A stretch of DNA of 64,000 nt from Alphaproteobacteria bacterium (GTDB lineage: Bacteria; Pseudomonadota; Alphaproteobacteria; CAISOG01). Of this stretch, positions 1-64,000 are shown one piece after another. A program made the translations under genes and the position numbers. Position 1 is the stretch's first letter. Each line of letters starts with the position of its first letter. The stretch lies in assembly GCA_044375625.1 (NCBI GenBank), contig JBILMH010000003.1:1907-65906 (forward strand), in the 5' to 3' direction. The notes beneath the pieces are model-generated. The model was given only the letters and a program-made list of their open reading frames with translations. It did no database searches and had not been told where the DNA came from.

Positions 1-158
1 GTCAAGTGCTGACCCTGAACAGTTTCAGCGGTACCGCCACCATCATCTATCGCCCCAGCCTTACCATGCGGGTGGTTGATTGGCGGCTGATGGCCAAGGA
101 AGCCGCGCGCGGGCAGCGCCCCCAAGCCAATTGGCGCTTAGAATTATCGGAAATTTAG
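1..158 (+). CDS. 3' end of an upstream phage-region gene (partial; frame +3, stop TAG at 156-158)
   Basis: Open frame from the window edge ends 3 bp before the next gene's ATG (161), which looks like operon packing. No homology recognised. Confidence 0.3.
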   Translation, partial: QVLTLNSFSGTATIIYRPSLTMRVVDWRLMAKEAARGQRPQANWRLELSEI

Positions 159-160
159 TG

Positions 161-2080
161 ATGTTGTATTTTGCCTGGGTCAATGCCAATGAGCTGTGGA
201 ATGCGGCCATTCATGCGCGGGAAGATGCCCAACTGTTGCGCGTGGATTTGCAGCAGCAGGAGGGGCAGGCCGCCGAGTTGCAAGTGTTGATCAAAAATCC
301 TGGCCAAGGGTTGTTGGCGCCTGGTCGCAAAACCCGCGCCTTTTTAAGCTATCAAGCCGAGGGGCAAACGGCGGTGCAGCTGTTGTTCGCGGGGCAAGTG
401 GTGGGGGTGGCCATGCTGGCGGGGGATCGGTTGGCCACGGTAACGCTTACCGCGCTGCCCAATCAGTCGGTACAGCTGTTGCAACAGTTGCACAACAGCC
501 TAAAGGTTGCCCCCTATTGGGACGATTTGTTTGTAATTCCCAGCCGCCGCGAGGATCCCGCCCAGGGGTTGTTGGCACGCGAAGCGGTGTATTATTGGGA
601 TAAGATTCATGGCACGGTTGCGCTGAGTGGGCTGTTTGCCGGATCACAAAGCCTGACGCTGAGCGGTCAGTTTTTTCAGGACAGCCTGAAGCTGGCAATC
701 GGTAAGCCGCCGCTAAGCGCGGTGAAAATGACCGTGGTGGCGGAATGGGTGCAGCGGGCGAATGGGATTGCCAACATCACCAAAAGGGTGGAGCGAGCCT
801 TTCCAGGGCAGCTGGTCAACAGCCTGAGCGGAGAGGATTTGGTCGCCCGCTGGCCATCGGCTTCCAAACTAATCAACGGCCAGTCGGGCTATCAGGTTGA
901 GGAAGCCAGCCTGGTTGAATACACCCCGCCCGCCAACAGCTATCCAACCGTCAGCGTGCCCGTGCAAGTGGCGGTTGATGAGTACCCCTATCCCGTGGGG
1001 GTCAGCAATCCTGGTGGCGATAGCCGCGAGGTGTTTGTAAAGCGTTGGTGGTTTAAGGCGAAACTGGCGCTGCGTTGGCGGTATCGCCAGCATCGGCGTG
1101 AGGAATTAAGCTTTAGCCTATCGCATGGGGTGCAGGGATTGGTGCCCAGTGGCGGCCAAGTGCAGGCAATTAATGTCACCCTGCAAGAGGTGCTGTTGGA
1201 TACCGTGACCGCGCTGTGGCAGGCGGGTCAGGGCTATAGCGTTGGCCAAAAGGTGCGGCATGGGGAGTTTGTTTATCAATGCCTGTTGGCGCATACCGCC
1301 GATGCCAGCTTTGGCAATGACCAAGCCGCCAACCGTTGGCAGCAATTGGCCGCCGATGGTAGCGCGCTGGGGGCGGGGTGGCGTGCCAGCTTTTTTAGCA
1401 CCAATCGCGGTCGTCAGGCTGTGCATCACGCGATCGAGCGGGCGCGGGTTGCCCTGGCAAAATCGGCGCGGGTGGTGCGGGTGACGGTAAAGGCGGCCTG
1501 GTCAGAATTGCAGACGGTTACGTTGGATCACAGTGTCACCATCAGTGATGCCCGCCTGCCCGGTGGAGCGGTGACGGGCAAGGTGGTGGCGCTTAGGTTC
1601 TACAGCGATGGCGACAGCGGCGAACGATGGGCAGAGGTGACGATAGCCTGTGCAGTGGGTACGGGGGCGGCGGCTGGCCAGCCTGCATCCGGTGTGGGCA
1701 GCTATGTGGCGGATCCCTATGTCGATTCGGGCTATCAACCCAACGTTGGTCGGCAAGAGGTAACGGTTGGCGGGGTGGTGTATGATGATTTTTCAGACCA
1801 GATTACCCCCAATGGCCTGCTGTATCCCACCAATCTGGCGGCGGTCGATTTGGTGCGTAAGGTCACCGTGATCAATAGCCCCGATGACCAGAACGCCTAT
1901 TTGTTGGCCAATCAGTTTCCCGAACGCCGCAATTTGAAGGCCTTGGTTAATGGAAAAAAGACCACGGTTCAGTTGGAACTGATGGATTTGACGGCTGATG
2001 ACCAATTGCGGCAGGTGATTGCGGTCAACATTCCTGGCGGATGGGCCAGCCCGCGACAGATTGATTTGGAATCGGCGTAG
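161..2080 (+). CDS. Phage-derived structural (tail-associated) hypothetical protein, about 639 aa
   Basis: Long ORF with ATG at 161 (the ORF track's TTG at 80 follows an in-frame stop at 77-79). It is co-oriented and tightly packed with the tail-fibre and lysis genes downstream. No family recognised. Confidence 0.5.
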   Translation: MLYFAWVNANELWNAAIHAREDAQLLRVDLQQQEGQAAELQVLIKNPGQGLLAPGRKTRAFLSYQAEGQTAVQLLFAGQVVGVAMLAGDRLATVTLTALPNQSVQLLQQLHNSLKVAPYWDDLFVIPSRREDPAQGLLAREAVYYWDKIHGTVALSGLFAGSQSLTLSGQFFQDSLKLAIGKPPLSAVKMTVVAEWVQRANGIANITKRVERAFPGQLVNSLSGEDLVARWPSASKLINGQSGYQVEEASLVEYTPPANSYPTVSVPVQVAVDEYPYPVGVSNPGGDSREVFVKRWWFKAKLALRWRYRQHRREELSFSLSHGVQGLVPSGGQVQAINVTLQEVLLDTVTALWQAGQGYSVGQKVRHGEFVYQCLLAHTADASFGNDQAANRWQQLAADGSALGAGWRASFFSTNRGRQAVHHAIERARVALAKSARVVRVTVKAAWSELQTVTLDHSVTISDARLPGGAVTGKVVALRFYSDGDSGERWAEVTIACAVGTGAAAGQPASGVGSYVADPYVDSGYQPNVGRQEVTVGGVVYDDFSDQITPNGLLYPTNLAAVDLVRKVTVINSPDDQNAYLLANQFPERRNLKALVNGKKTTVQLELMDLTADDQLRQVIAVNIPGGWASPRQIDLESA

Positions 2081-2192
2081 GCGGCAGTCGTCGTCGCCAG
2101 TCGTCGGGGGGTGTGGGCGGCAAGTTTTCACAAAAGGGGTGTTTCGGTTGTGGCGGAAGTGCCCTTTTTCTTTGACATGAGGAATGGAAGTA

Positions 2193-3365
2193 ATGGCGAC
2201 GGTTGATCCGACACTGATCACCCAAACGGTGGCTGGCTATCAAGAGGCGGCAACCCGGGGGGAGAATCCCGATCGAGCTTGGTTGGATTTGGCGGCTGCA
2301 CAGGGCAGTGATGCGGTGACCATCATTGATCCCTATGCGGCGGCCAACCTGCCCGCTGAATTGCGGTTGCGGGCAAGCCTGGTTCCTGTGCTGGTGGCAG
2401 CAACCAACAGTGCTCAGGCACAATTGTTGGCCATTGGCGCGCCCAGCAATCCGCCCGCGATTAATCTGTATCAAAACACTGGCCGCTTTGGTGGCGCCGG
2501 CATGGTTAATGATGAGGCCTTTTACGCGCAGGAACGGTTGCGTACCATCAGCGCCTTAAAGCTGGTTTATAACAATGTTTTTGCCTGGAAAGCCCTGGGC
2601 GGTAGCCAGCTGTTTAGCGGATCGGGAACGGTGGTTAATGGTTACCCCCTGCAATTGGGTGCCGGCAATCTGATTTACCAAAAGCCCTTTGCGGTGCAGG
2701 CCAGTGGCAGTTTAACCACCCTTAGCCTGTATTACAGCTTTAACAATGTGCTGAATTACTACGCGGCGCAAACCGATACGGCTTTTGCCAGCGTGCCCGC
2801 CGCCAAATTGGTGTCGCCCTTGGATAGTGCCTACAGCGGTTCGTCCAGCAGTTGGCAAGCGATAAGATTAAGCAGTGGCAGCGAGGTGTTGACGTCGGTG
2901 ATGCCAACCAACATTGTCAACCGCCAATTCTATCGCGCTTATGGCGGGGACTATCTGGTCGGATTAACCGCCGATAAGATTCGCCAGAAATGCTTTCGTA
3001 TCAGTGCCTTGGCCTGGAGCGATAGCGGTAGTGGTGATTACGAATGGAACAGCATGATGTTTCAGGTCAGCGCCCCATCCTGGGGATTGGGAGGATTTCG
3101 TACCCGCATTGGCGCCCCCAGCGATTTGTTGAGATATGAGGAGGTTTTGGCTATCGGAAGCCATCTTAGCCCCACGGATTACAGCGCGTCTGAACAAATT
3201 ATCAGCCTGGCCAGCGCGCTAAGCCAGGGGATGGCAACGGTGCAACTGCGCGTGGGTACCGATAGCCAGGGGCAACCAATCTTAAGTCAATACAAATCGG
3301 TGGATTGGAGTCACCCCGGCGGTGATGCCAGCCTTATTGATGTGACCTTTGTGCCCGCGACCTAA
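2193..3365 (+). CDS. Phage-derived hypothetical structural protein, about 390 aa
   Basis: ATG at 2193 with GAGGA about 9 nt upstream (the 2184 ATG has no spacing to the SD). Ser/Gly/Ala-rich, beta-rich composition typical of tail proteins. Confidence 0.5.
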   Translation: MATVDPTLITQTVAGYQEAATRGENPDRAWLDLAAAQGSDAVTIIDPYAAANLPAELRLRASLVPVLVAATNSAQAQLLAIGAPSNPPAINLYQNTGRFGGAGMVNDEAFYAQERLRTISALKLVYNNVFAWKALGGSQLFSGSGTVVNGYPLQLGAGNLIYQKPFAVQASGSLTTLSLYYSFNNVLNYYAAQTDTAFASVPAAKLVSPLDSAYSGSSSSWQAIRLSSGSEVLTSVMPTNIVNRQFYRAYGGDYLVGLTADKIRQKCFRISALAWSDSGSGDYEWNSMMFQVSAPSWGLGGFRTRIGAPSDLLRYEEVLAIGSHLSPTDYSASEQIISLASALSQGMATVQLRVGTDSQGQPILSQYKSVDWSHPGGDASLIDVTFVPAT

Positions 3366-3483
3366 GTTTGCCTGTGGCCTGAAAAGCAAGGGCGCCGATG
3401 GGGCTTCATGCTCTAGCGGGCGCCAAATGCAATACGCAATGACTGTTGAACAACTATAACCCCCTAACCTATTGGAGTGGATA

Positions 3484-5091
3484 ATGACGATTGTGCTGAG
3501 AAATACTAAGGGATCGGCGCTGACCATTACCGAACTGGATGGCAATTTTAGCCAGCTGGAGGCAAGGCTGCAAAGCCTGGAACTGAATCCCCCCTTGGCG
3601 GAGAGCATCGGAACGATAACCGTTAGCGGCGATCAACTGACCATCATGGGGGATCGTGGCACCAACCTGGGAACCTTTACCCTGCCCGTTGCGCAATTGG
3701 TTGCACGCGGGGTTTGGGCGACTGCCACCGCCTATGCCAAGCTGCACACCGTTAACGCGCCCGATGGCCATGGGTATGTCTGTTTGGCGCCCCATACGAG
3801 CACGAGTTTTGCCAGTGACCTGGCCGTTAATCTCTGGGCCAAGCTGGTTAATGCTGGTGCGGCTGGCCCGCAGGGACCTGCAGGCGCAACTGGGGCAACT
3901 GGCGCTACGGGTGCAACTGGCGCTACGGGTGCAACAGGGGCTACAGGGCCACAGGGGCCGGCCGGCACCATGGCCAACATGCCTGGCAACACCTTAAAGG
4001 GTAATAACACGGGGGTTAGCGCCGCCCCAACGGATTTAACGGCGGCGCAGGTTACCGCCATGCTGAATACGGTTGTTGGCGATGCGGGCAGCGGCGGCGC
4101 CAAGGGTTTGGTACCCGCCCCCGCCACAGGGGATGCAGCCGCGGGCAGATTTCTGAGAGCGGATGGCAGCTGGGCGGTTCCTGCATCAGGTGGCGGTGGC
4201 GCTGTAGGCGGCAGCGTGGGGCAGTTGCAATACAACAACAGCGGCAGCTTTGGTGGTGCCAGCAGCGTAAGGGTCATCGGCGCGGGCAGTGGGCTAAATT
4301 TCACGGGGGTGGCAATGCCAGCCGCCGCCACCGCATCAACCGTCAATTTGTTTGCCAGCAATGAATTGGGCAGAGCGTTTTTGACGGTGCGTGATGATAC
4401 CGCTTCGGAAGCGTTTTTGCAGGAAAGCTTGGCGCATCGATCGGTGGCGCAATGGTTGCCCTTTGGCAGTAGTGCCCATGCCACCATCGGCATGCAAACC
4501 GATGACCGTGGGACGGTGACAGGCGCATTTGATGCCAGCATCGGTCATTACTGGCAACATGCCAGCGCGGCCATCGCCAATACGGAGGCGTTGACGGGGG
4601 GGCTGATGGCGTCGGTGTGCCGTAATCTTGGGTTTTATTATGCCGCCACCATGCGGTTCCCCGATGCAAACTATGGTAGCGGTGCAACAGGTGCCAGGCT
4701 GGCGGCGGGGGTGGTAGCAAGCAATCTGAGCAATTTGGTAATCGGCGATACCATGGGCGCGGCGGGATGCGGGTTTCAATACTCCACCAGTCGCGGCGAT
4801 ACCAACTGGCAATTTTTGACCCATGACGGCACCAGCCAAAGTAGGGTTGATACCAACATGGCTTTTGCGGTTGCCAAGTTGTTTCAGTTAGAGATTTTTT
4901 GTGCCCCTACAGGCGGTATGATATTTTGGCGCATCAAAAACCTAACCGATGGCACTGCGCAAAGTGGAAGCGTAACGGTGACTTTGCCACCAACAACTAC
5001 GGCTTTATTTGTCATGGGTGGCCTGCGCACCCTGACCACCGCCATAAGAAATGTGCAGTTTAAAAGAGTATATATGATGGGCTTGACTTAA
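3484..5091 (+). CDS. Phage tail fibre protein with collagen-like Gly-X-Y repeat
   Basis: Protein carries GPQGPAGATGATGATGATGATGATGATGPQGPAG (imperfect 9-bp DNA repeats, about 3865-3966). ATG at 3484 is preceded by GGAG. A Gly-rich receptor-binding-like C-terminal region follows. Confidence 0.6.
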   Translation: MTIVLRNTKGSALTITELDGNFSQLEARLQSLELNPPLAESIGTITVSGDQLTIMGDRGTNLGTFTLPVAQLVARGVWATATAYAKLHTVNAPDGHGYVCLAPHTSTSFASDLAVNLWAKLVNAGAAGPQGPAGATGATGATGATGATGATGATGPQGPAGTMANMPGNTLKGNNTGVSAAPTDLTAAQVTAMLNTVVGDAGSGGAKGLVPAPATGDAAAGRFLRADGSWAVPASGGGGAVGGSVGQLQYNNSGSFGGASSVRVIGAGSGLNFTGVAMPAAATASTVNLFASNELGRAFLTVRDDTASEAFLQESLAHRSVAQWLPFGSSAHATIGMQTDDRGTVTGAFDASIGHYWQHASAAIANTEALTGGLMASVCRNLGFYYAATMRFPDANYGSGATGARLAAGVVASNLSNLVIGDTMGAAGCGFQYSTSRGDTNWQFLTHDGTSQSRVDTNMAFAVAKLFQLEIFCAPTGGMIFWRIKNLTDGTAQSGSVTVTLPPTTTALFVMGGLRTLTTAIRNVQFKRVYMMGLT

Positions 5092-5160
5092 AAATTATAG
5101 ATAAACACTACAAATCATTTTGCAAAATATTTAAAACTTTACTCTTATTTAACTAATGTC

Positions 5161-5418
5161 ATGGATAAAAACACAATAAATACGTTGGAACGGTTGTTGG
5201 AGCAGGCGGCTAGCCGTGGTGCCAAACAGGCGTTGTTTGAATTGGGGCTGCATGGGGAAGAGTTGGATAAGGATTTGCGGGATCTGCGTGGTCTTTTGGA
5301 TGGTTGGCGCATGGCCAAGCGTACGATTGGGCAGACACTGTTGCGCACCTTAACCGTTGCCCTGCTGGCAGGAATGCTGACGGGCGTGTTGGTGAAGTTA
5401 AAATTGGTATCAAATTAA
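5161..5418 (+). CDS. Small phage protein with C-terminal transmembrane helix (lysis-cassette associated?)
   Basis: 85 aa with a hydrophilic N-terminus and a C-terminal TM (LLRTLTVALLAGMLTGVLV). It sits immediately upstream of the endolysin. Confidence 0.4.
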   Translation: MDKNTINTLERLLEQAASRGAKQALFELGLHGEELDKDLRDLRGLLDGWRMAKRTIGQTLLRTLTVALLAGMLTGVLVKLKLVSN

Positions 5419-5441
5419 ACTAAATCTATTGGAACAACAGC

Positions 5442-5930
5442 ATGAGTGATGTATTTGATTGGGCAATTGAGGTGGTTTTAAGACATGAAGGTGGCTATCG
5501 CCAAAGTCACCATAATCCCGAAGACGAAAGCCAGTTTGGTCTTTCCAAACGCCTATATCCCACTTTGGATATTCATCAGTTAAGCCGTGAACAGGCGGTT
5601 GAGATTTATCGTCGTGACTGGTGGCATGCCTATGGTTACAGCCAGATCAAAGACATCATGTTGGCAACCAAATTGTTGGATTTGTCGGTACAGCTGGGGG
5701 CGGGAACGGCGCATCGGATTATTCAGCGCGCCTTAAGGGCATCGGGTTTTGGTGTGGTTGAGGATGGGGTGTTGGGCGCCAAAACTTTGAAGGCTGTCAA
5801 CCAAACCATGCCATCCTCGCTGTTGGCCGCGCTGCGGGCTGAGGCGGCTGGCTATTGTCGATGGCTGGCACAGCGGTGCCCCGAATTGGAACAAAATTTG
5901 GAAGGATGGTTAAAACGTGCCTATGCCTAA
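5442..5930 (+). CDS. Phage endolysin, GH108 lysozyme domain plus PG_binding_3 domain
   Basis: N-terminal HEGGY motif (GH108 catalytic EGGY) followed by a peptidoglycan-binding region, about 160 aa. Its stop overlaps the start of the next gene. Confidence 0.8.
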   Translation: MSDVFDWAIEVVLRHEGGYRQSHHNPEDESQFGLSKRLYPTLDIHQLSREQAVEIYRRDWWHAYGYSQIKDIMLATKLLDLSVQLGAGTAHRIIQRALRASGFGVVEDGVLGAKTLKAVNQTMPSSLLAALRAEAAGYCRWLAQRCPELEQNLEGWLKRAYA

Positions 5931-6339
5931 TAGTGTTAATGATCTTGCGTTGGGGCAAGCGATTGCAAGCCCCATCAGTGCCTTTGGCGACTTGTTGGAC
6001 AAACTGTTTACATCAGATGACGAACGGTTGGATAAACAGGCGGTTTTGGCGCGTATCGCCCAAATGCCTGATCAGTTGCAGGTGATGTTGAACATGACCG
6101 AAGCGCAACATCGCAGCGTTTTTGTGGCGGGATGGCGGCCGTTTATCGGTTGGTGCTGTGGTTTTGGCATATGCTGGACCTATCTGGGTCATCCGATTTT
6201 CAGCTGGGCAGCAGCGCTTTTTTGGCCTGGGGTACAGCCGCCAGCCATCAATGCGGATCACCTGATGGAATTGGTTTTGGCCATGTTGGGGATGAGCGGC
6301 CTTAGGACTTTTGAGAAAATTAAGGGCGCGGCAAGCTGA
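5917..6339 (+). CDS. Holin, 3-TM family (GTA/phage 'holin of 3TMs' type)
   Basis: 140 aa with an N-terminal soluble region and three hydrophobic segments (FIGWCCGFGICWTYL, IFSWAAALFWPGV, LMELVLAMLGMSGL). Overlaps the endolysin stop (GTG 5917 or ATG 5923). Confidence 0.6.
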   Translation: MPMPNSVNDLALGQAIASPISAFGDLLDKLFTSDDERLDKQAVLARIAQMPDQLQVMLNMTEAQHRSVFVAGWRPFIGWCCGFGICWTYLGHPIFSWAAALFWPGVQPPAINADHLMELVLAMLGMSGLRTFEKIKGAAS

Positions 6340-6765
6340 TTATTTCACAAAGATGGTAATGGGCTGGCTGTAGACTGGGGGGTTGTGGGGGATGTGCGTC
6401 CAATCGCCCATCAACAGTTGCAGGGTGTGTTTGCCTGGCAACAGGTGCAGTTCGATTTCCGTCTGCCCTTTGCCGAAATGCAGATGGTTCGCATCATTGG
6501 GGATTGGCTCATCCAGTTGCGGCAGGGGGGCATCAATCAACAGATGATGGTGTCCCGTCCCTGGTTTGTCCACGCCCGCGGGGGCAAGTGTCATGTTTTT
6601 TAGGCCAAAGCGCACCACCACAGGGTTGCTGACGGTGGCGCCATCCTGTGGGGAGAGGAAGAAGACTTGCGGCTTGGCGGTTGGGGGCTGAGCCAAGGCG
6701 GGGCAGTAAGGCATTAGAAGCGCACCAACGATGGCCAGGCAGGCCAGGAGGGTTTTGGTGGTCAC
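6340..6765 (-). CDS. Small secreted protein (signal peptide), tentatively DUF4399-like
   Basis: Signal peptide MTTKTLLACLAIVGALLMPYCPALA and a GTGHHHLLID segment. Family name recalled from memory only. Confidence 0.5.
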   Translation of the reverse strand: MTTKTLLACLAIVGALLMPYCPALAQPPTAKPQVFFLSPQDGATVSNPVVVRFGLKNMTLAPAGVDKPGTGHHHLLIDAPLPQLDEPIPNDANHLHFGKGQTEIELHLLPGKHTLQLLMGDWTHIPHNPPVYSQPITIFVK

Positions 6766-6820
6766 CAGGAAGCCTCCGTTAACAGGGGAATTGGTAGGGG
6801 AATGACCTATCCAGAATAGC

Positions 6821-8119
6821 CTATCCCACCATCAGGCGAAAGCGGCGTTTTTTGCCTAGGCTTAACACCGCCTCAACCGATGGGGCGGCGAACAGATTGA
6901 CGGGCAGGGTGGCGTTAATATCTTTGATCACCGCATCGCCCAGCCGAACCCCCCCCTGTTCAATCAGACGGCGGGCGTCTGAGCGGGTTCCAGCCGTGCC
7001 GGTTTGCATAATCAGATCGATGATTGACACACCCATGGCCAAGTCCTGAGGTTGGATTTGTAGGGTTGGCAGGTTGTCGATGCCAGCCCCCCCTGCGGAT
7101 CCTCCATGGCCACCAGCATAGGCCGCCTGTGCCGCCGCCGCTGCCTGAAGGGCGGCTTCACGGCCATGAACCAGCGCGGTAACCTCTGTTGCCAATAGCT
7201 TTTTGCCCTCGTTCAGCTCCGCCCCATGCACGCTGTCCCAGCGCTGCAACTCGGCCAGGGGCAGCTCCGTAAAGATTTTCAAAAAGCGCGCCACATCGGT
7301 ATCCTCAGTGTTGCGCCAATATTGCCAAAAATCGAACACGGGGGTTTTGGTAGCGTCCAGCCAGACCGCGTTGCCAGCCGACTTGCCAAATTTTGCCCCG
7401 CTGGCCGTGGTCAACAGCGCGCAGGTTTGGCCAAAAACCTCCTGCCCCACCAGGCGTCGTGCCAGGTCAACCCCCATCACGATGTTGCCCCATTGGTCGG
7501 ATCCGCCCATTTGTAGGCGGCAACCATAGCGGCGATAAAGCTCAACGAAATCATAACCCTGCAACAAGGGATAGTTGAACTCCAGAAAGCTAAGATTCTG
7601 TTCGCGATCCAGACGGCGTTTGATGCCCTCCAGCGTCAGCATGCGGTTTACCGACACATGCCGCCCGATATCGCGCAGAAAATCCAAATAACCAATGCCA
7701 TCCAACCAATCGGCGTTATCCACCATGATCGCTCCGTCGGCCGAATCGTCGAACCGAAGCAATTGTGCGGCCTGCCCCGCGATTTTGCTGATGTTGGCCT
7801 GAATGCTGGTGGTATCCAGCAGTGGTCGTGCCTCATCCTTATCCGACGGATCACCGATTTTGGTGGTGCCTCCTCCTAGCAAGACGATCGGGCGATGGCC
7901 AAAGCGTTGCAGCCAGCGCAAGCGGATTAGTTGCAAAAAATTGCCCAGTTGCAGGCTATCTGCGGTTGCGTCAAAGCCTATATAGCCTGTCACCACCCCG
8001 TTGGTCAGGGCGGCGTCCAGCCCAGCCAGGTCGGTTGTCTGATAAATCAGGCCGCGCCCGTGCAGTTCGCGCAGCAGTTCGGATTGAAGCGGTGTATCGG
8101 TCATGCCGCTAGTAAACAA
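6821..8119 (-). CDS. tyrS: Tyrosine--tRNA ligase
   Basis: HIGH-region GFDATADSLQLGN, KMSKS-like KFGKS, and a C-terminal S4-like domain. Confidence 0.9.
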   Translation of the reverse strand: MFTSGMTDTPLQSELLRELHGRGLIYQTTDLAGLDAALTNGVVTGYIGFDATADSLQLGNFLQLIRLRWLQRFGHRPIVLLGGGTTKIGDPSDKDEARPLLDTTSIQANISKIAGQAAQLLRFDDSADGAIMVDNADWLDGIGYLDFLRDIGRHVSVNRMLTLEGIKRRLDREQNLSFLEFNYPLLQGYDFVELYRRYGCRLQMGGSDQWGNIVMGVDLARRLVGQEVFGQTCALLTTASGAKFGKSAGNAVWLDATKTPVFDFWQYWRNTEDTDVARFLKIFTELPLAELQRWDSVHGAELNEGKKLLATEVTALVHGREAALQAAAAAQAAYAGGHGGSAGGAGIDNLPTLQIQPQDLAMGVSIIDLIMQTGTAGTRSDARRLIEQGGVRLGDAVIKDINATLPVNLFAAPSVEAVLSLGKKRRFRLMVG

Positions 8120-8146
8120 AACTTTGCCATGCTGAGCAAGCGGTGC

Positions 8147-10180
8147 TTAACCACTCAGCGCTTGGCGTACTGCCGTGACGATACTGGCGCTGTCCAAGCC
8201 AGCCTCCGCCAGTTGTTCAGTCTGGCTGGCATGGTCGATAAAGCGGTCGGGCAGGGTCAGCGTGCGCAGGCGTGGCGCTGTGGCCGCCCCCGTACCCCCA
8301 TCCATCCAGCCGCGTTGGTGGGCGGTGTGCAGCACCAGGCTGCCGAATCCGCCCTGCGCCCCCTCCTCCACCGTGATCAGCAGCTGATGATGATGCAACA
8401 GTTGTTGCAGCAGGTCTTCATCCAGCGGTTTGGCAAAGCGGGCATCGGCCACCGTTACCCCTATGCCATGCTGATTTTCAAGAATCTGCGCCGCGCTGAG
8501 GCAATCGGCCAGGCGGCTACCGTAGCACAGCAGGGCAGCTTTGGTGGGCGCTGAGCTGGCGGTTGCTTCACGCACCACCCGCCCGCGGCCAATCGGCAAA
8601 GCCTGAGAGACAGGCGGCAGGGTAACCCCCGTGCCAGAGCCGCGTGGGTAGCGAATCGCGCTGGGCCCCGCATCATATTGCTGCATGGTGGTCAGCATCG
8701 CCGCCAACTCCGCCTCATCGCTGGGCGCCATCAGCACCATATTGGGCAGGCAGCCGAGATAGGCGATGTCGAAACTGCCCGCATGGGTAGCGCCGTCCGC
8801 ACCAACCAACCCCGCCCGATCCAGGCAAAATCGTACGGGTAAGTTCTGCAGGGCAACGTCATGGACGATCTGGTCATAGGCACGCTGCAGAAAAGTCGAG
8901 TAGATGGCGACAAAGGGGCGAAACCCTTCGCAGGCCAGGCCGGCGGCAAAGGTCACCGCATGCTGCTCCGCGATACCAACGTCAAAGCAGCGGGTGGGAT
9001 AACGGGCGGCAAAGTGGGTCAGCCCCGTGCCGCTGGGCATGGCGGCGGTAATGGCTACCAGCCGCGGGTCATCGGCGGCCAGCTGGGTCAGGGTGTCGCC
9101 AAACACCTGGCTATAGCTGGGCGCTGATGGTTTGGGCTTTTGCTGCACCCCTGTTGCGACATCAAAGGGGGTGACGCCGTGATATTTGTCGGCGGCGGCC
9201 TCAGCCGGTGGATAGCCCTTACCCTTTTGGGTGATGACATGCAGCAAGACGGGACGGTCAAAAGGCTGCTCCCGCAGATTGCTCAAGATCGTTACCAGCT
9301 GATCCAGGCGGTGACCATCAACGGGGCCGAGATAGTGAAAGCCGAGGGCGGTGAACAGATTGCCGTCGCTGAGAAATTTTTCCACGCGATCTTCGGCCTC
9401 AACCGCCAATTTGCGCAACGGATTGGGTAGTCGGCGCAACAGCTGTTTGGCCAGGTCGTGCGCGCCGCGCATGGGGCTGGAAGTAACCAGTCGTGCCAGA
9501 TAGCTGGACACTGCCCCCACCGCGGGGTCAATCGAAATGCTGTTGTCGTTGAGGATGACCAGCAGGCGGCTGGGATGACGCTCTGAAGGGGGGGCAGATG
9601 AATCGGTAGATGTCTCAGCATCGGCAATACCCGCCGCTACCCCCGCGTTGTTGAGGGCTTCATAGGCCATGCCAGCCGACAGGGCGCCATCGCCGATTAC
9701 CGCAATCACCTGCCGCTGGCTGCCCTGCAAATCGCGGCCAACCGCCATCCCCAACGCGGCGGAGATAGAGGTGGAGCTGTGAGCGGTGCCGAAAGGATCA
9801 AACGCGCTCTCACTGCGTTTGGTAAAGCCCGACAGCCCGCCCGCTTGCCGCAATTTTTGCATGCCATCACGGCGGCCAGTTAAAATTTTGTGCGGATAGG
9901 CCTGGTGACCAACGTCCCAAATCAGGCGGTCTTCGGGGGTGTTGAACACATGGTGCAGGGCAATGGTCAGCTCCACCACCCCCAGGCTGGCACCCAAATG
10001 GCCGCCAGTCTGGCTGACCAGTCGGATGGTTTCAGTGCGCAATTCAGCCGCCAACTGCTCCAACTGCGGCAAGGACATGCGGCGCAGGTCGGCGGGCGTC
10101 GCCGTGGCGTCAAGCAGGGGGGTGGAGGGAAGCGGTGCAGTCATGGCGGCCATGCTAACCCCGCTTGTGGTCAGCGGCAA
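8147..10180 (-). CDS. dxs: 1-deoxy-D-xylulose-5-phosphate synthase
   Basis: N-terminal Dxs signature ([51 protein letters not shown]) and a TPP-binding GDG motif. 677 aa, with a low-complexity insertion. Confidence 0.9.
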
Positions 10181-10368
10181 GAGTGTGGGGGGAATAGGGT
10201 TGTGAAAACGGATCAGGTGATGGCCTAGCAGCCAAGTTTTGCCGAAACCGCAGCGGGGGCACTTGCAGGCGGGCTGGTTCCGTGGGATATGACGGGGTAT
10301 AAGGGGAAAGGCCGTAGGGCTTTTATCCCAGAATTAACAAAAGACCCCGATGCAGGAGCGCCCCCCCG

Positions 10369-11829
10369 ATGAAATTCCGTGAAGCTTTTACCTTTGATGA
10401 TGTCTTGTTGGCGCCAGCCGCCTCCAACGTGTTGCCCTCAGATGTCAGCTTGGCCAGCCGATTCAGCCGCCAATTGCCCCTGGGGATCCCGTTGGTGGCC
10501 GCGGCCATGGATACGGTCAGTGAGGCTCCGATGGCGATTGCCATGGCGCAGCTGGGGGGCATGGCGGTGCTGCACCGTAACCTGAGCGCCAGCGCGCAAG
10601 CGGATGAGGTGCGACGGGTTAAGAAATTTGAATCGGGCATGGTGGTGAATCCGATTACCATTTACCCTGATCAAACCTTGGCCGATGCCAAAATCCTGAT
10701 GCAGCAGCATGGCATTTCGGGGATTCCCGTCATTGCCCGCGACGGACAGATGTTGGTTGGCATTTTGACCCACCGCGACGTGCGCTTTGCCGAAGATCCT
10801 AGTGAGCTGGTGTCGCAGTTGATGACCAAAGAAAGCCTTATCACCGTTGATGAAAAGGTCACGCGGGAGGAGGCCAAAAGGCTGTTGCACCATCATCGCA
10901 TCGAAAAGCTGTTGGTGGTGGATGATCAGCGGCACTGCGTCGGCCTGATTACCGTCAAAGACATTGAAAAGGCGGTCAGCAACCCCCTGGCTTGTAAGGA
11001 TGCAAAGGGGCGGTTGCGGGCAGCTGCGGCTATTGGGACTGGTGAGACAGCCCTGACGCGGGCGACGGCTTTGTTGGCGGCGGAGGTCGATGTGATCGTG
11101 GTCGATACCGCCCATGGCCACTCCAGCCGAGTGATTGAAACAGTGCGGGCGGTGCGCCGCCTGTCTGACCAGGTGCAGCTGATCGCGGGCAATATCGCTA
11201 CAGCCGAAGCCGCCAAGGCCTTAATCGATGCGGGGGTGGATGCGGTGAAGGTGGGGATTGGCCCCGGGTCTATTTGCACCACCCGTATTGTGGCAGGGGT
11301 TGGCGTGCCGCAACTGACCGCCGTGGCCGATTGTGCAGAGGTGGCGCATAAAGCAGGTATTCCCGTGATTGCCGATGGCGGTATCCGCTATTCGGGCGAT
11401 CTGGCCAAAGCCATTGCGGCAGGCGCGGACTGCGTGATGATCGGAAGCTTGCTGGCCGGTACCGATGAATCCCCTGGTGAGCTGTTTTTGTATGAGGGGC
11501 GCAGCTATAAGGCCTATCGCGGCATGGGCAGCCTGGGTGCGATGGCGGAGGGGTCGGCCGACCGTTATTTCCAAAGCAATCAGGAGGCCGCGCACAAATT
11601 GGTGCCCGAAGGGGTGGAGGGGCGCGTGCCCCATAAGGGCAGTGTCGCCGCCGTGGTGCATCAGCTGATGGGGGGATTGCGGGCGGCGATGGGCTATACT
11701 GGCAACCCCGATATCCCTAGCATGCAGAAAAACTGCCAATTCCTGAAGATCACCGCCGCCGGCATGCGCGAAAGCCATGTTCACGACATCATGGTCACCA
11801 AGGAAGCTCCCAATTATCGGGTGGGGTAA
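10369..11829 (+). CDS. guaB: IMP dehydrogenase
   Basis: N-terminal [13 protein letters not shown]-pair region, catalytic [11 protein letters not shown] loop. 486 aa. Confidence 0.9.
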
Positions 11830-11835
11830 ATAGTC

Positions 11836-12717
11836 CTAAATTTCCAGTTTGATAGAAGCTGGTTTGGTGGTGGATTGGCGGCGGCTTGAGCTTCCTAAGG
11901 TGGGTTCCTGCTGGCCAGATTCTTTATGGCTTTCGGCTGGAGGTTGATCGGTCATCAACTGATACTGCTGGGGCTTGAGTGGCGTTGGTGCAGCAGGGGT
12001 GTTGGCATCGGGAGCGGTGGTTGTGGGCGACGTTGTTAAGGGCGGCACCACTTTGGCTCTATAGCCGCCTGTTTCGTTGGAGGGGGTGTTTTGCGGAGTA
12101 GTCCTTGGCGGTGGGCTGGCAATGCGCTGTGGAGGGGTACTGCCTGAGGACGGCGATGAAGCAGCCGATGTTGGGGAAGCAGCATCATCAAAGCCACGAA
12201 TGCCCCAGGCTATAAGCTTGGTAAGGATAATGAAAGCGAGTGGCATCGCCAAGGCCATAACCGCCAGCTTTATCCATGCGTTTCGGGAAAGACTGGCCGC
12301 CCATTGGTTGGCGGCGGTGCGCACCTGCCCCTCCTCCATCTCGGCAGGATAGGATGCCCGCTGCTCAACCCCCGCTACGGTTACGGTGACGTTATAGCGT
12401 ATACCAGCGGTTAATTCCCCCCGCTCTAGCTTGCTCCGCACCTCATCCCGCACAGCATCGGGCAGGGCGTTTTGGCGATATTGCTCTAACAATTTGCGCA
12501 ATTTCTGCACCTGATCCGTCTCAATGACCACGCGGGGAGCGGTTAGAAGGTCAGGCAGCTGAAGCGTGCCCAGCCCGATCCAAAGTCCCAGGGTGGCCAG
12601 CAGCCAAAAGCGTCGCAAACCGCGCCGCCAGTTTAACGATGGCAAGCTGATCATCATCGCCTGGTTATCCATGATAGCGCCCCTTTTGCCTGTTATGGTG
12701 ATAATCGGTTGCGGCAA
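11836..12717 (-). CDS. Hypothetical membrane protein with Pro/Thr/Ser-rich C-terminal tail
   Basis: ORF with two hydrophobic segments and a low-complexity PT-rich C-terminus. Convergent with guaB. Start uncertain (12717 or 12672). Confidence 0.45.
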   Translation of the reverse strand: MPQPIITITGKRGAIMDNQAMMISLPSLNWRRGLRRFWLLATLGLWIGLGTLQLPDLLTAPRVVIETDQVQKLRKLLEQYRQNALPDAVRDEVRSKLERGELTAGIRYNVTVTVAGVEQRASYPAEMEEGQVRTAANQWAASLSRNAWIKLAVMALAMPLAFIILTKLIAWGIRGFDDAASPTSAASSPSSGSTPPQRIASPPPRTTPQNTPSNETGGYRAKVVPPLTTSPTTTAPDANTPAAPTPLKPQQYQLMTDQPPAESHKESGQQEPTLGSSSRRQSTTKPASIKLEI

Positions 12718-12757
12718 TTGATATCGATAAGCCTCAGATAATCAATCATTACAACGG

Positions 12758-14485
12758 TTAAATATCGGCGTAGCAATGCGTTTCGGCCGCTGCGCCAGGA
12801 TGGGTGACCGCCCCTTGACGAGCAGACCCAACGGTTTGCGCATAACGCCATAACGCCCCAGATTGAAAGTCATGGCCGCGTGGTTGCCAGGCCTGGCGGC
12901 GTGTTTCGATCTCCGCCTCACTCAACTCCACCTCCAATTTGCCAGCCGCCGCGTCGATATTGATGATGTCACCATCCTGCAACAGGGCGATTACCCCGCC
13001 CACCGCTGCCTCTGGCCCAACATGGCCGATGCAAAAGCCACGGGTAGCGCCCGAAAAGCGGCCATCGGTGATCAAGGCCACTTGGTCGCCCATGCCTTGG
13101 CCATAAATCGCGGCGGTGGTAGCCAACATTTCCCGCATGCCAGGCCCCCCGCGTGGCCCCTCATAGCGAATCACCAGCACCTCTCCCGCTTTGTAGTTGC
13201 GCGCCTCAACCGCCGCAAAGGCATCCTCCTCCCGATCAAAGCAGCGGGCAGGCCCACGAAATTGCAGGGTTTTCATGCCTGCCACCTTCACAATCGCGCC
13301 ATCGGGTGCCAGATTGCCGCTCAGGCCGACCACCCCGCCAGTAGGGCTTAGTGGGTTGCTGGTGGGGCGCAGCACATCTTGATCGGTCGACACGGTAACA
13401 TTGGCCAAATTCTCTGCCAAGGTTTTGCCCGTTACGGTCAGGCAGTCGCCATGCAGATAGCCGCCGTCTAGCAGCAGTTTCAGCAGAGCCGGCACGCCGC
13501 CAACCCGATGCAGATCGCTCATGACATAGCGCCCCGCAGGCTTTAGATCGGCAATATAGGGGGTGCGCTTAAAAATTTCCGCCACATCAAACATGTCAAA
13601 GGCGATGCCAGCCTCATGTGCTAAAGCAGGCAAATGCAGGGCGGCATTGGTTGAACCACCGCTGGCCGCCACCACCGTTGCCGCATTTTCCAACGCCTTA
13701 CGGGTTACGATATCGCGTGGCCGAATGTTGCGTGCCAGCAATTCCATCACCTGTTGCCCCGCATAGACCGCAAAGGCATCACGGCTGTCCAGTGGGGTGG
13801 GGGGGCTGGCCGAGCCGCTGATCGCTAGGCCTAAGGCTTCGGAAACGCATGCCATGGTGTTGGCGGTGAACTGCCCGCCACAACTGCCGGCGGAGGGGCA
13901 GGCGACCTGCTCCAACTCCTTCAAATCCTTATCGCTCATCTTGCCCGCCGCATGTTCGCCGACCGCCTCAAACACATCCTGCACCGTGACATCCCGCCCA
14001 CGAAAGCTGCCCGGCAGGATGGATCCGCCGTACAGGAAAACGCTGGGCACATTCAGTCGCAACATCACCATCATCAGGCCTGGCAGCGATTTGTCGCAGC
14101 CCGCAATCCCCACCAGCGCGTCATAGCAATGGCCACGCATGGTCAGCTCGACCGAATCGGCAATCACCTCCCGCGAGACCAGTGACGATTTCATCCCCGC
14201 ATGCCCCATCGCGATGCCGTCGGTAACGGTGATGGTGGTAAACTCCCGCGGTGTTCCCTGTGCGGCGCTGACCCCCCGCTTCACCGCCTCAGCCTGCCGC
14301 CGCAGGGCGATGTTGCAGGGCGCAGCCTCATTCCAAGTTGTCACCACGCCAACAAAGGGCTGGCCAATCTCCTCAACCGTTAAGCCCATCGCGTGGTAAT
14401 AGGAACGGTGCGGCGCGCGGGCAGCCCCCTCCTTCACATGGCGGGAGGGGAGTTTGGCAATAACGGGGGATGGGGCGTTTGACAT
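12758..14485 (-). CDS. ilvD: Dihydroxy-acid dehydratase
   Basis: IlvD/EDD family motifs (CDKSLPG, GGPIA-like regions). 575 aa. Confidence 0.9.
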
Positions 14486-14607
14486 AGGGAAATGGCCTGA
14501 TTGGGAAAGGGAAAAACGCTGTGCGCGATTGAATCACCACTTTAGCAAAATTTGCGGCGGATTAAAGATGTTAAGCGCAATTGGGATAAGTTATCGATGG
14601 AAAAGAA

Positions 14608-15345
14608 TTAACCGATGGCGCTTTCAATCGCCAAAAACTGTTGCAGACGTTGGCTTTGCGGGTTGGTCAGGATCGATACATCGCCGCGTTCGACGATACT
14701 ACCCTTTGCCATAAAAACCACCTGATCCGCTGTTTGGCGGGCAAAGCCCAACAGGTGGGTGATAATAAACAGCCCCATGCCCCGTTGCCTTAACTGCGCC
14801 AAATAGTCCAGCACGCGGGTAATCTGCTCCACATCCAGGGCTGAGGTCACTTCGTCCAACAACAGATAGCGGGGATTCAGAATAATCGCCCGCGCCAGGG
14901 CGGCACGCTGCCGCTGCCCCAGGGAGGCTTGGTTGGGATAGCGATCAATAAAATTGCCCATGTCAAAGGCTTCGATCAGCTCTTCTAGGGCGGTTGCCAC
15001 CGTGGCTGGATCCTGCAGCCGCATGGGTAGCAGGATGTTTTGGCGCAGGGTCAGATGCGGCCACAGAAAAAGCTGTTGAAACACCGCCGTCAGCTTTGGC
15101 CAGGGTGGCGCAGGCGCAGACGTGGGCAGGTTGGTGGCGGTGGGATAGCGAAACAGCTGCTCATCCACCTGAATCTCCCCCGCTTGCGGGGTGGCCAACA
15201 TCGCCAGGCAGCGCAGCAGGGTGGTTTTGCCCGTGCCGCTGGGGCCAATCAGCACCGTGATGCTGCCCGGCTTAATATCCAGCGATACATCGGTCAGCAC
15301 GGGTCGCCCCCCGTAGTCGAACGACAGATGACGGGCACTTAACAT
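14608..15345 (-). CDS. ABC transporter ATP-binding protein (polar amino-acid type)
   Basis: Walker A GPSGTGKTT, ABC signature LSLGQRQR, Walker B LLLDEVTSALD. Confidence 0.85.
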   Translation of the reverse strand: MLSARHLSFDYGGRPVLTDVSLDIKPGSITVLIGPSGTGKTTLLRCLAMLATPQAGEIQVDEQLFRYPTATNLPTSAPAPPWPKLTAVFQQLFLWPHLTLRQNILLPMRLQDPATVATALEELIEAFDMGNFIDRYPNQASLGQRQRAALARAIILNPRYLLLDEVTSALDVEQITRVLDYLAQLRQRGMGLFIITHLLGFARQTADQVVFMAKGSIVERGDVSILTNPQSQRLQQFLAIESAIG

Positions 15346-15347
15346 CG

Positions 15348-16013
15348 CTATCTCTCAGACATATCGCGGGTGTAGGTGTTTTTGAGATGCACCGCCAACA
15401 GGTTAATCGGCAGACAAACCAGCAGGAAGAAACAGGCCAAGGCGGTGTAAATCTCCACCGGGCGATAGATGCTGCTGTTGATGCGCTGGGCGACCCGAAA
15501 AATCTCCTCCACCGAAATCAGGCTGGCAAACAGGGTGGCGTGCAGCATCACCACCTGCTGCGTCATCAGGCCAGGCAGCAGTTGGCGGAACAGCAGCGGT
15601 AGTTGGATGTAGCGGAGAATGTCGTGCGTGTTCAGGCCGCAAACCCGCCCCGCCATCAGATATTGCTTCGGAAAGTCCAAAATCGCCTGCCGTACCATTT
15701 CCCCCACCGCAAAAATGTTGACCAGGGAAAAGGCAAAGGCCGCTGTGTAAAAGGGGTTGATGACCACCCCCAACAACGCCTGCGCCGGGTAATGCAGCCA
15801 AAACAGGATCACTAGGGTGGGAACCGCCGAAAAAGAAAAGGCGACATAGTGGGTCAGCCGCCCCCAGGTCGCGGTGCGGTATGCCCCCAAAGCCCCCAGC
15901 CCGATTCCCCCAACCAACCCGCTTAGCCAGATAACCAGGCACAGTTGCAAAGATACCAACAATCCTTGGAAAAATGCAGGATAGTAAGTCAGCAGAATGT
16001 CAAGAACGGTCAT
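15348..16013 (-). CDS. ABC transporter permease (amino-acid, His/Gln-permease-like)
   Basis: About 221-aa multi-TM protein. Start taken at internal ATG 16013 (MTVLDILL), because the ORF-track N-terminal extension is hydrophilic and unlike a permease. ATGA-type 3-bp junction with the ATPase gene. Confidence 0.75.
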   Translation of the reverse strand: MTVLDILLTYYPAFFQGLLVSLQLCLVIWLSGLVGGIGLGALGAYRTATWGRLTHYVAFSFSAVPTLVILFWLHYPAQALLGVVINPFYTAAFAFSLVNIFAVGEMVRQAILDFPKQYLMAGRVCGLNTHDILRYIQLPLLFRQLLPGLMTQQVVMLHATLFASLISVEEIFRVAQRINSSIYRPVEIYTALACFFLLVCLPINLLAVHLKNTYTRDMSER

Positions 16014-16100
16014 TGCGATGGATTGTTCCGCAATAGGTAGTTTGCTAAGCTCAAAGCCTAAAAGAGTTTTGTAAATCTTGCAACGATGGAGGGGTTTTTG

Positions 16101-16994
16101 ATGCGTGGTAAGTTGATGTTTATGGCGGCTGGATTGGTGGTGTTGGCGTGGGTTGCCGCCCCCAGGATTTTGGGACAATTGCATCCCGACCAAAAGGCGG
16201 CGACGGAAACGGCTTTTGACCGAGTGATCCGCACTGGCGTGCTGCGTTGTGGGTACTATGTGTTTGCGCCCGTCACGGTGCGCGATCCCAACACGGGCAC
16301 CCTTTCGGGGCTGGCCATCGATTTGGTGAACCAACTGGGGCAAAACGCTGGCCTGAAAGTTGAGTGGGCTGAGGAGGTGGATTTTGGCACCTGGCCAGCG
16401 GGTCTAAGTGCTGGTCGTTTTGATGCCGTCTGCACCCCTGTTTGGCCAGATGCCGCCCTGGCACGGCAGGTTATCTTTACCCGTCCAGCTTTTTACGCGG
16501 GCATAAACGCCTATGCCAGAGCGGATGATCACCGTTTTGACAACAACCTGGCCGCGATCAACGATCCAGAGGTCACCATCGCCACCATTGAGGGGAACGC
16601 CACCAACTTTATCGCCGCCAGCCAGTTCCCAAAAGCTAAGCTGTTAAGCCTGCCACAAACTGCCCCATCGGGAACCATGGCCGAAAGCGTGGTCACCAAA
16701 AAGGCGGACGTGTTTTTCTGGGATGTCAACGGCGTGCAAACCTTTTTAGCCAGCAACCCTGGTAGTGTTCGTGGGGTTGATCCCGCCAATCCTGTTAAAG
16801 TCATGCCCTTTGAGATTGCGGTTAAGCTGGGGGAATCCGCTTTGCGCGATTTGTTGGATGTTGGGTTGCAGGGGTTGGAGGATGTTGGGTACACCAACAA
16901 GCTGTTGACCAAATGGGAGAATTATCCAGGCAGCTTCTACCCCCTCCACAAGCCCTATGTGGTGCCCACCGATATCCCCAACCGTTCCAATTAG
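16101..16994 (+). CDS. Periplasmic substrate-binding protein (amino-acid ABC, SBP_bac_3-like)
   Basis: Signal peptide MRGKLMFMAAGLVVLAWVAA followed by a PBP type-3 fold. Divergent from the permease/ATPase genes. Confidence 0.75.
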   Translation: MRGKLMFMAAGLVVLAWVAAPRILGQLHPDQKAATETAFDRVIRTGVLRCGYYVFAPVTVRDPNTGTLSGLAIDLVNQLGQNAGLKVEWAEEVDFGTWPAGLSAGRFDAVCTPVWPDAALARQVIFTRPAFYAGINAYARADDHRFDNNLAAINDPEVTIATIEGNATNFIAASQFPKAKLLSLPQTAPSGTMAESVVTKKADVFFWDVNGVQTFLASNPGSVRGVDPANPVKVMPFEIAVKLGESALRDLLDVGLQGLEDVGYTNKLLTKWENYPGSFYPLHKPYVVPTDIPNRSN

Positions 16995-17231
16995 CGCAGA
17001 AATCTTTCGACCATGCCCCTAATCGTTCAGCAACAGGGGTCGCACCCCTCCCTAATCGCGGTGGATATGCATGGTAAGCCGAATGAGGATCGGTTGGTTG
17101 CGTCTTCACCAACTTTTGCGGTGATCGATGGGGCAACCGCCTTGGTGCTGAAGTGGCTTTAACCTTTTAACCGTATTGCCCCGATCAAGAATCTGATTGG
17201 GAATTTGCAACAATCGTGATAGAATGGCTTT

Positions 17232-18062
17232 ATGACTGCCAGCCTGCAACGCACATCCTGGAAAATTGCACCCACCATGGTGACCGCCAACAGCAACAAC
17301 AACAAGCCATCCCCGCCCACAGTGCCCAAGCGTGACAAACGCAGCAACAGCATGTTGCGCCCGATTACCATGGAATTGGCGGCCAACCGCTATGCTGAGG
17401 GATCGTGCCTGATTGGTTTTGGCGATACCCAGGTGCTGTGCACGGCCACGTTGGAGGAGGGGGTGCCATCGTTCCTTAGGGGTAAGGGGCAGGGTTGGAT
17501 TACCGCCGAATATGGCATGTTGCCCCGCGCCACCCATCAGCGCAATGACCGTGAGGCGATTAAGGGTAAGCAGACTGGTCGCACCCAAGAGATTCAGCGG
17601 CTAATTGGCCGCAGCCTGCGCGCCGTTACCGACCTGAAGAAACTGGGTGAACGGCAAATCCGCATTGATTGTGATGTGTTGCAGGCGGATGGTGGCACCC
17701 GAACCGCCGCCATTACCGGTGCCTATATCGCCCTGGATATGGCCTGCCGCCAATTGCTTCACCGTAAAATGATCGAACAATGGCCACTTTTGGGCAGTGT
17801 TGCGGCAATATCGGTCGGGTTGGTGAATGGTGAGCTGCTTTTGGATTTGGACTATGCCGAGGATAGCAACGCCGCCGTTGACGGCAATTTTGTTAAGACC
17901 GCCGCCAATCAATGGATAGAAACCCAAGTTACCGCCGAAAATGGCGCTTTTTCTCAAGATCAGCTGGTCGCTATGCTTGACCTAGCCAGCCATGGAATCA
18001 ACAGCCTGCGGGAGTTGCAGCAGCAAGCCATTGTTGAATTTTTTGATTCCGATGATGGTTAG
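17232..18062 (+). CDS. rph: Ribonuclease PH
   Basis: Aligns with the RNase PH core ([11 protein letters not shown]...[13 protein letters not shown]...[15 protein letters not shown]...[19 protein letters not shown]). The true start is probably downstream of 17232 (17277 or 17352). Confidence 0.85.
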
Positions 18063-18112
18063 CCAGTGTTGATTCCACAGTCAGTGGTTGGCCTGGGAGA
18101 GGCATACACCCA

Positions 18113-19606
18113 ATGGTAAAAAAGTGGTGGGGATACCTAACAGCAGTATCGATGCTTAGCCTTGGGCTGGCCTTGTTTGTCCCACAGGTGGCCTTGGCTG
18201 TGGAGCAGGCGCCCGCACCATCCCCCCCGCAACAGCTATCCAGTCCATCAGCCTCCAATGATATGTTTATGAACTACAGCTGGAACGTGGTGGCGGATCA
18301 AGGCCAGCTAGTGGTGGCGGTCAATTATCAGGGCAAAATTGCCCAGCTGGCGCCGCAATGTGCCAAAAAGGAACCCCGCTATCCTTATCAATTTGGTGGA
18401 ATGATGCGCCTGAAGGATGGTTGGTTAGCCGCCAGCCTGCGCAGCATGGATGCCGCCTATTCCTCACCAAAATCCCCGAATCTGTTGCAAGATCCGCCCG
18501 CCCGATCAGCCAATCCACGTGGCCAGTTTGATCGGTTGCTGTTGTGGAAATTCGACCAAACTTGGCAATTGGCGGCCGTTTTGACCCCACCGAATGCCAG
18601 CCTAGGCAAAAACAAGAAAGCGATTACAAGCTTTGCCGACAGTATAGCGCTGACCGATGCGGCGACAGGCCGTATGGTGGTGGGGGTGGTCAACGCCGCC
18701 GCACCGCAGAACGAACCCTTTGCCCTGGTCTATGAACGGCGTGATGGCAACAATTGGGTGCCGACCGCCACTTTACCGAATGAGGAAAGCGGGTGGCAAC
18801 AGGTGTCAGGGCTTTGTTTGGCGGCCAACAAAGATTTTGTGCTGCTGGGGCATCCAACCGGCGGCGTCAGTATTTTTGAAAAGCTAAAGGGTGTGGATGC
18901 AACGGGCGCAGAATGGCGACGGCGGGGGCTGTTTGGTTTTGGTTGTGAGCAAGCCGCCTTTGCAGGCAATCAGGCCATCAGCCTTAGCAATGGGCGCCTG
19001 CATCAGCTGCAACATTCTATGCCCGCCTGGTTGGAAAGCAAAAAATCCCTAATTTACCGCGATCAGGCCAGTTTGACCCCTTATGAGGAGCAGTTGGCAC
19101 TTGGGGACAATCTGTTAATCGCCAGCGATAACCTGCGCCAAAACATCCATTTGTACGTGCGTGATGCGCAAAATCCGGGTGCCTGGTTGCAGCAAACCAC
19201 CCTAAGCCGCCATGTCAATAATGCGGATGGCAATAGGGATGTGCGCGCCTTTGGACGGCGCCTGACCTTAACAGATCGTCAGTTGTTGGTTGTGGAGCGG
19301 TTATCCGCTAAGCCCGTTTCCTCCCAGCCAAATAAAGACGATGATCTGGCTGTTAACAGCACGAACAGCGCCTCATTGATCGACCCCTTTGTTGATCAGC
19401 TGCAGGTTTTCGAGCGCAACACGGTTGATGGTCTTTGGAATTTTAAGGCCGTGCTAAACGCAAAGTCGCTGGCACAAAGTCAAAGACTGGCGGTGATGAC
19501 CCTGAACCCCCAAAGCTGCCAGCCGGAAATACCACGCGACCCCACCGCCCAAATAGCTGGCGACCGCCCCGTGCTGAGTGTACTGTATGTGCTGCCCACC
19601 CCATAA
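18113..19606 (+). CDS. Secreted hypothetical protein (signal peptide), 497 aa
   Basis: N-terminal signal peptide (LTAVSMLSLGLALFVPQVALA). No family recognised. Confidence 0.5.
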   Translation: MVKKWWGYLTAVSMLSLGLALFVPQVALAVEQAPAPSPPQQLSSPSASNDMFMNYSWNVVADQGQLVVAVNYQGKIAQLAPQCAKKEPRYPYQFGGMMRLKDGWLAASLRSMDAAYSSPKSPNLLQDPPARSANPRGQFDRLLLWKFDQTWQLAAVLTPPNASLGKNKKAITSFADSIALTDAATGRMVVGVVNAAAPQNEPFALVYERRDGNNWVPTATLPNEESGWQQVSGLCLAANKDFVLLGHPTGGVSIFEKLKGVDATGAEWRRRGLFGFGCEQAAFAGNQAISLSNGRLHQLQHSMPAWLESKKSLIYRDQASLTPYEEQLALGDNLLIASDNLRQNIHLYVRDAQNPGAWLQQTTLSRHVNNADGNRDVRAFGRRLTLTDRQLLVVERLSAKPVSSQPNKDDDLAVNSTNSASLIDPFVDQLQVFERNTVDGLWNFKAVLNAKSLAQSQRLAVMTLNPQSCQPEIPRDPTAQIAGDRPVLSVLYVLPTP

Positions 19607-19621
19607 TCCCGATGACACAGA

Positions 19622-19918
19622 ATGACATTATTGCCCCGCCCCGTTATGCCCCTTTTGTTGGTTTTGTTGGTTTTGTTGGTTTTGTTGGTTTTGGCCACCG
19701 CGGGCTGTCAAGCCAATAAGAGTTTGCGGGATAATCGTTGTCGCGATCAGGTGAAGGGGAAGGATGGGGTTGGCTGTTCCTGTGTTTACTATCGGGATGA
19801 ACAAGCCATCTATCAGCCCGTTCCAAATGCGCAAATTCGCTATTGCCTCAATCAGCCCGATTTTGATGCTTGTCTGTGTGGGGGCACCCCCCGCCCCTTC
19901 CATCAACAGATTCACTAA
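19622..19918 (+). CDS. Small Cys-rich secreted/lipoprotein-like protein whose signal peptide is encoded by a 9-bp tandem repeat
   Basis: MTLLPRPVMPLLLVLLVLLVLLVLATAGC followed by a Cys-rich mature part (8 Cys). The lipobox-like LATAGC has the cysteine at +1 as required for lipoproteins. Confidence 0.4.
   Translation: MTLLPRPVMPLLLVLLVLLVLLVLATAGCQANKSLRDNRCRDQVKGKDGVGCSCVYYRDEQAIYQPVPNAQIRYCLNQPDFDACLCGGTPRPFHQQIH
19654..19696 (+). repeat. In-frame 9-bp tandem repeat (TTGTTGGTT)n, about 4.5 units, encoding (LLV)n in a signal-peptide core
   Basis: Direct reading: ttgttggttttgttggttttgttggttttgttggttttgg. Confidence 0.8.
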
Positions 19919-19986
19919 GAAATTCTGTGCGGGTTTCGTAAACCGTGCTAACATCCGCATAATTTAACCTTACGCCCAAAAGGTCG

Positions 19987-22900
19987 GTGATGCGTCGTTG
20001 TCTGTTTGCGTTATTCCTTATAACTGTTTGGCCAGCATTGGTGATGGCACAAGACCTTGGGTCTGAGACAGAGAATGAGGGCGCAACGCAAACAAAGGAA
20101 TTGCGGATTTTGCGGGTGACGCCTGATGGTGAGGATGTGGAGCCAGGGCGGCAGATTGTTTTGCAATTCAACCGCCCTGTTGTGCCAATTGGCAGTATGG
20201 AGCGATCCAGTGCCGATATCCCCATTGAGATTGAGCCGAAATTGAACTGTCAATGGCGGTGGCTGAACACCTCTGCTTTGTCATGCAACCTGAATGACAA
20301 TGATACCATGAAGCAGGCAACGCTGTATCGCCTGGTCATGAAGCCAGGCATCAAAGCAGAAGATGGGCGTACGATTGCTGAGGCGTTTACCCATGAGTTT
20401 GTAACAAAACGTCCCGATATTGATTATGTCCGTATTCAAAAATGGCTGGCACCTGGCACCCCTGTAATCCGGGCGGTCTTTAACCAATCGGTCACCCAGA
20501 AATCGGTTGAAGCCAGCCTGGTGATTGGTCAGGAAAAGAATCCGACCGCCAAGACCTATGCGCTTAAGGTTGAAGTAGACCCAGAGGAAACAGAACCGCC
20601 AAGCTATCTTCCCCTGCCGGGCACTAAGATATGGGCATTCTTTGGCGCACAAAAAGCTCAAAAAAGTGATGAGGATCTGCGCAAATCGGGCGCTGAGGAG
20701 GCGCGGCGGGTTTGGTTAATCACGCCGAAAAAAGAGCTGCCGTTGGATACATCCATGAATCTAAGGATCAGACCAGGTCTGATTTCGGCTATGGGGTCAG
20801 AGCAGGGGATTGCTGATCGGTCTGCATTAAGCTTTCAAACCTTCCCAGCCTTCGCGTTTTTGGGCGTTCAATGTGTCTCAAACGCGGGGGACAAGCTTCT
20901 TTTCGAGTCTAAGAAAAGTCAGACGGGTCTTTGCAACCCCATGGCGCCCATTTCTTTGGTATTCAGCAGTCCTGTTTTGCGTTCAGAAATTCGCAAGAAC
21001 GCCCGCATAATATTAAATGAAAACGGCAAAGCTGGATCCATGAGTTTGGACGATTTATGGGCAGAAAACAATTATTCCCGATTAAATGGTGAACATGAAT
21101 TGGGCGAAACCTACGCCATCAATCTTCCCTATGGTCTTAAGGCGGCGGCCGAATACACGGTTAAAAGTACGTCACTGGAAAGGGGCTTTTTTGAAAAAAT
21201 CTGGCGGTGGATTAGGGCGCTGTTTGTTAAGGGTATCGATACAGAAATTAAGGATGAATTTGATCGTAAGCTGCTGAATCCTATTGATGTAATTTTTAGA
21301 ACCGATCATCGGTTGCCGAATTTTGAAATTGTCCACAATACCGCGGTGTTGGAAAAACAAATCGACAGTGAGGTGCCGCTGTACGTCAACAATTTGACCA
21401 AGACTAGCTTTTCCTATCGCATGGTGACGGCTGATGGCGCCAAAACAGGACTAACAGCGACCCAGGCTGTTCCCGAAGTTCAGGATAAGCAGTTTGCCAT
21501 TCCCTTTAATGTTCGCCAAATGCTGAACAACAAAAGTGGGGCGGTTTTTGGCACGCTTAGCACCGAACCAATAGTAAGCAAATATCCTGGCGATCATCAG
21601 CTGTTTGCCCAGGTGACGCCCTATCAACTGCACCTAAAGCTGGGGCATTTTAACAGTGCTTTGTGGGTTGCGGATATGGCGACTGGTCAACCAGTTGCCA
21701 ACGCAAAGGTCACGATTTACAGGGACAAAATTTCTGAAATCAGCGCGGGTCAGCCGCCCTTAGCTCAATCAACAACCGATGCCAATGGGGTGGCGATGCT
21801 GGATGGCACGGAAAAGCTGGATCCGTCACTTAATCTGGCCAGAAGCTATCGCACAAAGGATGAATCCCTATTTGTGCGCGTACAAAAAGACGGTGAGATT
21901 GCCATCCTGCCCGTTCATTCGATGTTTGTTATCGATTCGTATCGTTCCGTTGGGGAAAGTGTTTATGCCCAAAATCGCAAAATCCAGGGGCATATGGTTA
22001 CTTGGGGCACCACGGCGCAGGGGGTTTATCGCGCCGGCGATACGATCCAGTACAAATTGTATGTGCGTAACCAGAACAATCGTACCTTGGTACCCGCCCC
22101 CCGATCGGGCTATACCTTAGAAATTCTTGATCCCACCGACAACAAGGTTTTTGAAAAACAGGCAATAACCTTGGGGGAATTTGGTGATTATGCGGGCGAA
22201 TTTCCGATTCCTAAGCAGGGTGCTGTTGGGTGGTATCAATTCCGCCTTTCAGCCGATTTTTCTGATCCAAAAACCAAGGATGCTAAGCATGCCGAAGATA
22301 AGAAAAACAATGCCGGCAATGAAGACGAAGAAGACCAGGATCAAAACAGCGACAAATTCACCTGGTACCCGCTGCGCGTGCTGGTCAGCGATTTTACCCC
22401 GTCGACATTTCGGGTAACCAATCAGATTAACGGCGATTTGTTCCGTTATGGACAGGATGTTGAGGTCGGTACCCAGGCAAAATTGCACTCTGGCGGCGCT
22501 TATCCCGACGCCAACATGAGCGTGACAGCGGTTTTGGAAGGCAAGCCCTTTGCCTCCAAAAACCCTGTGGCCAAGGATTTTACCTTTGACAGTTACGAAG
22601 GGGGGCAAAGCCAAAAACAGCTGGTGCAAAAAATTGCCCGCGTCGATAGCAAGGGTGAAAACACCCTGTCCTTCACCCTGCCCAAGGAATCGATCTATTT
22701 CGGCCGATTGATGATTGAAAGCGCGGTGCAGGATGATCGGGGCAAAAATGTTGCCGCCCAATCCTATGCCGACTATGCGGGGGTGGATCGATTTGTTGGC
22801 TTAAAAATTGCCGATTGGATTGTGACAGCGGGCAAACCCACTTTGATTGATTATCTGGTTGTGGATGAGCGGGGCAATCCCGCTGCTGGCACGGCGGTGG

Positions 22901-25900
22901 ATATTGCGATTGAGCGTCAAGAAACCAAGGCGGCAAAGGTTAAGGGGGCGGGCAATGCCTATGTCACCGAATATAACAACGAATGGGTAGCGGTTAGCAG
23001 CTGTAAGGGGCAATCCCGCCTGCAATCCAACAGCTGTGACTTTGTGCCCAAGGATCCAGGCTATTATCGCGCAACCGCCAGCATAAAGGATAGTAACGGT
23101 AATGAGCATAAAACCCAGATCAGCCTGTATGTGGTTGGCCAGGGGCATGTGCTGTGGAACGAGTCGAACGACTATTCCCTGGAGGTTGTGCCCGAAAAAC
23201 CAACCTATAAGGTCGGGGATAGGGCGCGTTACCTAATCAAAAACCCCTATCCAGGCGCCAAGGCACTGGTGACGATTGAGCGCTATGGGGTGCTGGATCA
23301 TTTTGTGCAAACCCTGGAAGGCAGCACGCCGGTTATCGAGTTTGAGGTGAAGCCCGATTATATCCCTGGTTTTTACCTGTCGGTGGTCGTTTTTTCACCC
23401 CGTGTTGATAAACCTATTGAAAATCAGGTGGATTTAGGCAAACCATCGTTCCGCATGGGCTATGTAACTGTGCCGATTCAAGATCCTTATAAAGAGGTGT
23501 TGGTGACCGCCAAAACCGATCGGGAGGTTTATAAACCACGGGAAAAAGTTAAGCTATCGCTGCATGCAGAGCCCAGAACAAAAGATACCAAGGATCCCAT
23601 TCAGCTGGCCGTGGCGGTGGTCGATGAATCGGTGTTTGACCTGGTGGCGGGTGGCAAAAGCTATTACGACCCGTATCAGGGGTTTTACAAGTTGCAAGGG
23701 TTGGATTTACGCAATTACAGCCTGCTAACCCGTTTGATTGGCCGTCAGAAATTTGAGAAAAAGGGCGCTAACCCAGGCGGTGACGGCGGATCCGATCTGG
23801 CCATGCGCAACCAATTCAAATTTGTCAGCTATTGGAACTCATCCATCACCCTGGATAATCAGGGCAACGCCCAGGTGGAATTTGAGGTGCCCGACAATCT
23901 GACCGGCTGGCGGGTGCTGGCCATGGCGGTCACCAAAACCGATCGCATGGGGTTGGGCGATGCCAACTTTAAGGTCAATCGCCCGACGGAGGTGCGCCCC
24001 GTCATGCCGAACCAAGTTACGGAGGGCGACAGCTTTAAGGCTGGCTTTAGCGTGATGAATCGCACCGATAAGAAACGCGAGCTTGAGGTTGTCCTTAGTG
24101 CATCAGGCGATGTTGACCTGAAGGATGGGGCGGCAGCCACCCTGACCCAGAAAGTGACGCTGGATCCCTATAAACGCACCACGGTTTGGATGCCGTTGCA
24201 GGTCAAAGCCCTCGATGCCAGCCGTGAGGCAGAAACGGGTGCCATCAATTTCCGTGCAACCGCGCGCGATGCGCTGGATGGTGACGGCGTTGAGCATAAA
24301 TTGGTGATTCACAAACGGCGTTCGTTGGAAACCGCCGCCAACTATGGCACCACCACCGACAACAGGTTCGAAGAATCGATTAAATTTCCTGATAAAATTC
24401 ATGGGGATATTGGCAATGTTAGCATTGTGGCCGCTCCCTCTGTGATTGGCAATTTGGAGGGCGCCTTTAAGTATCTGCGTGACTATCCCTATGAATGTTG
24501 GGAACAAAAATTAACCAAGGCGGTGATGGCATCCCATTTTGTTAATCTGCGCGCCTATATGCCAAAGGATTTTGCATGGACGGACGCCGAAAAACTGCCC
24601 GACGATCTGTTAAAACAGGCCGCCAATTTTCAGGCGCCCAATGGCGGCATGGCCTATTTCATTCCGCAAGATCAGTATGTTGACCCTTATTTAAGTGCCT
24701 ATACAGCCTTGGCCTTTAACTGGCTGAAGAAAAGCGGATACAGCATTCCCAAAGAAGTGGAATCAAAGCTGCACAAGTACCTGGCCAATTTCCTAAAACA
24801 GGATAGCTATCCCGATTTCTATAATCAGGATATGGCCTCAACCGTTCGCGCGGTAGCCTTGGCCGCCCTGGCAGAGAACAACGCGGCGGGTAACACCAAC
24901 ATTACCCTGGCGGATTTGGAGCGCTATCGGCCGCATGTTGCCCGCATGAGCCTGTTTGGCAAGACCTATTTTGTTCAGGCGGCAATGCGCGTTCAAGGCG
25001 GCGACAAATATGTGACAGAGGTCACCAATCTGATTCTGTCGCACGCCAATCAGTCTGGCGGCAAATTCACCTTTAGCGAGCAGTTGGATGACAGCTACAG
25101 CCGCATTCTTGCCAGCCCTCTGCGGGAAAATTGCGCCATTCTGTCAACCCTGACGGCGCTGAAAGATCACAAGACCGCCAAGCCATTGGTTGAGGATATT
25201 CCCTTTAAGCTGGTGCGGATGATTACCCAGGCACGCGGCAGCCGCACCCATTGGGAAAATACCCAGGAAAATGTGTTCTGCATGAACGGCCTGGTGGACT
25301 ATGCCCGCGCCTATGAAAATGTTGCTCCCAACATGCAGGTGACGGTCAAATTGGATGAAAAGCCCTTTGGCGAAACCAAATTTGCCGATGTTCGGGATGC
25401 CCCCGCCACCTTTGTCCGCAACATCGAAAAGGCCGATGTGGGCAGAAGCGCTAAGGCCAGTATTGAACGGCAGGGGGATGGCCGCCTGTACTATGCCACC
25501 CGCCTAAGCTATGCCCCGCTTGCTGAGCACGCCACCTATACCAATGCGGGTATAGGAATTAGGCGGGAATACAGTGTTGAGCGTGATGGCAAATGGCAAT
25601 TGTTGAAATCCCCATTCACCATCAAACAGTCCGAGTTGGTGCGGGTTGACCTGTACCTCTCGTTGCCGGCCGCCCGCAATTTTGTGGTTGTCGATGACCC
25701 CGTTCCAGGCGGGTTAGAGCCTGTGAACCGTGATTTGGCCACCGCCTCAATCGTTGATGCCGATAAGGGGGAATTCCAGGCCGCGGGCGGATCCTGGTGG
25801 TTCCAATATTCGGACTGGATTGGCTATAACCTGTCGCGGTGGAGCTTTTATCACCAGGAATTGCGCCATGATGCCGTGCGGTTCTATTCGGATTACTTAG

Positions 25901-26052
25901 ATCCCGGCAATTACCATCTGTCCTACACCGCGCAGGCGATTGCGCCGGGCAGCTTTGTGGTCATGCCCACCAATGCCGTTGAAATGTATGACCCCGATGT
26001 GTATGGCAAGGGGGTGGTGGACAGATTGGATATCGATGGCGGGCAGCCGTAA
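19987..26052 (+). CDS. Alpha-2-macroglobulin family protein (thioester-type, YfhM-like), 2021 aa
   Basis: Signal peptide, MG-domain-like repeats, CxEQ thioester-like motif (YPYECWEQK). The conserved pairing with pbpC immediately downstream supports the call. Confidence 0.8.
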   Translation: MMRRCLFALFLITVWPALVMAQDLGSETENEGATQTKELRILRVTPDGEDVEPGRQIVLQFNRPVVPIGSMERSSADIPIEIEPKLNCQWRWLNTSALSCNLNDNDTMKQATLYRLVMKPGIKAEDGRTIAEAFTHEFVTKRPDIDYVRIQKWLAPGTPVIRAVFNQSVTQKSVEASLVIGQEKNPTAKTYALKVEVDPEETEPPSYLPLPGTKIWAFFGAQKAQKSDEDLRKSGAEEARRVWLITPKKELPLDTSMNLRIRPGLISAMGSEQGIADRSALSFQTFPAFAFLGVQCVSNAGDKLLFESKKSQTGLCNPMAPISLVFSSPVLRSEIRKNARIILNENGKAGSMSLDDLWAENNYSRLNGEHELGETYAINLPYGLKAAAEYTVKSTSLERGFFEKIWRWIRALFVKGIDTEIKDEFDRKLLNPIDVIFRTDHRLPNFEIVHNTAVLEKQIDSEVPLYVNNLTKTSFSYRMVTADGAKTGLTATQAVPEVQDKQFAIPFNVRQMLNNKSGAVFGTLSTEPIVSKYPGDHQLFAQVTPYQLHLKLGHFNSALWVADMATGQPVANAKVTIYRDKISEISAGQPPLAQSTTDANGVAMLDGTEKLDPSLNLARSYRTKDESLFVRVQKDGEIAILPVHSMFVIDSYRSVGESVYAQNRKIQGHMVTWGTTAQGVYRAGDTIQYKLYVRNQNNRTLVPAPRSGYTLEILDPTDNKVFEKQAITLGEFGDYAGEFPIPKQGAVGWYQFRLSADFSDPKTKDAKHAEDKKNNAGNEDEEDQDQNSDKFTWYPLRVLVSDFTPSTFRVTNQINGDLFRYGQDVEVGTQAKLHSGGAYPDANMSVTAVLEGKPFASKNPVAKDFTFDSYEGGQSQKQLVQKIARVDSKGENTLSFTLPKESIYFGRLMIESAVQDDRGKNVAAQSYADYAGVDRFVGLKIADWIVTAGKPTLIDYLVVDERGNPAAGTAVDIAIERQETKAAKVKGAGNAYVTEYNNEWVAVSSCKGQSRLQSNSCDFVPKDPGYYRATASIKDSNGNEHKTQISLYVVGQGHVLWNESNDYSLEVVPEKPTYKVGDRARYLIKNPYPGAKALVTIERYGVLDHFVQTLEGSTPVIEFEVKPDYIPGFYLSVVVFSPRVDKPIENQVDLGKPSFRMGYVTVPIQDPYKEVLVTAKTDREVYKPREKVKLSLHAEPRTKDTKDPIQLAVAVVDESVFDLVAGGKSYYDPYQGFYKLQGLDLRNYSLLTRLIGRQKFEKKGANPGGDGGSDLAMRNQFKFVSYWNSSITLDNQGNAQVEFEVPDNLTGWRVLAMAVTKTDRMGLGDANFKVNRPTEVRPVMPNQVTEGDSFKAGFSVMNRTDKKRELEVVLSASGDVDLKDGAAATLTQKVTLDPYKRTTVWMPLQVKALDASREAETGAINFRATARDALDGDGVEHKLVIHKRRSLETAANYGTTTDNRFEESIKFPDKIHGDIGNVSIVAAPSVIGNLEGAFKYLRDYPYECWEQKLTKAVMASHFVNLRAYMPKDFAWTDAEKLPDDLLKQAANFQAPNGGMAYFIPQDQYVDPYLSAYTALAFNWLKKSGYSIPKEVESKLHKYLANFLKQDSYPDFYNQDMASTVRAVALAALAENNAAGNTNITLADLERYRPHVARMSLFGKTYFVQAAMRVQGGDKYVTEVTNLILSHANQSGGKFTFSEQLDDSYSRILASPLRENCAILSTLTALKDHKTAKPLVEDIPFKLVRMITQARGSRTHWENTQENVFCMNGLVDYARAYENVAPNMQVTVKLDEKPFGETKFADVRDAPATFVRNIEKADVGRSAKASIERQGDGRLYYATRLSYAPLAEHATYTNAGIGIRREYSVERDGKWQLLKSPFTIKQSELVRVDLYLSLPAARNFVVVDDPVPGGLEPVNRDLATASIVDADKGEFQAAGGSWWFQYSDWIGYNLSRWSFYHQELRHDAVRFYSDYLDPGNYHLSYTAQAIAPGSFVVMPTNAVEMYDPDVYGKGVVDRLDIDGGQP

Positions 26053-26055
26053 GGC

Positions 26056-28263
26056 ATGGCCAACATGCGAAAAACCCTTCGCTGGTGCGCGCGCTGTCTG
26101 CTCATCCTGCTGCTGATTTTTATCGGCAAAACGGCGATCGATTATGCGTCGCCCTATCGTGATTTTCACAGCGTTCGATCCGATGCCAACGCCATCCAGA
26201 TTTTGGATCGCCATGGCCAACCCCTGACCTTTACCTATCAAAACCGCTGGAATACCAGTGATGCTGTCGCCCTGCATGAGATGCCAGAGCTGTTGCAAAA
26301 TGCCTTTATCTTGTCTGAGGATAAGCGGTTTTATCAACACAGCGGCGTCGATTGGGTCGCGCGGGGCAGCGCGCTGTGGCACCGATGGATACAGGGTTAT
26401 GCCGCCCGTGGTGCCAGCACGATTACGGAGCAGGTGGTGCGGATGATTCATCCCCGCCCCCGCACCTTTTGGTCAAAATGGCTAGAAGGTCTTGAGGCGT
26501 TATCGTTGGAGATGCGTGTCAGCAAGCCCGCCATCCTGGAATTCTATCTGAACCAGGTGCCCTATGCCGCCAACCGCCGCGGGGTGGTGCAGGCCGCCCG
26601 ATATTATTTCAACCGCGACATCAACACCCTGAATACGAAAGAGATTTTGGCGCTGGCCGTATTGGTGCGCGCGCCATCCAAATTTGACCTGTTCGACGGC
26701 AAAATTCAGATTGAGGAATCGATCAAAAGGCTTGCCGAAACCATGGTGCAGGCGGGACAAATGGATGAAGCCCTTTTGCAGGGGTTAAGCCGCTATGACT
26801 TGGCGTTGGAAAGCGCCAGCCTGTCGGTGCAGGCCTTTCATTTTGTCGATTATATTCGTGACCATACGGGCGCATCGCATGGCGGCGGCCAGGCCAAAAT
26901 GGTCACCACCCTGGATGCATCGTTGCAGCAGTTTGTGCAAAGCCTGCTGGAAAGCCGATTGCAGGCCTTGGCATCACGCCAAATAACCCAGGCGGCCGCG
27001 TTGGTGGTTGATCGGCAAACGCATGAGATTTTGGCCTGGGTATCGGTGGGTAAAGAGTGCAAGCCCAGCAACAATCAGGCGCCAGGGTGTAAGATCGATA
27101 TGGTGACGGTGCCGCGTCAGCCTGGATCCGCCCTGAAACCCTTTTTGTACGCCGCCGCTTTGGAAAAGGGCTGGACACCGGCGACTGTTATTGAGGATGC
27201 GCCATTTTCCGACATGGTGGGGCGGGGCATCCATCATTTTCATAACTACAGCAACACCTATTACGGCAGGGTTACCCTGCGCACCGCCCTGGGCAACTCG
27301 CTGAACATTCCCGCCCTGCACGCCATCAATTTTGTCACGCCCACCAGCTATCTGGTGACCCTACACGCCCTGGGGTTTTCCACCCTTAGGAAGGGTGCCG
27401 ATTTCTATGATGACGGGCTGGCGCTGGGCAATGGAGAGGTCAGCCTGCTGGAATTGGTGCAGGCCTACAGCGCCCTGGCCAATCGCGGGGTATTTCAACC
27501 GCTAACCATGACCTTTTACCGCGATGATCCGGTCATAAGCCGCCGCGTTTTTTCTGAGGAGGTCAGCTCGCTAATCGGCAACATCCTGTCCGACCCATGG
27601 GCGCGCATGTTGGAATTCGGGCGCAGCAGTGTTTTGAACCTGCCCACCCAAACCGCCTTTAAGACTGGCACCTCAACCGATTATCGGGACGCCTGGGCGA
27701 TTGGCTATAACCATCGTTATGTCGCGGGTATATGGATGGGCAATGCCGATTACACCCCCACCGATGGCATTACCGGATCCTTGGGGCCATCCCTGGCCTT
27801 GCGCGGGATTTTCAGCGAATTGAATCAGCATGGTGAAACCGCCCCCCTGTATTTAAGCCCCAAATTGGTGACCAGGGATGTTTGCATCGATGTGACAGAA
27901 ATGGATCAGGATGCCCCCGATTGTTTGGCGCGCACCGAATATTTCCTGGCCGATTCCCTGCCGATTCAGGGTGACAGCCGCCGCCCAACCGCCAGCATTC
28001 AGATTGCCAGACCCGCCAACAACCTGGAAATGGCCTTTGACCCACGCATACCGCCCGAAAAACAGGCCTTTGAAATGCGGTTGAGTGGGGTGTTGGATAC
28101 GGATCAGGTGGAATGGACGGTTAACGACCAACGCTTTGCCAAAACCATGGGCGCCAAGTTTTTGTGGCCAATGACCCGTGGCCGCCACAGCGTCACCGCT
28201 ACCGTTTGGCGCAATGGCCAACCCCTAATCACCCTTGATCGCCAGAATTTTTGGGTGAAGTGA
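26056..28263 (+). CDS. pbpC: Penicillin-binding protein 1C (transglycosylase/transpeptidase)
   Basis: N-terminal TM, GT51 motifs (EDKRFYQHSGVD, ARGASTITEQV), transpeptidase domain and a PBP1C C-terminal domain. 735 aa. Confidence 0.85.
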   Translation: MANMRKTLRWCARCLLILLLIFIGKTAIDYASPYRDFHSVRSDANAIQILDRHGQPLTFTYQNRWNTSDAVALHEMPELLQNAFILSEDKRFYQHSGVDWVARGSALWHRWIQGYAARGASTITEQVVRMIHPRPRTFWSKWLEGLEALSLEMRVSKPAILEFYLNQVPYAANRRGVVQAARYYFNRDINTLNTKEILALAVLVRAPSKFDLFDGKIQIEESIKRLAETMVQAGQMDEALLQGLSRYDLALESASLSVQAFHFVDYIRDHTGASHGGGQAKMVTTLDASLQQFVQSLLESRLQALASRQITQAAALVVDRQTHEILAWVSVGKECKPSNNQAPGCKIDMVTVPRQPGSALKPFLYAAALEKGWTPATVIEDAPFSDMVGRGIHHFHNYSNTYYGRVTLRTALGNSLNIPALHAINFVTPTSYLVTLHALGFSTLRKGADFYDDGLALGNGEVSLLELVQAYSALANRGVFQPLTMTFYRDDPVISRRVFSEEVSSLIGNILSDPWARMLEFGRSSVLNLPTQTAFKTGTSTDYRDAWAIGYNHRYVAGIWMGNADYTPTDGITGSLGPSLALRGIFSELNQHGETAPLYLSPKLVTRDVCIDVTEMDQDAPDCLARTEYFLADSLPIQGDSRRPTASIQIARPANNLEMAFDPRIPPEKQAFEMRLSGVLDTDQVEWTVNDQRFAKTMGAKFLWPMTRGRHSVTATVWRNGQPLITLDRQNFWVK

Positions 28264-28367
28264 TCGGGGATGGGGAGGTGTTTAGTCCTACGATGAAGAG
28301 GTTCGGGGGGCGGCGGGGGCGATGCGGCTATGGGCAAATCCCCGCATTGTTCCCCCTATCATTCTCC

Positions 28368-28424
28368 CTTGGCTTCCTCTGGGCTTTCCCCCTGGGCTTT
28401 CCCTTGGGCTTCCCCTTTGGCCTA
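28368..28424. repeat. Four tandem ~12-bp GC-rich repeats (GGGCTTYCCCYT) in a non-coding spacer
   Basis: ggcttcctct gggctttccccct gggctttccctt gggcttcccctt read directly. Confidence 0.7.
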
Positions 28425-28576
28425 GCTGTTTCTAGGGTTTGTTTTGTCATGGTTTTTGTGCGGGTTTCGTACACTTGCCGAATCGATAACGTCGGTTTAC
28501 CCTGATGGGGATAGGTTGGAAGATTGGGTGAGGCCTGGGTGTTCGAAAAGCTGGCGGGCGTAGCGTCAAAACGGCC

Positions 28577-28595
28577 GAGGGGGGCAACCCCCCTC
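28577..28595. other. Perfect 8-bp G/C stem hairpin with 3-nt loop (GAGGGGGG-CAA-CCCCCCTC)
   Basis: Read directly. No U-tract follows, so it is not a canonical terminator. Confidence 0.6.
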
Positions 28596-28676
28596 CGTGC
28601 GTTCGAATCTCCCCGCTTTCCTCCATCACCCGCCCGCGATACCCAAAACGCTGATGGGACAATTAGGAAGAAAGAG

Positions 28677-28895
28677 ATGGCTAATGATGCCAATATAACT
28701 CGCCAGAACCACTATGTTCCTGAGTTGTATCAAAAACAGTTCTTAATTCACGCCAGCATTTGTGGGAACATAAAAGACATGTATGCGGAAAAAAGTGAGC
28801 GGCTGACGGATCAAGAGGCAGTGACGGCTGCCAATAATGTACTGAGGTTTTGCGAAAAAGTGGTCGAAATCAGAAGCAGGGAGGAAAAGATATAA
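28677..28895 (+). CDS. Small hypothetical protein (72 aa), first gene of AT-rich cassette
   Basis: ATG 28677 with AGGAAG 6 nt upstream. Stop TAA overlaps the next ATG (TAATG). AT-rich relative to its surroundings. Confidence 0.5.
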   Translation: MANDANITRQNHYVPELYQKQFLIHASICGNIKDMYAEKSERLTDQEAVTAANNVLRFCEKVVEIRSREEKI

Positions 28896-29605
28896 TGCCT
28901 ATATTAGTTGCCGATTGTCCCAGATGCGGCTCTTCGCATATGACTTTTGATGTACAGAGCTATAACGATTTAGGAACCGAATACGGGTGGCAGCGCTGGT
29001 GTGAACTTTTTTCGGTTTGCAGAAAGTGTCATGCGGCAACTAATTTTATTGTTGCACAAAGACCTGATAGTGATAGCGGGTTACATGCGTATCGCGATGC
29101 CAAAAAAATCATGGAACTCAAAAATTCTATTAATGATGATTTTCGAGTTGAACGTTTTGTAAGCTTAAGAGATCAATCAAAATATTCGCCACCTGAATTT
29201 GTTCCAGAAAATATAAAATCTATTTTTGTTGAAGGAACTGTTTGCTTGTCAGTAGAATGTTGGAACGCTGCTGGTACTATGTTTCGCCAATGCTTAGATT
29301 TGGCAACTAAACCAATGTTGCCCAAAGAAGAAACGGAAGGTTTAAACGATCATAAACGTCGTAACTTAGCCCCAAGGTTAACTTGGCTATTTGAAAATAA
29401 AATACTGCCGGATAATTTAAAAAGTTTAGCAGATTGTATCAGAGAAGATGGCAATGATGCTGCACATGATGGAACATTAGAAAAAACTGACTGTATGGAT
29501 TTGCTCGATTTTACTGCAGCACTACTTGAGCGTATTTACACAGAACCGGAAAAAATTAAATTGGCAGAGCAAAGAAGATTAGAGCGACGAGCAAAATCCA
29601 ATTGA
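28895..29605 (+). CDS. Zn-ribbon plus HEPN-like (DUF4145-like) protein, 236 aa; candidate defence/toxin component
   Basis: ATG 28895 with GGGAGG 10 nt upstream. N-terminal CPRC...CRKC zinc-ribbon. C-terminal IREDGNDAAHDG resembles the R-x(n)-N-x-x-x-H HEPN-type motif seen in DUF4145 proteins. AT-rich. Confidence 0.55.
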   Translation: MPILVADCPRCGSSHMTFDVQSYNDLGTEYGWQRWCELFSVCRKCHAATNFIVAQRPDSDSGLHAYRDAKKIMELKNSINDDFRVERFVSLRDQSKYSPPEFVPENIKSIFVEGTVCLSVECWNAAGTMFRQCLDLATKPMLPKEETEGLNDHKRRNLAPRLTWLFENKILPDNLKSLADCIREDGNDAAHDGTLEKTDCMDLLDFTAALLERIYTEPEKIKLAEQRRLERRAKSN

Positions 29606-29785
29606 ATAATAAGTGGCCTAGGCTCAGGATAGGTTCGCATAGCGTCTACAACACCCCCCCCCACCCCCCCCAATTTTCCCCCCATCCCTCACCAAAATGG
29701 TGTAGACTGTGCGCAGGGGGCGGGGCTAGGGTAGGCGACAGGTTGCCCTGCTTGGCCTTTGGAATTGGCAATAGGAGTCAGGAAA

Positions 29786-30526
29786 ATGAGGAAGAACATG
29801 TTATGGATTGCTTTGGGTGTTGGGGTGGCCGTGCTGGGCGCGGCGGTGGCGGCGGGGCCGATCATGAGTGATGTGCAGGAGCCGTCCTATCAATTGGTTG
29901 ATCGGCAGGACAACATCGAAATCCGCGATTACGCCCCGATGATCGTGGCGCAGGTGACGGTGACGGGGGAAAGGCAACCCGCGATAAGTCAGGGGTTCCG
30001 CCTGATCGCCGACTACATCTTCGGCAACAACCAACCCGCGCAAAAGGTGGCGATGACCGCGCCCGTGATTCAACAGGCTGCATCAGACCTGGCCGCTGGC
30101 CAGCCTGCCGACAACAAAGGCGCCAAAATCGCCATGACCGCCCCCGTGATTCAACAGGCCGCGCCACAGGGTGGGGGGGACGGTGATCCCCAAAACAGCC
30201 AGCTTCCCAATAACCAAGAAGGAAACAGCGGCAACATCTGGCACGTGCGGTTTGTCATGCCCGCCGATTACACCCTGGACACCCTGCCCAAACCCAACAA
30301 CGACGCGGTGAAGCTGCTGCCCGTAGCGGGGCGGCGGGTGGCGGTCATCCGCTTCGCCGGATCTGCCTCCGACGACAACATGACCCAGCACACCACCGCG
30401 CTGAACGGCTTTATCGCCGCCAAGCAGTTGCAGGCGCTGTCCACCCCGACCTACGCGTTTTACAACCCGCCCTGGACCATCCCGCCGCTGCGCCGTAATG
30501 AGGTGATGGTGGAGGTGGCAAAGTAA
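29786..30526 (+). CDS. SOUL/HBP-family heme-binding protein (secreted)
   Basis: Signal peptide, YAPMIVAQV and KVAMTAPV SOUL-type signatures, and an internal tandem duplication (MTAPVIQQA twice). Confidence 0.65.
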   Translation: MRKNMLWIALGVGVAVLGAAVAAGPIMSDVQEPSYQLVDRQDNIEIRDYAPMIVAQVTVTGERQPAISQGFRLIADYIFGNNQPAQKVAMTAPVIQQAASDLAAGQPADNKGAKIAMTAPVIQQAAPQGGGDGDPQNSQLPNNQEGNSGNIWHVRFVMPADYTLDTLPKPNNDAVKLLPVAGRRVAVIRFAGSASDDNMTQHTTALNGFIAAKQLQALSTPTYAFYNPPWTIPPLRRNEVMVEVAK

Positions 30527-30578
30527 GCCCACGCTCACTCTTTTCTTTTCCGTTCCTTCCTAAACGGAGTCTGCCGCC

Positions 30579-33230
30579 GTGCCCGAAAATGCCACCCCAA
30601 TCGCTGTTGCCAACCCGAAAGCGTTGGGGGCGGCGGTGGGTGGAGCGGCAGCCGACAAGTTCTGGAACCAACCGCTGCCCACCCTGCTGCAACAGCTGGC
30701 CAGTGGCCAAGACGGCCTAAGCGGTCAAGAGGCTGCCGCGCGGCTGCAACGCTATGGCGCCAACACCGCGGCCGATGTGCATCGTAACCCCTGGTGGTGG
30801 CAGCTGTTGGGGCGGTTCCGCAACCCGCTGATCCTGCTGCTGCTGGCGGCCAGCGCGCTATCCGCCCTGACGGGCGATGTGGCCAGCTTTGCGATTGTTA
30901 CCACCATCCTGGTTTTCAGCATCGCCCTGGATTTTTATCAGGAGGTGCAGGCCAACAACACCGTTGACGCCCTGCGGCAATCGGTCGCGCTAAAGGCACT
31001 GGTGATGCGTGATGGCCAGCTGGTAGAGCTGTTGGTGCGGGATCTCGTGCCCGGCGATGTGGTGCAACTGTCGCCTGGTAAGCTGGTGCCCGCCGATGGG
31101 CGGCTGATGGCTTCCAAAGATCTGTACGTCAACCAATCGCTGCTGACCGGCGAATCCTTTCCCGCCGAAAAACACAGCCCCGACCTGCCCCAGCCGGTAC
31201 AAAATCTGGATGAGGCGGTCAACGCCGTTTTCATGGGCACCTCAGTCATCAGTGGCAGCGCGCAAATGGTGGTGGTCGCCACGGGGCAGACTAGCCAGCT
31301 GGGTCATCTGGCGGGGCAGTTGGCCAGCCGCCACACCCCTACCAATTTTGAACGGGGGGTGGAACGCTTCGGCCTGCTGCTGCTGCGCGTGGCTATCGTC
31401 ATGGTGCTGTTCGTGCTGCTGGTCAACGTCAGTTTCGATCGCCCGATGTTGGAATCCTTTTTGTTCGCGTTGGCGCTGGCGGTTGGGCTGGCTCCTGAGC
31501 TGTTGCCGATGATTGTCACCATCACCCTGGCGCGTGGGGCGCGGCGGATGGCCGCCAATAAGGTAATCGTGAAGCATCTGCCCGCCATGCACAATTTGGG
31601 GGCGATGGACGTGCTGTGCACCGATAAGACTGGCACGCTGACCGAGGCCGACATTCGGCTGGAAAACGCGTTGGATACCCGTGGGCAACCAAGCCTAGCC
31701 GTGCTGACCCTGGCCTATCTGAACAGCCATTTTGAATCGGGCGCCAAAACCCCGCTGGATCAGGCGATTTTGGATCAAACCGTGCTGGATAAAGGCCAGC
31801 TGGACATGGCGGGGTGGCAACGGATTGATGAGGTGCCCTTTGACTTTGAACGCCGCCGCCTGTCGGTGCTGGTCGCCTCCGCCACCCAACGCCTGCTAAT
31901 CGTTAAGGGCGCACCCGAAGACATCCTGCAATGCTCCAGCCAGTATGAGGAGGCTGCGGCTGCTGCTGCTGCTGCGGCGGGGGTGGTGAGGTTGGGATTG
32001 ACTGCTGCCACGGCTGTTCCGCTGGATGCGACGGCGCGCCAACGCTTTCTGGCGCAGTTTAACGCGCTGGGGGAGCAGGGTTTTCGGGTGCTGGGCATCG
32101 CCTATCGCGCGGTGGCGGATGACCAGACTACCGCCCATGTTACGGATGAGAGTGAGCTGATCTTTGCCGGCTTTGCGGTCTTTCTGGATCCGCCCAAAAT
32201 GGATGCCGCCGCCACGCTGAAGGAGCTGGCCAGCGATGGTATCCAGGTGAAGATTATCAGCGGCGATAATGAGCTGGTGATGCGCCACGTTTGCGGCCTG
32301 TTGAATTTTGATGTCGGGCGGATTATCACGGGGGATGAGCTGGCACAAATGAATGACGAGGCGCTGTTTGCCGCGGTCGATAAGGCGCAGGCCTTTTGCC
32401 GCGTTACCCCCCAGCAAAAAAGCCGCATCATCGCCACCTTGCAACGGCGCGGGCACACCGTGGGCTTTTTGGGCGATGGCATCAACGACGCACCCGCCCT
32501 GCATATGGCGGACGTTGGCATTTCGGTAAATGGCGCAACCGATGTGGCTAAAGAGGCGGCCGACATCATCCTGTTGGAATCCGACCTGTCGGTCATTCAC
32601 GGTGGCGTGCTGGAGGGGCGACGGGCGGTGCTGAACACCGAGAAATACATCCTAATGGGTGCCAGCTCTACTTTCGGCAATATGTTCAGCATGGCGGGTG
32701 CCGCCCTGTTGGTGCCGTTTTTGCCGATGTTGCCGATCCAGGTGTTGTTGAACGATTTGTTGTACGATCTGTCGCAGACGGCGGTACCGTTTGATCGGGT
32801 GGATCCTGAGGCGTTGGCCAAACCCGTGCATTGGGATATTGGCCGCGTCAAACGCTTTATGTGGGTGTTTGGCCTGGCCAGCTCCCTGTTCGACTTTCTG
32901 ACTTTCTACGTCTTGCTCAGGCTGTTTGACGGCGCCGAGGCATCGTTCCAGACCGGTTGGTTCATGGAATCGATGGTGACCCAGACCCTGATTATCTTTG
33001 CCATTCGTACCCGCAAGCCGCTGTTTCGATCCGCCCCCCACCCCCTATTGCTGGTGACGGCTTTTTCAATAGCGGCCATCGCGTTGATTCTGCCCATTAC
33101 GTCGGTGGGCGGCTGGTTCGGCCTTGTCCCCCTGCCCGCCAGCTTTCTGGCCTTCCTGGCGGTGGCGGTGTTGGCCTATTTCCTGCTGGTTGAGGGCTTA
33201 AAACACCTGTTCCGCACGCATTTGCGATAG
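30579..33230 (+). CDS. mgtA: Magnesium-translocating P-type ATPase
   Basis: DKTGTLT phosphorylation motif, GDGINDAPAL hinge motif, 10-TM architecture, 883 aa. GTG start with GGAG upstream. Confidence 0.85.
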   Translation: MPENATPIAVANPKALGAAVGGAAADKFWNQPLPTLLQQLASGQDGLSGQEAAARLQRYGANTAADVHRNPWWWQLLGRFRNPLILLLLAASALSALTGDVASFAIVTTILVFSIALDFYQEVQANNTVDALRQSVALKALVMRDGQLVELLVRDLVPGDVVQLSPGKLVPADGRLMASKDLYVNQSLLTGESFPAEKHSPDLPQPVQNLDEAVNAVFMGTSVISGSAQMVVVATGQTSQLGHLAGQLASRHTPTNFERGVERFGLLLLRVAIVMVLFVLLVNVSFDRPMLESFLFALALAVGLAPELLPMIVTITLARGARRMAANKVIVKHLPAMHNLGAMDVLCTDKTGTLTEADIRLENALDTRGQPSLAVLTLAYLNSHFESGAKTPLDQAILDQTVLDKGQLDMAGWQRIDEVPFDFERRRLSVLVASATQRLLIVKGAPEDILQCSSQYEEAAAAAAAAAGVVRLGLTAATAVPLDATARQRFLAQFNALGEQGFRVLGIAYRAVADDQTTAHVTDESELIFAGFAVFLDPPKMDAAATLKELASDGIQVKIISGDNELVMRHVCGLLNFDVGRIITGDELAQMNDEALFAAVDKAQAFCRVTPQQKSRIIATLQRRGHTVGFLGDGINDAPALHMADVGISVNGATDVAKEAADIILLESDLSVIHGGVLEGRRAVLNTEKYILMGASSTFGNMFSMAGAALLVPFLPMLPIQVLLNDLLYDLSQTAVPFDRVDPEALAKPVHWDIGRVKRFMWVFGLASSLFDFLTFYVLLRLFDGAEASFQTGWFMESMVTQTLIIFAIRTRKPLFRSAPHPLLLVTAFSIAAIALILPITSVGGWFGLVPLPASFLAFLAVAVLAYFLLVEGLKHLFRTHLR

Positions 33231-33326
33231 GGTAGGGGGTTGGGTGGTTGGGGAGATTCTCGAAATTGGTTGGATAGCTGTTATAGCTTTCATATCATAA
33301 ATTCTGAAAAAAATTATAAAAATCTA

Positions 33327-33353
33327 TTGACATTCGCTTTTGTATGTTATCTA
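33327..33353 (+). promoter_or_regulatory. Sigma70-like promoter (TTGACA-N15-TATCTA) in AT-rich leader of island gene
   Basis: TTGACA at 33327-33332 and a -10-like hexamer about 15 nt downstream, followed by GGAG and ATG 33388. Confidence 0.35.
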
Positions 33354-33387
33354 AAACAATATCAGTTTAAAAAATTGGAGAATAACC

Positions 33388-34080
33388 ATGGGTTTCAGCA
33401 AAAATCTTTCTACAGAAAGAATAGCGGGCGTCCTCGCAGGCGTTGCAGTGGCAGTATCAGGTGGATATCTTGGCATGGAACTTGGCAATCGAATTAAGAA
33501 ATTTCAATCGTTACCAAATGCCAGCACACCAGAAATAGTTCATCAAACAAGAGCCGCCAAAGAAAGTCTGCTAACTGGCGCAGTAGTATTTACTGCTATG
33601 GCATTGCTCGTAGGATCTATAAAATCGTTCAATCAAATGACTGAAGACCGCAGACAAGGTATATATCCGTCGATTTTCTTGCTAAACAATATGGAAAATT
33701 TTAGAAGTAGAGATAGTGAGGCTATACAAAAAGCTCGTGATGCAGCAAATGATGTAATAGAAAAAAGAAAAAAATCTTTGACCGCTCAAGCTATTGGATT
33801 TTTTGCAGTTGCAGGAGTCGCATTGGCTCCAGCGGCATTAATCAATTTATCTGCGCCGTCTCACGTTTCCAAAACGTACACAGTCGCTTTGGCGAGCCCG
33901 TTCGCAGAAAAGGTTGTTGGTGTTTTGAAAAGCCCTGTCTTTGGTAACGCAGCCGATGCGGGTTTGGGTGTGTCTTGTTTTATGGGCGTTTTAGGAGCTT
34001 CAGCGCTTGCTGGCAAAAGAAATTTGAATGAATATAAAGAGATAATTGGCGGATTTGTGGCTCCACAGCGAGAACTATAA
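33388..34080 (+). CDS. AT-rich orphan gene encoding a 4-TM membrane protein (230 aa)
   Basis: Strong compositional shift. Four hydrophobic segments flank a charged central region. No family recognised. Confidence 0.5.
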   Translation: MGFSKNLSTERIAGVLAGVAVAVSGGYLGMELGNRIKKFQSLPNASTPEIVHQTRAAKESLLTGAVVFTAMALLVGSIKSFNQMTEDRRQGIYPSIFLLNNMENFRSRDSEAIQKARDAANDVIEKRKKSLTAQAIGFFAVAGVALAPAALINLSAPSHVSKTYTVALASPFAEKVVGVLKSPVFGNAADAGLGVSCFMGVLGASALAGKRNLNEYKEIIGGFVAPQREL

Positions 34081-34197
34081 AATTTGGCCAGCAATGCTGG
34101 TTTGCGGCTAACAATAGCGACCATGCCGATTGGTAATTGGGCGATAGCAGCTCTTGCCGCTTCTACCCCTCCACGCCACCGCCAGGATACTCCCAAC

Positions 34198-34686
34198 CTA
34201 TTGGGCAGCTGGTGGCGTGGTGGCCGATGGCATGCCGGGTGGGGTGTAGTATTCGCTGTGTTTGGTTAACAGCTGGCTGGCCTGGAACACCCCCTGGTCA
34301 TCAAATCGCCCCTCGGCAATCACCCCCTGGCCAGCGCGAAACAAATCGGGCAGCACCCCACGATAACGAACGGGCAATTCGGCCTGGTCATCCGTCACCA
34401 CAAAGCGGGTGACGGGTTGGTCGGCATCCTGCTGAATACTGCCATCTTTCACCGTTCCCCCCAACCGTTGTTTGCGATAGCTGACGCTGTGCTTGGCGCC
34501 GCCCGCTGTCTTAAGGGGCACCATACCCGCCGCCAAAGCCTGACTGGGGGTTTGAAAATACACCAACGACCCGCGCAATTGCCAGGCCAACACACTGCCC
34601 ACCGTCAACGCGCCCAAAACGATCGCGAGCAGGGTGGCCAGGCGGCGATGACGCGGCAACCAACGGCGGGGATTAGCCCTGTTCAT
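34198..34686 (-). CDS. ccmE: Cytochrome c-type biogenesis protein CcmE (heme chaperone)
   Basis: N-terminal TM and OB-fold core (FRAGQGVIAEG...LTKHSEYYTPP). 162 aa. Confidence 0.85.
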   Translation of the reverse strand: MNRANPRRWLPRHRRLATLLAIVLGALTVGSVLAWQLRGSLVYFQTPSQALAAGMVPLKTAGGAKHSVSYRKQRLGGTVKDGSIQQDADQPVTRFVVTDDQAELPVRYRGVLPDLFRAGQGVIAEGRFDDQGVFQASQLLTKHSEYYTPPGMPSATTPPAAQ

Positions 34687-34918
34687 GCGGCCTCCCCTCC
34701 TTTTGGATTGAAATCGCTTCTGCGATAGCCTGGCGAGTCGCCTGAGGGGTTGTGGGGGCGGTTGCCTGGTCGCTTATACCATCCATCATCCCATCGGCCA
34801 CCTGCTCAACCTGGCCAAGCCGCCAGTTGATCCAGCTGTGCCAACCCAGCGCCAACAGGGCGAACGCGCTGACCGCATAGGCCGATAGGATATAGCCGAA
34901 ATATGGGGTGGCCATCAT
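34673..34918 (-). CDS. ccmD: Heme exporter protein CcmD
   Basis: Small single-TM protein (YFGYILSAYAVSAFALLAL) between ccmC and ccmE, with overlapping junctions on both sides. Confidence 0.6.
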   Translation of the reverse strand: MMATPYFGYILSAYAVSAFALLALGWHSWINWRLGQVEQVADGMMDGISDQATAPTTPQATRQAIAEAISIQKEGRPHEQG

Positions 34919-35700
34919 GGTGCGGAATTCTGCTTAGGCTGGGGCTGTGGCGGTGGCGGGGCTTGCATGAGGCGCCAACTGGCCGCCCGCTGCTTATGGC
35001 GCCGCAATAGGGTCAGCAGGCGCCAACGGAACAGCAACAGGCCATAGCCGCTATAGGCCAACGCCATCCATAACAGGGGGCTTAGCATACTGTTGGGCAT
35101 GGCCACCCCACCACGGCGCAGCACGCTGGCCGGTTGATGCAGGGTTTGCCACCATTCCACCGAAAACCGTATCAGGGGCAAATCAATCGCGCCCAACACC
35201 AACAGCCAGGCGCCAATCTTTTGCCCGCGCCCTAACGCCCCCTGATGCCCGTGTTCATCGCGGTTGCCCTGCGCCGCCACCACCATATAGCTGAGATACA
35301 GGAAAAACAGCACGAAGACGCTGGTCAAACGGGCATCCCACACCCACCAGGTTCCCCACATCGGCTTACCCCACAGCGCGCCCGTAATCAGCGTTAGCCC
35401 CGTCATGGTCAGGCCAATCGGGGCGGCCGCCTGGCAGATTAAATAGCCCAGCGGTGCTTGATAGACGATGGCCAGCCCCGCCGCCAACGCCATGCCGGCA
35501 TAAATCATGCTGCACAGCCAGGCGGCCGGCACATGCACATACAAAATCCGTACCGCCTGCCCCTGTTGATAATCGGGTGGCGACAGCACCAACGATTGGG
35601 TCAGCCCCACCGCAAAAGCCATCAGCGTCACCGCCACCAGCCAGGGATAGGCTGCATCAAGCCAGCGGGTTAATTGTCGGGGGGTGACGGCGAACATCAA
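34915..35700 (-). CDS. ccmC: Heme exporter protein CcmC
   Basis: WWD motif (WGTWWVWDARLTS) and a multi-TM architecture. Confidence 0.85.
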   Translation of the reverse strand: MMFAVTPRQLTRWLDAAYPWLVAVTLMAFAVGLTQSLVLSPPDYQQGQAVRILYVHVPAAWLCSMIYAGMALAAGLAIVYQAPLGYLICQAAAPIGLTMTGLTLITGALWGKPMWGTWWVWDARLTSVFVLFFLYLSYMVVAAQGNRDEHGHQGALGRGQKIGAWLLVLGAIDLPLIRFSVEWWQTLHQPASVLRRGGVAMPNSMLSPLLWMALAYSGYGLLLFRWRLLTLLRRHKQRAASWRLMQAPPPPQPQPKQNSAP

Positions 35701-35775
35701 GGGCGGCGGCTCTGAACAAAAGGCTTGGGTTAGGATGATAGGGGTAAGGGTTGCATGGGTTGGGGTGAGCGTTGG

Positions 35776-36528
35776 TTAGCTGTCGTCGGTCAGGGTCAGC
35801 CATTGTCCCCCAACCAGGGGTACAACCACCAGGTATAGGACGCTTAACGCCAACTGCCAAGCCAGCGATTGCAACATGGCAGCGGGGCTGTTGCTGGTGT
35901 CGGTCAGGGTGGCCCACACCGCCATCCCGCCCACCAGCAATGGCACCGCCAGCGGCAACAGCACCAGCAGGCCTAGCAACCCTGCACCACCACCGCCGCC
36001 CTCAGCCGCCCCCGCGCCATCCTGCTCTAACCCTAACAGCAGCGCGCTGACCATGCTGCACAGCGCCGCCAGCCCCAGACTGCCTATCATCAGGGAGGCG
36101 GCCAACCCCATCACCGCCATGAGCCCTAGCGGTTGATGACCAATCGGAAAGGCCAGCAGCAGCAGCGGGCTTAGCAGCAGCAGGTTGATCAGCAGCAATC
36201 CCCATAACGCCAACAGCTTAGCCAGCAACAAAAGGCTCAGGCGGCATCCGCTTTGTCGCCAGAAATTCAGGCTGTCGTTGGCGCTGTCCACCCGCCATAA
36301 CCGATCGCCCGCCAACAGCGTGGTCAGCAGCAGGTTGCCCCATAGCAGCAATCCGGGCAGCAGGGCGGCGATGCTGGACGGCATGTCCCACCCGCTTAGC
36401 AAAAACGCCTGCAACCCCAACAACAACCACCAAAAGGCGGTGGGCAGCAGGCTATCGGCCAGCCGCCGTTGCATCAATCGCCCCTCACGTCCCAAATGCA
36501 TCCACAATTGCCCGCCAAGTCCCCTCAT
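35776..36528 (-). CDS. ccmB: Heme exporter membrane protein CcmB (divergent, with poly-Gly insertion)
   Basis: Polytopic membrane protein between ccmA and ccmC. ATGA overlap with the ccmA stop. Confidence 0.55.
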   Translation of the reverse strand: MRGLGGQLWMHLGREGRLMQRRLADSLLPTAFWWLLLGLQAFLLSGWDMPSSIAALLPGLLLWGNLLLTTLLAGDRLWRVDSANDSLNFWRQSGCRLSLLLLAKLLALWGLLLINLLLLSPLLLLAFPIGHQPLGLMAVMGLAASLMIGSLGLAALCSMVSALLLGLEQDGAGAAEGGGGGAGLLGLLVLLPLAVPLLVGGMAVWATLTDTSNSPAAMLQSLAWQLALSVLYLVVVPLVGGQWLTLTDDS

Positions 36529-37238
36529 GACAAATCCCAAATCGTGGCCTTAATCGGCAGCGGTTGATGGCTGGTAAACAGGCACAGCCCGCCCGCCGCC
36601 ACATAATCCTGCAGGCATTGCACCAATCGGCCAACCCCCGTTTGATCCAGCGCGGTGGCGGGCTCATCCAACAGCCACACCGGGCGCCAAGGCAATAATG
36701 ATAGCAGGCACAGCCCAACCCGTTGCCGTTGCCCCGCCGATAGGGTGCCAACCAATTGCGTCGCGGCCGCCTGCAACTGCCAGCTGGCCAACAGCTCATC
36801 CAGCTTAGGCGGGGGGGGTGATAGCTGCTGTTGCCCCGATTGTTGCCCAGAGGGGTTTCCAAATGATTTTTTCTGCGAATGCCACAGCCGTTGCCAATAG
36901 CGCAAATTTTCAACCACCGTCAAATGGGGGTGCAGGGGGTGACGATGACCCAGCAGCAGGGTGATGGGGTTAATCGCCGCATCACCCTCAGCAATGCCAC
37001 CCTGGCTGGTTGACCAGGCAACATTGCCCGCCAACGGTTGCCGCAAGCCTGCCAGAATCTCTAGCATCGTGGTTTTGCCCACCCCGTTGGCACCGCGCAG
37101 CCAGACGGCCTGCCCCGCTTGCCAATGCGCCTTAATCCCTTGCCACAACAGCCGCTGCCCACGCCTTGCGGCCAGCCCTTCGATGGTTAGCGCTGGATGG
37201 TTTTCGCATGGAGGCGATTGCGGTGGCACGATTGCCAA
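36525..37238 (-). CDS. ccmA: Heme exporter ATP-binding protein CcmA
   Basis: Walker A GANGVGKTT, signature LSAGQRQRVGL. Carries an unusual Gln/Pro-rich insertion. Confidence 0.8.
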   Translation of the reverse strand: MAIVPPQSPPCENHPALTIEGLAARRGQRLLWQGIKAHWQAGQAVWLRGANGVGKTTMLEILAGLRQPLAGNVAWSTSQGGIAEGDAAINPITLLLGHRHPLHPHLTVVENLRYWQRLWHSQKKSFGNPSGQQSGQQQLSPPPPKLDELLASWQLQAAATQLVGTLSAGQRQRVGLCLLSLLPWRPVWLLDEPATALDQTGVGRLVQCLQDYVAAGGLCLFTSHQPLPIKATIWDLS

Positions 37239-37242
37239 TAGC

Positions 37243-38853
37243 CTAAGGCGCCAGAATTTGACCGGCCAACGCCGCCCAATCGACGGTGGGTTCCCCGCCG
37301 CTATCAGCTTTTTTAGCGGTTTTACCCGCCTTGTTGGCGGGTGGGGTGGCCACCATCGGCAGCGGCAGAGACTGACGGGTTGGGCTGTTCAAACCCTGAC
37401 AGGCATCGGCGGGGGCGGTTTTGTCCGAACCGCTGTTGGAGAAACAGCGCAAGCCTGCGGGCAATTTCTCCAATTCTGGCCGCACCACCACATGGCTTAG
37501 CGGTTGATTGCTCCACCCGGGCAATGGCGTGGCGATATAGGCATCGGTGGCGGGTTGCAACAGTGCCACCGACTGAATGCGCGGCTTTACATCCTCCGAC
37601 AAACGGTTGACCAGCACGGGCAGGGCGCCACCCCCCGCACCAATCCCAACCAGGCGGATGCGATCCCGTTGCCGCACGCCCAGGTAATGGCGAATGGTAC
37701 GCTCTAGATAAATCTGCCCCTGCTCCGCGGAGCGGCCAGCCCACAAGTACCGCAACCAATCAAAGCCAACCACGCTGGCACCCTGTTGGGTTAGGGCTTC
37801 GGCCAAGGCTTGCTCCCGCGCTGTCCAACCGCTGATATCGCTGACGATCAGCACTAGCGATCCGTTATTGGCCTGCGGATTGTTAGCGGGCGTTGTGGTG
37901 GTGGAGGCGTTGTTGGTTGTTGTGCTAGGATTGGGGGCGGCGGCGCTGTTCCCCGCCGATGGTGCAGGAATTTCAACCAGCGATAGGCCATCCAACTCCT
38001 GCACCTGGGCATAGCTGGTTTTATTCGATTGTGCCAACAACCACTGCAAATTGGTTTTTAGGGGATTACGCCAGCTGGACAACGGCTGCCAATCATCACT
38101 TACGCTGTCCAATTCCAACAGGCGGGCTTTTTTGAATGGCCGCAACGCGCTTTTTTCATAGTTGATGACCTGGCAGTCATAGGGGCGCGGCGCATTAATC
38201 ACCAGCCATGAATTGCTGACTGCCAGCGGGCTTGGATCCGCCCCCTCACAAGGGCTGCGGCTTAGGCGCAAATTGGGGCAATAGTTCATACCAACGCCCC
38301 CCGCAAACTGGCTGGCGGGCGCGGTGCGTAACAGCTGATGCGCCAGGTTGGCACCCTCACCCAGACCTGCCAGGATGGGGGGTTGGGCAGCCGGCTGTTG
38401 CCAGCGCTGACCAAATTGCTGACTCAACGCTATCGCCTGATCGCGTAGGGCGTTGCAGCTGGGGGATGAGTTGGCTGTGTTATGGCCATCGCCGCCCGCC
38501 ATAAAACTGCGGCTGTTTATCCCAACCACGCCATAGCCCAACTGGTTAAACTGTCGCGCTACGGTTTCGCTTTCCTGTGACCAGCCACTTTTGGGTGAGA
38601 ACAACAGCACCACGGGTTGGTTGTTGACCTTGCTTGGTTTGTACAGTTTCAGGTTTGATCCCACCTCGGTCGTGGCCCAGCCTTGCTTAATACCGCCCGC
38701 CAATAGAAGGAATGTGAGAATGGCCATAACCAGGCCAAGCTTACCGATTGCCATCAACCCAAATTTAGAAAATTTATTTGCCATCTTATTCATGTGTCGC
38801 GCCATGCCCCCGTTGATTGGTTCTGTATGCACTTCTAACCAACTCTTAACCAA
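37243..38853 (-). CDS. VirJ/AcvB-family protein (tandem alpha/beta-hydrolase-like domains; 'virulence factor family protein')
   Basis: C-terminal LIVSDISGWTAREQ...ASVVGFDWLRYLW resembles the VirJ motif SGDGGW...VVG.DSLRYFW, and an N-terminal domain has a parallel VVLLFSPKSGW segment. N-terminal membrane anchor. Start uncertain (38853, 38805, 38793 or 38784). Confidence 0.5.
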   Translation of the reverse strand: MVKSWLEVHTEPINGGMARHMNKMANKFSKFGLMAIGKLGLVMAILTFLLLAGGIKQGWATTEVGSNLKLYKPSKVNNQPVVLLFSPKSGWSQESETVARQFNQLGYGVVGINSRSFMAGGDGHNTANSSPSCNALRDQAIALSQQFGQRWQQPAAQPPILAGLGEGANLAHQLLRTAPASQFAGGVGMNYCPNLRLSRSPCEGADPSPLAVSNSWLVINAPRPYDCQVINYEKSALRPFKKARLLELDSVSDDWQPLSSWRNPLKTNLQWLLAQSNKTSYAQVQELDGLSLVEIPAPSAGNSAAAPNPSTTTNNASTTTTPANNPQANNGSLVLIVSDISGWTAREQALAEALTQQGASVVGFDWLRYLWAGRSAEQGQIYLERTIRHYLGVRQRDRIRLVGIGAGGGALPVLVNRLSEDVKPRIQSVALLQPATDAYIATPLPGWSNQPLSHVVVRPELEKLPAGLRCFSNSGSDKTAPADACQGLNSPTRQSLPLPMVATPPANKAGKTAKKADSGGEPTVDWAALAGQILAP

Positions 38854-38977
38854 AGTGCGATCATAATCGTGGAAGCGGTCAGTCGCAATTGCTAATCCAT
38901 GCCAAGCCTTGGGTTAAAAAACGATTGGCTGCTATCAAAGATTGCTTGCTTATGCGGCGATTTCCTACTGTTAGCCT

Positions 38978-40159
38978 GTGCCCATGCGTATTGCCCTCTA
39001 TACCCCGCTCAGCGATACATCAACTGAGGAAAGCATGCTGGACTGGCGTTGGTACCTGGCATGGCGCGACGCCTTGAACGCGTTGGGTATACAGATTGAA
39101 GAAGGTAGTGATTTTTGTACGCTTTATTCTGGGTTCCATAAATATCAACAAGACCGCATTCGCAGCTTAGCCCTTAGCCATGCTGACCGTTTGGCCAATC
39201 AATGGCTGGCGCGGTTACGCGACAAACGCCCGCAACTATGGATAACCCTTCAGCCCTATCATCAGGCGCCCGATTGGGTTGGGATGCATGTTTGCCAGGA
39301 GTTGCAGATACCCTATCTCTTGGTAAATCCTGCTGTTTTTCCCGAAGAAGTAAGCGGATTTTGGCGTGATGGTTATCAGCTAACCGTCGAGGCTATCGGC
39401 AAAGCCCGCAAGGTCATTACCCAGAGCGTTGAAAATCATGAGATGCTAAAAATGCTGATGATTACGGCTGAACAACGCGACAAATTGGTCTCATTAAAGC
39501 CTTTTATTGTTCCCGAAGAGTATATCGCTGCCCGCCACAACCATCATGCCAGCCGTCAGGAAGTTGCCAAGAAATTTCGTATGGATCCCAACAAAATTTG
39601 GTTGTTGGCGGTTGCCCCATTTCAATCTGGCTTGGTCATAGACAGCTTTAAGCTGCTAGCCGAAGGCCTGGCCATGATTAAGGATCCACCCTGGCAATTA
39701 ATGATTCTAGGCAGTGGTTCAAAATTGGATCTGGTGCGTGAGGCTTTTGCAGGGCTGCCTGCCCAAACAGTGTTTAGCTATAATGTTAGTGCCGATGCTG
39801 CCCATCATGGTTTTTTTGGCGCCGCTGATGTTTTCGTTTGGCCAGCACTGAACCCTGGTCAGAATTACGCCTTGCTTGAGGCCTTGGCGGCAGGATTGCC
39901 GACGGTCACTGGTAAGTCGCGTTTTAATCAGGAATTGATTGCCCCCAATCAAACGGGGCTGATTGTTAAAGATAATAATCCATGGGCTATGGCAGAGGGC
40001 ATCAGCCGATTGATTGAAAATCCAACCTTGCGCCAACAATTCTCCAAAGCTTCTATCGCCAAAGTTCAGGCTGATCATCACTACCGCCAGGCGTTGCCAA
40101 TTCTCAAAACCCTTTTTCAGCAATTGGTGCCCCCATCAGAGGCGCCCGTCAATCGCTAA
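38978..40159 (+). CDS. Glycosyltransferase family 4 (GT-B, group 1)
   Basis: C-terminal GT1 motif EALAAGLPTV...NQTGLIV. 393 aa. Confidence 0.75.
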   Translation: MPMRIALYTPLSDTSTEESMLDWRWYLAWRDALNALGIQIEEGSDFCTLYSGFHKYQQDRIRSLALSHADRLANQWLARLRDKRPQLWITLQPYHQAPDWVGMHVCQELQIPYLLVNPAVFPEEVSGFWRDGYQLTVEAIGKARKVITQSVENHEMLKMLMITAEQRDKLVSLKPFIVPEEYIAARHNHHASRQEVAKKFRMDPNKIWLLAVAPFQSGLVIDSFKLLAEGLAMIKDPPWQLMILGSGSKLDLVREAFAGLPAQTVFSYNVSADAAHHGFFGAADVFVWPALNPGQNYALLEALAAGLPTVTGKSRFNQELIAPNQTGLIVKDNNPWAMAEGISRLIENPTLRQQFSKASIAKVQADHHYRQALPILKTLFQQLVPPSEAPVNR

Positions 40160-40296
40160 GCCTGCCCAACCGACTGCCAAACGGAATGGTAGTTCAGCTA
40201 AAGAAAAAGGGCTAAAGGCGAAACCATCACCCTTAGCCCTTTATTCTGACAGAAGCCCCCTTCAAGATAACTTGTCAAAGGCCAACCTTGGTTTTG

Positions 40297-42423
40297 TTAG
40301 CCGGCTAGGCCAGCCAAAGCAGCCAACAGCAGCAACGCCACCACGTTGATAATCTTAATCATCGGATTAATTGCTGGGCCCGCGGTGTCCTTATAGGGAT
40401 CCCCAACGGTATCACCGGTAACGGCGGCTTTATGGGCATCCGAACCTTTGCCACCGTGATGGCCTTCTTCAATGTACTTTTTGGCATTGTCCCAGGCACC
40501 CCCACCGGCGGTCATCGAAATCGCCACGAACAGACCCGTTACGATCGTGCCCATCAGCATCGCCCCAACCGTGGTCAGCGCAGCGGTTTGGCCACCAATT
40601 TGGTTGATGATGATGTACACCAGGATGGGTGACAGCACGGGCAGCAGGGATGGGGCAACCATCTCTTTAATCGCGGTTTTGGTCAAAATATCCACCGCAC
40701 GGGCGTAGTCAGGCTTCGCCTTACGCTCCATAATTCCAGGAATCTCCTGAAACTGACGACGAACTTCCATCACGATGACGGATCCTGCCCGCCCGACCGC
40801 GGTCATGGCCATGCCGCCAAACAGATAGGGCAGCATACCGCCCAGGAACAGGCCGATTACCACATAGGGGTTTTGCAGGGCAAAGGTGATATCCAAGCTG
40901 GGGAAGTAGTGCCGCAAATCCTCCGTATAGGCGACGAACAGCACCAACGCGGCCAGGCCGGCGGAGCCAATCGCGTAACCCTTGGTCACGGCCTTGGTGG
41001 TGTTGCCAACCGCATCCAGGGCGTCGGTAACCTCACGAACTTCGCCAGGCAAGCCCGACATTTCGGCAATACCGCCAGCGTTATCGGTGACGGGACCATA
41101 GGCATCCAAGGCCACGATCATGCCCGACAAGGCCAACATGGTTACCGCGGCAATCGCAATCCCAAACATGCCCGCATTCAAAAAGGACACCAGAATCGCC
41201 AGGCTGATAATCAGCACGGGCATGGCGGTTGCCTCCATCGATACGGCCAAGCCCTGAATCACGTTGGTACCGTGACCCGTGGTGCTAGCCTGGGCAATCG
41301 AGTGAACAGGGCGGAACGCGGTTGAGGTGTAGTATTCGGTTACCCAAACCAACAATCCCGTAACCACCAACCCGACCAGTGAGCATTGGTATAGGTGAGC
41401 CAGGGTTACCAGGCGGCCACCAATATCAAAGGAGGCACCAGCACCAAATAGCTTTTCAAGAACCACATAGATTCCCACTGCGGACAAAATGCCCGTCACC
41501 GCCAACCCCTTATACAGGGCGCGCATGATTTTTTTGCTGCCATCCAGGCGCACAAAAAAGGTACCGATTAGTGAGGCAATCAGGCAGACGGCGGTAATCG
41601 CCAACGGCAACAGCATCATTTTGTGCAACAACAGGGCGTCACTGACAAAGTAAATGCCCGCCAACAACATGGCCGCCACAATCGTCACCGCATTGGTTTC
41701 GAACAGGTCAGCCGCCATCCCCGCACAGTCCCCAACATTGTCACCAACGCTGTCGGCAATCGCCGCGGGGTTGCGCGCATCATCCTCAGGGATGTTCAGC
41801 TCAATCTTACCAACCATATCACCACCAACATCGGCGCCCTTGGTAAAGATACCGCCGCCCAAACGGGCGAAGATGGAGATTAGGGATGCCCCAAAGCTAA
41901 GGCCAATCAGCGATTCTGCCAGTTTGCGTGAACCAATCGTCCCCGCCCCCTGCAACCCATGCAGATACAGGTAGTAGGCCGCTACCGCCAACAGCGAAAA
42001 GGCAACCACCAGCATGCCGGTAATCGCACCCGCGCGAAAAGCGATGCTGAGCCCTGCACCCAACCCATGGCGAGATGCCTCCGCCGTGCGCACATTGGCG
42101 CGCACCGACACATTCATCCCGATATAGCCCGCCAAGCCCGATAACACAGCGCCCAGCACGTAACCAACCGTCGGGTAGATTCCCAACAAACCATAGATGA
42201 TGGCACCAACCACCACACCCACAATGCCGATGGTGCGGTATTGACGGTTCAGATAGGCCGAGGCTCCCTCCTGAATCGCGGCGGCAATTTCCTGCATCGC
42301 GCTGTTGCCTGGCGATGAGGCCAGCACCGAACGGGCGGTTAAAACGGCGTACAGCAATGCCAGGGCACAGCTGCCAAAAATCAACAACAGGCTTAATTGG
42401 TTAACATCCGTCATGATATTCAT
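40297..42423 (-). CDS. hppA: Membrane-bound H+-translocating pyrophosphatase
   Basis: V-PPase signatures ([37 protein letters not shown]), about 16 TM, 708 aa. Confidence 0.9.
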
Positions 42424-42476
42424 GATGATTTGATCCTCGTCAAAGGGTAGGGGGAAGGTGTAAAGAATGGGGCAGT

Positions 42477-43610
42477 CTAAAAACTGTTGGCGGTTTTGGC
42501 AAGGGCTTGCAGCAGGCGGTCGTTTTCCTCGGGCGATCCCACCGTTACCCGCACCGCGTTGGCCAGGTCAGCGCTGCGGTTGCGGGCGATAACTCCCCCA
42601 CTTTGGCACCGCGCCATAAAGGCCGCCGCGTCGGTGGTTTGCAGCAGCAGGAAGTTGCCACAGCTGGGAAATACCGTCAGCACGGCGGGATCCTGCGCCA
42701 TCGCTGCCGCCAGCCGTTGCCGCTGTTCCACCAACACCGCCCGCCGCTGCCGCGCCAGCTCTAAACCCGCGGGCGACAAGGCCTCCAGCGCCACCGCAAT
42801 CGTCGGCGCGGAGAGCGGATAGGCGGGCAGAACGCCGGCCAGCTTAGCAATCAGGCGGGCATCGGCGATTAACGCCCCCAACCGCGCCCCCGCCAGCCCA
42901 TAGGATTTGGACAGGGTGCGCATCACCATCAGATTGGGATAGTCGGCCAGGCGCGCTGCCCAACTGGGCTGACCCGTAAACTCCTGATAGGCCTCATCAA
43001 TCACCACCATCGCCCGCTGGCTTAGGCCATCCAGCAGCCTGGTCAGCTGGCCATCATCCATCAGATGCCCCATCGGCGCGTTGGGGTTGGGGATAATCAG
43101 CAGTTTTTCGTGCGCCTGCCACCCCCCCAAAATCGCTTCAACATCCAAATCATAGCCATGATCGGGGCGCAGCCGCACCATCCGCACGGGGGAGGCGTTG
43201 ATGGCGGCGTGAATCTGGTAAATCGCAAAGGTTGGCGGGCACAGCACCACCCCATCCTGCCCCGATTGGCAAAAGCTGCGGATCAACAGGTCGGGAATCT
43301 CCTCACTCCCGCGGGTCATCAGTATTTGATCCGCCCCAACCCCATACAGCTTGGCCAGCTGGTCGCGCAACGCCTGCGGCTGCGGGTCGGGATAACGATT
43401 GCTGTGGCAGCTGGCGGCAAAATCGCCATAGGGCGGCCACGGGCTTTCGTTCGCATCCAGCCAGACCAGCGGTTGGCCGCTAGCATTCGCCGTCAGCCCC
43501 ACCGATTCCCCCCGCGCCGAGCTGAACGGCACCAGATCACGAATGGCGGGACGCAGCAGCGACAGCGGGTCAAAACGGTTGGTGGGGGTGGCTGAAGAAG
43601 GGGCAGGCAA
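42477..43610 (-). CDS. Class-II PLP aminotransferase of the HisC/CobD family
   Basis: NRYPDP motif and a PLP-lysine region ([13 protein letters not shown]). 377 aa. Specificity not determinable from sequence. Confidence 0.65.
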
Positions 43611-43614
43611 AGGG

Positions 43615-44697
43615 CTAATCCTTACGGCTGAGGGCGGTGGGGTTGATGGTGGCGGACATCGCCAACATCCGCTCCAACGGCTTGGCAGCGGCCAGGCGCA
43701 ACGGCTCTGGCAGCTCGATACGCGGGTTGCGGCTGACCATGCAGCGGTACAGTTTTTCCAGCGTGTTCATGGCCATATAGGGGCAGTTGTTGCAGCTGCA
43801 GCTGCCATCCACGCCCGGCGCGCCGATTAAGGTTTTATCAGGTGCGGCCTTACGCATTTGGTGCAGGATGTGGGATTCGGTGGCGATGATGATGGTGTCG
43901 GCGGGGCTGGCCTTAACCCGCGCCAGCAGCTGGGCGGTGGAGCCGATAAAATCGGCATAGGCCAAAATCTCCTCAGGGCATTCGGGGTGCGCCAACACCT
44001 CGGCACCTGGATGGCGAACCCGCAATTGCACCAATTCCCGCTCAGAAAACTGCAAATGGACGATACAGCTGCCCGGCCACAGGGTCAGCTGCCGCCCGGT
44101 TTGGCGCGCCACCCACGATCCCAAATGGCGGTCGGGGGCAAACAAAATCGGCTTATCGGCGGGCAGCTGGTTGACAATCGCCACCGCGTTGCTGGAGGTG
44201 ACGATGACGTCCGACAACGCCTTAACCTCCGCGCTGCAATTGATATAGGTCACGGCGATATGGTCGGGGTGGGCGGCGCGAAAGGCGCGAAACTGATCGG
44301 GTGGGCAACTGCTTTCCAAGCTGCATCCCGCCCGCAAATCGGGCAGCAGCACCAGCCGTTGGGGGCTAAGAATCTTGGCTACCTCCGCCATAAAACGCAC
44401 GCCGCAAAACACAATCACATCGGCATCGGTGGCGGCGGCTTTGCGGGATAGATCCAAACTGTCGCCAACATAATCGGCCAAATCCTGAATCTCACCATCC
44501 TGATAATAATGCGCCAAAATGACCGCGTTCATCTGTTGCTTTAGGGCGGTGATGGCGGCGGGCAGGTCGTGCGGCAAACCCGCCGTTAAGGCGGTAGCAA
44601 TACCAGCAGATTGAGCCGGTTGGATAAGCGTGGACGAATCAGGCATCATCAGCCTTATGTAAGCCTTTTTGCCGCCAATGGCTATGGGATCGGGCAA
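43615..44697 (-). CDS. nadA: Quinolinate synthase
   Basis: NadA motifs ([24 protein letters not shown]). Start may be the internal ATG at 44646. Confidence 0.85.
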
Positions 44698-44909
44698 AAT
44701 TTCTGTGAATATCCCGCCTCTTTTTTTTGCTGGAAAGGCATTTTGATGCTATGCCAGGGGGCGAGGGCAAGGCCAGGAAAAAGCCAGATCGAAGCTAAAA
44801 CGGCTAAGATTGCCAATCGGTTCGGCGGCTGGTATAACATGGCCATTCTTCGATGGGCGGTTCCGTCCTTTATCCCATAAGCCCGTGTCCCCAAAGGAAC
44901 AAAAGCCTG

Positions 44910-46058
44910 ATGAAACTTGCTATTCTGACCGAACGTCGCCCTGATGAAACCCGCGTGGCGGCAACCCCTGATACCGTCAAAAAATATGTCGATATGGGCA
45001 TGACCGTTGTGGTTGAATCCGGGGCAGGTGCCCATGCCAATTTCAGTGATGGGCTGTATCAGTCGGCAGGTGCCAGCGTGGTAGGCGATTTTGCCAGCGC
45101 GCTGCAGGGGGCGGATCTGGTGCTTAAGGTGCAACGCCCGCTGGGTGGTAAGGAGTCGCAGGCGCGTGCCGTTGATGAGCTGGCCGCCTTTAAGCAGGGC
45201 GCGGTGCTGGTCGGGGCGCTGAACCCCTATCAGGCTAAAGATGCCTTTCCCCTGTACAACGCGCGGCAGATTTCGGCCTTTGCGATGGAATTGATGCCAC
45301 GGATTACCCGTGCCCAAAGCATGGACGTGTTGTCTAGCCAGGCCAATCTGGCGGGTTATAAGGCGGTGTTGGACGCGGCGGCGGTCTATGATCGCGCCAT
45401 CCCAATGATGATGACGGCGGCGGGTACTATTGCCCCCGCCCGCGTGTTGGTGTTGGGCGCTGGGGTGGCAGGGTTGCAGGCGATCGCCACCGCCCGCCGT
45501 AACGGCGCAATCGTGTCGGCCTTTGATGTGCGTGCCGCCGCGAAGGAACAGGTGCAAAGCCTGGGTGCCAGCTTTGTGGAGGTTGAGGCAGCGGCCGATG
45601 CGGAAACCAGCGGCGGTTATGCCAAAGAGGTGGATGAGGATTACAAAAAACGCCAAAGCGCCAAAATTCACGAAACCCTGAAGAAAATCGACATTGCCAT
45701 CTGCACCGCGCTGATTCCTGGGCGGCCAGCCCCCATGCTGATTACTGAGGAAATGGTGCGCGACATGCGGCCAGGCTCGGTCATTGTCGATCTGGCGGTG
45801 GAAAGCGGCGGCAATTGCGCTATTTCGCAGGCCAATGAGGTGGTGACGGCCTATGGGGTAAAGGTGGTGGCTTATCGCAACGTGCCCGCCCGCCTGCCGC
45901 AGGATGCCAGCGCGCTGTACGCCAAAAACCTGCTGAATTTTGTTGGCCTGCTTTGGGATAAACAGGCTAAGCAGTTGGCCTGGGACAGCGCGGATGAGAT
46001 TATCAAATCGACGCTGTTGACCCAAAATGGCGTTACTGTTCACGGCAATTTTGCATAA
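44910..46058 (+). CDS. pntAA: NAD(P) transhydrogenase alpha subunit part 1 (PntAA)
   Basis: AlaDH/PNT N-terminal and NAD-binding domains (VLGAGVAGLQA). Start chosen at MKLAILTE. Confidence 0.85.
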   Translation: MKLAILTERRPDETRVAATPDTVKKYVDMGMTVVVESGAGAHANFSDGLYQSAGASVVGDFASALQGADLVLKVQRPLGGKESQARAVDELAAFKQGAVLVGALNPYQAKDAFPLYNARQISAFAMELMPRITRAQSMDVLSSQANLAGYKAVLDAAAVYDRAIPMMMTAAGTIAPARVLVLGAGVAGLQAIATARRNGAIVSAFDVRAAAKEQVQSLGASFVEVEAAADAETSGGYAKEVDEDYKKRQSAKIHETLKKIDIAICTALIPGRPAPMLITEEMVRDMRPGSVIVDLAVESGGNCAISQANEVVTAYGVKVVAYRNVPARLPQDASALYAKNLLNFVGLLWDKQAKQLAWDSADEIIKSTLLTQNGVTVHGNFA

Positions 46059-46064
46059 TTTTTT

Positions 46065-46511
46065 TTGGAAGAGGGGATCGTTGCGATGAATCAAACCATT
46101 TTGGCTGACCAAGCCGCCAACCTGGTCAGTACGGCGCAAAAGCTGGCCACTGAGGCCAATATCCTGGCGCAGACCGCCGCCGATCAGGCCTTGGCCGCCG
46201 CTAGTGCCGCCGCTGGCGCTGCGGGCGGCAACAGCGTGCTGATCATGGGCATCACCACCCTGGTGTTGGCCTGTTTCGTGGGCTATTATGTGATTTGGCG
46301 GGTAACCCCCGCCCTGCATTCCCCGCTGATGGCGGTCACCAATGCGATTTCCAGCGTTATTATTGTCGGCGCGATTTTTGCGGCGGGGCTGGAATCTTTT
46401 AGCTTTTCCAAAGTCTTAGGCTTTCTGGCGGTGGTGTTGGCTTCGGTCAATATCTTCGGCGGCTTCGCGGTGACCAGCCGCATGCTGCAAATGTTTAAGA
46501 AAAATCGTTAA
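46065..46511 (+). CDS. pntAB: NAD(P) transhydrogenase alpha subunit part 2 (PntAB, membrane)
   Basis: Small 4-TM protein between pntAA and pntB, the split-alpha arrangement typical of alphaproteobacteria. Confidence 0.8.
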   Translation: MEEGIVAMNQTILADQAANLVSTAQKLATEANILAQTAADQALAAASAAAGAAGGNSVLIMGITTLVLACFVGYYVIWRVTPALHSPLMAVTNAISSVIIVGAIFAAGLESFSFSKVLGFLAVVLASVNIFGGFAVTSRMLQMFKKNR

Positions 46512-46539
46512 TTTTTTTGCTTTTTAGGGATTACGTCTG

Positions 46540-47940
46540 ATGTCTGCTGATTTAGCCGCGCTGCTCTACCTGGGTGCCGCCATTCTGTTTATTTTGTCGT
46601 TGCAGGGGCTCTCCTCCCCCGTGTCATCGCGGCGCGGCAACCAATACGGTATGATCGGGATGCTGATTGCGATTTTAACCGCAATGGCGCAGACGGGCAG
46701 CCAGAGTTGGGTGATTGCTGGGATCGCGATTGGCGGCACCATCGGTATCGTTATCGCCAAAAAAATTGCCATGACGGCTTTGCCTCAGCTGGTTGCGGGC
46801 TTTCACAGCCTGGTTGGCTTGGCGGCGGTTTTTGTGGCGGCGGCGGCTTTTTATGCGCCCCATGCTTTTGGCCTTGGCGCGGTCGGCAATATTCACACCG
46901 CCAGCTTGATTGAGATGGGATTGGGGTTGGCGGTTGGTGCCATCACCTTTACCGGATCGGTGGTGGCCTTTGCCAAATTGCAGGGCATTATGGGCAGCAA
47001 GCCATTAAACTTCAAAGCCCAGCATTTGCTGAACGCCCTGTTGGGTGCGGCCGTCGTGCTGCTTATTCTGTTGTTTGTGCTAAACCAAAGCCCGCTGCTG
47101 TTTTGGCTGTTGGTGTTGGCCTCATTGGCTTTAGGGTTTTTCCTGATTACTCCGATTGGTGGCGCCGACATGCCGGTGGTGGTGTCGATGCTGAACTCCT
47201 ACTCCGGCTGGGCGGCCTGCGGCATTGGTTTTACCCTGCACAACAATCTGCTGATCGTCACCGGTGCCCTGGTTGGATCCTCAGGGGCGATTCTTAGCTA
47301 TATCATGTGTAAGGGGATGAACCGTTCGATCTTTAACGTCATCCTGGGCGGTTTTGGCAGCGATGCGGGCAGCGGCGGCGGCACAGCGGTGCAGGGCGAC
47401 GGTAGCCAGCGTGCCTTTAAGACGGGCAGCGCTGAGGATGCAGGCTTTATGATGAAAAACGCCCGCAAGGTGATCATCGTGCCGGGCTATGGCATGGCGG
47501 TGGCGCAGGCGCAACATGCCCTGCGCGAGATGGCCGATCTGTTGAAGGCTGAGGGGGTTGAGGTGAAATACGCCATTCACCCCGTCGCAGGGCGGATGCC
47601 TGGCCATATGAACGTGCTGCTGGCTGAGGCCAACGTGCCCTATGATGAGGTTTTTGAGCTGGAGGAGATTAACCGCGAGTTTGCCACCGCCGATGTTGCC
47701 TTTGTCATTGGGGCGAATGACGTGACCAATCCCGCTGCCAAAACCGATACCACCAGCCCGATTTACGGCATGCCTGTCTTGGATGTCGATCTGGCTAAGG
47801 CGGTGTTGTTTGTGAAACGCAGTATGGCCGCGGGCTACGCCGGTGTTGATAACCCTTTGTTCTATCAAGATAACACCTACATGCTGTTTGGCGATGCCAA
47901 AAAAGTCTGTGAAGAGGTGGTGAAGGCGATGAACAGCTAA
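46540..47940 (+). CDS. pntB: NAD(P) transhydrogenase beta subunit
   Basis: N-terminal TM domain and a C-terminal dIII NADP(H)-binding domain (GYGMAVAQAQH...HPVAGRMPGHMNVLLAEA). Confidence 0.9.
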   Translation: MSADLAALLYLGAAILFILSLQGLSSPVSSRRGNQYGMIGMLIAILTAMAQTGSQSWVIAGIAIGGTIGIVIAKKIAMTALPQLVAGFHSLVGLAAVFVAAAAFYAPHAFGLGAVGNIHTASLIEMGLGLAVGAITFTGSVVAFAKLQGIMGSKPLNFKAQHLLNALLGAAVVLLILLFVLNQSPLLFWLLVLASLALGFFLITPIGGADMPVVVSMLNSYSGWAACGIGFTLHNNLLIVTGALVGSSGAILSYIMCKGMNRSIFNVILGGFGSDAGSGGGTAVQGDGSQRAFKTGSAEDAGFMMKNARKVIIVPGYGMAVAQAQHALREMADLLKAEGVEVKYAIHPVAGRMPGHMNVLLAEANVPYDEVFELEEINREFATADVAFVIGANDVTNPAAKTDTTSPIYGMPVLDVDLAKAVLFVKRSMAAGYAGVDNPLFYQDNTYMLFGDAKKVCEEVVKAMNS

Positions 47941-48320
47941 CCGTTGTTCCCTTTGGCCGCAGTTTTGATGACAGCACCAGGATTCGTGCTATCGCCCGCA
48001 AAAATTGGCTATTGATGGCTTTTTAGCGCCGCGTGGCTATGAGGTGCTGGAACTGCCAACGGGGCAGGGGTTGCTGATTAAGTAGGCGCGCCTCCCTTCG
48101 TCTTCGCTCCCAATTTTCTATTTTCGAGTGTGGTTACCCCCCACCGAATCGCTAACGCGATCCGACTCCCCCGCAGGGGTGGAGTGTTCTCCTCTTTTTT
48201 TCCTGACGGCTTTTGGGAAAACACCCAGAAGTTCCCCCTCCACCTGCGGGAGGGGGTCAGGGGGCGGGGTAAGAATAGAGGGGGCGGAGTAGGAAAAGGG
48301 GCGGGCAACCGCATCCCCAA

Positions 48321-48362
48321 AACAAAAAAAGGGGGACAGCCTTTGCAGACCATCCCCCCTCT
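48321..48362 (-). terminator. Rho-independent terminator downstream of groEL (minus strand stem GGGGGA/TCCCCC followed by U7)
   Basis: Plus strand reads aaaaaaagggggacagcctttgcagaccatcccccc. On the minus strand the stem-loop is followed by TTTTTTT. Confidence 0.45.
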
Positions 48363-48405
48363 TTCTCGTTTTTCGATGCCTGGTGTAGCAGTCGAGCGTT
48401 ACGGA

Positions 48406-50052
48406 TTAGAAATCCATGTCGCCCATACCGCCCATGCCACCCTGACCACCGCCAGCGGCAGCTTTCTTCTCAGGAAGATCGGCCACCATGGCCTCGGTGG
48501 TGATCAGCAGACCCGCTACCGATGCAGCGTTTTGCAAGGCCAAACGCACCACCTTGGTTGGGTCGATGATACCGGCCTTGACCATATCGCCATACTCATT
48601 GGTTTGGGCGTTGTAGCCAAAGGCACCATCCTTGCTCTCGCTGATTTTGCCAACCACCACCGCGCCATCAACACCAGCGTTTTCGGCGATTTGACGGGTT
48701 GGGTAGGTCAGGGCGCGACGAATAATGTCGATGCCGACCCGTTGGTCATCATTGGCAAATTTCAGGCCGTCCAGCACTTTCAGGGCGTAGAGGTATGAGA
48801 TGCCGCCCCCTGGGACGATCCCTTCCTCCACCGCGGCGCGGGTAGCGTACATCGCATCTTCAACGCGATCTTTACGTTCCTTAACCTCAGCTTCGGTGGC
48901 GCCACCAACGCGAATCACCGCAACCCCGCCAGCCAATTTGGCCAGACGTTCTTGCAATTTTTCGCGATCATAGTCGGAATTGGTATCCTTGGCCTGCTCA
49001 CGAATTTGGTTGCAGCGCGCTTCGATTTCTTTCTTGTCGCCTGCCCCTTCAATAATCGTGGTGTCATCCTTGGTAATCAGCACCCGTTTGGCGGTACCCA
49101 GCATGGCCAGGGTCACGTTTTCCAGTTTGATGCCGATGTCTTCGCTGACCAGCTGACCTTTGGTCAGGATGGCAATGTCTTCCAACATCGCCTTACGACG
49201 GTCACCAAAGCCAGGAGCCTTCACCGCAGCAACCTTCAGGCCACCACGCAGCTTGTTGACAACCAGGGTGGCCAGGGCTTCCCCCTCAACATCCTCAGCG
49301 ATGATCAGCAGGGGACGACCCGACTGCACCACTGCTTCCAACACAGGAAGAATGGGTTGCAGGCTGGACAGTTTTTTCTCGTGAATCAGGATAAAGGGAT
49401 TCTCCAGCTCACACAGCATTTTTTCGGCGTTGGTCACAAAGTAAGGTGACAGAAAACCGCGGTCAAACTGCATCCCTTCCACCACATCCAATTCGGTGAC
49501 CAGGCTTTTGGCTTCTTCGATGGTGATAACACCCTCATTGCCAACCTTTTCCATGGCCTGCGCCAGCATCCGACCAATGTCGGTGTCACCATTAGCAGAA
49601 ATGGTGCCAACCCGCTCAATATCTTGAGAATTGGTCACTTTTTTGGAACGGTTTTGGATATCAGCAACCACCGCTTCCACGGCAATGTCGATCCCACGTT
49701 TCAGATCCATGGGGTTCAGGCCAGCCGCAACCGCTTTGGCGCCTTCACGGAAAATGGCATGAGCCAGCACAGTGGCGGTGGTGGTACCATCACCGGCAAC
49801 ATCGGCGGTCTTGCTGGCCACCGATTTCACCAATTGGGCACCCATGTTTTCGAACTTGTCCTTAAATTCAGCGGCCGCTTTCGCCACCTTTACCCCATCT
49901 TTGGTGATTTCGGGATCGCCAAAACCTTTTTCGAGCAGCACGTTGCGCCCTTTGGGTCCAAGCGTTACGGCAACTGCACCCGCCAGGGTGTCAATACCAC
50001 GCGCCACACGGGCACGGGCTTCATTGCCTCTAATTACTTCTTTTGCAGCCAT
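48406..50052 (-). CDS. groL: Chaperonin GroEL
   Basis: Unmistakable GroEL sequence ([20 protein letters not shown]-terminal GGMGGM repeat). Confidence 0.95.
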
Positions 50053-50080
50053 AATGGTTACTCCTAGTTAAATAAAATTG

Positions 50081-50410
50081 TTAAGCGGCTTTTTTGATCA
50101 AAGCGGGATCGGTGGTGATGCCCAGAACGTCAGATTCCTTCATGATGATGAAGTCTTCGCTGTCCAATTTGACTTCGGTGCCTGACCATTTGCCAAACAC
50201 GATGTAATCCCCTGTTTTCACATCCAATGGGGTACGTTTGCCTTCGTCATTGTAAACACCGGGGCCAACCGCGATGACTTCGCCGATTTGTGGCTTTTCT
50301 TTTGCGCTGTCGGGAATGATGATCCCGCCCTTGGTTTTTTCTTGTTCCTCAATCCGGCGCACCAAAATGCGGTCGCCGAGCGGATTGAACGCTACAGTGG
50401 AAGCTGCCAT
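50081..50410 (-). CDS. groS: Co-chaperonin GroES
   Basis: GroES fold (LGDRILVRR...GGIIIPD...GEVIAVGPG). Start taken at MAASTV. Confidence 0.9.
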
Positions 50411-50442
50411 GTCTGACCTCATACTTTTCTAAAAAATTGAAT

Positions 50443-50469
50443 TTAGCACTCTTCTTGCGAGAGTGATTG
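50443..50469. promoter_or_regulatory. CIRCE-like HrcA operator (TTAGCACTC-N9-GAGTGATTG), one consensus half-site and one degenerate
   Basis: Left half matches the TTAGCACTC consensus 9/9, the spacer is 9 nt, and the right half matches about 6/9. Located in the groES 5' leader. Confidence 0.5.
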
Positions 50470-50470
50470 A

Positions 50471-50499
50471 CAGATAGGATTCGATCACCACGGTGTCAA
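50471..50499 (-). promoter_or_regulatory. Sigma70-like promoter for groESL (minus strand TTGACA-N17-TATCTG)
   Basis: The reverse complement of 50471-50499 gives TTGACA, 17 nt, then TATCTG, just upstream of the CIRCE element. Confidence 0.35.
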
Positions 50500-50701
50500 G
50501 GGGCGTAGCCAAAATTCTGGTGATTTGTGTCTTATCTTGGCGGTTTGATGGCCGATTATGCTGGATTTAGGGGGATGGCAAGTTTTTATCAGCCACCGCC
50601 GCAGGTCGTTATTTTGACGCCACCAGGTTTTCATCAAAAATTTATTTTTATCAGGTTACAATTAACCATAAAAATCTATTAACGGAAATGATGAGGCATG
50701 C

Positions 50702-51064
50702 ATGAACCCGCCAGATCATCCAACGCCACCTGAATCTGTTGTCCCATTGATTGCTTTATCCAGCGCTCCTGTTCATGAGGAAAGTTTCGGGCAGATAATT
50801 CATCGGGAAACAAGAATTTTCTTAATCCCGCAAATGCGCCTGACCACCGCTGAGATTCTTTATCGCTTGCCCGATTTTCCCCAATTGTTGCAAAGCTATA
50901 TTTGGCAAGAATTGGATAGGGTGCCTGATTTTCCAGGCCTAAAGAAATTTTTGGGCTTTTGGGAACGCAATTTGGAAGGACCCTTGCATTCCGTGACCGT
51001 CAGTCACAGCGAACGGCGCCTGGGCAGCTTTGTCTTTGCAGAGGGTGAGCTTTGCCTGCAATAG
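50702..51064 (+). CDS. usg: Usg-family protein
   Basis: LTTAEILYRLPDFPQLLQSYIWQELDRVPDFPGLKKFLGFWERNLEGPLHSV matches the remembered Usg core (ILYRMPD...QEFIWQDYD...FWE.NLDGPLHSV). The N-terminal extent is uncertain. Confidence 0.55.
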   Translation: MNPPDHPTPPESVVPLIALSSAPVHEESFGQIIHRETRIFLIPQMRLTTAEILYRLPDFPQLLQSYIWQELDRVPDFPGLKKFLGFWERNLEGPLHSVTVSHSERRLGSFVFAEGELCLQ

Positions 51065-51232
51065 CGTAACCGCCCCCCCGCTTTAATCCTTCATAGCCAG
51101 TCATCTATAGCCAGTCATCCATAGCTTTGGGCTAAAAGCCCTGTCGGTAGCGCTGGTCAACTGGGCGCGGGGGTTTTATGCTGAATTAGTCTTCCGCCTT
51201 CGACGCCCCTTCGTTACCTCCCTTCGCATTGC

Positions 51233-54200
51233 TTGCCCCCAACCATGACCATTGCCCAACATCAGGCCGCAAACCCCCATACCAGTGTTTGGTTGGCGGC
51301 ATCGGCTGGCACGGGCAAGACCAAGGTGTTGGTGGATCGATTGTCGCGCCTGTTGCTGGCGGGGGTGCCGCCGCATCGGCTGTTGTGCTTGACCTTTACC
51401 AATGTCGGTGCCGCCGAAATGGTGGATAGGATGCAGCAGCGGTTGACCCGCTGGTACGCCCTGCCCCCCGCCCAATTGACCCAAGAGTTAACACAGTTGT
51501 TGGGGCATGCCCCCACGCCAGAGCAGGTAACCACCGCCGCGCAATTGCTGGATCAGGTTATCGACCCCCAAGGGGGCGGTGCCAGCAGTCAGAGCGGCCA
51601 GGGATGGATGAATATCCGCACCATTCACAGCTTTTGCCAAAGTTTGTTGCAGCAGTTTGCCTTTGAGGCTGGCCTGCCGCCTGGCTTTTCCCTGCTGGAC
51701 GATCAGGAATCTGGGCGGTTACGCACCCAGGCCTTGCAGGAATTGCTGGCCAACCCGCCCGCCGACCACCAACAGGTGATTATGCAGGCCTTTGCGGTGC
51801 TAAGTCGGCAACACCATCTCAGCACCTTGCAGGGCATTTTAGGCAAGCTGTTGTCGGCGCCCCCCGTTGCCACCCGCATCGAAAGCTTTGAGGCCTATTG
51901 CCAGGCGCATGGCATCGATACCCCCTTTGTTGAGCAGCAGGAGCAAGAACGGCACAGCCAACAGGTGATGGCGCAAAAAGCCGATTGGCAACAGCTGGCC
52001 AGCACGTTGTTGGTATCTAAAAAAGTGACCGATCGCCGCAACGGGCAAAGCATGATGCAGCTGTTGGATCTTGGCATCGGCAGCCACAATTTCAAACAGT
52101 GGCAGCTGGTGTTTTTGACCAAAGACGATACAATCCGCGCAAGACTTGTAACCCTAGGCTGGCAAAAGGCCAATCCCGAATGGCTTGCGCCGATTGAGGA
52201 GGAGAGTCAGCGCCTGCACCACCTCGTCCAACGTGCCCAATGGTGGAATGATTTTTGTTGGAAATGGGCTATTGGGATATTGGGGCGCTTTTTTTCAGCG
52301 CAATACCAATATCTTAAAACCGCACAGGCCAAATTGGACTATAGCGATCTGATTAACCACAGCCACCGCCTGTTGCAGCAGGCCGATTTGCAACCCTGGA
52401 TATTGATGCGGCTGGATCAGCAATGGGATCACCTGCTGGTTGATGAAGCGCAGGATACCAGCCAGCAGCATTGGGATATTATTCGATCCCTGCTGGCGGA
52501 AATCAGTGGGGAACAGCAGGCCAGAAACGGTGAAAACCCTGCCCCCCCTTTGGTTCAAAAAGCTTTGCCAGTTCAAATGCCACCCGCCCGCAGCCTGTTT
52601 GTGGTGGGTGATGTCAAACAGTCTATCTATGGATTTCAGGGCGCCGATCCAGCCTCCTTTAAGGCGGCTAGGCAGGAATTTCAGCAGCAATGGCAGGCGG
52701 CCAATAAGCCCTGGTTGGATGTCAGCCTTGACCTGTCCTATCGCTCCACCCCCCCGATTCTGCAATTGGTGGATGCGGTTTTTAACCAGCGAGAGGCGTT
52801 GTATCAACAGCTGGGGGAGGGCGCCTTGCTGAACCATCAGGCGCATCCCAATCGACAGGGTGGGGGGCGTGTGGTGCTATGGCCACTATGTCCATCCCCG
52901 CCACCGCAAAACTTTGCACCTTGGACGCTGCCCATCAGGCGCTATCAGCGTGCCAGTACCGCCAACAGGCTGGCGATGTTTGTGGCGGATCAAATTGCAG
53001 AATGGCTGGCTGAGGGGCGGTGGTTGCCATCGGTGCAACGTGCCGTGCAACCGCGTGACATTATGATTTTGATGCAACGACGAACCGCTGGGGGGGCATC
53101 AAGCGACCAAAACTTGCTGCATCAATTGCGCCATGCCCTGCAACAGCGTGGGATTGCCCACAGCCTGCCCGACAGTTTGATGCTGGCCACCGAATTGGCG
53201 GTGCAGGATCTGTTGGCGTTGATGCAACTGCTGCTGACCCCCGATGATGACTACAGCCTGGCGTGCTTGCTGAAATCCCCCCTGGTGGGTTGGGATGAGG
53301 CGGCGTTGTTTGCCTTGGCCTATCATCGTTCCGACACAGCAGGCCATCATTCTTTGGACAGGCCATCATTGTGGCAAAAGTTGCGGCAGGATCCCGCCCA
53401 TGCCGGGCTGGCCGACTGGTTGCAATCCTTGATGGCGCAGGCCGACTGGCTAACCCCCTATCAATTGCTGACCCAACTGTTGTGGCAACCCCTGCCCGCC
53501 ATGGCCATTCAGGGCGATTCGGCCGTTACCGGTTGGCAGGCGATGGTGGCGGCTTTTGGTGAGGCGGTTGGTGACGTGCTGACCAGTTTGTTGTCCGCCG
53601 CCTTAAGCTATGAGCAACAGCACCAGCAGCGGGGCATCAATTTGTTGGAATTTATCCTGATGATAAAACAGCAACGGGGTGCCAGCAAACGTCAATTGGC
53701 CAGCACCGAACGTAATGAGGTGCGGTTGCTGACCGTTCATGGCGCCAAGGGGTTGCAGGCGCCGATTGTCATCCTGCCCGATACCACCAGCCAGCCGCCG
53801 CCGCGCCTCTATCAACAATGGCTGAACAAATTGGCGGACGCGCCCTTGGCCAACCAGGGTGACGGTGATAATGGGGATAGCGATGATGAGGACGATACCA
53901 ATCCTGATGGTTCTGAGGGCGGCGGGATGCTGCCCAGCGAAGGTGCCGAATCGGTGGAAATTGATGATCCAGAACCCATCTCAGAGGCCGAAATCCAAAG
54001 AACACTGTATGTTGCCCTAACCAGGGCGCAGGATGAATTGTACATCACCGGACTTCAGCCTAAGAAAAAATCCTCAAAACCCAGTTGGTACAGCACGATT
54101 CTAAGTGCGGTTACCGCCCTGGCGGAATCGGGACAGGCCAGCGTGCAGGATTTTTCCTATCGCTTTCCTATCGAATCCCCGCCCGCTGTTCCGTTAGCCT

Positions 54201-54301
54201 CCCCCACCGCTTCTGGGCAGTCAGAAGGCCAGACGGATATAGGGGATGCCGATAAGGCAGCAGTCTGGCAAGGCAGCTTTTATGAAATCCGCCAGGGTTA
54301 G
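51233..54301 (+). CDS. UvrD/AddA-family ATP-dependent helicase lacking a C-terminal RecB-type nuclease domain (1022 aa)
   Basis: AddA-type N-terminus (WLAASAGTGKTKVL, LTFTNVGAAEM), helicase motifs and a C-terminal LYVALTRAQDELYI. No PD-(D/E)xK segment is present, and there is an acidic low-complexity insertion. Confidence 0.7.
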   Translation: MPPTMTIAQHQAANPHTSVWLAASAGTGKTKVLVDRLSRLLLAGVPPHRLLCLTFTNVGAAEMVDRMQQRLTRWYALPPAQLTQELTQLLGHAPTPEQVTTAAQLLDQVIDPQGGGASSQSGQGWMNIRTIHSFCQSLLQQFAFEAGLPPGFSLLDDQESGRLRTQALQELLANPPADHQQVIMQAFAVLSRQHHLSTLQGILGKLLSAPPVATRIESFEAYCQAHGIDTPFVEQQEQERHSQQVMAQKADWQQLASTLLVSKKVTDRRNGQSMMQLLDLGIGSHNFKQWQLVFLTKDDTIRARLVTLGWQKANPEWLAPIEEESQRLHHLVQRAQWWNDFCWKWAIGILGRFFSAQYQYLKTAQAKLDYSDLINHSHRLLQQADLQPWILMRLDQQWDHLLVDEAQDTSQQHWDIIRSLLAEISGEQQARNGENPAPPLVQKALPVQMPPARSLFVVGDVKQSIYGFQGADPASFKAARQEFQQQWQAANKPWLDVSLDLSYRSTPPILQLVDAVFNQREALYQQLGEGALLNHQAHPNRQGGGRVVLWPLCPSPPPQNFAPWTLPIRRYQRASTANRLAMFVADQIAEWLAEGRWLPSVQRAVQPRDIMILMQRRTAGGASSDQNLLHQLRHALQQRGIAHSLPDSLMLATELAVQDLLALMQLLLTPDDDYSLACLLKSPLVGWDEAALFALAYHRSDTAGHHSLDRPSLWQKLRQDPAHAGLADWLQSLMAQADWLTPYQLLTQLLWQPLPAMAIQGDSAVTGWQAMVAAFGEAVGDVLTSLLSAALSYEQQHQQRGINLLEFILMIKQQRGASKRQLASTERNEVRLLTVHGAKGLQAPIVILPDTTSQPPPRLYQQWLNKLADAPLANQGDGDNGDSDDEDDTNPDGSEGGGMLPSEGAESVEIDDPEPISEAEIQRTLYVALTRAQDELYITGLQPKKKSSKPSWYSTILSAVTALAESGQASVQDFSYRFPIESPPAVPLASPTASGQSEGQTDIGDADKAAVWQGSFYEIRQG

Positions 54302-54352
54302 GCGGTGATTTCCAAAGATAATCTTGAAAATGATTGTATTACCAGGTGCCGA

Positions 54353-55003
54353 TCATAAATCCTGTCCCCAGCCGCTAGCCAGTCCTCGCCGAACAAAGGG
54401 ATCAAATAAGGCATTTTTGCTTTCAGCATTAAGGACGTATAGGGGCGCTTTATTCGCCAGTAACTCACCAGGGATATCCAATTTAAAGCCAAAACGTCTT
54501 AGCATGGCTTGGCTTTGTGGTTTTAAACCCGTTGTGTAAATGCTTATGGGATAGCGTAGCGTGCCACTGTCAGCCCAAGCGTTTAAGGTGTGTGCTAACA
54601 ACAGCCCGATAGGATTATTTTTGGTTGGTTTGCGAAAATTTTTATCAATGATCATGCTGCCAATGTACCATAAATTGCATCCGTTGCGTTGCACCTCTGC
54701 TAAAGGCAGTGGCCAAATGTCGTCATAGCAGGCTTCCCCCTGACGAAAACGGTTGAGAAGTTCAGGGGATATTGGGTAAATGCGGATATGTCCAATTAAT
54801 CTCTCACCGCCATCGTCTGCCCAAAAAAGCCCTAAAAAACAATCTGGGTTATTTTGCCACCGCCCAAGCATTTGATCTTGGCTAGGTGTTACATCTTGAT
54901 AGTCGGGTTGCTCCATCTGCTGAATCATCACAAGCTCAGCTTGAGTTTGGATGGGGCGCAAGGTAAAGCCGTTCATACGAATAAAATACTGTGGCCAAGG
55001 CAT
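54353..55003 (-). CDS. Low-GC orphan hypothetical protein (216 aa)
   Basis: ORF in a compositionally distinct (lower G+C) segment between the helicase gene and the Pro-rich protein gene. No family assigned with confidence. Confidence 0.45.
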   Translation of the reverse strand: MPWPQYFIRMNGFTLRPIQTQAELVMIQQMEQPDYQDVTPSQDQMLGRWQNNPDCFLGLFWADDGGERLIGHIRIYPISPELLNRFRQGEACYDDIWPLPLAEVQRNGCNLWYIGSMIIDKNFRKPTKNNPIGLLLAHTLNAWADSGTLRYPISIYTTGLKPQSQAMLRRFGFKLDIPGELLANKAPLYVLNAESKNALFDPFVRRGLASGWGQDL

Positions 55004-55132
55004 GGGGGTGACTGCATAAGAACGTGAAAAATTATGTTAGGATTATGTTCGTTAAGAAAGCCTTATCTGACAGAACAATCGCCAACCGAACTATTGATGG
55101 TTTTTTGACCAAAGAATTGATACAATCAAGCC

Positions 55133-57088
55133 ATGAGCGATACTTTTGACAAGCCATCTTTAGAACCTGTGGCGGCCACGACCGACAACGGCGAACAGCA
55201 ACCGCCCGTTGCGGAAAAGCTGGCCAGTAACGATGCCCCCGTCACGGTCTTTCGACCCAGAAGGCGGGCGGCTGTTCGTTTTGAGACCCCGCCGTTGTTG
55301 CAGGCCGAAGGCACCGATGCGGCAAGCAGCCAGGCAGAGTTGGTACAACCCCCCACCACTGAATCGGCTACCCCCCCCCTCACTCCCACTGCCACCCTCA
55401 CTCCCACTCCCGCATCGGCGGTTGAGGAATCGTCGGATCAAGCGGCGGCAACGGTGGCCAGTGCGGCGGCCAGCATCGTGACAGACGACTTGCCAGCCCC
55501 CGCCGCCATCATTCCCGATTTATCGCGCCCGGCCGATTTGCCCAAACTGGCTGAACAGCCCGCCCGCCCGACCAGCTTTGTGCCATCCTCTGTCGCCACC
55601 GCCCCCGTGTTAAGCGTGCAGCTGTCGGATGATGGATCGTCGCAAGAAGTGTCAGCCGCCCGCCCCACCCCCCAAAAAACGGTTAAGATTTCGTCCGCTG
55701 AACCAGCCCCCGCGCCCGAATCAGAACCCAAGTCGGAGGAAAAGCCCGAGGCAAAGGTTGAGGCAAAGGTTGAGGTGCCTCCCGCCGAAAAAGTGCCAGA
55801 CTTTCAGGAATGGTTGCGCCAACGGCAGGAGGCTTTGCGCAAAGCCAGGGAAGCCGCCAAAAAGGAACGTCCCGATGCCTTGAATCTTAAGCCTGCGGCG
55901 GGGGTACCAAGCCCTGATGAGGATGAGAATCGGCATGAGCCATCGTTGGCCATGCCCACTGGTGCGGGCGCCTTCCAAGACCGCTCTGCCGACACCAGCC
56001 CCCCAACCCAGACAAGTGCCACCGCTACTACCACCACCGCCAGTGCCAGCGCCTCCACCCCCCCAGCAGCCCCTGCATCAGAAGAGGGCGTCGGTTTTAA
56101 CCCTAACCGCACGGGGCGGCGCGGCGCGGTCTTTAACATTCCGCCGCCGACGACGGCTATTGCGGGTGAACCGTCAGAACCTGTCACGGGGCAGCCCAGC
56201 CCATCACCGCTCGACAGTCCTGGCTCCCGTTCATCATCCAGTGCGGCTGGCAATCCTGGCGGCGCGCGCGCCAGCAGCCCCTCTAGCCAAAGTGCGGAAC
56301 CCTTTATCCTTAATGAAGAAGGCCTTGGGTCGGCTGAGGCGGTGGAAAAGGTGCTGGCCTCAACCGAATTGGCCGAAACCCCCGCCCTGAAAGCGCTTAA
56401 AAGATTTCTTGAGCAGGGAAAGCCCGCCCCGATTGTGGTGGAAAAACCCAATCCAGTTAAAAAAATTAAGGAAGCGATCACCCTGCAACGTTTGGGGCGA
56501 TTGATCAGCAAGCCGCTAAGCTGGGCAGTTAGCAGCGCGATTTTGTTGGGTGGCTGGACGTTGGTGGTGGTTGGCTTTGTGGTGTTTTTCCTAAGCTTGA
56601 ACCCTGTTCCCTTCACCGATGCAATGGGCAGAGTATTTTGGCTGTTTCAGGCCAACCATGCCAGCCATTGGGCGGCATTGCCGCGCTATTATGACGCGGG
56701 GGTGGTGATTCCATGGTTTTTGGTGTTTGTCCTGACGGCGGCGGCTTTTGTTTGGATAACCACGGGGCTGGCTCTGGTATTTCGCCTTAGAAAACCGGTA
56801 TCGGCCTATTTGGAGCGCACCCTGGATCGCCGTTGGTATCAATTGAAAGCGCTGTTCCACAAATCCACGGATCCCGAAGATGCGCTTTTGCACACCTCGA
56901 TCAACGACATCGAAAGCATGTTGGCACAGGCGCGTAAGGAGGCTGAGGATGCCGTCAAAAAGCGTAAGGTAGCCGCCGCGGGTGGCACCCCGGGGGGCAG
57001 CCAGTCCAATTCTATCAGCATGGGTGGGGCGGAAAGCTCCGCCATGGCGCAGGCGGCCGCCTCACGCGGATCGGGGGGCAACGGGTAA
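55133..57088 (+). CDS. Pro/Ala/Ser/Thr-rich low-complexity protein with C-terminal polytopic membrane domain (651 aa)
   Basis: A long disordered-looking N-terminal two-thirds, then a C-terminal region with 3 or more hydrophobic helices. The ORF ends 14 bp before the prepilin peptidase gene. Confidence 0.5.
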   Translation: MSDTFDKPSLEPVAATTDNGEQQPPVAEKLASNDAPVTVFRPRRRAAVRFETPPLLQAEGTDAASSQAELVQPPTTESATPPLTPTATLTPTPASAVEESSDQAAATVASAAASIVTDDLPAPAAIIPDLSRPADLPKLAEQPARPTSFVPSSVATAPVLSVQLSDDGSSQEVSAARPTPQKTVKISSAEPAPAPESEPKSEEKPEAKVEAKVEVPPAEKVPDFQEWLRQRQEALRKAREAAKKERPDALNLKPAAGVPSPDEDENRHEPSLAMPTGAGAFQDRSADTSPPTQTSATATTTTASASASTPPAAPASEEGVGFNPNRTGRRGAVFNIPPPTTAIAGEPSEPVTGQPSPSPLDSPGSRSSSSAAGNPGGARASSPSSQSAEPFILNEEGLGSAEAVEKVLASTELAETPALKALKRFLEQGKPAPIVVEKPNPVKKIKEAITLQRLGRLISKPLSWAVSSAILLGGWTLVVVGFVVFFLSLNPVPFTDAMGRVFWLFQANHASHWAALPRYYDAGVVIPWFLVFVLTAAAFVWITTGLALVFRLRKPVSAYLERTLDRRWYQLKALFHKSTDPEDALLHTSINDIESMLAQARKEAEDAVKKRKVAAAGGTPGGSQSNSISMGGAESSAMAQAAASRGSGGNG

Positions 57089-57101
57089 TCATGGCTAGGG
57101 T

Positions 57102-57638
57102 TTGGGATGCGGTTTTGGGCGGGGGGGCTGGCTGATGGAATTGTTGGGCGGCGGCCAGGCGTTGGCCATTATTCTGTTGGCGGGTTGCCTGATGGCGCAT
57201 TTGGTGTGGGATTGGCGTGAACTGATCCTGCCCGACCTGATTAACGCCCTGATCTGGCTGATTGGCATGGTGGTTGCCTTAACCGCCCCTCTACCAGGAT
57301 GCAGCTGGACACAGGCCTGGCAGGGATCCTTGCTGGCCTTGGCGACCGCCTGGGGCTTTTACGAATTGGTTTGGCGGCTGCGTGGAGAGGAAGGCTTTGG
57401 CTTTGGCGATGTGAAGCTGTTTGCCGCCTGTGGTGCCTGGTTGGGGCCCGCCAAGCTAACCGGCATGGTGCTGGTTGGATCCCTAAGTTCATTGATTATG
57501 ATGGCGCTGATTGCCCTAATCAGTCGGCAATTTCATTTCCGGATGGCCATGCCCTTTGGCCCAGGCTTGATTGTTGGCTTTTTGGTCATGCTGCTTTGGC
57601 CAGATTGGTTAACCGTGCTGATGACGCGCTTGCTATAG
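57102..57638 (+). CDS. Type IV prepilin peptidase (A24 family, Tad/CpaA-like)
   Basis: GFGDVKLFAACGAWLG matches the A24 peptidase active-site region. Small polytopic membrane protein. Start possibly 57135. Confidence 0.65.
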   Translation: MGCGFGRGGWLMELLGGGQALAIILLAGCLMAHLVWDWRELILPDLINALIWLIGMVVALTAPLPGCSWTQAWQGSLLALATAWGFYELVWRLRGEEGFGFGDVKLFAACGAWLGPAKLTGMVLVGSLSSLIMMALIALISRQFHFRMAMPFGPGLIVGFLVMLLWPDWLTVLMTRLL

Positions 57639-57850
57639 TCATTCCCCTTTAAAAATCTCCAGTGCTGCAAATATCACGATCTCTGCGATACGGTGCTCAT
57701 GTACTTCCGTGTACACTCCCGCCGTCGCTACGCTATGGCGCGCCCAGCCGCTCCGTTTCTCGACCTCGTAACATTTTCGCAGGCTGTATATTTCTAAATT
57801 GGAACAACTATAACTTAGCTTCAGCCGAGCTGATGACGCCCTAGCTTTCG

Positions 57851-58459
57851 TTACATGCCAAAGGGATACGCCTTGTTTTGGGTAATGCCACTGGCACGCA
57901 CGGGTTGCAACGCCTTGGCATAGGCCGCCAGGATATTCAGGGCAAAGTCGGCGCGATTGCGAATCGCCTGATCCTCTGGGCTGCTGGCATCCTGGCTGTT
58001 CAGCACATTGCCCACCTGGCGCACGATAAGATGTTCGGGGATATAGCAAATATGGTTGTTTTTATAGCTGCTGCTGCGCAATTCCGCGATCGGATAGGCG
58101 CCGCTAATGCCCGCCGATACCGATACCAGCAGGGCGGGCTTGTGACCCAATTCGGCGCTGCTGGCAAACAAAAAGAAATTCTTCAGCGCGGCGGGCGCCA
58201 TGCCGCCCCATTCTGGCGCAACAATGACAAAGGCATCGGCGGATTGCAGCATGGGCACCATCTTGCCCCAGGCCTTACCGCTGTTGCTGGTGGCATCCTG
58301 ATGTTGGCCATCCCACAGGGGCAGGGGGGTTTGCGCCAAATCAATCAGGCTGTTGGTGCTGTCGGGGTGCAGCTGTGACCAATGTTGGCCCAGATAGCGG
58401 CCAACCTTAAGGGATTCTGAGTCTAAACGATGACTGCCCGTCACGATGGTAAGATGCAT
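57851..58459 (-). CDS. NADPH-dependent FMN reductase (flavodoxin-like fold)
   Basis: N-terminal IVTGSHR...S.S and FVIVAPEWGGMAPAALKNF are typical of the PF03358 family. Confidence 0.7.
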   Translation of the reverse strand: MHLTIVTGSHRLDSESLKVGRYLGQHWSQLHPDSTNSLIDLAQTPLPLWDGQHQDATSNSGKAWGKMVPMLQSADAFVIVAPEWGGMAPAALKNFFLFASSAELGHKPALLVSVSAGISGAYPIAELRSSSYKNNHICYIPEHLIVRQVGNVLNSQDASSPEDQAIRNRADFALNILAAYAKALQPVRASGITQNKAYPFGM

Positions 58460-58669
58460 GGCAACGCCTTCATAAAAAAATTGCTACTGCATTAAGCCAT
58501 AAGTCAATCGTCACCCCGCGGCAAGAGCGAAGGGGGGGGGGCGTGGACAGATAATCGATTGTTTTGTGTTTCATGCAAATGTATGCAATAGTTGAGTAAT
58601 ATTTTAACAAATTCACTTTATATTTGAATGTGATTGGTTTGACTTTTGTCTAATTTTTAAGGGTCTTTT

Positions 58670-59749
58670 ATGGATATCGATGTTTTTGTTGAAACAGTAA
58701 AATTGGGATCCGTGCGAGTTTTTAATTGCCGTGAGGTTACGAGACAATTAAAAAAAGACAGCAAAACAGAGTTTGTTTTTAAAATACCTGTTCTTAATGA
58801 TTGTATCATTGTTAAGCAGCCTAATTTTTATGAAAAATCAAAAAACGACCCGGGAAAACCCAGCGATAAGCTGCTTACAAAGCTGTATTATCCCTATGAA
58901 GACAATATATTAAATGGCGGCATGACCTTTGAAATAGCTGAAAGTAGCCTAGAGGAAATTGTGGGGGTTTTATGTAATAACAGTAAGCAGTATTGTGAAA
59001 TTATTAAGCATGATCAGAATATTATGTCGTCGTTTCTTGATGTTCCGACGGTAGACCCATTTATTCTTAGTGAAAACTTTCGAAGAAAAAGAATAAATGT
59101 GCCAGAAGACTATTTTAATGTGTCAAAAGATGAGTGGCGTGAAATCTATGAATTTGTTTCAAAGCAGTTTATGCCTATTTTAAAATTTGCCTATCTAGAT
59201 AAAAAAATAACATCAAACCAATCCGCAAGACTGGTTGATTTATTATGGAATGGGCGACTTTGTGATGAAACGGCCAGCATCATGAAGCCGTTAAATGTCA
59301 ATATAAATGATGTTGAAGATGTTTTGTTTTCCTGGAAGGGTATCATTTATTATATGTATATTTTCAGATCTAACTCTGAAAAAGCCGCTAAAATGACCAA
59401 ATGGTTTTCAAATGTTGGAAACAATCATTCTTATGTAAGCAATAATGTTTTTGAAAAAAAATTGTATTTTGCATCTAAAATCAAAAAAACCACTCGAAAA
59501 ATTAAAGATAAAATTGACCTTTACAATGAAGCTTATAGCAATCTTTTTGTGAAGCGTCAGAGCTCAAAACAATTTATTCAGTTTTTGGCGGACAGCCGAG
59601 AGATTTTTTGGGATATGTCTGCCGCCGTCAGTGAGATAACGACACTGTACCAAATCTGGTACAATTTCACCGCTCAGCATAAAAACCAACGGATCACTCC
59701 CGCCCGTTTGGCCTATTTCTTTGACCTGCTGGAATACAACCAGCTTTAA
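58670..59749 (+). CDS. AT-rich orphan hypothetical protein (359 aa)
   Basis: Strongly AT-rich ORF with an AT-rich leader. No TM. No family recognised. Confidence 0.5.
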   Translation: MDIDVFVETVKLGSVRVFNCREVTRQLKKDSKTEFVFKIPVLNDCIIVKQPNFYEKSKNDPGKPSDKLLTKLYYPYEDNILNGGMTFEIAESSLEEIVGVLCNNSKQYCEIIKHDQNIMSSFLDVPTVDPFILSENFRRKRINVPEDYFNVSKDEWREIYEFVSKQFMPILKFAYLDKKITSNQSARLVDLLWNGRLCDETASIMKPLNVNINDVEDVLFSWKGIIYYMYIFRSNSEKAAKMTKWFSNVGNNHSYVSNNVFEKKLYFASKIKKTTRKIKDKIDLYNEAYSNLFVKRQSSKQFIQFLADSREIFWDMSAAVSEITTLYQIWYNFTAQHKNQRITPARLAYFFDLLEYNQL

Positions 59750-59795
59750 TAACTAAAAAAATTATAATTTATTGCTGTGTATTGTAAGAATATTT

Positions 59796-60251
59796 TTAGC
59801 GTGTGTTTATGTGGTTGCTTGCTGAACTAAGTGCATTTTTTTTAATGCGGTAAAGGCTTTGAGACAGGCGTTCAACTGGTAGCTTTCCATTTGAAGTAAA
59901 GGCATCACAGAAAACTTTTGCTCCTATGCTTGTTTTGTTTTTTATGTCATAAGAAAAATCAGCTGAAATAAGATTAACAAAGTTATTTGCAAGTTCTTTA
60001 TTGTCAATTCCTGTTTGGCTAAGTTGCTCTAAAATATCAATCATGACTAAAATTTGAAGCTCTTTAAGATTTGTTATCGCTTCTACTACGATCTCACGGC
60101 TTTTAGAAGATTCGCATGCTTTTTGAGCTATAACTGGCAAATTATCGATCAGGATTTCAAAAGTTAACTCAGCAATTATTTCGTCGACGCGTGCGGTCTG
60201 ATGCAACTGATCACGCAAAACCGCTTTCAAATCGGGGGGCATAGAATCCAA
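59796..60251 (-). CDS. AT-rich orphan hypothetical protein (151 aa), convergent partner
   Basis: AT-rich ORF convergent with 58670-59749. No family recognised. Confidence 0.4.
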   Translation of the reverse strand: MDSMPPDLKAVLRDQLHQTARVDEIIAELTFEILIDNLPVIAQKACESSKSREIVVEAITNLKELQILVMIDILEQLSQTGIDNKELANNFVNLISADFSYDIKNKTSIGAKVFCDAFTSNGKLPVERLSQSLYRIKKNALSSASNHINTR

Positions 60252-60404
60252 GGCAATCCTCTTAAATTGCCCTCAATTCTATAATTAATGGTTGGCCGCT
60301 GTCAATAAGTCCTTATCTATAATTGCGCACTCTTTAAAAGTACAATGTTTCCCATTGCAACCAAACCATCTGGCGTGACGGAAGGACGTGGCCGCAGTTG
60401 TGAT

Positions 60405-61127
60405 TTACGCCATCTGAACAGAGGCTTCCTTAGGCTGGCTGGTCGCGCCGACAGGGTCTTTCAGCATATAGCCGCGTCCCCACACCGTTTCGATATAATC
60501 CTCGCCGCCCGTTACTTCCTGCAGTTTTTTGCGCAGTTTGCAGATAAAGACGTCGATGATTTTCGCCTCAGGCTCATCCATGCCGCCATACAGGTGGTTC
60601 AGGAACATTTCTTTGGTCAGGGTGGTGCCCTTGCGAATCGCCAACAGCTCCATAATCCGATATTCTTTGATGGTTAAGTGAACGGTGCGCCCATCTACCT
60701 CCACGGTTTGGGCGTCCAAATTGACCACCAGCTTGCCAATCGTAATGCGGGAGGAGGAATGCCCCTTAGAGCGGCGAATCACCGCCTGAATCCTGGACAA
60801 CAGCTCACGCCGATCAAACGGCTTGGTTAAATAATCGTCCGCGCCGCCATCCAACCCCTTAAGCTTGTCATCAATTTGCCCGCGTCCAGACAGGATCATC
60901 ACCGGCGTTTTGATGCTGGCGGAGCGCAAGCGCGCCAAGACTTTATGGCCATCAATGTCTGGCAACATCAGATCCAACAGAATCAGGTCGTAATCGTAAA
61001 TCTTGCTCATATCCAAGCCGTCCTCACCAAAATCGGTGGAGTCCACGACGTAACCACCAGCTTTCAGCACTTGCTCAAGCATTTGGGCGGTGGCGGAATC
61101 ATCCTCAATTAACAAAACGCGCATCAA
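60405..61127 (-). CDS. ctrA: Cell-cycle response regulator CtrA (OmpR family)
   Basis: Near-identical to remembered CtrA over [14 protein letters not shown]...KIYDYD...GADDY.TKPF...HLTGKEY...[38 protein letters not shown]...ETVWGRGY. Confidence 0.9.
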
Positions 61128-61194
61128 ACAACCTCATCAACGGCCGTGGTGGAAACAGAAAAACAGTGGTGAAAAGCTACAATACCAAGCTTAA

Positions 61195-61209
61195 TTAACT
61201 ATCATTTAA
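61195..61209. promoter_or_regulatory. CtrA box TTAA-N7-TTAA upstream of ctrA (autoregulatory site candidate)
   Basis: ttaactatcatttaa read directly, about 70-80 bp upstream of the ctrA start, in an AT-rich promoter region. Confidence 0.5.
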
Positions 61210-61410
61210 GTTTTGCGTTAAATTTGTAAAAATATGGTTAACGTTTGCTAACGACCTTAAGAATTGCTGATAGCCAAGCCCGTGTCAGCCTTAAATTGAC
61301 CGCCTGCCATCGGGCGGGAGATGGTCAACAGATTATTACAGCCCAGGCTTGGCCAATAGCGCAAAATCAGCTATGATGGCAAAAGCACTCTAACTATATA
61401 GGAGAGCACT

Positions 61411-62115
61411 ATGCGCGGCTATAACATTTATGGCGAAAGTATTCAGGTGGTCGAAATCGTTTTGGCCGACGGGGACGAGGTTTATGCCGACCCCGGCAGC
61501 ATGGTGTATATGAGCCACGGGGTGCAGATTAACACGGGCACTGGCCGCGGCGTTCTGAGCGGTATTAAGCGGATGATCGTTGGCGAATCCTTTTTTGTGT
61601 CGCGCTTTCGCTATGACGGGGCGGGCATGGGGCGGGTGGCGTTCAGCGCGCCATTCCCTGGTAAAATCATGCCGTTAGCCCTGGATGACCACGGCGGCGA
61701 GTATATTTGTCAGAAGAATGCCTTTCTCTGTGCCACCCTGGACGTTGGTATCGGCGTCGCCTTTACCAAAAAGCTGGGCGCGGGATTTTTTGGCGGTGAG
61801 GGCTTTATTCTGCAACGGCTTAAGGGGCACGGCATGGCCTTTGTCCACGCGGGCGGCGCGATTGTGGAGCATCGGTTGGAGGCGGGCGAGCATCTGAATA
61901 TCGAAACAGGCTGCCTGGTGGGGTTCAGCGCCAGCGTCAGCTATGACATCAAATTTGTCGGCGGTTTTACCAATGTGTTGTTCGGGGGGGAGGGGTTGTT
62001 TTTTGCCCATCTGGTTGGCCCCGGATCAGTGCTGGTGCAAAGCCTACCCTTTAGCCGTCTGGTGGATCGGATTATGGAAGTGGCGGCAACCTCTCGTAAA
62101 GCTTCGGGAAGCTAA
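61411..62115 (+). CDS. AIM24/DUF124-family protein (TIGR00266-like)
   Basis: Gly-rich, beta-rich 234-aa protein whose motif spacing resembles the AIM24 family. Recalled from memory. Confidence 0.5.
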   Translation: MRGYNIYGESIQVVEIVLADGDEVYADPGSMVYMSHGVQINTGTGRGVLSGIKRMIVGESFFVSRFRYDGAGMGRVAFSAPFPGKIMPLALDDHGGEYICQKNAFLCATLDVGIGVAFTKKLGAGFFGGEGFILQRLKGHGMAFVHAGGAIVEHRLEAGEHLNIETGCLVGFSASVSYDIKFVGGFTNVLFGGEGLFFAHLVGPGSVLVQSLPFSRLVDRIMEVAATSRKASGS

Positions 62116-62119
62116 GGCG

Positions 62120-62890
62120 ATGCGAAGTCCCCGAATGCTGCCTCGTTTGTTGTTGGCCTTTATCAGCCTGCTGATGGCGGGTTGGGGTCATCAGGCACAG
62201 GCTGCACCGCCCCCGACCAGCTATGCCCCGCAGGCGCAGGCAATTCTGGATCCCCTTAGCCAGGCGTTAAAGGATCTCAGCCTGCAAAATTACAAATCCG
62301 CCCTGCCGGTGTTGCAACAATACGCCAACAACAGCCAGGTTAAGGCCATCTTTGCGCTGGCCAATCTGTACATGATGGGGCAGGGCGTGGATCAGGATCA
62401 GGCCAAGGCCGCCGATCTGTATCAAAAGGCCGCGGGTCTCGGCTTTGCCCCCGCCCAATACGCCTATGGCGGGCTGTTGGAACATGGTTGGGGTATTAAG
62501 GTTGATGAGAATTTGGCCATGCAGTGGTATGGGCGGGCGGCGGCACAGGATTTGCCCGCCGCCTGTTTTCGCCTAGGCAAAATGCTGCTGCAACGCGCGG
62601 CTAGTGATGCCAAAAAACAGGGAATTGCCTTTGCCTGGATCACCCATGCGTCGGAATTGGGCTATCCACAGGCGCACTATGATCGCGGCGTGATGCTGTG
62701 GCAGGGGAATGGCACGCCGCGTGACCGGGTGGAGGCCTATCGGTGGATTGTCAGCGCGGCGCAATCGGGGGTGGCGGAGGCGCGCAAGCTGGCCGACCAA
62801 TTGGCCGCCGTCTTGACTGGCGCAGAGCGCAGTGAGGCTTTGGCACGGGTGCGCACCACCCCCATGCCTGCCCCCATGCAGGCGCGGTAG
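62120..62890 (+). CDS. Sel1-repeat (TPR-like) secreted protein
   Basis: Signal peptide followed by repeated Sel1 motifs (A...YA.G...G.GV..D...A..WY.KAA.QG...A). Start ATG 62120, 4 bp after the AIM24 stop. Confidence 0.7.
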   Translation: MRSPRMLPRLLLAFISLLMAGWGHQAQAAPPPTSYAPQAQAILDPLSQALKDLSLQNYKSALPVLQQYANNSQVKAIFALANLYMMGQGVDQDQAKAADLYQKAAGLGFAPAQYAYGGLLEHGWGIKVDENLAMQWYGRAAAQDLPAACFRLGKMLLQRAASDAKKQGIAFAWITHASELGYPQAHYDRGVMLWQGNGTPRDRVEAYRWIVSAAQSGVAEARKLADQLAAVLTGAERSEALARVRTTPMPAPMQAR

Positions 62891-62961
62891 GGGGTAGGGG
62901 CGGCTTTTGGCTGGCGCAAAATTTTATGATAAGCCATCTCTAAATTTTAGAAAAAATTACT

Positions 62962-62989
62962 TTGACAGGCAACTTTTTGTGTTTATTGT
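62962..62989 (+). promoter_or_regulatory. Sigma70-like promoter TTGACA-N16-TATTGT upstream of small orphan ORF
   Basis: Read directly. Followed by AGGAAAGAGAG and ATG 63023. Confidence 0.35.
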
Positions 62990-63022
62990 TGACAAGGTTA
63001 AACGAATAAACAGGAAAGAGAG

Positions 63023-63340
63023 ATGGATTTGGCCTTTCAAGTAAATCTTGTTGTCGACGGAGTGGGGTGCCCCTTAAGATTTGAAAAATTTGTGGATAAT
63101 GATCGCATCAGATACGCGGCCAAAGTCGAAGAGCCGAAGGTGGCCGATGCAATCAAGGTGGCCTATGCAATCATAGAACATCTTAAAAAACCTATGGGAA
63201 TAACCGCTTTGTTTTGTGTTCAAGGCGATAGTAAAAATGGTTTTTGTAGCATTGAGATAACAAATGACGCTATGGAACATCTAAATTTTTTAGAACTTCT
63301 TAAAAATGAAGCGCTTCAACAACTGGCTCGTGCAGCTTAG
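63023..63340 (+). CDS. Small lower-GC orphan protein (105 aa)
   Basis: ORF with a promoter-like element and an RBS. No family recognised. Confidence 0.35.
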   Translation: MDLAFQVNLVVDGVGCPLRFEKFVDNDRIRYAAKVEEPKVADAIKVAYAIIEHLKKPMGITALFCVQGDSKNGFCSIEITNDAMEHLNFLELLKNEALQQLARAA

Positions 63341-63708
63341 GGGTTTTGTTGGCACTCTTAACGATATCTGCGCCACCAGCCTTAGTCGATAAACAACTGT
63401 CATCGCCTTTGCGTAGAGTCTCCGATTGCTAAGCCATAGGCCGTCTTGAGACAACCACACACCCCAGCGTGCAAACGGCTTGACCACAGCGGATACAGGT
63501 CATTAACTAAGTCTTCTTTAACCAACCGTTAACCATCGGGGTTTAGGGTCAAAGGGCGGCGGCCAGCGGTTGCTTCAGCGGCGGCTGTTGCTACGGCTGC
63601 TGTTGCCATGCCCCGAATCTGGCCACCTGTTCCACCTGAAAGACGACGACGCCCCCGTTTTCTGCTGCCCCAACCCAATACTCAAGCAAACATTTCAAGC
63701 CCATATCC

Positions 63709-64000
63709 ATGAAAATTGCCCCCTCCCTGCTATCCGCCGACTTTGCCAATCTGGGGGCATCGGCGCGGGTGGTGACGCAGGCGGGGGCAGACTGGTTGCA
63801 TTGGGATGTGATGGATGGCCATTTCGTGCCCAATTTGACCATTGGCGCCGATGTGATGGCGGCGGTGCGCCCCTATTCCGACCTGCCCTTTGATGTGCAT
63901 CTGATGATTGCCCCCGTCGATGCCTTTATCCCCCTGTTCGCTAAGGCTGGCGCCGATCGCCTGACCATTCATCCAGAAGCTGGCCCCCATCTGCATCGCA
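63709..64000 (+). CDS. rpe: Ribulose-phosphate 3-epimerase (5' part; continues beyond window)
   Basis: [16 protein letters not shown]...[16 protein letters not shown]...DVHLMI is the Rpe N-terminus. There is no stop within the window. Confidence 0.8.

Follow-up and report, generated by a model that had tools for sequence, protein, structure and literature searches.

The closest described system to the locus analysed here is PD-T7-4 of E. coli UMB1727, which has a zinc finger-HEPN architecture (Vassallo et al., 2022; PMC9519451). It has since been characterised as RAZR, a ring-activated zinc-finger RNase (Nature 2026; PMC13017515; PDB 9Y9C, 9Y6U). RAZR-Ec forms higher-order oligomers, is activated by a portal or Gp77 ring, cleaves single-stranded RNA and causes abortive infection, and its defence is lost with R146A or H154A (PMC13017515). 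DS-38 is another validated E. coli defence protein composed of a zinc finger and a HEPN domain, and its HEPN domain alone aligns well with PD-T7-4 (DefensePredictor preprint, 10.1101/2025.01.08.631726), which shows that several zinc-finger-HEPN lineages defend against phage. Fusions of DUF4145 (PF13643) to "Zinc Ribbon" domains and its association with defence loci had already been listed in a survey that described the Rx4-6H motif of DUF4145 as "mostly conserved (80%)" (Anantharaman et al., 2013; PMC3710099).

In the window, the whole stretch of 64,000 nucleotides that was analysed, a 1-kb AT-rich piece of foreign DNA is inserted at a variable hotspot. Since this insertion carries a single gene of the zinc-finger-HEPN RNase type and a lineage-specific small ORF, it probably represents a known kind of phage-defence gene rather than a new two-gene system. 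The architecture, which an earlier note on this DNA had regarded as novel, is that of PD-T7-4/RAZR. The features of the locus are as follows.

28454–28625, plus strand: host element, conserved and tRNA-like in its 3′ part (hairpin 28577–28596, GTTCGAATC, ...CCTCCA)
28652–29652, no strand assigned: horizontally acquired cassette, 1,001 bp, 39.7% GC, between host ...GATACCCAAAACGC and CAACACCCCC...
28677–28895, plus strand: ORF1, small ORF of 72 aa with a TAATG overlap with ORF2
28895–29605, plus strand: ORF2, 236 aa, zinc ribbon plus DUF4145/HEPN, predicted RNase, distantly RAZR/PD-T7-4-like
28895–29059, plus strand: N-terminal Cys4 zinc ribbon of ORF2, aa 1–55 (C8, C11, C42, C45)
29207–29482, plus strand: helical core of the HEPN (DUF4145) domain, about aa 105–196
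29441–29467, plus strand: putative catalytic motif R183-E-D-G-N-D-A-A-H191 (R-x7-H)
29653–29683, no strand assigned: right junction, CAACACCCCC + poly-C tract + AATTTTCCCCCC, the point at which all close relatives become homologous again

The G+C content falls to 39.7% across the cassette and 38.3% in ORF2, against 55–62% in the flanks, so that the sharp drop first judged by eye is real; GC3 is 27% in ORF2 vs 67–79% in pbpC, SOUL and mgtA. The insertion limits, 28652 and 29652, were set from an empty site in the sister-strain contigs L106 and L107, which reads ...AAAACGC-CTCACCACAT-CAACACCCCC... and whose flanks are 97.5% identical to the window. This site was located by a search with the SOUL protein; the metagenome relatives of pbpC (51–71% amino acid identity), tried for the same end, have no SOUL downstream. 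Moreover, positions 28745–29655 are 87% identical to L085, a contig of a 35% GC organism, the rest of which shares nothing with the window. Composition, the L085 match and the empty site thus support horizontal acquisition of the insertion proposed in the earlier note, which had also stated correctly that no integrase or transposase is present. The right end of the cassette in other hosts reads ...ACAACGCCYCGCC, which results in a CAAC(A/G)CC microhomology, and its left part is unlike that of its relatives. Because PD-T7-4-like genes are known from Vibrio integrons (preprint 10.1101/2024.07.02.601686), an integron gene cassette was considered; it was rejected, as inspection revealed neither a RYYYAAC nor a GTTRRRY attC core site at either junction.

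Analysis of ORF2 revealed a zinc ribbon followed by an all-helical HEPN fold. The DUF4145 match that had been anticipated for this protein was found in Pfam (PF13643, 38.5 bits vs a gathering cut-off of 23.1, E=1.3e-9), with the alignment spanning aa 116–207 of ORF2 and positions 5–87 of the 88-position profile; aa 197–235 form a long basic helix after the HEPN core. Both motifs pointed out earlier, CPRC...CRKC and IREDGNDAAH, are present, and no family-conserved residue is missing from the intact ORF2. The four cysteines are invariant in alignment A1 of the ORF2 family and occur in 104–115 of 119 diverse sequences, the remainder being mostly N-terminal gaps. The AF2 model of the ribbon is all-beta (strands 3–6, 16–29, 33–42 and 48–55). 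In the same 119 sequences H191 is found in 114, N187 and G186 in 110 each, and position 183 is occupied by R in 66 and by K in 41. The R183-x7-H191 spacing exceeds the canonical Rx4-6H and equals that of R146/H154 in RAZR-Ec.

RAZR and ORF2 are alike in being single genes on mobile DNA (219 and 236 aa) whose products have a linker between an N-terminal Cys4 zinc ribbon and a C-terminal DUF4145/HEPN domain; the likeness of the ribbons consists in the cysteine pattern and the beta model. In both, the putative catalytic residues are spaced as R-x7-H, and a PxPxxP[ED]NxKS...AAxx[FL]RxCL motif where the linker meets helix 1 is likewise shared. The PADLOC PD-T7-4 model matched ORF2 weakly (20 bits, E=9.2e-5) and 22 of 25 ORF2 relatives, at best with E=9e-8. 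This match exists at the profile level only, with no pairwise sequence similarity: phmmer searches of PDB sequences, 9y9c_OA included, with ORF2 and the A1 profile returned nothing, and one relative matched 9y9c_OA at E=0.12 at best. Furthermore, the linker of ORF2 (about 49 aa vs 14 aa) is about 35 residues longer and contains one more predicted helix and one more strand, and it shares the distal PxPxxP[ED]NxKS motif with that of RAZR; the long basic C-terminal helix and, in ORF2's lineage, the small coupled upstream ORF are further differences. DS-38, compared by its description, has the same two-domain composition. Many DUF4145 proteins are fused to restriction endonuclease/helicase modules or lie in R-M operons, whereas ORF2 stands alone and has no R-M genes in its vicinity. 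The HEPN-MNT type II/VII toxin-antitoxin systems differ in their MNT nucleotidyltransferase partner, no gene for which was found in the cassette or its flanks, and in HEPN toxins that have no zinc ribbon.

ORF2 belongs to a clade of proteins of about 233 aa that comprises about 246 clusters at E<=1e-30 in many phyla and has no pairwise similarity to RAZR-Ec. Its members go under the label of DUF4145 domain-containing proteins and occur in recognised phage defence hotspots; one of them, 44% identical, is encoded by E. coli LF82 and by phage Cartapus. No conserved neighbour of ORF2 relatives was found, with no neighbour family in more than 5 of 80 loci; the family is thus distributed as stand-alone genes with no obligate partner.

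The coordinates of both ORFs, their TAATG overlap and the AGGAAG and GGGAGG sequences upstream of their starts were confirmed. The earlier note had proposed a two-gene toxin-antitoxin or Abi module. Spelled out, ORF1 would be a small helical antitoxin or inhibitor, kept stoichiometric by the TAATG coupling, and would restrain the HEPN RNase until infection. Several results are in keeping with this reading. Upstream antitoxins are common for HEPN toxins (PMC3710099), and the overlap is also kept in L085. The C-terminal 49 codons of ORF1 (28746–28892), over which alone it is conserved with relatives, are 75.5% identical at the amino acid level to a 62-aa ORF of L085. Substitutions in this core are of the coding type (10/4/14 per codon position vs L085, and 13/4/27 vs the contig L097 over the first 34 codons; chi-square p=1e-4). 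In the window and in L085 alike, the frame of ORF1 is open and the other two are closed, and the single-sequence AF2 model is a two-helix hairpin, uninformative at its modest confidence (pLDDT 66). On the other side, a search of 5.8 billion proteins returned no homologue of ORF1 but ORF1 itself. It is restricted to its own species and the two closest relatives, L085 and L097, being absent beside ORF2 relatives at 80 of 80 genome loci and in L098, L086 and L087, whose ORF2 is 61–69% identical. The N-terminus varies among copies, with frame-shifting indels. In L097, the small ORF has an in-frame stop 17 codons ahead of ORF2, which uncouples it while ORF2 stays intact, and this would be unexpected were ORF2 in need of neutralising. 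ORF1 is not an MNT-type antitoxin either, nor is it conserved with the ORF2 family, and Pfam, PADLOC and PHROG gave no match above threshold. We therefore consider the two-gene module unlikely. ORF1 is probably a translated, lineage-specific small ORF in the cassette leader, which may tune ORF2 expression by translational coupling and, judged from the loci compared, is not a required partner of ORF2. Its segment NHYVPELYQKQF, which recalls the N-terminal motif of DUF4238, is not kept in L085 or L097, and ORF1 was rejected as a DUF4238 fragment, with no Pfam DUF4238 match even at E<=1.

ORF2 might instead be a nucleic-acid-binding protein of the zinc-ribbon type that serves mobile elements as a regulator or accessory factor, and its HEPN-like helical domain would then be catalytically inactive. 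The label "DNA binding protein" given to its relatives by PHROG 1305 and an Stx phage RefSeq record, the residue at 183 not being strictly Arg, and the incomplete conservation of Rx4-6H in DUF4145 cited above are in line with this idea, which we nevertheless regard as very improbable. Somewhat less improbable, though still unlikely, is that the cassette came into this host recently as a passenger and is unexpressed or non-functional there. The GC3 of 27% vs about 70% would then point to an acquisition in the very recent past and to codons poorly adapted to the host, and both the divergent left part and the failure to find a candidate sigma-70 promoter upstream of ORF1 would fit, although the consensus scan sees only close matches to one consensus. 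The intactness of ORF2, the good Shine-Dalgarno sequences at both ORFs and the identical ORF2 gene on contigs of at least four independent samples argue against such a passenger.

The PD-T7-4 profile matches and the relatives in defence hotspots make a defence role, as first suggested for this cassette, the best reading: ORF2 rather likely acts on its own against phages, as an abortive-infection effector belonging to the zinc-finger-HEPN class of which RAZR is the type. By analogy with RAZR, ORF2 would be held inactive as oligomers until phage infection, with the Cys4 ribbon as sensor and oligomerisation module and the DUF4145/HEPN domain as a latent RNase whose active site would be R/K183...H191. 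Scaffolding by a phage structural protein (the portal or another large ring in the case of RAZR) would turn ORF2 into an active assembly that cuts cellular and phage single-stranded RNA, stops translation and aborts infection. More speculatively, and with a low probability in our view, the clade could be a separate zinc-ribbon-HEPN immune lineage, whose long linker and basic C-terminal helix allow another phage cue or assembly than in RAZR, and the window's sub-lineage could have recruited a new coupled small protein (core IHASICGNIK.MYA...NN.LRFC) as a regulator or inhibitor of the RNase, a nascent two-component variant. The practical value of the locus is modest. As a natural case made clear by an empty site and two alternative cargos, it illustrates how a 1-kb cassette with one probable defence gene moves between unrelated bacteria, and it draws attention to a large, conserved and barely annotated DUF4145 clade with the RAZR architecture. 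The E. coli LF82/phage Cartapus member makes it directly testable whether ring-scaffold activation is general to zinc-finger-HEPN proteins or specific to RAZR-Ec.

The cassette, which brought no recombinase with it, entered a hypervariable hotspot directly 3′ of a conserved tRNA-like element. This element (172 bp), the left edge of the hotspot, is 88% identical to L103/L104. A functional tRNA or tmRNA at 28500–28628 was rejected: ARAGORN gave no match, the Rfam match to tRNA-Sec (28545–28621) was weak at 15.6 bits vs a gathering score of 47, and the fold was no better than shuffles (z-score −1.1). It is described here as a conserved tRNA-like element. A tRNA lies within about 350 nt upstream at just 1 of 60 family loci, and tRNA adjacency was dismissed as a general trait of the ORF2 family. 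The 12-nt tandem repeats (28365–28421) and the perfect hairpin that the earlier note had placed in a 410-bp spacer are both present; the spacer itself is a composite of the tail (28264–28458) of a separate A2M-pbpC insertion, the 172-bp element and 26 nt of host DNA. The split direct repeats (28511–28572 and 29629–29652) proposed as cassette boundaries amount to two shared 7-mers and are not significant, as about 20% of shuffled upstream sequences yield at least one match of this kind. They are also misplaced relative to the true limits, the left copy lying within the conserved host element and the right within the conserved 3′ tail of the cassette, and were rejected as its ends. On the right, the homology of L103, L104, L106 and L107 to the window begins at 29664–29666, and the same hotspot in sister strains carries other small low-GC cargos.

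Analysis of the AT-rich cassette between pbpC and the SOUL and mgtA genes revealed a G+C content of 33–47% from about 28600 to 29650 against 55–62% in both flanks, and GC3 was 27% in ORF2 (total GC 38.3%) against 67% in pbpC, 79% in SOUL and 74% in mgtA. The G+C drop, which the earlier note had judged by eye, was thus borne out, and so were its two ORFs with good Shine-Dalgarno sequences overlapping by TAATG. The spacer 5′ of ORF1 also contains the tandem repeats and the perfect hairpin described there, namely 4.8 copies of a 12-nt repeat (28365-28421) and GAGGGGGG-CAA-CCCCCCTC. The features are as follows.

28454-28625, conserved non-coding element, 172 bp, with a tRNA-like 3′ part
28677-28895, + strand, ORF1, 72 aa, ATG start, AGGAAG ahead of the start
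28895-29605, + strand, ORF2, 236 aa, GGGAGG ahead of the start

ORF2 is a zinc-ribbon plus DUF4145/HEPN protein. Residues 116-207 match DUF4145 in Pfam (38.5 bits, gathering score 23.1, E=1.3e-9), and in an alignment of ORF2 with 24 homologues (49–85% identity) C8, C11, C42, C45 and H191 are invariant. When 118 cluster representatives at 34–49% identity were aligned with ORF2 (119 sequences), the zinc-ribbon cysteines were found in 104–115 sequences, with N-terminal gaps explaining most absences, while H191 was conserved in 114, N187 and G186 in 110 each, R131 in 117 and E113 in 118; position 183 is R in 66 of the 119 and K in 41. The AlphaFold2 model (pLDDT 89.2) is divided as follows.

ORF2 aa 3-55, beta-strand ribbon
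ORF2 about aa 56-104, linker
ORF2 aa 105-196, helical core
ORF2 aa 197-235, long C-terminal helix

The Pfam match, the conserved residues and the helical core of the model together showed that the HEPN/DUF4145 assignment of the earlier note was right. The architecture itself, which had been thought novel, is already known. The sole PADLOC match of ORF2 below 1e-3 was PD-T7-4 (E=9.2e-5, aa 8-211 against profile positions 16-174 of 211), whose profile was matched by 22 of 25 aligned family members (best E=9e-8). PD-T7-4 is a single-gene 'Zn finger-HEPN' system of E. coli UMB1727 (Vassallo et al. 2022, PMC9519451, Tables S1/S2), since renamed RAZR, ring-activated zinc-finger RNase (2026 Nature, PMC13017515). 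RAZR is an abortive-infection system that combines a Cys4 zinc ribbon at the N-terminus with a C-terminal DUF4145 domain acting as HEPN RNase; its defence needs R146 and H154. It assembles as a 24-mer around rings of phage portal proteins or of SECphi27 Gp77, cuts single-stranded RNA and stops translation (PMC13017515). 'Zinc Ribbon' was already listed among the fusion partners of DUF4145 by Anantharaman et al. 2013 (PMC3710099). A second validated Zn-finger-HEPN protein, DS-38, aligns with PD-T7-4 in the HEPN domain only (DefensePredictor preprint), and several lineages of this class therefore exist.

The R-x7-H spacing is equal in the two proteins (R183/H191 in ORF2, R146/H154 in RAZR), and both share the motif PxPxxP[ED]NxKSx[FY]xE...AAxx[FL]RxCL, which reads PPEFVPENIKSIFVEG...NAAGTMFRQCL at ORF2 aa 99-134, whereas the linker of ORF2 is ~35 residues longer. 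The E. coli protein RAZR-Ec is represented among PDB sequences by chain 9y9c_OA (219 aa), and neither ORF2 (phmmer) nor the family profile matched any PDB sequence, this chain included, at E<=10. A plasmid homologue 35% identical to ORF2 gave a weak alignment with the chain (E=0.12); it extends from the distal part of the linker into HEPN helix 1, and the shared motif was recognised from it. The relationship is distant, and we place ORF2 in the Zn-finger-HEPN (RAZR-like) class as a remote member without regarding it as a RAZR orthologue. What is still new is the wide divergence of this large clade from RAZR-Ec, together with a small ORF confined to this lineage.

ORF2 belongs to a family that is widely distributed, mobile and made up of stand-alone genes. 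In an exhaustive search of 1.84 billion cluster representatives with the family profile, 246 clusters passed E<=1e-30, with 706 at the looser cut-off of 1e-10 and 1,897 at 1e-3. Among GTDB representative genomes 176 relatives were found, from which 80 loci were kept. These belong to Pseudomonadota, Verrucomicrobiota, Omnitrophota, Planctomycetota, Nitrospirota and other phyla; the gene lies more than 5 GC points under its flanks in 49 of them (median difference −8 points), and when all ORFs lying up to 3 kb away were clustered, every neighbour family was confined to 5 or fewer of the 80 loci. Homologues occur on plasmids of Burkholderia, Rhizobium, Pseudoalteromonas, Acinetobacter (7.5 kb) and Vibrio, and ORF2 matches PHROG 1305 from end to end (E=7e-37). 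The P2-like Escherichia phage Cartapus carries a 44%-identical homologue (L102, 162-860) in the interval from cos to the portal gene, and this cos-proximal site is where P2-like phages have their old/tin defence hotspot (Rousset et al. 2022, PMC9122126). Of 5,426 complete E. coli genomes, 43 have the Cartapus gene, LF82 among them (NC_011993.1, 2758544-2759242), which makes the Cartapus/LF82 protein a handy experimental stand-in for the clade. In an Stx phage, a 25%-identical relative adjoins a Ren-like exclusion gene and a RelE/ParE pair. These mobile and defence-hotspot contexts support a role in defence.

The earlier note had proposed a two-gene module in which ORF1 would suit an antitoxin or regulator. 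ORF1 does show signs of being real. The nearest relative of ORF2 (contig L085, 85% aa identity) is preceded by a 62-aa ORF ending in an identical TAATG, the last 49 residues of ORF1 are 75.5% identical to it, and its frame is open in both while the remaining two frames are closed. Substitutions by codon position number 10/4/14 against L085 and 13/4/27 against contig L097 (ORF2 83% identical; first 34 codons, chi-square p=1e-4), and the core of ORF1 therefore evolved as coding sequence. Other observations speak against its being a partner that ORF2 requires. In L097 an in-frame stop 17 codons ahead of ORF2 abolishes the overlap while ORF2 stays intact; the stretch of the cassette that holds the first 23 codons of ORF1, with its start codon and Shine-Dalgarno sequence, aligns poorly with L085 and L097, with frame-shifting indels; and no trace of a small ORF was found in three further contigs, L098, L086 and L087 (ORF2 61–69% identical). 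A counterpart of ORF1 was absent from all 80 loci, a search of 5.8 billion proteins returned only copies from its own species, and Pfam, PADLOC and PHROGs gave nothing above threshold. Its single-sequence AF2 model, a two-helix hairpin (pLDDT 66), is uninformative. ORF1 is thus dispensable for the ORF2 family; it is probably a real lineage-specific small ORF in the cassette leader and may regulate or inhibit in the lineage of the window. The observation holds up and is well explained by ORF2 being a remote addition to a defence class already known and lately characterised; it does not reveal a new two-gene system.

We consider it fairly likely that ORF2 acts as a latent defence RNase of the Zn-finger-HEPN class; the details of trigger, oligomers and cleavage are proposed with less confidence. 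The analysis establishes the architecture and fold, the conserved residues, the stand-alone distribution, the mobile and defence-hotspot settings, and the insertion with its hotspot; catalysis, trigger, oligomeric state, defence phenotype and any role of ORF1 are inferred. ORF2 would be a latent HEPN RNase kept inactive as oligomers by its zinc-ribbon domain. A multimeric phage protein might scaffold and activate it, much as RAZR is switched on by portal or Gp77 rings, and the active enzyme would cut single-stranded RNA, leading to translation arrest and aborted infection.

Close relatives of the host were located through a SOUL protein search. Two of them, L106 and L107, with flanks 97.5% identical to the window, have an empty site (...CCATCACCCGCCCGCGATACCAAAAACGC-CTCACCACAT-CAACACCCCCATCCTCTTAACCCCCCCCCAATTTTCCCCCC...). 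Comparison with the occupied site in the window (...CCATCACCCGCCCGCGATACCCAAAACGC-[28652...29652]-CAACACCCCCCCCCACCCCCCCCAATTTTCCCCCC...) confirmed the proposed insertion between pbpC and SOUL and therefore defines it as 1,001 bp (39.7% GC). The imperfect direct repeats suggested to bound it are not its boundaries, because the right copy lies inside the conserved 3′ tail of the cassette and the left inside the conserved host element, and a similar split 7+7 match arises in ~20% of shuffles. In L085 and L097 the right end reads ...ACAACGCCYCGCC, with CAAC(A/G)CC microhomology to the host site. A poly-C tract (CACCCCCCCC twice, 29652-29672) is found at the right junction, its length varying among the window, L103 and L106/L107.

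The window and L085 have in common only a 911-bp block (window 28745-29655, 87% identity); the L085 genome is an unrelated one, with ~35% GC and unrelated genes after the cassette copy. Upstream of that copy, ~160 nt away, ends a tRNA-Ser(GGA) gene (L085 1-72); it is cut by the contig end and was identified from its anticodon arm, variable arm and T arm. A nearby tRNA is no general trait of the family, as one was present within ~350 nt upstream in 1 of 60 loci.

The relatives L103 and L104 (88–92% identical to the window) keep the element 28454-28625, followed by a different 1.6-kb cargo of 41.5% GC.

L103 2621-4207, alternative cargo encoding 354-aa and 96-aa proteins

The 354-aa protein weakly matches the PADLOC candidate PDC-M32A (E=3e-6), and the 96-aa protein is HicA-like (24.1 bits, gathering score 27). 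L106 has a partial low-GC gene (1-650; 42.5%) on the left side of its empty site, with a weak DUF3800 match (22.1 bits, cut-off 21). Three close relatives therefore carry three different cargos in a hotspot that reaches from the conserved element to the poly-C/AATTTTCCCCCC site, and each of these low-GC cargos starts no more than 26 nt past the 3′ end of the element. The 3′ part of the element comprises a variable-arm-like hairpin, GTTCGAATC, an acceptor-like strand and CCTCCA. ARAGORN called no tRNA in it, Rfam gave a sub-threshold tRNA-Sec alignment at 28545-28621 (15.6 bits, gathering score 47) that has a UCA loop but lacks a D-arm, and the predicted fold of the element was no better than that of shuffled sequence (z = −1.1). 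It is 88% identical to its L103 counterpart, from which the core differs only by a 1-nt indel in the hairpin loop, and where the 5′ acceptor-like strand is shifted by one base, the 3′ strand has lost one to match. We regard the element as a putative decayed tRNA-like gene or att-like site marking the hotspot; it could be a decayed selC-like gene serving as attachment site.

On the other side of the element, the 8.5-kb alpha-2-macroglobulin and pbpC operon (19941-28458; GC 52.6%, host ~57%) is missing from L103/L104. A 15-bp direct repeat, TGTGCGGGTTTCGTA, flanks it in the window (19926-19940 and 28459-28473), and a single diverged copy is found in L103/L104; the operon was therefore either inserted or deleted in the relative by repeat recombination. 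A second low-GC patch (58400-60300; 32–36% in 700-bp windows) contains two ORFs with no Pfam or PADLOC match.

58670-59749, + strand, ORF of 359 aa
59796-60251, − strand, ORF of 151 aa

This patch may be another small foreign island.

Follow-up and report, generated by a model that had tools for sequence, protein, structure and literature searches.

An apparently resident AT-rich gene convergent with ctrA in an uncultured freshwater alphaproteobacterial lineage, a probable CtrA-regulon member of an undescribed protein family

In Caulobacter and Sinorhizobium, G1 genes are activated by CtrA and repressed by MucR, as described for the pilA and sciP promoters (PMC4083442, PMC11264516). The CtrA box TTAA-N7-TTAA usually lies at -35, and functional sites depart from this consensus (PMC11264516). 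MucR favours AT-rich DNA, co-targets the CtrA-activated G1 promoters (PMC4083442), and acts as a xenogeneic silencer (PMC9410896); its targets in Sinorhizobium fredii and Brucella (PMC9410896, PMC10746212) form sharp AT islands in GC-richer alphaproteobacterial chromosomes. The locus analyzed here is an island of this kind, located in a 64,000-nucleotide stretch of alphaproteobacterial DNA (the window), where two genes, ORF A and ORF B, lie between an FMN reductase gene and ctrA. Like the CtrA/MucR G1 genes, ORF A combines an AT-rich promoter and body with a GC-richer genome and carries a candidate TTAA-N7-TTAA-type element near -35, with perfect boxes at its closest paralogs and at the ctrA promoter. 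Unlike them, its own box deviates from the consensus at two positions, and its family is not among the described CtrA targets. ORF B and the alleles of the island differ between strains, as is the case for MucR-silenced accessory genes, whereas ORF A appears fixed and is syntenic, strongly constrained, and stationary in composition, with neither mobility genes nor an identifiable donor. Single-gene anti-phage and abortive-infection (Abi) islets of the kind covered by PADLOC and DefenseFinder are a further point of comparison, since the island is likewise small, AT rich, and allelically divergent, and ORF A has relatives with tandem paralogs in a patchy family. However, no defense model matches any of 68 family members, defense and mobility genes are not co-located with them, and ORF A does not appear to be presence/absence polymorphic in its clade. 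According to our analysis, ORF A is best read as a resident, clade-fixed member of its family and a probable CtrA-regulon gene at an AT-rich equilibrium, with ORF B as an unrelated optional gene, a reading to which we assign a probability of roughly 0.55.

The AT-rich island and the optional ORF B

The island (positions 58460 to 60404) has a G+C content of 0.357 against a mean of 0.559 (standard deviation, 0.036; minimum, 0.479) in all other 1945-bp windows (z = -5.6), which bears out the compositional anomaly on which the original prediction was built. ORF A (58670..59749, forward strand, 359 amino acids) has a G+C content of 0.346 and a GC3 of 0.353, and ORF B (59796..60251, reverse strand, 151 amino acids) has values of 0.368 and 0.309, compared with a GC3 of 0.66 to 0.69 in the flanking genes. 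The 46-bp spacer between their convergent stop codons (59750..59795) falls to a G+C content of 0.152. Both are real genes, as predicted, with full-length homologs, Shine-Dalgarno sequences, and dN/dS values of about 0.09 for ORF A and 0.3 for ORF B. ORF B starts at a TTG, with an ATG at codon 4 as the alternative that gives the 148-amino-acid form used in a public annotation, and it follows ctrA in the same orientation. The neighbors of the island are housekeeping genes with host-like composition, and their identities agree with the original prediction. On the left, a gene on the reverse strand (57851..58459), divergent from ORF A, encodes an NADPH-dependent FMN reductase (Pfam FMN_red, PF03358; E = 8.4e-21; GC3, 0.685). 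On the right, ctrA (60405..61127, reverse strand; GC3, 0.668) scores 380.7 bits against the NCBIfam CtrA equivalog model, whose cutoff is 350 bits, and is 97 to 99% identical across the clade.

The divergent intergenic region containing the ORF A promoter (58460..58669) has a G+C content of 0.38. A poly-G tract marks the left compositional junction as had been noticed, although it occupies positions 58532..58541 of the forward strand and not 58535 to 58544. Its length differs among relatives, being G10 in the window and G9 in three independent assemblies (L001 to L003), with G6TGA in L004, L007, and L008; five other G/C runs of at least 8 nucleotides occur in the window. The predicted ATGCAA/ATGCAAT repeat (58574 to 58590) and TTGAC elements are present in the island, and distant relatives keep only part of the repeat. 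A sigma-54 reading of this repeat was rejected, as its spacing differs by one nucleotide from what is required and L005 and L006 do not keep the GC of the -12 element. Mobility genes are absent, as originally stated, and the island shows no tRNA, no Rfam family, no direct repeats at its borders, and no similarity to phages or plasmids. In the window as a whole nothing reached an Rfam gathering score, with one chance-level match (E = 0.94) inside ORF A. A 14-nucleotide inverted repeat (58393 to 58406 and 60290 to 60303) is at chance level and has one arm within the FMN reductase gene. Searches with either ORF or with the DNA of the island matched no plasmid or phage, and neither protein has relatives in viral contigs.

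The segment from the ORF A stop to the ctrA stop (59750..60404) is an indel cassette, as seen from the alignment and the coordinates in relatives: it is replaced by an unrelated spacer of 140 to 154 bp in L001 to L004 and by only 21 bp between the two stop codons in L006, all five of which lack ORF B. ORF B is present in the window and in L007, L008, L096, and L097, with homologs 77 to 100% identical, and a divergent ortholog (31% identity) occupies the same slot in L005. Its Shine-Dalgarno sequence AAGAGGA (60257..60263, reverse strand) is kept in L007. A sigma-70-like promoter, TTGACA-18-TAGAAT (60276..60305, reverse strand), matches the consensus at 11 of 12 positions, and its TTGACA and 18-nucleotide spacing are kept in L007 and in the L005 ortholog. 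ORF B is a small soluble protein that evolves faster than ORF A (omega, 0.28 to 0.81) and has a hypervariable patch at residues 61 to 82 with nine nonsynonymous and no synonymous changes. ORF B recombines independently of ORF A, with dS values of 0.07 and 0.41 in pairs where the dS of ORF A is 0.48 and saturated, respectively. The possibility that ORF B is a detached piece of ORF A was discarded, as hhalign found their profiles unrelated. ORF B is a dispensable, fast-evolving add-on unrelated to ORF A. The two genes, which had been proposed to form a pair, are not a functional pair: ORF A occurs without ORF B in at least five loci, and the convergent genes have separate promoters, discordant genealogies, and unrelated profiles.

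The ORF A family and its member beside ctrA

The original prediction described both proteins as matching no family and ORF A as an orphan. The first statement holds for curated libraries, where neither protein has a family in Pfam, NCBIfam, PADLOC, or PHROGs (a lone PHROG match had an E value of 0.007 and partial coverage); the PADLOC-DB v2 search, which had been suggested as a check, returned no families for ORF A or ORF B at E ≤ 1. When 68 members of the ORF A family and 10 homologs of ORF B were scanned against the libraries, single-member noise was the only outcome. However, ORF A is no orphan in sequence space, where an exhaustive hmmsearch against 1.84 billion representatives retrieved 435 related clusters at E ≤ 1e-3, of which 264 pass E ≤ 1e-10, with most matches being full length and spanning profile positions of about 10 to 350. 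The family thus comprises 435 or more clusters at 50% identity. ORF A itself scores 363 bits against the 68-sequence family HMM. Members are about 360 to 400 amino acids long, and all those with a named host are alphaproteobacterial and annotated as hypothetical, including proteins of Caulobacter mirabilis, Asticcacaulis excentricus CB48 (WP_013481032.1, ASTEX_RS17825), and Azospirillum. Profile similarity places ORF A in an undescribed family of proteins that is widespread among Alphaproteobacteria.

The motifs of this family are kept across alignments of 68 and 26 sequences, and all of the invariant or near-invariant residues occur in ORF A (F37, N43, K49, T70, G83-G84, D115, P126, P130-F131, Y148, W193, W222/G224, Y285, and F302/F305). 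The AlphaFold2 model of ORF A is confident (pLDDT, 85.3; pTM, 0.82) and shows a small N-terminal alpha/beta domain, in which the family conserves K49, T70-K71, GG83-84, D115, and P-x-LDPFLL-E. The C-terminal part is a long bundle of helices that contains W222-K-G. The protein is predicted to be soluble, with no transmembrane segment, and its amino acid composition is AT skewed as well (K+N+I+F+Y, 0.38). The structural comparison that had been recommended found no fold match in the PDB (best Foldseek E value, 0.17; TM score, 0.26 or less). Components of the AhlC/YaxA alpha-pore-forming toxins, PA28, and Borrelia BBA64-66 share long antiparallel helices with the C-terminal half of ORF A, but these matches are nonsignificant and generic and do not cover the conserved N-terminal domain. 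The family is patchily distributed and its members are solitary: all-versus-all clustering of the neighbors within three genes at about 30 family loci revealed no recurrent neighbor outside near-duplicate contigs, and none of ctrA, the FMN reductase gene, AIM24, and ORF B was seen at family loci outside the clade.

Within the clade, ORF A and ctrA are convergent neighbors in L001 to L008 and L015, with 74 to 98% amino acid identity of ORF A, i.e., in every relative recovered. Most of these loci were retrieved by using one of the two ORFs as the query and hence with an ascertainment bias, the independent checks being indirect. In L006 a PAP2 gene takes the place of the FMN reductase gene, and ORF A and ctrA are still together. 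ORF A has a contig count close to that of AIM24, the core gene that shares an intergenic region with ctrA (about 45 each), and every AIM24 contig that could be cross-matched carries ORF A, as do the NCBI metagenome-assembled genomes with adjacent accession numbers. A genome scan seeded with AIM24 added only one further alphaproteobacterial relative (L045), in which AIM24 is not beside ctrA. ORF A is under strong purifying selection, with dN/dS values of 0.07 to 0.13 (about 0.09 overall) and a constant length, dS being saturated (about 2) in distant pairs. ORF A therefore appears to be a resident gene fixed convergent to ctrA in one uncultured freshwater lineage. The accessory character originally proposed for the whole islet applies to the ORF B cassette and not to ORF A, and a synteny comparison in relatives, also suggested at the outset, found ORF A conserved in position, but with a composition that does not match the host.

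Promoter, composition, and recombination

Upstream of ORF A, a conserved noncoding block (58575..58625, forward strand) aligns with relatives as a promoter/operator footprint. It is 76 to 78% identical to L005 and L006, pairs in which the synonymous sites of ORF A are saturated, whereas identity drops to 28% further left in the intergenic region and to about 38% from the block up to the Shine-Dalgarno sequence. The latter, AAGGG (58659..58663), lies 6 nucleotides before the ATG, and TAAGG is kept in all six loci. Judging from this phylogenetic footprint, ORF A has its own conserved promoter. The block contains a CtrA-box-like element, TGAG-N7-TTAAC (58594..58609, forward strand), with two mismatches to TTAA-N7-TTAA; the element has one mismatch in L004, L005, and L006, where it reads TGAA-N7-TTAAC. 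A candidate -10 element, TATATT (58619..58624, forward strand), consists of invariant alignment columns, and relative to it the 5' half-site would fall near -35; a sigma-70 consensus scan called no promoter at the block and did not pick up TATATT. The two mismatches, and the commonness of TTAA-like words in AT-rich DNA, count against reading the ORF A box as a CtrA site.

In the intergenic region between ctrA and AIM24, which holds the ctrA promoter, a perfect CtrA box, TTAACTATCATTTAA (61195..61209, forward strand), is perfect also at the orthologous site in L001, L004, L005, L006, and L007, indicating that the lineage uses the canonical motif. Perfect TTAA-N7-TTAA boxes also occur 97 to 137 bp upstream of three independent genes of the nearest subfamily (L132 g1, L014, and L099), against a background of about 7 independent perfect sites in 442 kb, and the Asticcacaulis homolog has a one-mismatch TTTA-N7-TTAAC upstream. 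The distant, GC-normal family members are mostly without boxes, and any control by CtrA may thus be confined to one subfamily. Taken together, the ORF A promoter is probably controlled by CtrA, and the gene is predicted to belong to the CtrA regulon; its expression would then be timed by the cell cycle or by development.

The AT-richness of ORF A had been taken as a mark of foreign DNA. All ORF A orthologs have a GC3 of 0.32 to 0.36, even though dS reaches about 2, and polarized synonymous changes comprise 48 AT>GC and 36 GC>AT, corresponding to an equilibrium GC3 of about 0.42; the same analysis gave ratios of 1:12 and 2:11 for the flanking AIM24. Since the substitution spectrum is near equilibrium and GC3 is stable, ORF A is not foreign DNA undergoing amelioration; its composition is stationary and not the scar of a recent import. 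Mutation in the lineage is probably AT biased, and core genes would be held at a GC3 of about 0.67 through selection or through biased gene conversion, a force that ORF A and its closest paralogs elsewhere would escape, sitting near their own AT-rich equilibrium. Such an equilibrium would suit a gene that is seldom expressed, perhaps because a MucR-type protein silences it. The nearest subfamily forms AT islands at unrelated loci (L132, L108, L114 to L116, and L098), the tandem triplet of L132 having G+C contents of 0.40, 0.34, and 0.22 against flanks of 0.62 and a GC3 down to 0.16, whereas distant family members match the G+C content of their hosts. Tandem, diverging paralogs are found in this subfamily at L132, L098, and L129, and it also includes plasmid-borne members and one group beside an IS3-type transposase. 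In its AT islands, tandem paralogs, and IS-adjacent group, the subfamily resembles accessory genes.

The alleles of ORF A differ in genomes that are otherwise almost identical. Between L004 and L007, dS is 0.006 for ctrA, 0.018 for AIM24, and 0.465 for ORF A, and ORF B is present in L007 only. We propose that ORF A alleles and the optional ORF B cassette are swapped between strains by homologous recombination.

Alternative explanations and implications

An ancient import of ORF A, and of ORF B with it, from a low-GC alphaproteobacterium into the ancestor of the clade, with AT-richness maintained by selection through a MucR-type silencer or by repeated reimport, would account for the skew of both codon and amino acid composition and for the AT shift of the nearest subfamily in several unrelated hosts, and AT-rich genes are established targets of silencing by MucR in this class (PMC9410896, PMC4083442). 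We nevertheless consider it unlikely, since no donor was found, all close homologs share the ctrA-linked context, the allele tree has the topology of the flanks, integration scars are lacking, and the stationary spectrum fits an equilibrium reached in situ as well as it fits selection for AT. This import overlaps with the preferred reading on silencing and differs from it only on origin. The defense, Abi-like, or effector-like role put forward in the original prediction would make ORF A, with or without ORF B, a conflict gene that circulates horizontally and lies beside ctrA by chance. AT-richness, ORF A alleles far more divergent than their flanks and swapped between near-identical genomes, the nonsynonymous-only patch of a presence/absence cassette, the tandem, plasmid-borne, and IS3-adjacent members of the nearest subfamily, and the patchy distribution of solitary genes all point that way. 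However, models of defense, Abi, toxin, and effector proteins match neither ORF nor any of the 68 family members, PHROG and viral relatives are lacking, and no defense or mobility genes adjoin ORF A here or its relatives at other family loci. Presence/absence polymorphism holds only for ORF B, with ORF A appearing fixed in the clade at a uniform dN/dS and a constant length, and the high dS of ORF A is largely explained by unconstrained synonymous sites. On balance, a defense islet is quite improbable.

The adjacency of two small uncharacterized genes in an AT-rich patch, together with a variable patch of ORF B that could be an interaction surface, might suggest a toxin-antitoxin or effector-immunity pair in which ORF B neutralizes a toxic ORF A. 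The intact ORF A under purifying selection in the loci devoid of ORF B effectively refutes such a pair; the convergent genes are not cotranscribed, their genealogies conflict, no homology to toxin or antitoxin families was detected, and no other family locus contains a gene like ORF B, leaving this option very little credit. The abrupt compositional step with a homopolymer at the junction could also reflect an AT-rich fragment of another organism misjoined between host genes during assembly or binning, an explanation refuted by eight or more independent assemblies (JGI, ENA, Logan, and NCBI) in which the junctions and the order of the genes are identical, on contigs of up to 360 kb.

A more speculative elaboration, to which we grant a slim chance, is that the ORF A subfamily represents a novel type of cell-cycle-timed conflict gene: a solitary gene with a previously unseen fold, activated by CtrA and otherwise silenced through its AT-richness, diversifying by tandem duplication and allele exchange, and fixed here tail to tail with ctrA. 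If this were true, CtrA would switch the gene on in, e.g., swarmer or predivisional cells, which are open to phage through their pili and flagella, and convergent transcription could feed back on ctrA.

Returning to ORF A as a resident, probably CtrA-controlled gene, its sizeable alphaproteobacterial family is new to Pfam, NCBIfam, PADLOC, and PHROGs, and its members in culturable hosts make its function testable. The recurrent CtrA-type boxes upstream of the subfamily point to a new candidate for the CtrA regulon, in freshwater lineages that have received little study. Compositional islands are not safely read as recent transfers or as defense islets. The locus offers a clean natural case in which strong constraint on the protein coexists with synonymous sites at an AT-rich equilibrium in a GC-rich genome, and it bears on what maintains bacterial GC content, i.e., selection or biased gene conversion versus mutation bias.

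Gene layout and composition of the interval beside ctrA

The AT-rich island reported in the original prediction is real and statistically strong: G+C is 0.357 over 58460-60404, against a mean of 0.559 (sd 0.036, minimum 0.479) for all other 1,945-bp windows (z = -5.6). When followed in 300-bp windows, G+C drops from 0.55-0.59 to 0.30-0.39 at about 58.45-60.3 kb and then recovers. The ORF coordinates confirm the placement of both genes: ORF A (58670-59749, + strand) encodes 359 aa, and ORF B (59796-60251, - strand, TTG start) encodes 151 aa, lies on the same strand as ctrA and downstream of it, and is convergent with ORF A. The left flank encodes an FMN reductase (Pfam FMN_red match) and the right flank CtrA (NCBIfam CtrA equivalog, 380.7 bits). 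We searched the island region for tRNAs, Rfam families, border repeats, mobility genes and phage or plasmid similarity and found none, which bears out the claim that mobility genes are absent. The G10 tract at the left border exists as well, at 58532-58541, 3 bp away from where it had been placed. Its length differs between relatives (G10, G9, G6TGA), and since other long G/C homopolymers occur in the window (C9 and C8 within 20 bp at 29654-29671; C8, G8 and C9 at 6949, 36811 and 55371), it is not unique in the genome.

The window otherwise consists of unremarkable chromosomal genes (dxs, guaB, ilvD, groEL, H+-PPase, pntB, mgtA), whose proteins have their close relatives in lake MAGs. These carry conflicting NCBI labels (cluster members P0211, P0229, P0255 and P0269), namely, Rhodospirillaceae, Holosporaceae or Alphaproteobacteria bacterium; the taxonomy of the lineage is unsettled, and for a genome of 55% G+C that encodes ilvD, dxs and guaB, Holosporaceae seems a doubtful assignment. 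Other variable spots were also observed. Between a UvrD-like gene and a 651-aa gene, the composition shifts toward AT a second time (G+C about 0.44-0.45), in a segment with a 216-aa ORF (54353-55003, -); this segment is missing from the related contigs L001 and L007 and 89-94% identical in L005, which makes it another strain-variable slot. A third such segment, at 62900-63420 (G+C about 0.40), holds a 105-aa ORF (63023-63340, +); here L004 has a PIN-domain gene and a 274-aa gene, L007 has a 167-aa gene, and identity falls to 0.46-0.69. The 651-aa protein (55133-57088, +) is Pro/Ala/Ser/Thr-rich, of low complexity, with C-terminal hydrophobic helices, and fast-evolving (65-82% nucleotide identity to L005); the gene immediately after it encodes a CpaA-like prepilin peptidase (Peptidase_A24; 57102-57638, +), and the two may form a pilus-related pair. 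ORFs of 2021 aa and then 735 aa occupy 19987-28263 (+), at a somewhat lower G+C of 0.47-0.55.

ORF A family and its genomic settings

ORF A has no match in the curated libraries Pfam, NCBIfam, PADLOC and PHROGs, and a word-indexed search returned only seven clusters (74-98% identity), every one exactly 359 aa long. A profile built from these seven and run exhaustively against 1.84 billion representatives matched 435 clusters at E<=1e-3, 264 at E<=1e-10 and 20 at E<=1e-30, the majority of them over their full length of 360-400 aa, and ORF A is therefore not the orphan it was taken for. According to alignments of 68 and 26 members, the fixed residues are F37, N43, K49, T70, G83-G84, D115, P126, P130-F131 (within a P-x-LDPFLL-E motif), Y148, W193, W222-K-G, Y285 and F302/F305. 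All named members are alphaproteobacterial and annotated "hypothetical protein", as in Caulobacter mirabilis, Azospirillum argentinense and plasmid pASTEX01 of Asticcacaulis excentricus CB48 (WP_013481032.1); comparison of 68 members with Pfam, NCBIfam and PADLOC gave nothing beyond isolated noise. The AlphaFold2 model of ORF A, based on the 26-sequence alignment, is confident (mean pLDDT 85.3, pTM 0.82) and predicts a small N-terminal alpha/beta domain, whose strands (17-19, 46-51, 68-75 and 84-88) carry K49, T70-K71 and GG83-84, and, C-terminal to it, a helical bundle whose members (212-248, 258-293 and 309-336) are very long.

In every contig recovered for close homologs (L001-L008 and L015, up to 360 kb in length, taken from assemblies of JGI, ENA, Logan and NCBI), ORF A is convergent to ctrA, beyond which come AIM24 and a Sel1 gene. 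This ORF A-ctrA arrangement is kept even in L006 (75% identity), where a PAP2 gene replaces the FMN reductase at the left. Most clade loci were recovered via ORF A or ORF B themselves, and AIM24 was therefore used as an independent check: it was found on about 45-50 contigs versus about 45 for ORF A, every AIM24 contig for which length allowed a cross-match also carried ORF A, and NCBI MAG accessions two apart (MBU3655420/22, MFN8818565/67) reflect the order AIM24-ctrA-ORF A. This indirect comparison is consistent with ORF A being fixed in the clade. In L006 the stop codons of ORF A and ctrA stand tail to tail, 21 bp apart (3244-3266), so that the two transcripts, running toward each other, have to overlap or end at a common terminator, which makes transcriptional interference with ctrA possible there.

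At the loci examined outside the clade, ctrA, the FMN reductase gene, AIM24 and ORF B were never beside family members; the ctrA adjacency is thus clade-specific. A recurrent neighbour was sought across the non-redundant family loci and none emerged, the sampled neighbours being housekeeping enzymes. Distant members (19-23% identity) resemble their hosts in composition (GC3 0.69-0.94). Among the members nearest ORF A (24-31% identity), composition is shifted toward AT at loci unrelated to one another: the family gene stands at 0.42 versus 0.62 in L108, at 0.47 versus 0.60 in L114-116, where an IS3-type integrase adjoins, and at 0.38 versus 0.47 in L098. In L132 (6904-10193; also in L133), a tandem array of three paralogs separates mfd from a poly(A)-polymerase-family (PolyA_pol) gene, with G+C falling stepwise from 0.40 to 0.34 and 0.22 and GC3 from 0.43 to 0.30 and 0.16, at a host GC3 of about 0.73. 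Further tandem copies occur in L098 (68-1012 and 1028-2146), whose upstream copy is split into ORFs of 148 and 156 aa by frameshift or decay, and in L129 (49-1680). Judged by these compositions, the AT-island habit is a property of the subfamily, not of the ctrA site.

Divergence, recombination and base composition

ORF A is under firm constraint, with dN/dS of 0.07-0.13 in 15 of 15 pairs and no indels. Its synonymous divergence is 0.70 between the window and L004 (flanks 0.17-0.21) and about 2.2 between the window and L005 (flanks 0.24-0.35), and between L004 and L007 it reaches 0.465, versus 0.006 for ctrA, 0.018 for AIM24 and 0.091 for the FMN reductase. In the closest pair, the window and L001, the ratio of ORF A to flanks is about 1 (0.096 versus 0.057-0.10). 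A sliding identity plot centres the excess divergence on the island, other nearby spots being variable too.

ORF B, which comparison of the two genes rules out as a relative of ORF A, is under weaker constraint, its omega being 0.28-0.31 in more distant pairs and 0.81 in the comparison of the window with L007, where residues 61-82 collect 9 nonsynonymous and 0 synonymous changes. It is optional in the lineage: we found it in the window, L007/L008, L096 and L097, with a 175-aa ortholog, 31% identical, in the corresponding slot of L005, and it is missing from L001-L004 and L006. The indel is a clean one: where ORF B is missing, everything between the ORF A stop and the ctrA stop gives way to a spacer, unrelated in sequence, of 140-154 bp or 21 bp. 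ORF B is preceded by a Shine-Dalgarno sequence (AAGAGGA) and a predicted promoter of its own (TTGACA-18-TAGAAT, 60305-60276), whose -35 hexamer and spacing are kept even in the L005 ortholog. Its protein is predicted to be soluble; family and solved-structure matches, as well as viral and plasmid relatives, were sought and none was found. The most fitting description of ORF B is an accessory gene that is small, dispensable and evolves rapidly.

Compared over the same genome pairs, ORF B has a dS of 0.07 where ORF A has 0.48, and of 0.41 where ORF A is saturated; by this measure, the ORF B alleles are much the younger. The discordant dS of ORF A, ORF B and the flanks indicates different histories and, on these values, the island is a recombination mosaic.

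Low G+C could mark ORF A as foreign DNA undergoing amelioration. All orthologs are AT-rich (G+C 0.33-0.35, GC3 0.32-0.36, flanks GC3 0.64-0.69), and we rejected this explanation since GC3 has not been pulled toward 0.67 despite synonymous saturation. ORF A at its own AT-rich compositional equilibrium is the best-supported reading of these data. For polarised third-position changes in three independent pairs (48 AT>GC, 36 GC>AT), the per-site rates come to 0.21 and 0.28; the implied equilibrium GC3, about 0.42, is near the 0.35 observed. In the flanking AIM24 (61411-62115), recent synonymous changes are overwhelmingly GC>AT (AT>GC:GC>AT of 1:12 and 2:11), which points to a strongly AT-biased mutation spectrum in this 55% G+C genome. 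Selection or biased gene conversion would then keep synonymous sites of core genes GC-rich, and ORF A would be exempt from this force. Such an exemption would account for its persistent low GC and for a dS that is 4-8-fold higher in the long term; it would also account for the ratio of about 1 in the closest pair, since slightly deleterious GC>AT changes would there still be unpurged in the flanks. The 25-77-fold dS excess between L004 and L007 and the discordance between ORF A and ORF B exceed what exemption can explain and require recombination.

CtrA boxes and the overall reading

The consensus CtrA box, TTAA-N7-TTAA, is usually located at -35, and functional sites depart from it (PMC11264516, PMC4083442). 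Within the 210 bp that precede ORF A, a 51-bp block (58575-58625) is 76-78% identical to L005 and L006, against 28% and about 38% in adjacent non-coding sequence and saturated synonymous sites in the coding sequence. It contains a degenerate box-like TGAG-N7-TTAAC (58594-58609), whose counterpart in L004, L005 and L006 is TGAA-N7-TTAAC, and, 3' of it, a conserved TATATT (58619-58624) that would position the box's 5' half at around -35. Three nearest-subfamily genes, independent of one another, have a perfect box 97-137 bp upstream: the first copy of the L132 triplet (TTAACAGATTCTTAA, with TTAACCAT and TTAACCAAT half-sites close by) and the genes of L014 (TTAACGACCTCTTAA) and L099 (TTAATTCTCTTTTAA). 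One-mismatch sites precede the L105 and Asticcacaulis homologs, and the second copy in L129 shares an internal perfect box with the third L132 copy. In 442 kb of non-redundant alphaproteobacterial sequence, 18 perfect boxes reduce to about 7 independent sites, among them one in the ctrA promoter, one upstream of rpe and three in upstream regions of family genes; on this count, the enrichment upstream of subfamily genes is real. The window holds only two perfect boxes, at 61195-61209 (ctrA-AIM24 intergenic) and 63518-63532 (upstream of the rpe gene region), both kept perfect at orthologous positions in L001 and L004-L007. The former, in the ctrA promoter and perfect in all six clade loci, likely serves ctrA autoregulation. 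For ORF A itself, where the window offers a conserved footprint with a degenerate box, control by CtrA is about an even bet. MucR-type proteins favour AT-rich DNA and repress CtrA-activated G1 promoters (PMC4083442), and in Sinorhizobium they silence AT-rich genes (PMC9410896); a rarely expressed, silenced ORF A would also fit the missing GC-favouring force.

The original prediction deemed the two genes a foreign orphan pair forming a defence or Abi islet. For ORF A this is unsupported, since it is a family member, syntenic and without a PADLOC match; for ORF B the description is only loosely apt. A role in conflict is improbable, and we keep it in view because of the tandem diversification and accessory-like behaviour of the subfamily elsewhere. 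On the best-supported reading, ORF A belongs to an undescribed alphaproteobacterial family, is fixed in its clade and has a conserved promoter that probably, at close to even odds, responds to CtrA, and ORF B is its independently recombining optional neighbour. The locus holds no surprise for defence biology; what it contributes is a new, well-defined family in which CtrA regulation can be tested and for which cultured hosts exist, together with an instructive example of how GC content evolves.
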